Shown piece after piece: positions 1-28,848 of a DNA stretch of 28,848 nucleotides. Position 1 is the first letter of the stretch. Each line of letters starts with the position of its first letter. The DNA comes from Macrostomum lignano (lineage: Eukaryota): the NCBI GenBank assembly GCA_002269645.1, contig NIVC01003136.1, forward strand, positions 69,891 through 98,738, written 5' to 3'. Below the pieces are notes generated by a model. It made no database searches. It was given only the letters and a program-made list of their open reading frames with translations, and had not been told where the DNA came from. A program made the position numbers and the translations under genes.

Positions 1-1888
1 CGAGGCTGCTGTTGTGCTCCGCCATCGTGCGCCGAACACGACCACGTCGTCGTGGATCCATTTGACGTTGGGCAGGCCTGCCAGCACTCGACTCATCACA
101 TTCTGCAGGATCTCCTGGGAGGTGGACAAGCCCATGCACAGCCGGGTGAGACGGCGAAGCCCGCGAGGCGTCGAGAATGTTAGCAGGTTGCGGCATTTCT
201 CGGCGACAGGCACCTGTAGAACGCCTTCGCGATGTCCAGCTCTGAGAACACAGTGCTGCCAGCCATGTCCCCGGTCACCTCCTCGAAAGTCGGAATCTGG
301 TGTCGCTCGCGGATGACAAAGCGGTTGACATCGCGGAGGTCCTGCGTGATGCGCACCTCGCCCGGCTCCTTCTTGGGCACGACGACCATCCGCGCGACCC
401 ACGACGCCGGGCCGTCGACGGGCTCAATGATCCCGAGCTGCTCTAACAGCTGCAGTTCCTTGTCCACCGCATCTGCCAGTGGATCGGCACCTTCGAAGGC
501 GCATGGCAGACCGGGCGGGCGCTGTCGTGAGGTGGATGTCGGCAGGCGGCCCGGTGAAGCAGCCGATTCCGCTGAACACGCTGGCGTGCTTGCGCAGCAC
601 CCTGCCGATGTCCTCGACGTGTCCTTGAGGCACTCCGCTGGATCTCGTGCCGCTGAGAAGGCCATCGACCGCCGCCTCCGCTCCAGCGACCTGCAGCACC
701 TGCTGTCCGGCTGTCGGTGGTGGCCCGACCCGCAGGATGTCCATCTGAGTGGCCGTCTGCCTGCCGATGATGGTGATGCCTCTCCCTTTGACGACGTGGA
801 ACGTGGCGACTGCCTGCCGGCCGAAAATGCGGACGTCCATCGCCGCCTTGCCCAGCAACTGCATCGGCCGGTCCGACCCGTACGCGAACAGCCTGTCCGA
901 GGTGGTCTGCAGGTGCGGCCGCTGTCTCAGACTCTCGAACGTAGCCCGGTTGATCACATTTTGAGCCGCGCCGCTGTCGATCAACACCGACAGTCTGGAG
1001 CCGTTGATCTCGGCTATTGTGTGGGCCGACTGCTCACCCTGATCGACCTCGAACACGCCGGAGTCCGGGTCGTCCACCTTCTGGTAGCTGGTTTCGCCTT
1101 GCAGAGTTGCGACGGCGTCGGCGCCGCTCTGCGGGGCGCCCTGCTTGGACCTGCAGGCTCGCGCGAAGTGGCCCGGCTTCCCGCACTTTCTGCAGCTCTT
1201 GCCCTGCGCTGCGGTGCACGTGGGGTGCCCTGGCCTGCCGCAGCGATCGCACGATACGTGCTGCGTTGGTGTCTGCGGCATCTGTGGCTTCTGGTCTCTT
1301 CTGACTGCTGCGAGCTGCTGCGGTTCTCCTGGTCTGTCGCTCTCCATTGCGGTGGCCTGCTGCTCCGCGGCTTCTTTCGCCCTCGCCTTTTTGAGCACAT
1401 CTGCCAGGGAGATGTTGTTGGTCTGCAAGAAGTCTCTCCTGAGTCTCTCAGACTCGCAGTAGGCGATGATTTTGTCAGGGATCAGTGAGTCTCTGAGGGT
1501 GCCAAACTCACACGGCTCCGCCGCCTTGCGCAGACGCTGATACCACTGGTCGATCGGCTCGCCAGGCTGCTGTCTGCAGGTCTCAAACTTGAAACGCAGG
1601 AACACAATGTTATTCTTTCCGTCCCAGAACGTCTGGATGTTTTTCGCGAGGCTGCTGTGGTCCTCTCCAGAGGCGATTTCGTTCTCTTCGACAACAGCCT
1701 GCAGCTCCTCTCCTGCGGCGTACCGCAGCAGCTGATGCCCTCGAGTCTTGTCGGTGATTCCAGCTGCATTGATGTACGCTCGTACGTGCGAAGCGACGAG
1801 TCCATGCAGTCCAGCGCTGTGCTGTGGAGTGGCAATCGCTATCGATTGTAAACGGCCCAGGTGGCGCGAGTGAAATTTGCTGAGTCAT
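1..1888 (-). CDS. Gag-Pol polyprotein (gag, zinc knuckles, aspartic protease, RT N-half), broken by about five 1-bp frameshifts (~1785, ~528, ~481, ~216, ~29)
   Basis: ATG at 1888; FETCRQQPGEPIDQWYQRLRKAAEPCEF; CDRCGRPGHPTC and CRKCGKPGHFARAC; VLIDSGA; WVARMVVVPKK...VRITQDLRDVN; FSELDIAKAFY; frame-corrected FSTPRGLRRLTRLCMGL and WIHDDVVVFG. Confidence 0.9.
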
Positions 1889-1907
1889 GATTTTTAAAGG
1901 TTCAGTT

Positions 1908-1919
1908 CTTGCGACGCCA
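1908..1919 (-). promoter_or_regulatory. Primer-binding site of the Gypsy element
   Basis: Minus strand TGGCGTCGCAAG starts 1 nt after the LTR end ...ACTACA; TGG is complementary to tRNA CCA; tRNA identity not established. Confidence 0.75.
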
Positions 1920-1920
1920 T

Positions 1921-2093
1921 TGTAGTAACTGAGTCAGAGGCCGTGTTTGCTGTGTAGCCAAACTCTTACAAATCTCGCCGCGCTGGGCACGCGTCTATAT
2001 ATTTTGGAGTTAGAATTGGGGTGGCGGCACCCACCCCACTCCGCAGCCAATCAGACTGCTCGGGCGTACCATACTGTGCATACGCACACTACA
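1921..2093 (-). mobile_element. 5' LTR, 173 bp
   Basis: Perfect 6-bp inverted termini TGTAGT/ACTACA; internal ATTGG (CCAAT box) and TATATA at ~1996-2001. Confidence 0.88.
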
Positions 2094-2600
2094 GGGAGAT
2101 GGGTGTGAGAGATGGGTGGGGGGATGGGTGTGGGAGATGGATGTGGGGAGATGAGAGTGGGGAAGATTGGTGTGGAGAGATACGAGGTGTGTGGAGATGG
2201 ATTTGGGGATATGGGTGTGGGGAGATGGATGTGGGGAGATGGGTGTGGGAGATGGGTGTTGGAGATGGGTGTGGGGATATGGGTGTGGGGATATGGGTTT
2301 GGGGATATGGGTGTGGGGAGATGGATTTGGGGATATGGGTGTGGGGAGATGGATGTGAGGAGATGGGTTTGGGGAGATGGGTGTGGGAGATGGGTGTCGG
2401 AAGATGGGTGTGGGAGATGGGTGTGGGAGAAGGGTGTGGGAGATGGGTGTGGGAGATGGGTGTCGGAAGATGGGTGTGGGAGATGGGTGTCGGAAGATGG
2501 GTGTGGGAGATGGGTGTCGGAAGATGGGTGTGGGAGATGGGTGTCGGAAGATGGGTGTGGGAGATGGGTGTCGGAAGATGGGTGTGGGAGATGGGTGTGG
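2094..2600. repeat. G-rich minisatellite GATGGGTGTGGGA (13-14 bp, 27-bp higher-order unit at its 3' end) in the ENaC intron
   Basis: Direct reading of tandem units. Confidence 0.95.
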
Positions 2601-2628
2601 CAGCTGAATTTCTCACCTGACTCCCCAG

Positions 2629-3422
2629 ATCGACCGCAAGCGCGCCGCCCTGCCCAACTGCCTTGACGTGCGGCAGCCGAACTTCCTGGTCAGCAGCGCC
2701 TGCTACCTCGCACTGAAGAAATTCGTGGCGCAGCGGGCGGACACCAGCGGCTGCCGCAGCCAGTGCGAGCAGCGAGCCTACTCCATCCAGGTGACCGGGA
2801 CCAAGTGGCCCCTGCAGAGCAACATCCAGTCCATGGTGAAGATGATGATCAAGTCCAGGCTGGCGGAGCTGGAGGCCGAGTACGGCCGGCCGATGTACGG
2901 CCTGCGCTACATCCAGCAGGTTGACGCGCTGCTGCAGGAGGCCCAGCTGCCAACGCCAGCTCCGGGGCGGCCGCGCTGATGAAGCCCTTCAACCATTCGG
3001 TGTTCGACAGCGTCCAGATGGACATGAACTCCACGCAGCTCAGCCTGCTGAACAAGCTCAGCAGCATCGTCACCTCGAACTTCGTGAAGCTGCAGGTGCG
3101 CGCGGACTCAAACACGGTGCAGTCAATCATCGAGACGCACAAGTACGCTCTGAGCAACGTCATGAGCGAGATCGGAGGTCTGCTCGGCCTGTACCTGGGC
3201 TGGAGCGCCATGACCTTCGTGGAGCTGCTGCATCTGCTGCATCTCATGTGCCGCTTCGTCTCCTACAGGCTGGCCGGCCGCGCCGGCAGGGCGGCTGGCG
3301 GACCGGCGCCCGACCGAGCCGCGGAGGAGGCGCTCGAAGTGCCGAGTGTCTCCGGCTCGCTGAAGCCGGTGCGCGTGCACCCGGCGGGTGGGGACAGCGG
3401 GGAGAGCAGAATGGCCTGGTAG
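2629..3422 (+). CDS. DEG/ENaC (amiloride-sensitive Na+ channel/ASIC-like) terminal coding exon, copy 1, with a 1-bp C-run deletion at ~2942
   Basis: ctccccag|ATC acceptor; CRSQCEQRAY; NFVKLQV; YALSNVMSEIGGLLGLYLGWSAMTFVEL (TM2 signature). Confidence 0.88.
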
Positions 3423-3452
3423 GTGGGAGATCCGGGATCGGAAAGAAATTCG

Positions 3453-4247
3453 GGATCTGACAGTCTGGGAGCGGGATTTGGGATCTGACAGTCTGGGAGC
3501 GGGATTTGGGATCTGAGTCTAGAAGCGGGATTTGTGATCTGACAGCATAGGATCTGGAATTGGAATCTGACAGTCTGGGAGCGGCATCCGGGATCTGAGA
3601 GTCTGGGAGCGGGATCCACGATCTGACAGTCTGGGAGCGGGATCCAGGATCTGACAGTCTGGGAGCGGGATCCAGGATCTGACAGTCTGGGAGCGGGATC
3701 CGGGATCTGAGAGTCTGGGAGCGGGATCCAGGATCTGACAGTCTGGGAGCGGGATCCAGGATCTGACAGTCTGGGAGCGGGATCCAGAATCTGACAGTCT
3801 GGGAGCGGGATCCAGGATCTGACAGTCTGGGAGCGGGATCCGGGATCTGACAGTCTGGGAGCGGGATCCAGGATCTGACAGTCTGGGAGCGGGATCCAGG
3901 ATCTGACAGTCTGGGAGCGGGATCCAGGATCTGACAGTCTGGGAGCGGGATCCAGGATCTGACAGTCTGGGAGCGGGATCCAGGATCTGACAGTCTGGGA
4001 GCGGGATCCAGGATCTGACAGTCTGGGAGCGGGATCCAGGATCTGACAGTCTGGGAGCGGGATCCAGGATCTGACAGTCTGGGAGCGGGATCCGGGATCT
4101 GACAGTCTGGGAGCGGGATCCAGGATCTGATATTCTGGGAGCGGGATCCAGGATCTGACAGTCTGGGAGCGGGATCCAGAATCTGACAGTCTGGGAGCGG
4201 GATCCGGGATCTGAGAGTCTGGGAGCGGGATCCGGGATCTGACAGTC
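3453..4247. repeat. 28-bp minisatellite GGATCTGACAGTCTGGGAGCGGGATCCA, ~28 units, just 3' of the ENaC stop
   Basis: Direct reading; 28-aa periodicity in overlapping ORFs. Confidence 0.95.
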
Positions 4248-4629
4248 GGACAGGATTGCCACCACACTGCACAATACAATTCAAAGAAACAACGCTTACA
4301 AACTCCCAATGCCCAGAATAGAATGTATTATTCAGTTGCAATGCCTGACACTCGCACACGATATTTCCAGATTTACATGTACCACTACTGTAACTACATG
4401 TAGTAGCACAAAAGTATTGCTAAAATCTTGCACCCGTAAAGCACGCACACAAGTTCGCTGGCACACCCTGATACTGCGATGGCTGGAAAGCGATTACTTG
4501 GCAATCGTGACCCTATCGACTCAATAAGATTAATAATAATTTTCTGCACTGAAGATCCTGCATTAAGCAGAGTATTTTTTGACTTCTAAATTTCGATCTC
4601 TGTGGACTCATGCACAGTCAGCAGCAATA

Positions 4630-4635
4630 TTTATT
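4630..4635 (-). terminator. Candidate Smad4 copy 1 polyadenylation signal AATAAA
   Basis: TTTATT on + strand ~680 nt past the stop. Confidence 0.35.
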
Positions 4636-4992
4636 TTTAGATAGAACAGGACACAGACGGTTAAATATAGCATTTTATGCATAAATAATATGTACTAATT
4701 ATATTTACTAATATACGAGTCAGCAAACTACACCAACAGGCGGAAAAAAATTGCACACAGAGAATCTCCTGAGAACGGCTAAGAAATCAGAAAAAATTTG
4801 TCGATAAAAGCGGCATAGATGGCAGTTGACTGACTACAGGCAGGCTGTACAAGTTGTGTGTTGCTCAAAATTGCTAACACATATGACAAGCAACTACTGA
4901 GTGAGTAGTACAGCTGGCGTTTATATACACAAAAACAGCTGTACAATAAGGAGAGAATGACGACGTAATACTCGCTTGATGCAAGCTTCAGC

Positions 4993-5308
4993 CCTGACAA
5001 TGTGAGAGTCAGCTGACCCACCAGCCTGACAATGCCAGAATCAGCTGACCCACCAGCCTGACAATGCGAGAGTCAGCTGACCCACCAGCCTGACAATGCG
5101 AGAGTCAGCTGACCCACCAGCCTGACAATGCGAGAGTCAGCTGACCCACCAGCCTGACAATGCGAGAGTCAGCTGACCCACCTGCCTGACATTGTGAGAG
5201 TCAGCTGACCCACCAGCCTGACAATGCGAGAGTCAGCTGACCAACCAGCCTGACAATGCGAGAGTCAGCTGACCCACCTGCCTGACAATGCGAGAGTCAG
5301 CTGACCCA
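4993..5308. repeat. 32-bp minisatellite GAGAGTCAGCTGACCCACCAGCCTGACAATGC, ~10 units, abutting the Smad4 stop
   Basis: Direct reading. Confidence 0.95.
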
Positions 5309-5629
5309 TCAGGAGTCGCTGACGGGCAGACTCTGCAGCAGGTCATCCAGCAGCTTGAGCGGCAGGTGCAGCTGCACTTCAATCCAGCAGGGCGCCTCCC
5401 GGATAGTCTTGCGCGGGTAGTCGGGCCCCCAGCCCTTCACGAAGCTCAGACGCAGCTGGCACAGCCGCCGGCGAAGCTCGTCAACAGCGGCGCCCTGACG
5501 ACGCGGCCCGGCCGGCAGCGAAGTGAAGGACGAAGAGGTGCTGGATGCCGCGGCGGTGGCCAGGGAGGCGCGGTGGGCCTGGAGAGCCTGGGTGCGCATC
5601 TCCGAGTAGCACTGGCGGATGTCGAAAAC
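5309..5629 (-). CDS. SMAD4: SMAD4 copy 1 last exon (MH2 C-half)
   Basis: cccgtcag|GTTTTCGAC; VFDIRQC...CWIEVQLHLPLKLLDDLL...SDS*. Confidence 0.92.
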   Translation of the reverse strand, partial: VFDIRQCYSEMRTQALQAHRASLATAAASSTSSSFTSLPAGPRRQGAAVDELRRRLCQLRLSFVKGWGPDYPRKTIREAPCWIEVQLHLPLKLLDDLLQSLPVSDS

Positions 5630-5695
5630 CTGACGGGGTGTCGGGACCACAGGTGGGCGCGCGTAAACTGCGCGTTCGAGCATCAACTGGCTGGA

Positions 5696-6735
5696 ACCAC
5701 ACAGTACACATGCACCAATACCACACAGTACACATGCACTAAAACCACACAGTACACATGCACCAAAACCACACAGTACACATGCACCAAAACCACACAG
5801 TACATATGCACCAAAACCACACAGTACACATGCATCAAAACCACACAGTACACATGCACCAAAACCACACAGTACACATGCACTAAAACCACACAGTACT
5901 CATGCACTAAAACCACACAGTACTCATGCACCAAAACCACACAGTACACATGCACCAAAACCACACAGTACACATGCACCAAAACCACACAGTACACATG
6001 CACCAAAACCACACAGTACACATGCACTAAAACCACACAGTACACATGCACCAAAACCACACAGTACACATGCACTAAAACCACACAGTACTCATGCACT
6101 AAAACCACACAGTACTCATGCACCAAAACCACACAGTACACATTCACTCATACCATACAGTACACATGCACCAATACCACACAGTACACATGCACTAAAA
6201 CCACACAGTACTCATGCACTAAAACCACACAGTACTCATGCACCAAAACCACACAGTACACATTCACTCATACCATACAGTACACATGCACCAATACCAC
6301 ACAGTACACATGCACTAAAGCCACAGAGTACACATGTGTAGTGAGTTGCAAGTGTACTTGTATGCGCCAGTCGCTACAGCGGGGTGGGGGTTGCTATTGT
6401 ACAGCATGTACGTGATTTCCACCCACCCCTGTCTCTATCTTTTATACCCAGTTATGTAACAATCGTTGTATCGTATTTAATCTGCGTATCGATCTAATAA
6501 ACGCTAAGAGGCTTCGTCAACTCTCAGTCGTATCTCTCTGCCTTAGTCTACACATGCACTAAAACCACATAGTACACATGCACTAAAACCACACAGTACA
6601 CATGCACTAAAACCACACAGTACACATGCACTAAAACCACACAGTACACATGCACTGAAACCACACAGTACACATGCACTAAAACCACACAGTACACATG
6701 CACTAAAACCACACAGTACACATGCACTAAAAAAA
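5696..6735. repeat. 24-bp minisatellite ACCACACAGTACACATGCACYAAA, split by a solo LTR (blocks 5696-6336 and 6553-6735)
   Basis: TTQYTCTK peptide periodicity. Confidence 0.95.
6337..6552 (+). mobile_element. Solo LTR, 216 bp, in the last Smad4 intron
   Basis: TGTAG...CTACA inverted termini; 4-bp CATG target-site duplication (6333-6336 and 6553-6556); AATAAA at 6496. Confidence 0.8.
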
Positions 6736-6780
6736 CCATGCGCTTCAGTTCGCAACTTTTATTGGTCAACCAGCGCCAAC

Positions 6781-7085
6781 CTTGATGTAAGTCCCAGGAT
6801 AAATCTTGTGCACCAGATCGCCAGACGCTCACCCGGCCTCCCGGTCCAGGAAGGCGGTGCTGACGAACACGGCATGGTCGGAGAGAACCCGCAGCCAGAC
6901 GTCTCCGTCGCCAACCAGGCTCAGTTGGACGCCTTTGCCGATGTGCAGCCGGGCGCGCTCGCCACGTCGCTGCGGTGCACGTTGCTGAGCTGGCCGAGGC
7001 AGAACCGGTGGCTGGAGGACGGGTCCGTGTAGCCGTCAATGGTGACCGTGACCTGCTGGTAGGGCGCCTTGAAGGTGTCGCCGAT
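6781..7085 (-). CDS. SMAD4: SMAD4 copy 1 MH2 exon containing the in-frame TGA
   Basis: ccttcag|ATCGGCGAC ... TACATCAAG|gttggc; IGDTFK...[22 protein letters not shown]. Confidence 0.9.
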
Positions 7086-7149
7086 CTGAAGGGCGTGATT
7101 CGCCGACAATTTGAGAACGTTCGATGAAATCTCCGTGCTATGTAAAGAT

Positions 7150-7610
7150 GGGGATTTCCCATGGGGTGTGTGTACACAGGGGGAGGGGATTTCCCATGGG
7201 GTGTGTGTACACAGGGGGAGGGGATTTCCCATGGGGTGTGTGTACACAGGGGAGGGGATTTCCCATGGGGTCTGTGTACACTGGGGAGGGGATTTCCCAT
7301 GGGGTGTGTGTACACAGGGGGAGGGGATTTCCCATGGGGTGTGTGTACACTGGGGGAGGGGATTTCCCATGGGGTGTGTGTACACAGGGGGAGGGGATTT
7401 CCCATGGGGTGTGTGTACACTGGGGGAGGGGATTTCCCATGGGGTGTGTGTACACAGGGGGATGGGGATTTCCCATGGGGTGTGTGAACACAAGTGGGAG
7501 GGGATTTCCCATGGGGTGTGTGTACACAAGGGGGAGCTGGAGGGATTTCCCATGGGGTGTGTACACAAGAGGGAGGGATTTCCCATGGGGTGTATACACA
7601 AGAGGGAGGG
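7150..7610. repeat. 35-bp minisatellite GGGATTTCCCATGGGGTGTGTGTACACAGGGGGAG, ~13 units
   Basis: Direct reading. Confidence 0.95.
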
Positions 7611-7679
7611 TAGTTCCGAAATGTTGAGGGCTTTCTACTTTCAGATCTATTTCCAATTTAAAGTAAACAATGGTCATAC

Positions 7680-8066
7680 CCGCTCCGTCTGCTCATAGTA
7701 GGAGATGCTGCACCAGAACAGCAGCTGCTGCTGCGGTATCGGCGGCAGCGCCGTCTGCTTCGGCACCGCGGCTGCCCCGGCCGACTGTTGCTGCGGCATC
7801 AGCAGCGGCGGCAGCGGCGGCGAAATTCCCTCGATGCCGCCGTGATCGTCCGTGGGCCCGGAGTCCTCGTCCAGGCTGAGCGACGACAGCTCCAGGCCGG
7901 TGCAGGCGATGCGCTCGTAGTGGTGCGGGTTCACGCAGACCGCGTCCTGCTTCAGGTCGAAGGCGAACTGGCACTGGCGGGTGTGCCGCAGCTCGTTCTT
8001 GTGCAGGTCCGGCCAGCGCCAGATGCGCGCGTACACCACGTGGGGAAAGCCTTTGCGGCCAGCCAC
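7680..8066 (-). CDS. SMAD4: SMAD4 copy 1 exon: MH1 C-half, linker, MH2 start
   Basis: cccccag|GTGGCTGGC ... GAGCGG|gtatga; 387 nt, phase 0/0. Confidence 0.92.
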
Positions 8067-8097
8067 CTGGGGGGAGAGGGGTGGCGATTGAGGGATG

Positions 8098-8123
8098 GAC
8101 AGACAGTCGGACAGACAGACAGT

Positions 8124-8165
<42 letters not shown>

Positions 8166-8168
8166 GGC

Positions 8169-8204
<36 letters not shown>
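8098..8204. repeat. (GACA)n microsatellite filling most of a 138-bp Smad4 intron
   Basis: Direct reading. Confidence 0.97.
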
Positions 8205-8524
8205 CTGCAGCCGGCCGTCTAGAGTCCTGGGATGGTGACGCAGATGCCGGGCTGGGCGCCGTTGCTGGTCACCGCCAGGATCAGCGCGTCCAGCTCGTCG
8301 CGCTTGTCCTTGAGCTTTTTCACCAGCGACTCGACCGCCTTCCGGCTGAAGCTCTCGGAATCCGGGCCGCCCTGCCGGTGGCACATCAGCGAGTGCACGA
8401 TGGACAGGCAGGCATCCGATGACGTCACCGGCGACGCGACGCCAACGGCGGAGAATGGAGAGGTCGCGGCGCTGGCAGCTGGGGCCAGGGACAGCAGCGG
8501 CTGCTGCTGCTGCTGACTGGGAAT
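8205..8524 (-). CDS. SMAD4: SMAD4 copy 1 exon: MH1 N-half (5' boundary inferred)
   Basis: ccttctcctcaactgcag|ATT acceptor; CTGCAG|gtctgt donor. Confidence 0.8.
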
Positions 8525-8611
8525 CTGCAGTTGAGGAGAAGGCGGGCATTTCGGCTGCCTATAGAGGTCTGAAGGATGTCTTTCGAACCATTTGTATGAG
8601 CTTACAGAGCC

Positions 8612-9077
8612 GAGGAGCTGGGAAGGCAGTGGCCCAGCAACTGAGGATTTGGAAGGGTGGCCCAGCAACTGAGGATCTGGGAGAGCAGTGGCCCAGCAAC
8701 TGAGGATCAGGGAGAGTAGGGCCCAGCAACTGAGGATCAGGGAGAGTAGTGGTCCAGCAACTGAGGATCAGGGAGAGTAGTGGCCCAGCACCTGAGGAGC
8801 TGGAAGAGTAGTGGCCCAGCACCTGACGAGCTGGGAGAGTAGTGGCCCAGCAACTGAGGATCAGGAAGAGTAGTGGCCCAGCACCTGAGGATCAGGGAGA
8901 GTAGTGACCCAGCAACTGAGGATCAGGGAGAGCAGTGGCCCAGCAACTGAGGATCTGGGAAAGCAGTGGCCCAGCAACTGAGGATTCGGAGAGTGGCCCA
9001 GCAACTGAGGATCAGAGAGAGTAGTAGTGGCCCAGCAACTGAGGAGCTGGGAGAGTGGTGGCCCAGCCTGAGGATCT
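8612..9077. repeat. ~31-bp minisatellite GTGGCCCAGCAACTGAGGATCAGGGAGAGTA, ~15 units
   Basis: Direct reading. Confidence 0.95.
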
Positions 9078-9490
9078 GCAGGCCTTAGCAGAAAATGGAC
9101 CCCAAAATTGTTTAGAAATCAGAAAGTCCGAGCGGGATAAAATCAAACACGAGAAAAGCGCATTTATTTTTGTTTTAGCCAGCTTGACGCATTGAGGGGA
9201 GACAATTAAGACGGTGCATTTAACAGAATGCTAAGCTAACTAAAAACTTACAGAAATGTCAGCGGTTCAGCAGTGCAAGTGCACTTGGAATTTTAATTGT
9301 AGGGCACAGTGGCGGAGAGTGCTATTGAATATTGTGAGTATAGTGAAGCAGAAGGACCAGTTAGCATTTCAGCATTGAATAATCTTTCAAATATAAGCAC
9401 ACTGCTTTCGAAGAAACTCATTTGATGTGACTGCGCTTAAAAACTTTTTTAAAGCCCCATTTGTCATGTACATTGCGATGAGGTTTTTTT

Positions 9491-9726
9491 TGGGCCGTAT
9501 GTACACTAGGGGGTAGGGGTTTTGTTAGGCCGTGTGTACACTAGGGGGTAGGCGTTTTGTTGGGCCGTGTGTACACTAGGGGGTAGGGGTTTTGTTGAGC
9601 CATATGTACACTAGGGGGTAGGGGTTTTGTTAGGCCGTGTGTACACTAGGGGTAGGCGTTTTGTTGGGCCGTGTGTACACTAGGGGGTAGGCGTTTTGTT
9701 GGGCCGTATGTAATAGGGGGTAGGGT
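9491..9726. repeat. 35-bp minisatellite GGCCGTGTGTACACTAGGGGGTAGGGGTTTTGTTA, ~6.5 units
   Basis: Direct reading. Confidence 0.93.
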
Positions 9727-10107
9727 TCATGATAATTAAGGCGTTTCTCTCTGCCACTAAGGCTGCTGTGGAATTTTTAATTTAAGTTTCATCACGGAAA
9801 GGCATCAAAGCTACATTTAGTGAAGGAAAGTACGTCATGCATTTATAATAGTGCATACAAGTTGAATTGCAGACAGTACAAAAGAGGGAGAGGTGCAGCA
9901 CAGCTAAACGGGGGTTACGCCGACTGCAAGCTGAAAAAAGAGGGTAATAAAAAATTAACAAACTTAATAAATAAAAAAACAGTTTAGAGAACAAAAGGCA
10001 CGGATCAGGGTTTAACTAGCAGGGCATGTGATTTATTATGTAGTCACAAACTCGAGAACCGCAAAGGAATGCTCGAATACATAAAAAAGACATTGAAAAA
10101 AACTGAC

Positions 10108-10155
10108 TGGCCCTGTCACAGGTGGCCGAGCAGGTGACAGACACTCCAGGGCCAT
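10108..10155 (-). CDS. Candidate Smad4 copy 1 first coding exon (MALECLSPARPPVTGP)
   Basis: GC-rich island in AT-rich DNA; ATG plus 16 codons, then a phase-0 GTCAGT donor compatible with the phase-0 acceptor at 8524; no homology support. Confidence 0.3.
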
Positions 10156-10280
10156 CGGACGGAGTAAAATTTACAATTTTTTAATTACAAAAACGAGGTG
10201 CAACAATGTGCACTGGATAAATTTGCTCCATCAAAATAGGGAGCAGTGATGATTAGTAAATATGGATACGAGGCGATTAA

Positions 10281-10329
10281 GTATATTAGTATATTAGTAT
10301 ATTAGTTTATTAGTATATAAGTATATTAG
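10281..10329. repeat. Duplication junction: six tandem copies of GTATATTA (two variant)
   Basis: The equivalent site at 18094-18101 has one copy. Confidence 0.9.
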
Positions 10330-10438
10330 GAAGATGGGTGTGGGAGATGGGTGTCGGAAGATGGGTGTGGGAGATGGGTGTCGGAAGATGGGTGTGGGAG
10401 ATGGGTGTGGCAGCTGAATTTCTCACCTGACTCCCCAG

Positions 10439-11233
10439 ATCGACCGCAAGCGCGCCGCCCTGCCCAACTGCCTTGACGTGCGGCAGCCGAACTTCCTGGT
10501 CAGCAGCGCCTGCTACCTCGCACTGAAGAAATTCGTGGCGCAGCGGGCGGACACCAGCGGCTGCCGCAGCCAGTGCGAGCAGCGAGCCTACTCCATCCAG
10601 GTGACCGGGACCAAGTGGCCCCTGCAGAGCAACATCCAGTCCATGGTGAAGATGATGATCAAGTCCAGGCTGGCGGAGCTGGAGGCCGAGTACGGCCGGC
10701 CGATGTACGGCCTGCGCTACATCCAGCAGGTTGACGCGCTGCTGCAGGAGGCCCCAGCTGCCAACGCCAGCTCCGGGGCGGCCGCGCTGATGAAGCCCTT
10801 CAACCATTCGGTGTTCGACAGCGTCCAGATGGACATGAACTCCACGCAGCTCAGCCTGCTGAACAAGCTCAGCAGCATCGTCACCTCGAACTTCGTGAAG
10901 CTGCAGGTGCGCGCGGACTCAAACACGGTGCAGTCAATCATCGAGACGCACAAGTACGCTCTGAGCAACGTCATGAGCGAGATCGGAGGTCTGCTCGGCC
11001 TGTACCTGGGCTGGAGCGCCATGACCTTCGTGGAGCTGCTGCATCTGCTGCATCTCATGTGCCGCTTCGTCTCCTACAGGCTGGCCGGCCGCGCCGGCAG
11101 GGCGGCTGGCGGACCGGCGCCCGACCGAGCCGCGGAGGAGGCGCTCGAAGTGCCGAGTGTCTCCGGCTCGCTGAAGCCGGTGCGCGTGCACCCGGCGGGT
11201 GGGGACAGCGGGGAGAGCAGAATGGCCTGGTAG
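10439..11233 (+). CDS. DEG/ENaC terminal coding exon, copy 2 (795 nt, open frame, no upstream exons of its own)
   Basis: Same acceptor as copy 1; SEIGGLLGLYLGWSAMTFVEL. Confidence 0.88.
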   Translation: MDRKRAALPNCLDVRQPNFLVSSACYLALKKFVAQRADTSGCRSQCEQRAYSIQVTGTKWPLQSNIQSMVKMMIKSRLAELEAEYGRPMYGLRYIQQVDALLQEAPAANASSGAAALMKPFNHSVFDSVQMDMNSTQLSLLNKLSSIVTSNFVKLQVRADSNTVQSIIETHKYALSNVMSEIGGLLGLYLGWSAMTFVELLHLLHLMCRFVSYRLAGRAGRAAGGPAPDRAAEEALEVPSVSGSLKPVRVHPAGGDSGESRMAW

Positions 11234-13119
11234 GTGGGAGATCCGGGATCGGAAAGAAATTCGGGATCTGACAGTCTGGGAGCGGGATTTGGGATCTGAC
11301 AGTCTGGGAGCGGGATTTGGGATCTGAGTCTAGAAGCGGGATTTGTGATCTGACAGCATAGGATCTGGAATTGGAATCTGACAGTCTGGGAGCGGCATCC
11401 GGGATCTGAGAGTCTGGGAGCGGGATCCACGATCTGACAGTCTGGGAGCGGGATCCAGGATCTGACAGTCTGGGAGCGGGATCCAGGATCTGACAGTCTG
11501 GGAGCGGGATCCGGGATCTGAGAGTCTGGGAGCGGGATCCAGGATCTGACAGTCTGGGAGCGGGATCCAGGATCTGACAGTCTGGGAGCGGGATCCAGAA
11601 TCTGACAGTCTGGGAGCGGGATCCAGGATCTGACAGTCTGGGAGCGGGATCCGGGATCTGACAGTCTGGGAGCGGGATCCAGGATCTGACAGTCTGGGAG
11701 CGGGATCCAGGATCTGACAGTCTGGGAGCGGGATCCAGGATCTGACAGTCTGGGAGCGGGATCCAGGATCTGACAGTCTGGGAGCGGGATCCAGGATCTG
11801 ACAGTCTGGGAGCGGGATCCAGGATCTGACAGTCTGGGAGCGGGATCCAGGATCTGACAGTCTGGGAGCGGGATCCAGGATCTGACAGTCTGGGAGCGGG
11901 ATCCGGGATCTGACAGTCTGGGAGCGGGATCCAGGATCTGATATTCTGGGAGCGGGATCCAGGATCTGACAGTCTGGGAGCGGGATCCAGAATCTGACAG
12001 TCTGGGAGCGGGATCCGGGATCTGAGAGTCTGGGAGCGGGATCCGGGATCTGACAGTCGGACAGGATTGCCACCACACTGCACAATACAATTCAAAGAAA
12101 CAACGCTTACAAACTCCCAATGCCCAGAATAGAATGTATTATTCAGTTGCAATGCCTGACACTCGCACACGATATTTCCAGATTTACATGTACCACTACT
12201 GTAACTACATGTAGTAGCACAAAAGTATTGCTAAAATCTTGCACCCGTAAAGCACGCACACAAGTTCGCTGGCACACCCTGATACTGCGATGGCTGGAAA
12301 GCGATTACTTGGCAATCGTGACCCTATCGACTCAATAAGATTAATAATAATTTTCTGCACTGAAGATCCTGCATTAAGCAGAGTATTTTTTGACTTCTAA
12401 ATTTCGATCTCTGTGGACTCATGCACAGTCAGCAGCAATATTTATTTTTAGATAGAACAGGACACAGACGGTTAAATATAGCATTTTATGCATAAATAAT
12501 ATGTACTAATTATATTTACTAATATACGAGTCAGCAAACTACACCAACAGGCGGAAAAAAATTGCACACAGAGAATCTCCTGAGAACGGCTAAGAAATCA
12601 GAAAAAATTTGTCGATAAAAGCGGCATAGATGGCAGTTGACTGACTACAGGCAGGCTGTACAAGTTGTGTGTTGCTCAAAATTGCTAACACATATGACAA
12701 GCAACTACTGAGTGAGTAGTACAGCTGGCGTTTATATACACAAAAACAGCTGTACAATAAGGAGAGAATGACGACGTAATACTCGCTTGATGCAAGCTTC
12801 AGCCCTGACAATGTGAGAGTCAGCTGACCCACCAGCCTGACAATGCCAGAATCAGCTGACCCACCAGCCTGACAATGCGAGAGTCAGCTGACCCACCAGC
12901 CTGACAATGCGAGAGTCAGCTGACCCACCAGCCTGACAATGCGAGAGTCAGCTGACCCACCAGCCTGACAATGCGAGAGTCAGCTGACCCACCTGCCTGA
13001 CATTGTGAGAGTCAGCTGACCCACCAGCCTGACAATGCGAGAGTCAGCTGACCAACCAGCCTGACAATGCGAGAGTCAGCTGACCCACCTGCCTGACAAT
13101 GCGAGAGTCAGCTGACCCA

Positions 13120-15937
13120 TCAGGAGTCGCTGACGGGCAGACTCTGCAGCAGGTCATCCAGCAGCTTGAGCGGCAGGTGCAGCTGCACTTCAATCCAGCA
13201 GGGCGCCTCCCGGATAGTCTTGCGCGGGTAGTCGGGCCCCCAGCCCTTCACGAAGCTCAGACGCAGCTGGCACAGCCGCCGGCGAAGCTCGTCAACAGCG
13301 GCGCCCTGACGACGCGGCCCGGCCGGCAGCGAAGTGAAGGACGAAGAGGTGCTGGATGCCGCGGCGGTGGCCAGGGAGGCGCGGTGGGCCTGGAGAGCCT
13401 GGGTGCGCATCTCCGAGTAGCACTGGCGGATGTCGAAAACCTGACGGGGTGTCGGGACCACAGGTGGGCGCGCGTAAACTGCGCGTTCGAGCATCAACTG
13501 GCTGGAACCACACAGTACACATGCACCAATACCACACAGTACACATGCACTAAAACCACACAGTACACATGCACCAAAACCACACAGTACACATGCACCA
13601 AAACCACACAGTACATATGCACCAAAACCACACAGTACACATGCATCAAAACCACACAGTACACATGCACCAAAACCACACAGTACACATGCACTAAAAC
13701 CACACAGTACTCATGCACTAAAACCACACAGTACTCATGCACCAAAACCACACAGTACACATGCACCAAAACCACACAGTACACATGCACCAAAACCACA
13801 CAGTACACATGCACCAAAACCACACAGTACACATGCACTAAAACCACACAGTACACATGCACCAAAACCACACAGTACACATGCACTAAAACCACACAGT
13901 ACTCATGCACTAAAACCACACAGTACTCATGCACCAAAACCACACAGTACACATTCACTCATACCATACAGTACACATGCACCAATACCACACAGTACAC
14001 ATGCACTAAAACCACACAGTACTCATGCACTAAAACCACACAGTACTCATGCACCAAAACCACACAGTACACATTCACTCATACCATACAGTACACATGC
14101 ACCAATACCACACAGTACACATGCACTAAAGCCACAGAGTACACATGTGTAGTGAGTTGCAAGTGTACTTGTATGCGCCAGTCGCTACAGCGGGGTGGGG
14201 GTTGCTATTGTACAGCATGTACGTGATTTCCACCCACCCCTGTCTCTATCTTTTATACCCAGTTATGTAACAATCGTTGTATCGTATTTAATCTGCGTAT
14301 CGATCTAATAAACGCTAAGAGGCTTCGTCAACTCTCAGTCGTATCTCTCTGCCTTAGTCTACACATGCACTAAAACCACATAGTACACATGCACTAAAAC
14401 CACACAGTACACATGCACTAAAACCACACAGTACACATGCACTAAAACCACACAGTACACATGCACTGAAACCACACAGTACACATGCACTAAAACCACA
14501 CAGTACACATGCACTAAAACCACACAGTACACATGCACTAAAAAAACCATGCGCTTCAGTTCGCAACTTTTATTGGTCAACCAGCGCCAACCTTGATGTA
14601 AGTCCCAGGATAAATCTTGTGCACCAGATCGCCAGACGCTCACCCGGCCTCCCGGTCCAGGAAGGCGGTGCTGACGAACACGGCATGGTCGGAGAGAACC
14701 CGCAGCCAGACGTCTCCGTCGCCAACCAGGCTCAGTTGGACGCCTTTGCCGATGTGCAGCCGGGCGCGCTCGGCCACGTCGCTGCGGTGCACGTTGCTGA
14801 GCTGGCCGAGGCAGAACCGGTGGCTGGAGGACGGGTCCGTGTAGCCGTCAATGGTGACCGTGACCTGCTGGTAGGGCGCCTTGAAGGTGTCGCCGATCTG
14901 AAGGGCGTGATTCGCCGACAATTTGAGAACGTTCGATGAAATCTCCGTGCTATGTAAAGATGGGGATTTCCCATGGGGTGTGTGTACACAGGGGGAGGGG
15001 ATTTCCCATGGGGTGTGTGTACACAGGGGGAGGGGATTTCCCATGGGGTGTGTGTACACAGGGGGAGGGGATTTCCCATGGGGTCTGTGTACACTGGGGG
15101 AGGGGATTTCCCATGGGGTGTGTGTACACAGGGGGAGGGGATTTCCCATGGGGTGTGTGTACACTGGGGGAGGGGATTTCCCATGGGGTGTGTGTACACA
15201 GGGGGAGGGGATTTCCCATGGGGTGTGTGTACACTGGGGGAGGGGATTTCCCATGGGGTGTGTGTACACAGGGGGATGGGGATTTCCCATGGGGTGTGTG
15301 AACACAAGTGGGAGGGGATTTCCCATGGGGTGTGTGTACACAAGGGGGAGCTGGAGGGATTTCCCATGGGGTGTGTACACAAGAGGGAGGGATTTCCCAT
15401 GGGGTGTATACACAAGAGGGAGGGTAGTTCCGAAATGTTGAGGGCTTTCTACTTTCAGATCTATTTCCAATTTAAAGTAAACAATGGTCATACCCGCTCC
15501 GTCTGCTCATAGTAGGAGATGCTGCACCAGAACAGCAGCTGCTGCTGCGGTATCGGCGGCAGCGCCGTCTGCTTCGGCACCGCGGCTGCCCCGGCCGACT
15601 GTTGCTGCGGCATCAGCAGCGGCGGCAGCGGCGGCGAAATTCCCTCGATGCCGCCGTGATCGTCCGTGGGCCCGGAGTCCTCGTCCAGGCTGAGCGACGA
15701 CAGCTCCAGGCCGGTGCAGGCGATGCGCTCGTAGTGGTGCGGGTTCACGCAGACCGCGTCCTGCTTCAGGTCGAAGGCGAACTGGCACTGGCGGGTGTGC
15801 CGCAGCTCGTTCTTGTGCAGGTCCGGCCAGCGCCAGATGCGCGCGTACACCACGTGGGGAAAGCCTTTGCGGCCAGCCACCTGGGGGGAGAGGGGTGGCG
15901 ATTGAGGGATGGACAGACAGTCGGACAGACAGACAGT

Positions 15938-15979
<42 letters not shown>

Positions 15980-15982
15980 GGC

Positions 15983-16018
<36 letters not shown>

Positions 16019-16339
16019 CTGCAGCCGGCCGTCTAGAGTCCTGGGGATGGTGACGCAGATGCCGGGCTGGGCGCCGTTGCTGGTCACCGCCAGGATCAGC
16101 GCGTCCAGCTCGTCGCGCTTGTCCTTGAGCTTTTTCACCAGCGACTCGACCGCCTTCCGGCTGAAGCTCTCGGAATCCGGGCCGCCCTGCCGGTGGCACA
16201 TCAGCGAGTGCACGATGGACAGGCAGGCATCCGATGACGTCACCGGCGACGCGACGCCAACGGCGGAGAATGGAGAGGTCGCGGCGCTGGCAGCTGGGGC
16301 CAGGGACAGCAGCGGCTGCTGCTGCTGCTGACTGGGAAT
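13120..16339 (-). pseudogene. SMAD4: SMAD4 copy 2; exons 16339-16019, 15880-15494, 14897-14592, 13440-13120; frame intact except the in-frame TGA at 14642-14640
   Basis: MH1 and MH2 align to human SMAD4; exon lengths 321/387/306/321, all phase 0; introns at GRLQ|VAG and YIK|VFD match human positions as I recall them. Confidence 0.88.
14148..14363 (+). mobile_element. Solo LTR, duplicated copy
   Basis: TGTAG...CTACA with CATG target-site duplication. Confidence 0.8.
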
Positions 16340-17920
16340 CTGCAGTTGAGGAGAAGGCGGGCATTTCGGCTGCCTATAGAGGTCTGAAGGATGTCTTTCG
16401 AACCATTTGTATGAGCTTACAGAGCCGAGGAGCTGGGAAGGCAGTGGCCCAGCAACTGAGGATTTGGAAGGGTGGCCCAGCAACTGAGGATCTGGGAGAG
16501 CAGTGGCCCAGCAACTGAGGATCAGGGAGAGTAGGGCCCAGCAACTGAGGATCAGGGAGAGTAGTGGTCCAGCAACTGAGGATCAGGGAGAGTAGTGGCC
16601 CAGCACCTGAGGAGCTGGAAGAGTAGTGGCCCAGCACCTGACGAGCTGGGAGAGTAGTGGCCCAGCAACTGAGGATCAGGAAGAGTAGTGGCCCAGCACC
16701 TGAGGATCAGGGAGAGTAGTGACCCAGCAACTGAGGATCAGGGAGAGCAGTGGCCCAGCAACTGAGGATCTGGGAAAGCAGTGGCCCAGCAACTGAGGAT
16801 TCGGAGAGTGGCCCAGCAACTGAGGATCAGAGAGAGTAGTAGTGGCCCAGCAACTGAGGAGCTGGGAGAGTGGTGGCCCAGCCTGAGGATCTGCAGGCCT
16901 TAGCAGAAAATGGACCCCAAAATTGTTTAGAAATCAGAAAGTCCGAGCGGGATAAAATCAAACACGAGAAAAGCGCATTTATTTTTGTTTTAGCCAGCTT
17001 GACGCATTGAGGGGAGACAATTAAGACGGTGCATTTAACAGAATGCTAAGCTAACTAAAAACTTACAGAAATGTCAGCGGTTCAGCAGTGCAAGTGCACT
17101 TGGAATTTTAATTGTAGGGCACAGTGGCGGAGAGTGCTATTGAATATTGTGAGTATAGTGAAGCAGAAGGACCAGTTAGCATTTCAGCATTGAATAATCT
17201 TTCAAATATAAGCACACTGCTTTCGAAGAAACTCATTTGATGTGACTGCGCTTAAAAACTTTTTTAAAGCCCCATTTGTCATGTACATTGCGATGAGGTT
17301 TTTTTTGGGCCGTATGTACACTAGGGGGTAGGGGTTTTGTTAGGCCGTGTGTACACTAGGGGGTAGGCGTTTTGTTGGGCCGTGTGTACACTAGGGGGTA
17401 GGGGTTTTGTTGAGCCATATGTACACTAGGGGGTAGGGGTTTTGTTAGGCCGTGTGTACACTAGGGGTAGGCGTTTTGTTGGGCCGTGTGTACACTAGGG
17501 GTAGGCGTTTTGTTGGGCCGTATGTAATAGGGGGTAGGGTTCATGATAATTAAGGCGTTTCTCTCTGCCACTAAGGCTGCTGTGGAATTTTTAATTTAAG
17601 TTTCATCACGGAAAGGCATCAAAGCTACATTTAGTGAAGGAAAGTACGTCATGCATTTATAATAGTGCATACAAGTTGAATTGCAGACAGTACAAAAGAG
17701 GGAGAGGTGCAGCACAGCTAAACGGGGTTACGCCGACTGCAAGCTGAAAAAAGAGGGTAATAAAAAATTAACAAACTTAATAAATAAAAAAACAGTTTAG
17801 AGAACAAAAGGCACGGATCAGGGTTTAACTAGCAGGGCATGTGATTTATTATGTAGTCACAAACTCGAGAACCGCAAAGGAATGCTCGAATACATAAAAA
17901 AGACATTGAAAAAAACTGAC

Positions 17921-17968
17921 TGGCCCTGTCACAGGTGGCCGAGCAGGTGACAGACACTCCAGGGCCAT
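17921..17968 (-). CDS. Candidate Smad4 copy 2 first coding exon
   Basis: Same as 10108-10155. Confidence 0.3.
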
Positions 17969-18461
17969 CGGACGGAGTAAAATTTACAATTTTTTAATTA
18001 CAAAAACGAGGTGCAACAATGTGCACTGGATAAATTTGCTCCATCAAAATAGGGAGCAGTGATGATTAGTAAATATGGATACGAGGCGATTAAGTATATT
18101 AGTTCAACGGCCTGCGCATCTAGGTGCTACGCTGATATGCAGCGGCAGTCGCAACACACTGCTGCTAGTAGAAAAAGACCAGTGCGAGCCAGTAGTGAGA
18201 AAAACGGATAGCAAAAAAACACAAAAGACAGCAAAGGCTGTAGAAGCAAACTAAGCAATCAATAACTAAATGAACTGAAGAGCGAAATAGTTTGCCAAAT
18301 TAGTACGGGTGGACAAAGTCAGTCACGGGAGCTGGCACAGCACTAGGTAATTAGCGGTTAAAATAGAAAAGACTATATTAAATATCTAAACACCGCGTCA
18401 GCCAATCAGAATAGAGACTCAGCAATAAACCAATCAAAATCATTTCAAACCTGCCGATTCA

Positions 18462-18467
18462 TTTATT
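18462..18467 (-). terminator. Candidate PCM1 polyadenylation signal AATAAA
   Basis: TTTATT on + strand, first such hexamer past the 3' array. Confidence 0.4.
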
Positions 18468-18512
18468 CACTATACTAAAATGAGTTGATTCTATCTTAAG
18501 AATTATATTCTA

Positions 18513-18812
18513 AAGCCTAGCCAATCAGAATCAAGCCTAGCCAATCGGAATCAAGCCTAGCCAATCAGAATCAAGCCTAGCCAATCAGAATCAAGCCTGG
18601 TCAATCAGAATCAAGCCTAGCCAATCAGAATCAAGCCTAGCCAATCAGAATCAAGCCTATCCAATCAGAATCAAGCCTAGCCAATCAAAATCAAGCCTGG
18701 TCAATCAGAATCAAGCCTAGCCAATCAGAATCAAGCCTAGCCAATCAGAATCAAGCCTAGCCAATCAGAATCAAGCCTAGCCAATCAAAATCAAGTCTAG
18801 CCAACCAGAATC
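18513..18812. repeat. 20-bp minisatellite AAGCCTAGCCAATCAGAATC, ~15 units, in the PCM1 3' region
   Basis: Direct reading. Confidence 0.95.
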
Positions 18813-18876
18813 ACACAATTTAGAATGTAGTCAAGTCAAAAGCCAGCCAATCAGAACAAAGCCAGGGCGCAGCCAA

Positions 18877-19208
18877 TCAGGACTCAGTCTCCTCAGCCGT
18901 GGCGTCCTTCAGCGTGACCGTGACGAAGCCGTTGTTGCTCTTGCCATCAGCCGAGGACACCTCGTACTGGTCGGCGTCGGCCGCGGCCGAGCCAACTAGG
19001 CCAGCCCCGTTCTCGGCCCGACCAGCGTCTCCAGCATCTCGGAGCGCAAGTCGGCAGCTGGTGGCGACTCTCCGCCATCGCCGCTGCCGCTGCCGCCGTC
19101 GCCAGTCTCAGCCTCGACTGCCTGAGCAGCCTGGACCTGAGGCCGCTTCTCGCTAGGCCGCTGCGCGTCCTTCTCCTCGGCGTCGATTACCGCGGCCACC
19201 GCGGTGAG
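18877..19208 (-). CDS. PCM1: PCM1 last exon; needs +1 nt at ~19018 to read to TGA at 18879-18877 (otherwise stops at 18996)
   Basis: ccgccag|CTCACC acceptor; the acidic frame ENGAGLVG...TAEETES* continues after a short G run. Confidence 0.6.
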
Positions 19209-22200
19209 CTGGCGGCGAATCGGAGAGTTTAGGACACTTATTTGATGCCAACACCCGCCAATGCCTACTTGTAGTAGTAATTGACAGTCAAAGTTCTTAG
19301 CGGGATAATTTTTCCAGCAAGTTACTAATATCGCGGAGCAAGAGATTTTAAGTGCATTGTGATGCATCCCAGGCCAGTCTTTGTCCTCTATCCCAGCCCA
19401 GTCTTTGTCCTCCTCACCCCTTCCGTATCCTCTCCACCACCGTCGCTGTCGTCACCGGCCGCGGCCACGGAGCCGCCCTCGACCTCCTCCTCTTCGGAGC
19501 CGATCAGTGTCATCTCGCGTGTCTCGCTGGCCGCCAGCTGTACCGCCACGCCGACGTTGCCGCCTTCAGCCTCCTCGTCCTGCTGATCCTCAGCCTCCTC
19601 TTCATCAACTTCCTCCTCTTCATCATAGTCTTCCTCTTCCTCCTCCTCCTCCTCCTCGTCATCGCCAGTTTCCTCCGCTTCGTAGTCGACGCCGCTGCCA
19701 TCGACACCCTGCCGGTTGGCCTCATCCAGACTGGCGATCAGGCGGTGGAAGGCCAGTTCGTTGAACAGGGTCTCGCTGAGGTCCACCAGCAGGTCCTCCA
19801 GGCAGTCCGTGAGACGGCGGCCCTGGTATCTGAAAGGCAAAGGGGAACCGATGGGTTTTGGGTCTGGACCAATCAGAGAACAGCAGGCTATTCTGGACCA
19901 ATCAGAGAACAGCAGGCTATTCTGGACCAATCAGAGAACTGCAGGCTATTCTGGACCAATCAGAGAACAGCTGGCTATTCTGGACAAATCGGAGAACTGC
20001 AGGCTATTCTAGACCAATCAGAGAACTGCAGGCTATTCTAGACCAATCAGAGAACTGCAGGATATTCTAGACAAATCAGAGAATAGCAGGCTATTCTGGA
20101 CCAATCAGGGAAATCAGACAGACTCACTTGGCCAGCGCGTCGGTCACCAGGCTGGTAAGCTGCCGAGAGAACAGCCGCTCAAACTCGTCGTCGGAGTCAG
20201 CCGACCGCGCCATCGTGGCCGCGGCCGCTGACTGCTGGGCTGCCATGATGAGGCGAACCCGGCGCAGTGCCAGGTCGCGCAGCCAGGTGAGGAACTGCGG
20301 AGTGGCGGTCTCGTGCGCGTGCGCCTTAACCAGCGGGATGAGGTGGTGCACCACCGCTTTGATCTGCGCGTCAAGGCGGCGACTGTCGAGCAGCGGCTGG
20401 CGTGGCGGCACCGGCGGAGGTGGCGGCTGCTGCTGGCGCCGCTCACGCAGGATTTGCATGGCTCTGCGGGAGATTTGATTCAGACATAGGCTGGCAGTGT
20501 TAAACATAGGATCTAGTCGATAGCAATTCCGACTCCTGCACCAAAGTCCCGGGTTCGATTTTGCGGCCCGGCCACGTGAACTTGGGTTTCTCGAACATGA
20601 GGGTCAGCCCCATAGGCAGCGTGCACAGGTCTTTCAAAATCCAAATCGCTCACCGGCTGAACTCTAAATCCAAAATCTCTTGATCTGTGAAACTCCTAAA
20701 TCACGCACCCCACTTTCCAAACTCCCTAATGAAGTCCCAGATCCCTCACCAGCAAAACTCCCTAATGAAGTCCCAGATCCCTCACCTGCAAAACTCCCTA
20801 ATGAGATCCCAGATCCGTCACCTGCAAAATTCACTAATGAAACCCCAGATCCCTCACTTGCAAAACTCCCTAATGAAATCCCAGATCCCTCACCTGCAAA
20901 ACTCCCTAATGAGATCCCAGATCCCTCACCTGCAAAACTCCCTAATGAAATCCCAGATCCCTCACCTGCAAAACTCCCTAATGAGATCCCAGATCCCTCA
21001 CCTGCAAAACTCCCTAATGAAATCCCAGATCCCTCACCTGCAAAACTCCCTAATGAGATCCCAGATCCCTCACCTGCAAAACTCCCTAATGAAATCCCAG
21101 ATCCCTCACCTGCAAAACTCCCTAATGAGATCCCAGATCCCTCACCTGCAAAACTCCCTAATGAAATCCCAGATCCCTCACCTGCAAAACTTTCTAATGA
21201 GATCCCGAATCCCTCACTCTCACCTGCAAAACTCCGTAACGAAATCCCGAAACTCTCGTCTTCTAAACTCCTAATTCTAAATCCCTCACCTGTCCAGGTG
21301 CACTACGGTGTCGCCCAGGGAGTCCCTGGCAAACAGGGTGCCACCGCTGGCCGCGGCCGCAGCGCTAGGCGTGGTGGACACGGAGCTGCTGGCATCGTAG
21401 TAGGCCACGGGCTCTGCGTAGTCGGCCGCGCCGCCGCCAGCCAGCCGCCGCGCCAGGGCGCGGGCCGCCGCTCGCCTCACCGCGTCTTCGTCGCCAACAC
21501 CCGCCGCAGTGTTGGAAGTCGCCGTGGTGGTGGCGTAACTCTCCGAGGGCGTCTGTTCGAAGCCGGCGCCGCCTGCCGCAGCGGAAGCGCCGGTGTCGCG
21601 AAGCCACGGCGGCTGGCGACGGCTGCCACCGGCTGCGCTGCCGACCGAGCTCACCTGCCTGCCGTGGGGTAAAGGGAACGTAGTGACTAGATCTGGTTGC
21701 TATGCTCTTGACACTACGCACCTCTGAATCGGCTGCTATGGTCTAAGTTGGTTGCTATGGTCTGAGTTGGTTGCTATGGTTTGAGTTGGTTGCCATGGTC
21801 TGAGTTGGTTGCTATGGTTTGAGTTAGTTGCTATATATTCTGAGTTATTTGATTCAGAGTTAGTTGCTATGCATCCTGAGTTAGTTGCTATGCATCCTGG
21901 GTTAGTTGCTATGCATCCTGAGTTAGTTGCTATGCATCCTGGGTTAGTTGCTATGCACTCTGAGTTAGTTGCTATGCATCCTGGGTTAGTTGCTATGCAC
22001 TCTGAGTTAGTTGCTATGCATCCTGAGTTAGTTGCTATGCATTCTGAGTTTCTACGCATCCTGAGTTATTTGCTATGCATTCTGAGTTAGTTGCTATGCA
22101 TTCTGAGTTAGTTGCTATGCATCCTGGGTTAGTTGCTATGCATCCTGGGTTAGTTGCTATGCACTCTGAGTTAGTTGCTATGCATCCTGAGTTAGTTGCT

Positions 22201-25200
22201 ATGCATTCTGAGTTTCTATGCATCCTGAGTTATTTGCTATGCATTCTGTGTTAGTTGCTATGCCTTCTGAGTTAGTTGCTATGCATTCTGAGTTAGTTGC
22301 TATGCATTCTGAGTTAGTTGCTATGCATTCTGAGTTAGTTGCTATGCATTCTGAGTTAGTTGCTATGCATTCTGAGTTAGTTGCTATGCATTCTGAGTTA
22401 GTTGCTATGCATTCTGAGTTAGTTGCTATGCATTCTGAGTTAGTTGCTATGCATTCTGAGTTAGTTGCTATGCATTCTGAGTTAGTACGAACCCCCAATG
22501 TTAATGGATGACTAGGCTGATGCTCATTTCCGGCTAGGCTCTTTGAATCGTCAAACCCACAGTAATCGGAATAAGAACAGGCGGTTAACTTAAAAGAAGA
22601 AATGATGGCAAAGCATACCGCACCTGCTCAGGTGCCTGTTGACCAGCTCCTGCAGGGCCAGCAGGGCTCGCTGGCGCAGAAAGTCAGTTGACAGCAGCTG
22701 CAGCTCGCGGAACAGCTCAACCAGGTAGTGGGGCCGAGCCTCGTTTTGTGAGATCAGCGCCGCCACCTCCGAGTAGATGCTCTCCCTCAGGCTCTCAAAG
22801 CCGCCGCGGCCGCCGACACCAGAGCCGCCCGCAGCAGCAGCGACAGCCTCCTCTTCTTCGTCGATCTCTTCCTCCTCGTCCACGTCCTCCTCCTCGTCGT
22901 ACGGCACGGGCCCGGTGCCCGCGATGCCCGAGGAGACGCCGCCGCGGCCCAGCGGAGGAGTCCGGCGGCCCCGGAGCTCCTGCTGCCGCTCATCGGCGTA
23001 GGGCAAAGTGCGGGGCGAGCGGAGCGACCCGAGGTCCAGACGGGGCAGCGACTCGGTCTGCGAGCCGGCGGCTGCTGTCGCTGTGGGCTGCTGCTGCTGC
23101 TGCCTGTGGCACTGCTGGTGTGGACAGCTGGGAGGCTGCCAGTACCAGCAGGGCGGTGGCGGTGGTGGAGGCGGCGGCGGCGGCGGCATTCCGGCATGCG
23201 GGGAGTTGAAAGCCGCCAGACCGCTGACCTGCTGAGACAGGCGGCTCATCTCCTGCTGCTGGGCAGCCAGCATGGAGCAGCACTGCTGCAGGCACAGCAG
23301 CACCTGCGTGGCTGAGCCCACACCGCCCAACGGGTCCGGACGGCGTTGCTGGCGCCGGCGCCGACGCGCGTTTGCAGCCTCCTCCTCTTCCTCTTCATCG
23401 TCGTTGTCGTCGTCGTCATCGTCGATGTCCTCCTCTTCCTCCTCGGCGTCGGCCGTGTCCTCAAAGTTGGAGGCCGAAGTGGAGCCGCCCCAGGTGGCCG
23501 CGGCCGAGGCGGTGGTGGCGGCCGTCGGGTCCCCGCCGATGCCGCGCCGGCCGCCACGCAGCTCCTCGCGGAGCAGCTTCTCGGTGCGCATCCGGCCGTA
23601 GACGGTCTCGTTGGTGAGCAGCGAGGTGGTGGCCACCGGCTCCTGGAAGGTGACGCCGGCGCCGCCGACGGTCGCGGGCTCGGCAGCCCTGCGAGCGGCC
23701 TGTCCGCCGTCATCGTCATCGTCTTCGATCTCCTCTTCGTCGTCGTCGTCTTCGTCGCCGACCTCGCGGATTTCGGCAACCCGAACTCCGCCAGCCGACC
23801 GGACAGCCCCGCCACCGCCACCAGCCCTGGCTTTCTCGGCCGCCTCGACGGCTTCGGCGTCGCGCAGGCGGCTCTGCAGCTGCTCCAGCTGGCCCTGCAG
23901 CTCCGACAGGCGCTCCCGCTCTTCCATGAGCTGGCGCAGCTCCTGGGACTGCTCCAGCACGGCCAGGTCGTACAGCTGCTGCTCCGGCAGGTCGGCCGGG
24001 GCCTCCATGCCGCCAAGGGAGGAGACGCCCTCCAGCAGGGACTGCAGCCTGGCCAGCTTGGCCTTGGCGTCCCGCAGCTGCAGCGCCCGCTGCTGGGTCA
24101 GCGGGTCCGCATCCGCCCACTGCCCGCTGTCGGCCTCGGAGGAGGCGGACGCGCCGCCGCCTTTGAAGCCTCCAGATGAGACAGCAGCAGCGGCAGCAGC
24201 GGGAGCGGCGCCCCTTTCAGAGCCGTCATCGCCGTCCAGGCTGCTGCCGTAGTTCAACAGTCGGCGACGCGCCCGATCCTCCTGCTGCGACATCGTGGCG
24301 CTGGTGGAACTGCGGCCCGACGTGGCCGAGGCCGGGGCCGCCGGCAGCGACGATTTGGCAGCCGCGGCTGCCGCTGCGCCTCCTCGATCGGACGCGGCAT
24401 CAGAGTCTGCGGACCGATGAGATTTGGATTTGAGAGAGCTCGAGACGGCACAGCTAAGTTTTAGGCAAGTTATAGGGATCCGGGCCGGTGAGACTGGGAT
24501 CCGGGCCGGTGAGACTGGGATCTGGGCCGGTGAGACTGCGATCCGGGCCGGTGAGACTGGGATTCGGACCGGTGAGACTGGGATCGGGGACGTTGAGACT
24601 AGGATTCGGGCAGGTGAGACTGGGATCCGGGCCGGTGAGACTGGGATCGGGGACGGTGAGACTGGGATCAGTCAGAGAGATTTGGAATCTATCAGAGATT
24701 GGGGATCTTTCAGTGAGATTTGGGATTTGTCAGTGAGATTTGAGATCTGTCAGTGAGATTTGGGATCTGTCAGTGAGATTTGGATTTGTCAGTGAGATTT
24801 GGGATTTGTCAGTGAGATTTGGGATCTGTCAGTGAGATTTGGGATCTGTCAGTGAGATTTGGGATCTGTCAGTGAGATTTGGGATCTGTCAGTGAGATTT
24901 GGGATCAAATAGAGGTCAGAAATCATAAATCCAATGACTGACCACCCTGGCCGTGAATGAAGTCGGCCGCTTCCTGATAGTAGGACACCAGCTGCCGGAT
25001 GCCGCTCAGGCGGTCCCGCACGGAGCGCAGCTTCTCCAGCTGGGCGCGGGCGTCCATGGCGCCAAGGAGGTTGGCGGCCTCGCCGGCGGTGTTGCTGGCT
25101 CGCTGGGAGCTGGCGAGCGCCTGCGGCAGCAAAGATGGCGGAAGGTTTGAGACTAGTAAACCGTTAAATGCTTAATGCTGTGGTCGAACCTTCCGCAGGT

Positions 25201-28006
25201 TTTAAACGCGCTAAATTACAATCCCCGGAACTACTTCGTATTTCTGCATACATCTTTCATCTGAAGGCATAATCGAACAAAACCTGCTACAGAAACAGCA
25301 GGACTACTACAGCCTGTGCTACAGAAACAGCAGGACTACTACAGCATGTGCTACAGAAACAGCAGGATTACTACAGCCTGTGCTACAGAAACAGCAGGAC
25401 TACTACAGCCTGTGCATACACTGTCAAGGTGATTCCCACCTGTTGCTCCGTGCTGGTGGTCGACGCCTCCACCCCAGCGGCCCTGAGGGCGCTCAGTTCG
25501 CCAAGCGCCGCGTCCAGACGCGCCTTCTTGGCCTCCAGGTCAGTCAGGCGGCGCGCCAGCCGCGCCTCCGGGTCCGCCGAGGCGCCAGCGGTGGACGAAG
25601 CGGCCGCCGATGTCACAGTTTCGCGCTCCTCCAGCTCCGAGTCCTCGCGCATCGGCGGCGGCGGCGGAGGCGGCTGGTCGTCATCCTCCTCTTCCTCGTC
25701 ATCCTCGGCTTCGGCAGCAGCGGCCAGCCGGCCGGCCAGCTTGGCGCCGGCCTCGGCGCGCATCGTCTCACGCTGCCTGGCCAGATGCAGCTGGCGCCGC
25801 TGCTCCGCCTGCTCGCCCTGCATGGCGGCCACCGCCTGGCCCTGCTTGGCCCGCAGCCGCTCCTGGCGCAGCAGCATGTCGCGCAGGTTGTCCCGCTGCT
25901 CGCGGAGTTCGCCCAGCTCGCGCCGGCGGCTGCTCAGCGCCTCCTGAGCGTCGGCCTACAGGCACAGCAACAGGGAGTGGCGTGGTTCTGAAACTCTCAG
26001 CTTAAGCTTGATCAACAATAGTTATCACCGACCTGAGGCTGGTGTCACTGACCTCAGGCTGGTGTCACTGATCTCAGGTTTGGGAGTCACTGACCTCAGG
26101 TTTGGGAGTCACTGACCTCAGGTTTGGGAGTCACTGACCTCAGGTTTGGGAGTCACTGACCTCAGGTTTGGGAGTCACTGACCTCAGGCTGGTGTCACTG
26201 ACCTCAGGTTTGGGAGTCACTGACCTCTTGTTGAGGTCACTGACCTATCACCTATCCAGGGTGCCCTGGACTCAGAGAGAAAAAGGGCTTAGGAAAGCTT
26301 TCATGACCTTAAAAAGGTCCCCCAGACTTCAAGAGGCTCGTAAACCTCAGAAATACTTTTCAGACCCTTTTTTAAGTCCAGAAAAGCCTTCCTGACTACA
26401 TGGGGGGTTTCCAGGCAACAGGGGAGCTTTCATGATCTCAATGAGTTATAGCCCAGACCGGGCCAGACCTGCAAGGCCTGCCGCTCGGCCAGCAGTTTCC
26501 GCATCCGCTCCTGCTCGGACCGCAGCGCCGCCAGCTCTCGCTCGACGCTCTCGTCAACCGGTGCTTCGGAGCCGCCGGTCTCCTCGCCTTCGCCATCAAA
26601 TTCGTCATCATCATCGTCGCCGTCGTCTTCGGCGCCAGAGGCGGGCGGCGCTGCCACGGCGGCCTCCGGCACGTCGCCGCTGCCTGGAAGCAGACGGCCT
26701 AGCAAGCTGATGTACTCCTCCTCCTGGGCGGCCAGCTGCTGCATCAGGCTGTCCAGATTCCTACCCTGTTCGCCGCCAACGGAACGGCGCAGGGCCTGGG
26801 CCTGTGGGGAAGAGAAAGTTTTATTGTCTCGCGTTGCGATTCAAAATAAATTCAGAAGCAAATATACTTTTATTGCCATTTGAAGTAGGATAGTTGAAAG
26901 TTTACTTATTTAAGTTATCATTTTTATCTAACAAATTGCTACTGCTGCTACTGTCAGTAGAGTAGTGAGAAAAAACTGTAAAATAGAGCTAAAAAATTCT
27001 GCTTTGGCTGCGGCTTGACTCGATGGCGTGGTTTAAAAGCGATTCCCAACATTTATTTTCGCTACCTAAAGTAGGGTAGTCAACGTTTGTCTAAAGTTCC
27101 AGGCGGCATCAATAAAAAAAGAAATTTTAGTAGGCTCACACACAGATAGTGATTCATCATGCAGACTCTCACACCGGCAGTGACTCATTATGCAGACTCT
27201 CACACCGGCAGTGACTCATTATGCAGACTCACACTAGCAGTGACTCATATAGATTCTCACACTAGCAGTGACTCATATAGATTCTCACACTAGCAGTGAC
27301 TCACTATGCAGACTCTCACACTCACTATGCAGACTCACACTAGCAGACTCATATAGATTCTCACACTAGCAGTGACTCACTATGCAGACTCTCACACTCA
27401 CTATGCAGACTCACACTAGCAGACTCATATAGATTCTCACACTAGCAGTGACTCACTATGCAGACTCTCACACTCACTATGCAGACTCACACTAGCAGAC
27501 TCATATAGATTCTCACACTAGCAGTGACTCACTATGCAGACTCTCACACTCACTATGCAGACTCACACTAGCAGACTCATATAGATTCTCACACTAGCAG
27601 TGACTCACTATGCAGACTCTCACAGTCACTATGCAGACTCACACTAGCAGTGACTCATTATTCAGACTCACACTAGCAGTGACTCACTATGCAGACTCAC
27701 ACTAGGAGTGACTCATTATATAGATTCTCACACTAGCAGTGACTCACTATGCAGACTCTCACACTCACTATGTAGACTTACACTAGCAGTGACTTGAACC
27801 CCAGCAAAGAAAGTTCAACAGGCCACAAAAAGCGAGAAAATTCGCACCTGTCGCTGATAATCCCGAATCTGCAGCAGCTTGGCAACCAGCTCGTTCACAT
27901 CCCGGCCACTGCCAATTGCAACGCGGTCCCCAGCTGGCCGCCTCTGGCCGTCACCAGCGCCGCCTGGGCCCTGTGGCTGTCTGGAGTTGGCGCTGCTCTG
28001 AGACAT
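18877..28006 (-). CDS. PCM1: Pericentriolar material 1 (PCM1), ~1470 aa, 9 coding exons: 28006-27848, 26801-26469, 25955-25440, 25120-24943, 24406-22624, 21658-21290, 20463-20128, 19829-19418, 19208-18877
   Basis: KLLQIRDY; QLEKLRSVRDRLSGIRQLVSYYQ; FESLRESIYSEVAALISQNEARPHYLVELFRELQLL; LGDTVVHLD; LDAQIKAVV; LAKYQGRRLTDCLEDLLVDLSETLFNELAF resemble vertebrate PCM1 motifs; all introns GT-AG with matching phases (0,0,0,1,2,2,2,0). Confidence 0.88.
19418..19829 (-). CDS. PCM1: PCM1 exon 8 (PCM1 C-terminal domain end plus acidic tract)
   Basis: cctttcag|ATACCAG ... GAAGGG|gtgagg. Confidence 0.88.
19863..20108. repeat. 29-bp minisatellite TCTGGACCAATCAGAGAACAGCAGGCTAT, ~8.5 units
   Basis: Direct reading. 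Confidence 0.95.
20128..20463 (-). CDS. PCM1: PCM1 exon 7
   Basis: ctcccgcag|AGCCATG ... GCCAA|gtgagt. Confidence 0.88.
20509..20580 (+). mobile_element. Possible degenerate tRNA-derived SINE head
   Basis: GTCCCGGGTTCGATT B-box/T-arm-like motif, with a weak A-box-like CTAGTCGATAG upstream; no clean cloverleaf. Confidence 0.3.
20718..21235. repeat. 36-bp minisatellite AAACTCCCTAATGARATCCCAGATCCCTCACCTGCA, ~14 units, 72-bp higher-order alternation
   Basis: KLPNEIPDPSPA periodicity. Confidence 0.96.
21290..21658 (-). CDS. PCM1: PCM1 exon 6
   Basis: ccccacggcag|GCAG ... GACAG|gtgagg; 369 nt, phase 2/2. Confidence 0.85.
21733..22486. repeat. 19/21-bp minisatellite TCTGAGTTAGTTGCTATGCAT, >30 units
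   Basis: CIATNSE periodicity. Confidence 0.96.
22624..24406 (-). CDS. PCM1: PCM1 exon 5 (1783 nt; coiled coils, low-complexity regions, start of the C-terminal domain)
   Basis: gtccgcag|ACTCT ... AGCAG|gtgcgg; open frame. Confidence 0.9.
24476..24906. repeat. Two adjacent minisatellites: 21-bp GGGATCCGGGCCGGTGAGACT (24476-24668) and 20-bp GTGAGATTTGGGATCTGTCA (24690-24906)
   Basis: Direct reading. Confidence 0.94.
24943..25120 (-). CDS. PCM1: PCM1 exon 4
   Basis: ctgccgcag|GCG ... GGTG|gtcagt. Confidence 0.82.
25285..25415. repeat. 32-bp minisatellite TGCTACAGAAACAGCAGGACTACTACAGCCTG, ~4 units
   Basis: Direct reading. Confidence 0.92.
25440..25955 (-). CDS. PCM1: PCM1 exon 3
   Basis: gtgcctgtag|GCC ... 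CAACAG|gtggga; 516 nt. Confidence 0.85.
26025..26245. repeat. 22-bp minisatellite CACTGACCTCAGGTTTGGGAGT, ~10 units
   Basis: Direct reading. Confidence 0.93.
26469..26801 (-). CDS. PCM1: PCM1 exon 2
   Basis: cttccccacag|GCC ... TTGCAG|gtctgg; 333 nt. Confidence 0.85.
27150..27794. repeat. Variable ~25-30-bp minisatellite ACTCACACTAGCAGTGACTCACTATGCAG with higher-order blocks
   Basis: Direct reading. Confidence 0.92.
27848..28006 (-). CDS. PCM1: PCM1 first coding exon
   Basis: ATG at 28006; ELVAKLLQIRDYQRQ|gtgcga donor. Confidence 0.78.
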
Positions 28007-28848
28007 GAGTAGCTGTGAGCTGAGCAGCTGTGAGCTGTGGGATAGAGCAGGGTTACTCGTACTATAATTTAAAAATGTCTGTAAGCATCAAAATCACTCT
28101 GATAAGGTATCAGCTTGCCCTACATTATCATAATTTCTATATATCAAGTGAATTGCACTTTTTCTTTAATTACTTTTACCAATTTGGCCCCATTTAGTAT
28201 ATGCAAGTCATTAAAGTCAATATTTTATACTATAAAAGCTTCAAGAAGTTAAGCAAAGTAGAATACCTTTCTTATCTATAATTATTATCATCCATTTTCA
28301 TCCTTCTTTTTAAATGCCTAATACAGCAATCCTTTTATTTGATTTTCGTTATTTACTGAATAATACCATTGCTACTTGTAATTCTATGTAAAAATTGAGA
28401 TAAATATGCAACAAGTGTATTTATTTTGTGCTAGGCTACTTGCTTTATGTAATGAATAAATATCTATATATAGTATAGGTCAGGCTACAATAAAAGCTAA
28501 AGCCAAAGGAAATGATTATAATAAAATAAAATTAACAATTTGGCTATCCTGCAGAATGGTCTGTTAAATTCACTGTATGTATATTTTTTATCTATTGACA
28601 TGAAACTTGCCAAAAATGAATACTTTCATTATGCCAACATTTTAGAAGTGTTTCAGTATTAAAATTCTATTTGTGGGGGTTGTAATTTAAATTCTTGGTT
28701 TCTTGGCAATTTCTTGGTTTTTTCTGGATTTTTCCAAAATTTAACAACTATTAACAATTAGGCCTATGCAATTTTGAATTTATGCACTGATGTCACTGGC
28801 AAAATTATGTCTATGACCAAAATTAGTTATGAACTCTGGGGCTTTAAG

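What the first reader, a model, noticed from the sequence alone, without database searches (positions are those of the whole stretch)
14592..14660. Both Smad4 copies carry an in-frame TGA at the conserved MH2 Arg (human R420)
Seen: the exon reads [26 protein letters not shown] in both copies (14642-14640; 6831-6829), and the residues after the stop still match human [21 protein letters not shown]. Everything else in copy 2 is intact, so the lesion is recent and fits a CGA>TGA CpG transition. It is a substitution shared by both copies, unlike the indel noise elsewhere. Known: losing the last ~123 aa removes the L3 loop and C-terminal helices needed for R-Smad heterotrimers. The stop lies only 48 nt upstream of the last exon junction, under the vertebrate 50-55-nt NMD threshold. 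Inference: this is either a fresh pseudogene or null allele that was then duplicated, or an expressed MH1-plus-half-MH2 Smad4 that could act as a dominant-negative TGF-beta/BMP modulator; readthrough or A-to-I editing (UGA to UGG) is also possible.
Basis: partly seen in the sequence, partly recalled or inferred. Interest (0 to 1): 0.8.

Follow-up and report, generated by a model that had tools for sequence, protein, structure and literature searches.

The report
Stop-disabled spare Smad4 copy, flatworm
One of three near-identical Smad4-like gene copies in the recently polyploid flatworm Macrostomum lignano carries a premature stop at a universally conserved arginine and was then duplicated in tandem; this looks like ordinary early decay of a redundant gene copy.

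Summary
On the minus strand an in-frame TGA (14642-14640, and 6831-6829 in the other copy) replaces the Arg that equals human SMAD4 R420. It lies 48 nt before the last exon junction, and the rest of copy 2 is open.

The window is Macrostomum lignano, a flatworm, not a vertebrate. The two "copies" are a 7.8-kb tandem duplication with 0 substitutions and only 7 one-base homopolymer length differences. They are therefore not independent witnesses of the stop.

Three collinear paralogous loci in assembly GCA_002269645.1 are single-copy and carry CGG (Arg) at this codon. Two base changes are therefore needed, not one CGA>TGA step. Published work describes three homeologous subgenomes in this species, with about 1.1% CDS divergence. 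The window copy is the outlier of the three (1.5-1.6%).

Best reading: a young nonsense-disabled homeolog that was later duplicated, tolerated because intact copies remain.

No SECIS element or unusual RNA structure was found. TGA also ends this same gene. The change creates a GTGAG splice-donor motif, but splicing from it to exon 4 would be out of frame.

Reads and RNA-seq could not be checked, so a consensus error, expression, or dominant-negative activity remain untested. Interest is low.

The parts
14640..14642 (-). In-frame TGA in exon 3 of Smad4-like copy 2, at the column of human SMAD4 R420. The paralogous loci have CGG here.
6829..6831 (-). The same TGA in copy 1 of the tandem duplication
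16019..16339 (-). Copy 2 exon 1 (321 nt, N-terminus plus first part of MH1). It starts directly after a CTGCAG acceptor (16345-16340) and has no in-frame ATG. The start codon is probably donated by the spliced leader, which ends in ATG.
   Evidence: SL sequence and acceptor motif from PMC8629364; database models start at IPSQQQ
15494..15880 (-). Copy 2 exon 2 (387 nt: rest of MH1, short linker, start of MH2)
14592..14897 (-). Copy 2 exon 3 (306 nt, MH2 core). It contains the TGA as codon 86 of 102.
13120..13440 (-). Copy 2 exon 4 (last exon: L3 loop region and C-terminal helices, open and conserved). The normal stop TGA is at 13122-13120.
14639..14643 (-). GTGAG, the consensus M. lignano 5' splice-site motif, created by the two substitutions (paralogs read GCGGG). 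Splicing from here to exon 4 would be out of frame.
   Evidence: donor motif GT[G/A]AG from PMC8629364; UniProt model A0A1I8GHM2 ends its exon here
5309..8524 (-). Copy 1 of the Smad4-like gene. Exons are 8524-8205, 8066-7680, 7085-6781 and 5629-5309. Besides the TGA it has one-base deletions in exon 1 (near 8228) and exon 3 (near 6960), both in homopolymer runs.
2519..10290 (.). Tandem duplication unit 1. It contains the C-terminal exon of an ASC/DEG-ENaC channel gene (+ strand) and Smad4-like copy 1 (- strand).
10329..18103 (.). Tandem duplication unit 2. It is identical to unit 1 apart from 7 one-base homopolymer length differences.
10291..10328 (.). Duplication junction: about five imperfect copies of TATATTAG, joined to the last ~80 nt of the GGGAGATGGGTGTG minisatellite. 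This filler is absent from the single-copy paralogous locus L001.

Best explanation
The window comes from the neopolyploid flatworm Macrostomum lignano. It holds one of three homeologous copies of a short-linker Smad4-like (co-Smad) gene.

In this copy the conserved Arg codon (CGG in the other two homeologs) has become TGA through two base changes. Translation would end after MH1, the linker and the first half of MH2, which removes the L3 loop and C-terminal helices. A 7.8-kb segment carrying the already disabled gene was then duplicated in tandem very recently.

Because the intact homeologs and a second, long-linker Smad4 gene remain, the loss is tolerated. I read the locus as a young, unprocessed pseudogene or null allele: ordinary gene fractionation after whole-genome duplication.

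Shown here: the stop, its position, the identity of the copies, the intact paralogs, and the absence of the duplication at the paralogous locus.

Inferred: that the TGA is present in the animal's DNA rather than only in the consensus, that the product is non-functional, and the order of events.
For: - Organism and gene: the best hits are M. lignano Smad proteins at 99% identity. MH1 and MH2 are found by Pfam, and SMAD4 is the best PDB match at 293 bits against 157 for SMAD3.
- Intact paralogs: loci L001, L002 and L003 (GCA_002269645.1) have CGG at the codon. Their annotated proteins read REAGRASGD.
- Three-copy structure: the window CDS differs from L002 at 20 of 1320 nt and from L003 at 21. 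L002 and L003 differ from each other at 11, so the window copy is the outlier. This fits the published S/L1/L2 subgenomes, with CDS SNP rate 1.1% and L-S divergence greater than L1-L2 (PMC10733133).
- Synteny: L001 is collinear with the window across the PCM1-like gene (98.5% identity), the Smad4-like gene, the ASC exon and the retroelement (97.4%). It carries one unit, not two.
- Order of events: there are 0 substitutions between the units and both have the TGA. The junction has its own TATATTAG filler, as expected of a real rearrangement.
- Recent origin: pN/pS between the window copy and L002 is 0.16 overall. Exon 4, downstream of the stop, is still open and conserved.
- Hint of relaxed constraint: the branch separating the window copy from the other two has 7 synonymous and 6 non-synonymous codon changes. 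The two other branches together have 10 and 1 (Fisher p=0.08).
- A second assembly of the same locus appears to have the stop in both units. UniProt A0A1I8GHM2 (739 aa) carries the window-specific residues, spans both units and skips the stop codon in each, yet lacks the window's copy-1 frameshifts.
Against: - No reads or RNA-seq could be examined. The assembly clearly has consensus errors (7 homopolymer indels between the units, and a 1-nt deletion in exon 3 of L001), so an error at this codon is not excluded.
- The two assemblies that show the stop were, according to PMC5730564, built from the same PacBio data.
- The excess of non-synonymous changes is not significant. It cannot be assigned to the window lineage without an outgroup.
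- Everything except the stop is intact in copy 2, so an expressed truncated product is possible.
Confidence: 0.7

Rival explanations
1. The TGA is a consensus or polishing error of a long-read assembly in a multi-copy region. The real locus encodes Arg and the gene is intact.
For: - The window shows assembly-type noise: 7 one-base homopolymer differences between otherwise identical units.
- L001 has a 1-nt deletion that produced a frameshifted annotated protein.
- PMC10733133 reports that 93% of read pairs map to multiple loci, which makes polishing unreliable.
Against: - All visible errors are homopolymer indels, with 0 substitutions in 7.8 kb. The TGA differs from the paralogs by two substitutions, neither in a homopolymer.
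- The TGA is identical in both units, and the gene model from another assembly version also avoids a stop at this point in both units.
Confidence: 0.12
2. The truncated MH1 plus half-MH2 protein is made and acts as a modulator, for example a dominant-negative co-Smad. The tandem duplication raises its dose.
For: - Copy 2 is otherwise intact, with conserved splice sites and a trans-splice acceptor.
- The stop is near the 3' end of the penultimate exon.
- From memory, C-terminally truncated SMAD4 constructs have been used as dominant negatives.
Against: - There is no expression evidence.
- The cut falls in the middle of the MH2 fold (Pfam positions 2-97 of 174 retained), so the domain is unlikely to fold.
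- The duplicated unit also includes an unrelated ASC exon and intergenic DNA, so it does not look gene-targeted.
- Exon 4 shows no sign of having been free to decay for long, so there has been little time for selection on a new role.
Confidence: 0.07
3. The two substitutions created a functional GTGAG 5' splice site, so the locus produces a new splice isoform rather than stopping at the TGA.
For: - GCGGG became GTGAG, which matches the most enriched M. lignano donor motif GT[G/A]AG.
- An automatic gene model (A0A1I8GHM2) uses this site.
Against: - The donor leaves the exon in phase 2, while exon 4 starts in phase 0. The product would be frameshifted, with about 60 aa of unrelated tail, and would still lack a functional MH2 C-terminus (sequence reasoning; the same tail is seen in P0002).
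- The database model is a predictor's work-around that fuses the two units.
Confidence: 0.05
4. The UGA is recoded (selenocysteine, programmed readthrough, or A-to-I editing to UGG) and a full-length protein is made.
For: Only the intact downstream reading frame.
Against: - No SECIS element or any Rfam family was found at gathering threshold in the window. None was found at E<=1 in the 3' region either, apart from a chance snoRNA hit at E=0.41.
- Homologs have Arg, not Cys, at this column.
- The gene's own terminator is TGA.
- The base after the stop is G. From general knowledge, a purine there favours termination.
- The local RNA fold is no more stable than shuffled sequence, z=-0.54.
- The intact downstream frame is equally explained by the stop being young.
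Confidence: 0.02

Closest known systems
Homeolog loss (fractionation) after whole-genome duplication: unprocessed pseudogenes with a single disabling mutation
   Same: - One of three collinear homeologs carries a premature stop while the others stay intact.
- Divergence of 1.5% in the CDS matches the published subgenome divergence of M. lignano.
- Introns are retained.
   Different: - The disabled copy was then duplicated in tandem.
- Pseudogene status rests on one stop codon only. Transcription was not tested.
Human SMAD4 MH2 truncating and R420 mutations (cancer, juvenile polyposis)
   Same: - The same column as human R420.
- The same consequence: loss of the L3 loop and C-terminal helices needed for heteromeric Smad complexes.
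   Different: - Here it is a germline state in a flatworm with redundant intact copies. It is not a somatic or haploinsufficient lesion.
- No phenotype is implied.
M. lignano Smad4-like gene models already in databases (UniProt A0A1I8GHM2, A0A1I8GYA9, A0A1I8GG00; NCBI PAA86243.1, PAA74554.1, PAA69714.1)
   Same: - It is the same gene family.
- A0A1I8GHM2 carries the window-specific residues and spans both tandem units.
   Different: - A0A1I8GHM2 hides the stop by splicing around it and fusing the two units into one 739-aa protein.
- The other models come from the intact paralogous loci.

Membership tests
Smad4 / co-Smad | N-terminal MH1 domain | tested here: met
   Pfam PF03165, E=6.8e-39, model positions 2-102 of 103
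Smad4 / co-Smad | C-terminal MH2 domain | tested here: met
   The genomic reading frame matches the whole SMAD4 MH2 (1YGS residues 4-229 of 234, E=1.4e-86). The product ending at the TGA keeps only Pfam MH2 positions 2-97 of 174.
Smad4 / co-Smad | Closer to Smad4 than to receptor-regulated or inhibitory Smads, including the Smad4-specific insert in MH2 | tested here: met
   - SMAD4 chains score 293 bits, against 157 for SMAD2/3, 137 for SMAD1 and 94 for SMAD7.
- Only SMAD4 aligns over the full 220 residues.
- Every named hit in the top 120 of the database search except one (P0111, which NCBI names a coiled-coil protein) is a Smad4/Medea-type or generically named Smad; several hits carry no informative name.
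Smad4 / co-Smad | No C-terminal SSXS phosphorylation motif | tested here: met
   The reading frame ends ...LQSLPVSDS*.
Unprocessed (duplicated) pseudogene | Disabling mutation in an otherwise recognisable gene that keeps its introns | tested here: met
   TGA at codon 86 of exon 3. There are four exons with canonical AG/GT boundaries.
Unprocessed (duplicated) pseudogene | An intact functional paralog exists | tested here: met
   L002 and L003 encode full-length proteins with Arg (CGG). L001 also has CGG.
Unprocessed (duplicated) pseudogene | Relaxed selective constraint | tested here: inconclusive
   7 synonymous and 6 non-synonymous codon changes on the window-vs-others branch, against 10 and 1 on the other branches. 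Fisher p=0.08, and the branch is not polarised.
Unprocessed (duplicated) pseudogene | No functional product (no stable RNA or protein) | not testable with these tools
   No RNA-seq or read data were reachable. The search for fragments from public run assemblies found none from this species.
Selenoprotein gene (UGA = Sec) | SECIS element in the 3' UTR, and UGA aligned with Cys/Sec in homologs | tested here: not met
   No SECIS was found at gathering threshold or at E<=1. The column is Arg in 25 of 25 homologs.
Variant nuclear genetic code with UGA as sense | UGA not used as a terminator | tested here: not met
   This gene and its paralogs end at TGA exactly where Smad4 proteins end.

The most novel reading that the evidence does not exclude
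The stop-truncated MH1 plus half-MH2 co-Smad is stably expressed from both tandem units. In this reading its mRNA is SL trans-spliced and is not degraded. It would act as a dominant-negative or DNA-occupying modulator of BMP/activin signalling in M. lignano. That would be an early case of a homeolog taking on a new role through truncation rather than simply being lost.
Probability: 0.05. Interest if true: 0.55.

Novelty: new member of a known kind. Interest (0 to 1): 0.15.

Why it matters
Mostly as annotation hygiene.
- The locus is represented in UniProt by a 739-aa fusion model (A0A1I8GHM2) that splices around the stop and joins two tandem units. That model should not be used as a Smad4 protein.
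- For people working on M. lignano (knock-outs, BMP or regeneration studies), it helps to know that this Smad4-like gene exists as three homeologs, one of which looks dead and locally duplicated.
- As biology it is one small data point on early gene loss in a neopolyploid animal.
- It does not open a new question unless the truncated product turns out to be expressed and active.

Tried and rejected
- Independent sequence evidence for the codon. A protein search with the MH2 region returned no M. lignano fragments from run assemblies; the best hit was 68% identical and from other animals.
- Finding the window's own contig through its neighbour. A search with the 567-aa PCM1-like ORF failed: low-complexity words filled the candidate list and nothing scored.
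- Literature. Searches for the gene identifiers Mlig001167, Mlig032210 and Mlig031006 found nothing. The Macrostomum + Smad4 search listed four papers, whose titles and abstracts did not mention this locus; I did not read them.
- Selenocysteine or other structured RNA: rejected.
- Editing-type double-stranded structure around the codon: no support, z=-0.54.
- The ATG at 16364 as start codon: rejected, because it is out of frame with MH1.
- A micro-intron from the new GTGAG donor to an AG inside exon 3: rejected. It would be only 28 nt long and out of frame.
- Vertebrate origin (I first thought of lamprey, from the GC content and minisatellites): rejected.
- Pure assembler artefact for the duplication: judged less likely. 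The junction has its own TATATTAG filler, and a gene model from a different assembly version also spans two units. It is not excluded.

Full report
**1. What is in the sequence**

On the minus strand, 14662-14592 reads [26 protein letters not shown] and is followed by a GT donor. The same text occurs 7811 nt away, at 6831-6829.

tblastn with human SMAD4 (sequence from memory) aligns the stop with R420. A phmmer search of PDB confirms this. The MH2 region aligns end to end with 1YGS, which is 234 residues long, the length of human SMAD4 319-552 (range from memory; the tblastn numbering agrees). The stop column falls on chain residue 102, which is residue 420. In an alignment with 25 other Smad4 proteins from flatworms, molluscs, annelids, arthropods, echinoderms, cnidarians and vertebrates, the column is Arg in every one.

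**2. Gene model**

Copy 2 has four coding exons with canonical boundaries:

| Exon | Coordinates (minus strand) |
|---|---|
| 1 | 16339-16019 |
| 2 | 15880-15494 |
| 3 | 14897-14592 |
| 4 | 13440-13120 |

- Pfam finds a complete MH1. In the product that ends at the stop, it finds MH2 positions 2-97 of 174.
- The linker is short, about 50 aa.
- The stop is codon 86 of 102 in exon 3, 48 nt before the last junction. It removes 123 residues, including the L3 loop region and the C-terminal helices.
- Exon 1 has no in-frame ATG, and the ATG at 16364 is out of frame. Exon 1 begins right after CTGCAG, which matches the M. lignano trans-splice acceptor motif [T/C]TNCAG. The 35-nt spliced leader of this species ends in ATG (PMC8629364). 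The database models of this gene start at IPSQQQ, exactly at that acceptor. I infer that the initiator Met is donated by the spliced leader.

**3. The two copies are not independent**

Window 2519-10290 and 10329-18103 align over 7777 columns with 0 substitutions. The 7 gaps are each one base in a G or C run. Even the minisatellite arrays that fill the introns have identical lengths.

- Two of the one-base deletions hit exons 1 and 3 of copy 1.
- The junction (10291-10328) consists of about five imperfect TATATTAG units, joined to the last ~80 nt of the GGGAGATGGGTGTG minisatellite. The single-copy paralogous locus shows only one TATATTAG followed by the unique flank.
- I read this as a real, very recent tandem duplication whose copies differ only by consensus errors. 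An assembly artefact is less likely but not excluded.
- In either case the stop arose before the copies separated.

**4. Origin and paralogs**

The spliced protein is 99% identical to Macrostomum lignano Smad proteins.

Three loci from assembly GCA_002269645.1 were fetched: L001 (NIVC01001298.1), L002 (NIVC01000290.1) and L003 (NIVC01000939.1).

- Their exons are 97.4-99% identical to the window. All three have CGG where the window has TGA, so two changes are needed: C>T at codon position 1 and G>A at position 3.
- L002 and L003 encode full-length proteins. L001 has a 1-nt deletion in exon 3, which explains its frameshifted annotated protein PAA69714.1.
- L001 is collinear with the window: 98.5% identity over the PCM1-like gene upstream, and 97.4% over 6.3 kb downstream, including an ASC-channel exon and a retroelement fragment. 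It contains one unit, not two.

Pairwise differences over 1320 aligned CDS positions:

| Comparison | Differences |
|---|---|
| Window vs L002 | 20 |
| Window vs L003 | 21 |
| L002 vs L003 | 11 |

The window copy is therefore the outlier. This matches the published picture of M. lignano DV1: three homeologous subgenomes (S, L1, L2), a 1.1% SNP rate in CDS, and L-S divergence larger than L1-L2 (PMC10733133). I could not assign the window to a named subgenome.

**5. Age and constraint**

- Window vs L002 gives pS=0.040, pN=0.0065 and pN/pS=0.16. The gene was therefore under purifying selection for most of the time since the copies split, and the stop must be recent.
- By parsimony, the branch between the window copy and the other two carries 7 synonymous and 6 non-synonymous codon changes (the stop included). 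The L002 and L003 branches together carry 10 and 1. The contrast is suggestive only (Fisher p=0.08), and the branch cannot be polarised without an outgroup.

**6. Alternatives tested**

- Recoding: no Rfam family, SECIS included, reaches threshold in the window. None appears at E<=1 in 10400-14700 apart from a chance snoRNA hit. The gene's own terminator is TGA. The 200 nt around the codon fold no better than shuffles, z=-0.54.
- New splice donor: the two substitutions turn GCGGG into GTGAG (14643-14639), the most enriched donor motif in this species. UniProt A0A1I8GHM2 (739 aa) ends its exon there. It fuses copy 2 to copy 1, then shifts frame in copy 1 to pass the second stop. It is clearly a predictor's work-around. 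Splicing from this donor to exon 4 would be out of frame.
- A second assembly: the same model contains copy-1 stretches (…[11 protein letters not shown]…, …SDVAERARL…) that the window's copy 1 cannot encode because of its frameshifts. It must therefore come from another assembly version of the locus. That version also has two units and a stop in each. According to PMC5730564, the ML2 and Mlig_3_7 assemblies share the same PacBio data, so this is only partly independent support.

**7. What could not be done**

No reads or RNA-seq were reachable. The search for fragments from public run assemblies found nothing from this species. The attempt to locate the window's own contig through the neighbouring gene failed. 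Whether the TGA is in the animal's DNA, and whether the locus is transcribed, therefore remain inferences.

**8.

The 48-nt distance is correct. The 50-55-nt rule, however, is a vertebrate exon-junction-complex rule. From general knowledge, NMD in Drosophila, C. elegans and yeast does not depend on a downstream junction, and nothing is established for Macrostomum. Escape from decay cannot be assumed.

**9. Verdict**

This is a real and correctly described stop codon, but an ordinary one. It is a young nonsense mutation in one of three redundant homeologs of a Smad4-like gene in a neopolyploid flatworm, followed by a local tandem duplication. The most useful practical outcome is a warning about the fused UniProt model.

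Noticed in passing
window 16340-16345 (acceptor) and 16339 (first exon base), minus strand; same in copy 1 at about 8525-8530: Exon 1 has no in-frame ATG and starts right after a CTGCAG trans-splice-type acceptor. The M. lignano spliced leader ends in ATG, so the initiator Met is probably supplied by the leader, in frame with IPSQQQ.
   Followed up: partly
window 14639-14643, minus strand: The two substitutions that make the stop also turn GCGGG into GTGAG, the consensus 5' splice-site motif of this species. An automatic UniProt model (A0A1I8GHM2, 739 aa) uses it and fuses the two tandem gene copies.
   Followed up: partly
window 10291-10328: The duplication junction is made of about five imperfect TATATTAG units that are absent from the single-copy paralogous locus. 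This looks like slippage or a templated insertion at a real breakpoint.
   Followed up: partly
window 10478-11233 (+) and 2668-3422 (+): This is the C-terminal exon of an amiloride-sensitive (DEG/ENaC, Pfam ASC) channel gene, convergent with the Smad4-like gene and included in the duplicated unit. Copy 1 has a one-base homopolymer deletion near 2941 that breaks the frame.
   Followed up: partly
window 1-1900, minus strand: A retroelement fragment with gag zinc knuckle, aspartic protease and the start of reverse transcriptase. It is also present at the collinear position in paralogous locus L001, so the insertion predates the split of the homeologs.
   Followed up: partly
window about 18900-26800, minus strand: A PCM1-like gene (Pfam PCM1_C hits in several exons) lies upstream of the Smad4-like gene in the same orientation. 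The same neighbour is seen in L001-L003. Whether the two genes form an operon resolved by trans-splicing was not examined.
   Followed up: no
window 15881-16018, 14962-15407, 13506-14147 and 14360-14543, plus the same positions in copy 1: The introns consist largely of tandem repeats: a (GACA)n run in intron 1, a 35-mer array in intron 2 and two 24-mer arrays in intron 3. A 32-mer array starts at the stop codon of the last exon (12804-13123). Most of the difference between the homeologous loci lies in these arrays.
   Followed up: no
L001 11881-12185 (exon 3 of the paralog on NIVC01001298.1): A one-base deletion in a G run gives the frameshifted annotated protein PAA69714.1. L002 has identical exons without the deletion, so this is probably an assembly error rather than a second disabled copy.
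   Followed up: partly
window codon at 13311-13309 (minus strand; exon 4 positions 130-132): This is a second codon with two adjacent differences from both paralogs (CGT against CTC, Arg/Leu), in the variable Smad4-specific insert. Together with the stop codon, 2 of the 13 changed codons are double changes.
   Followed up: no
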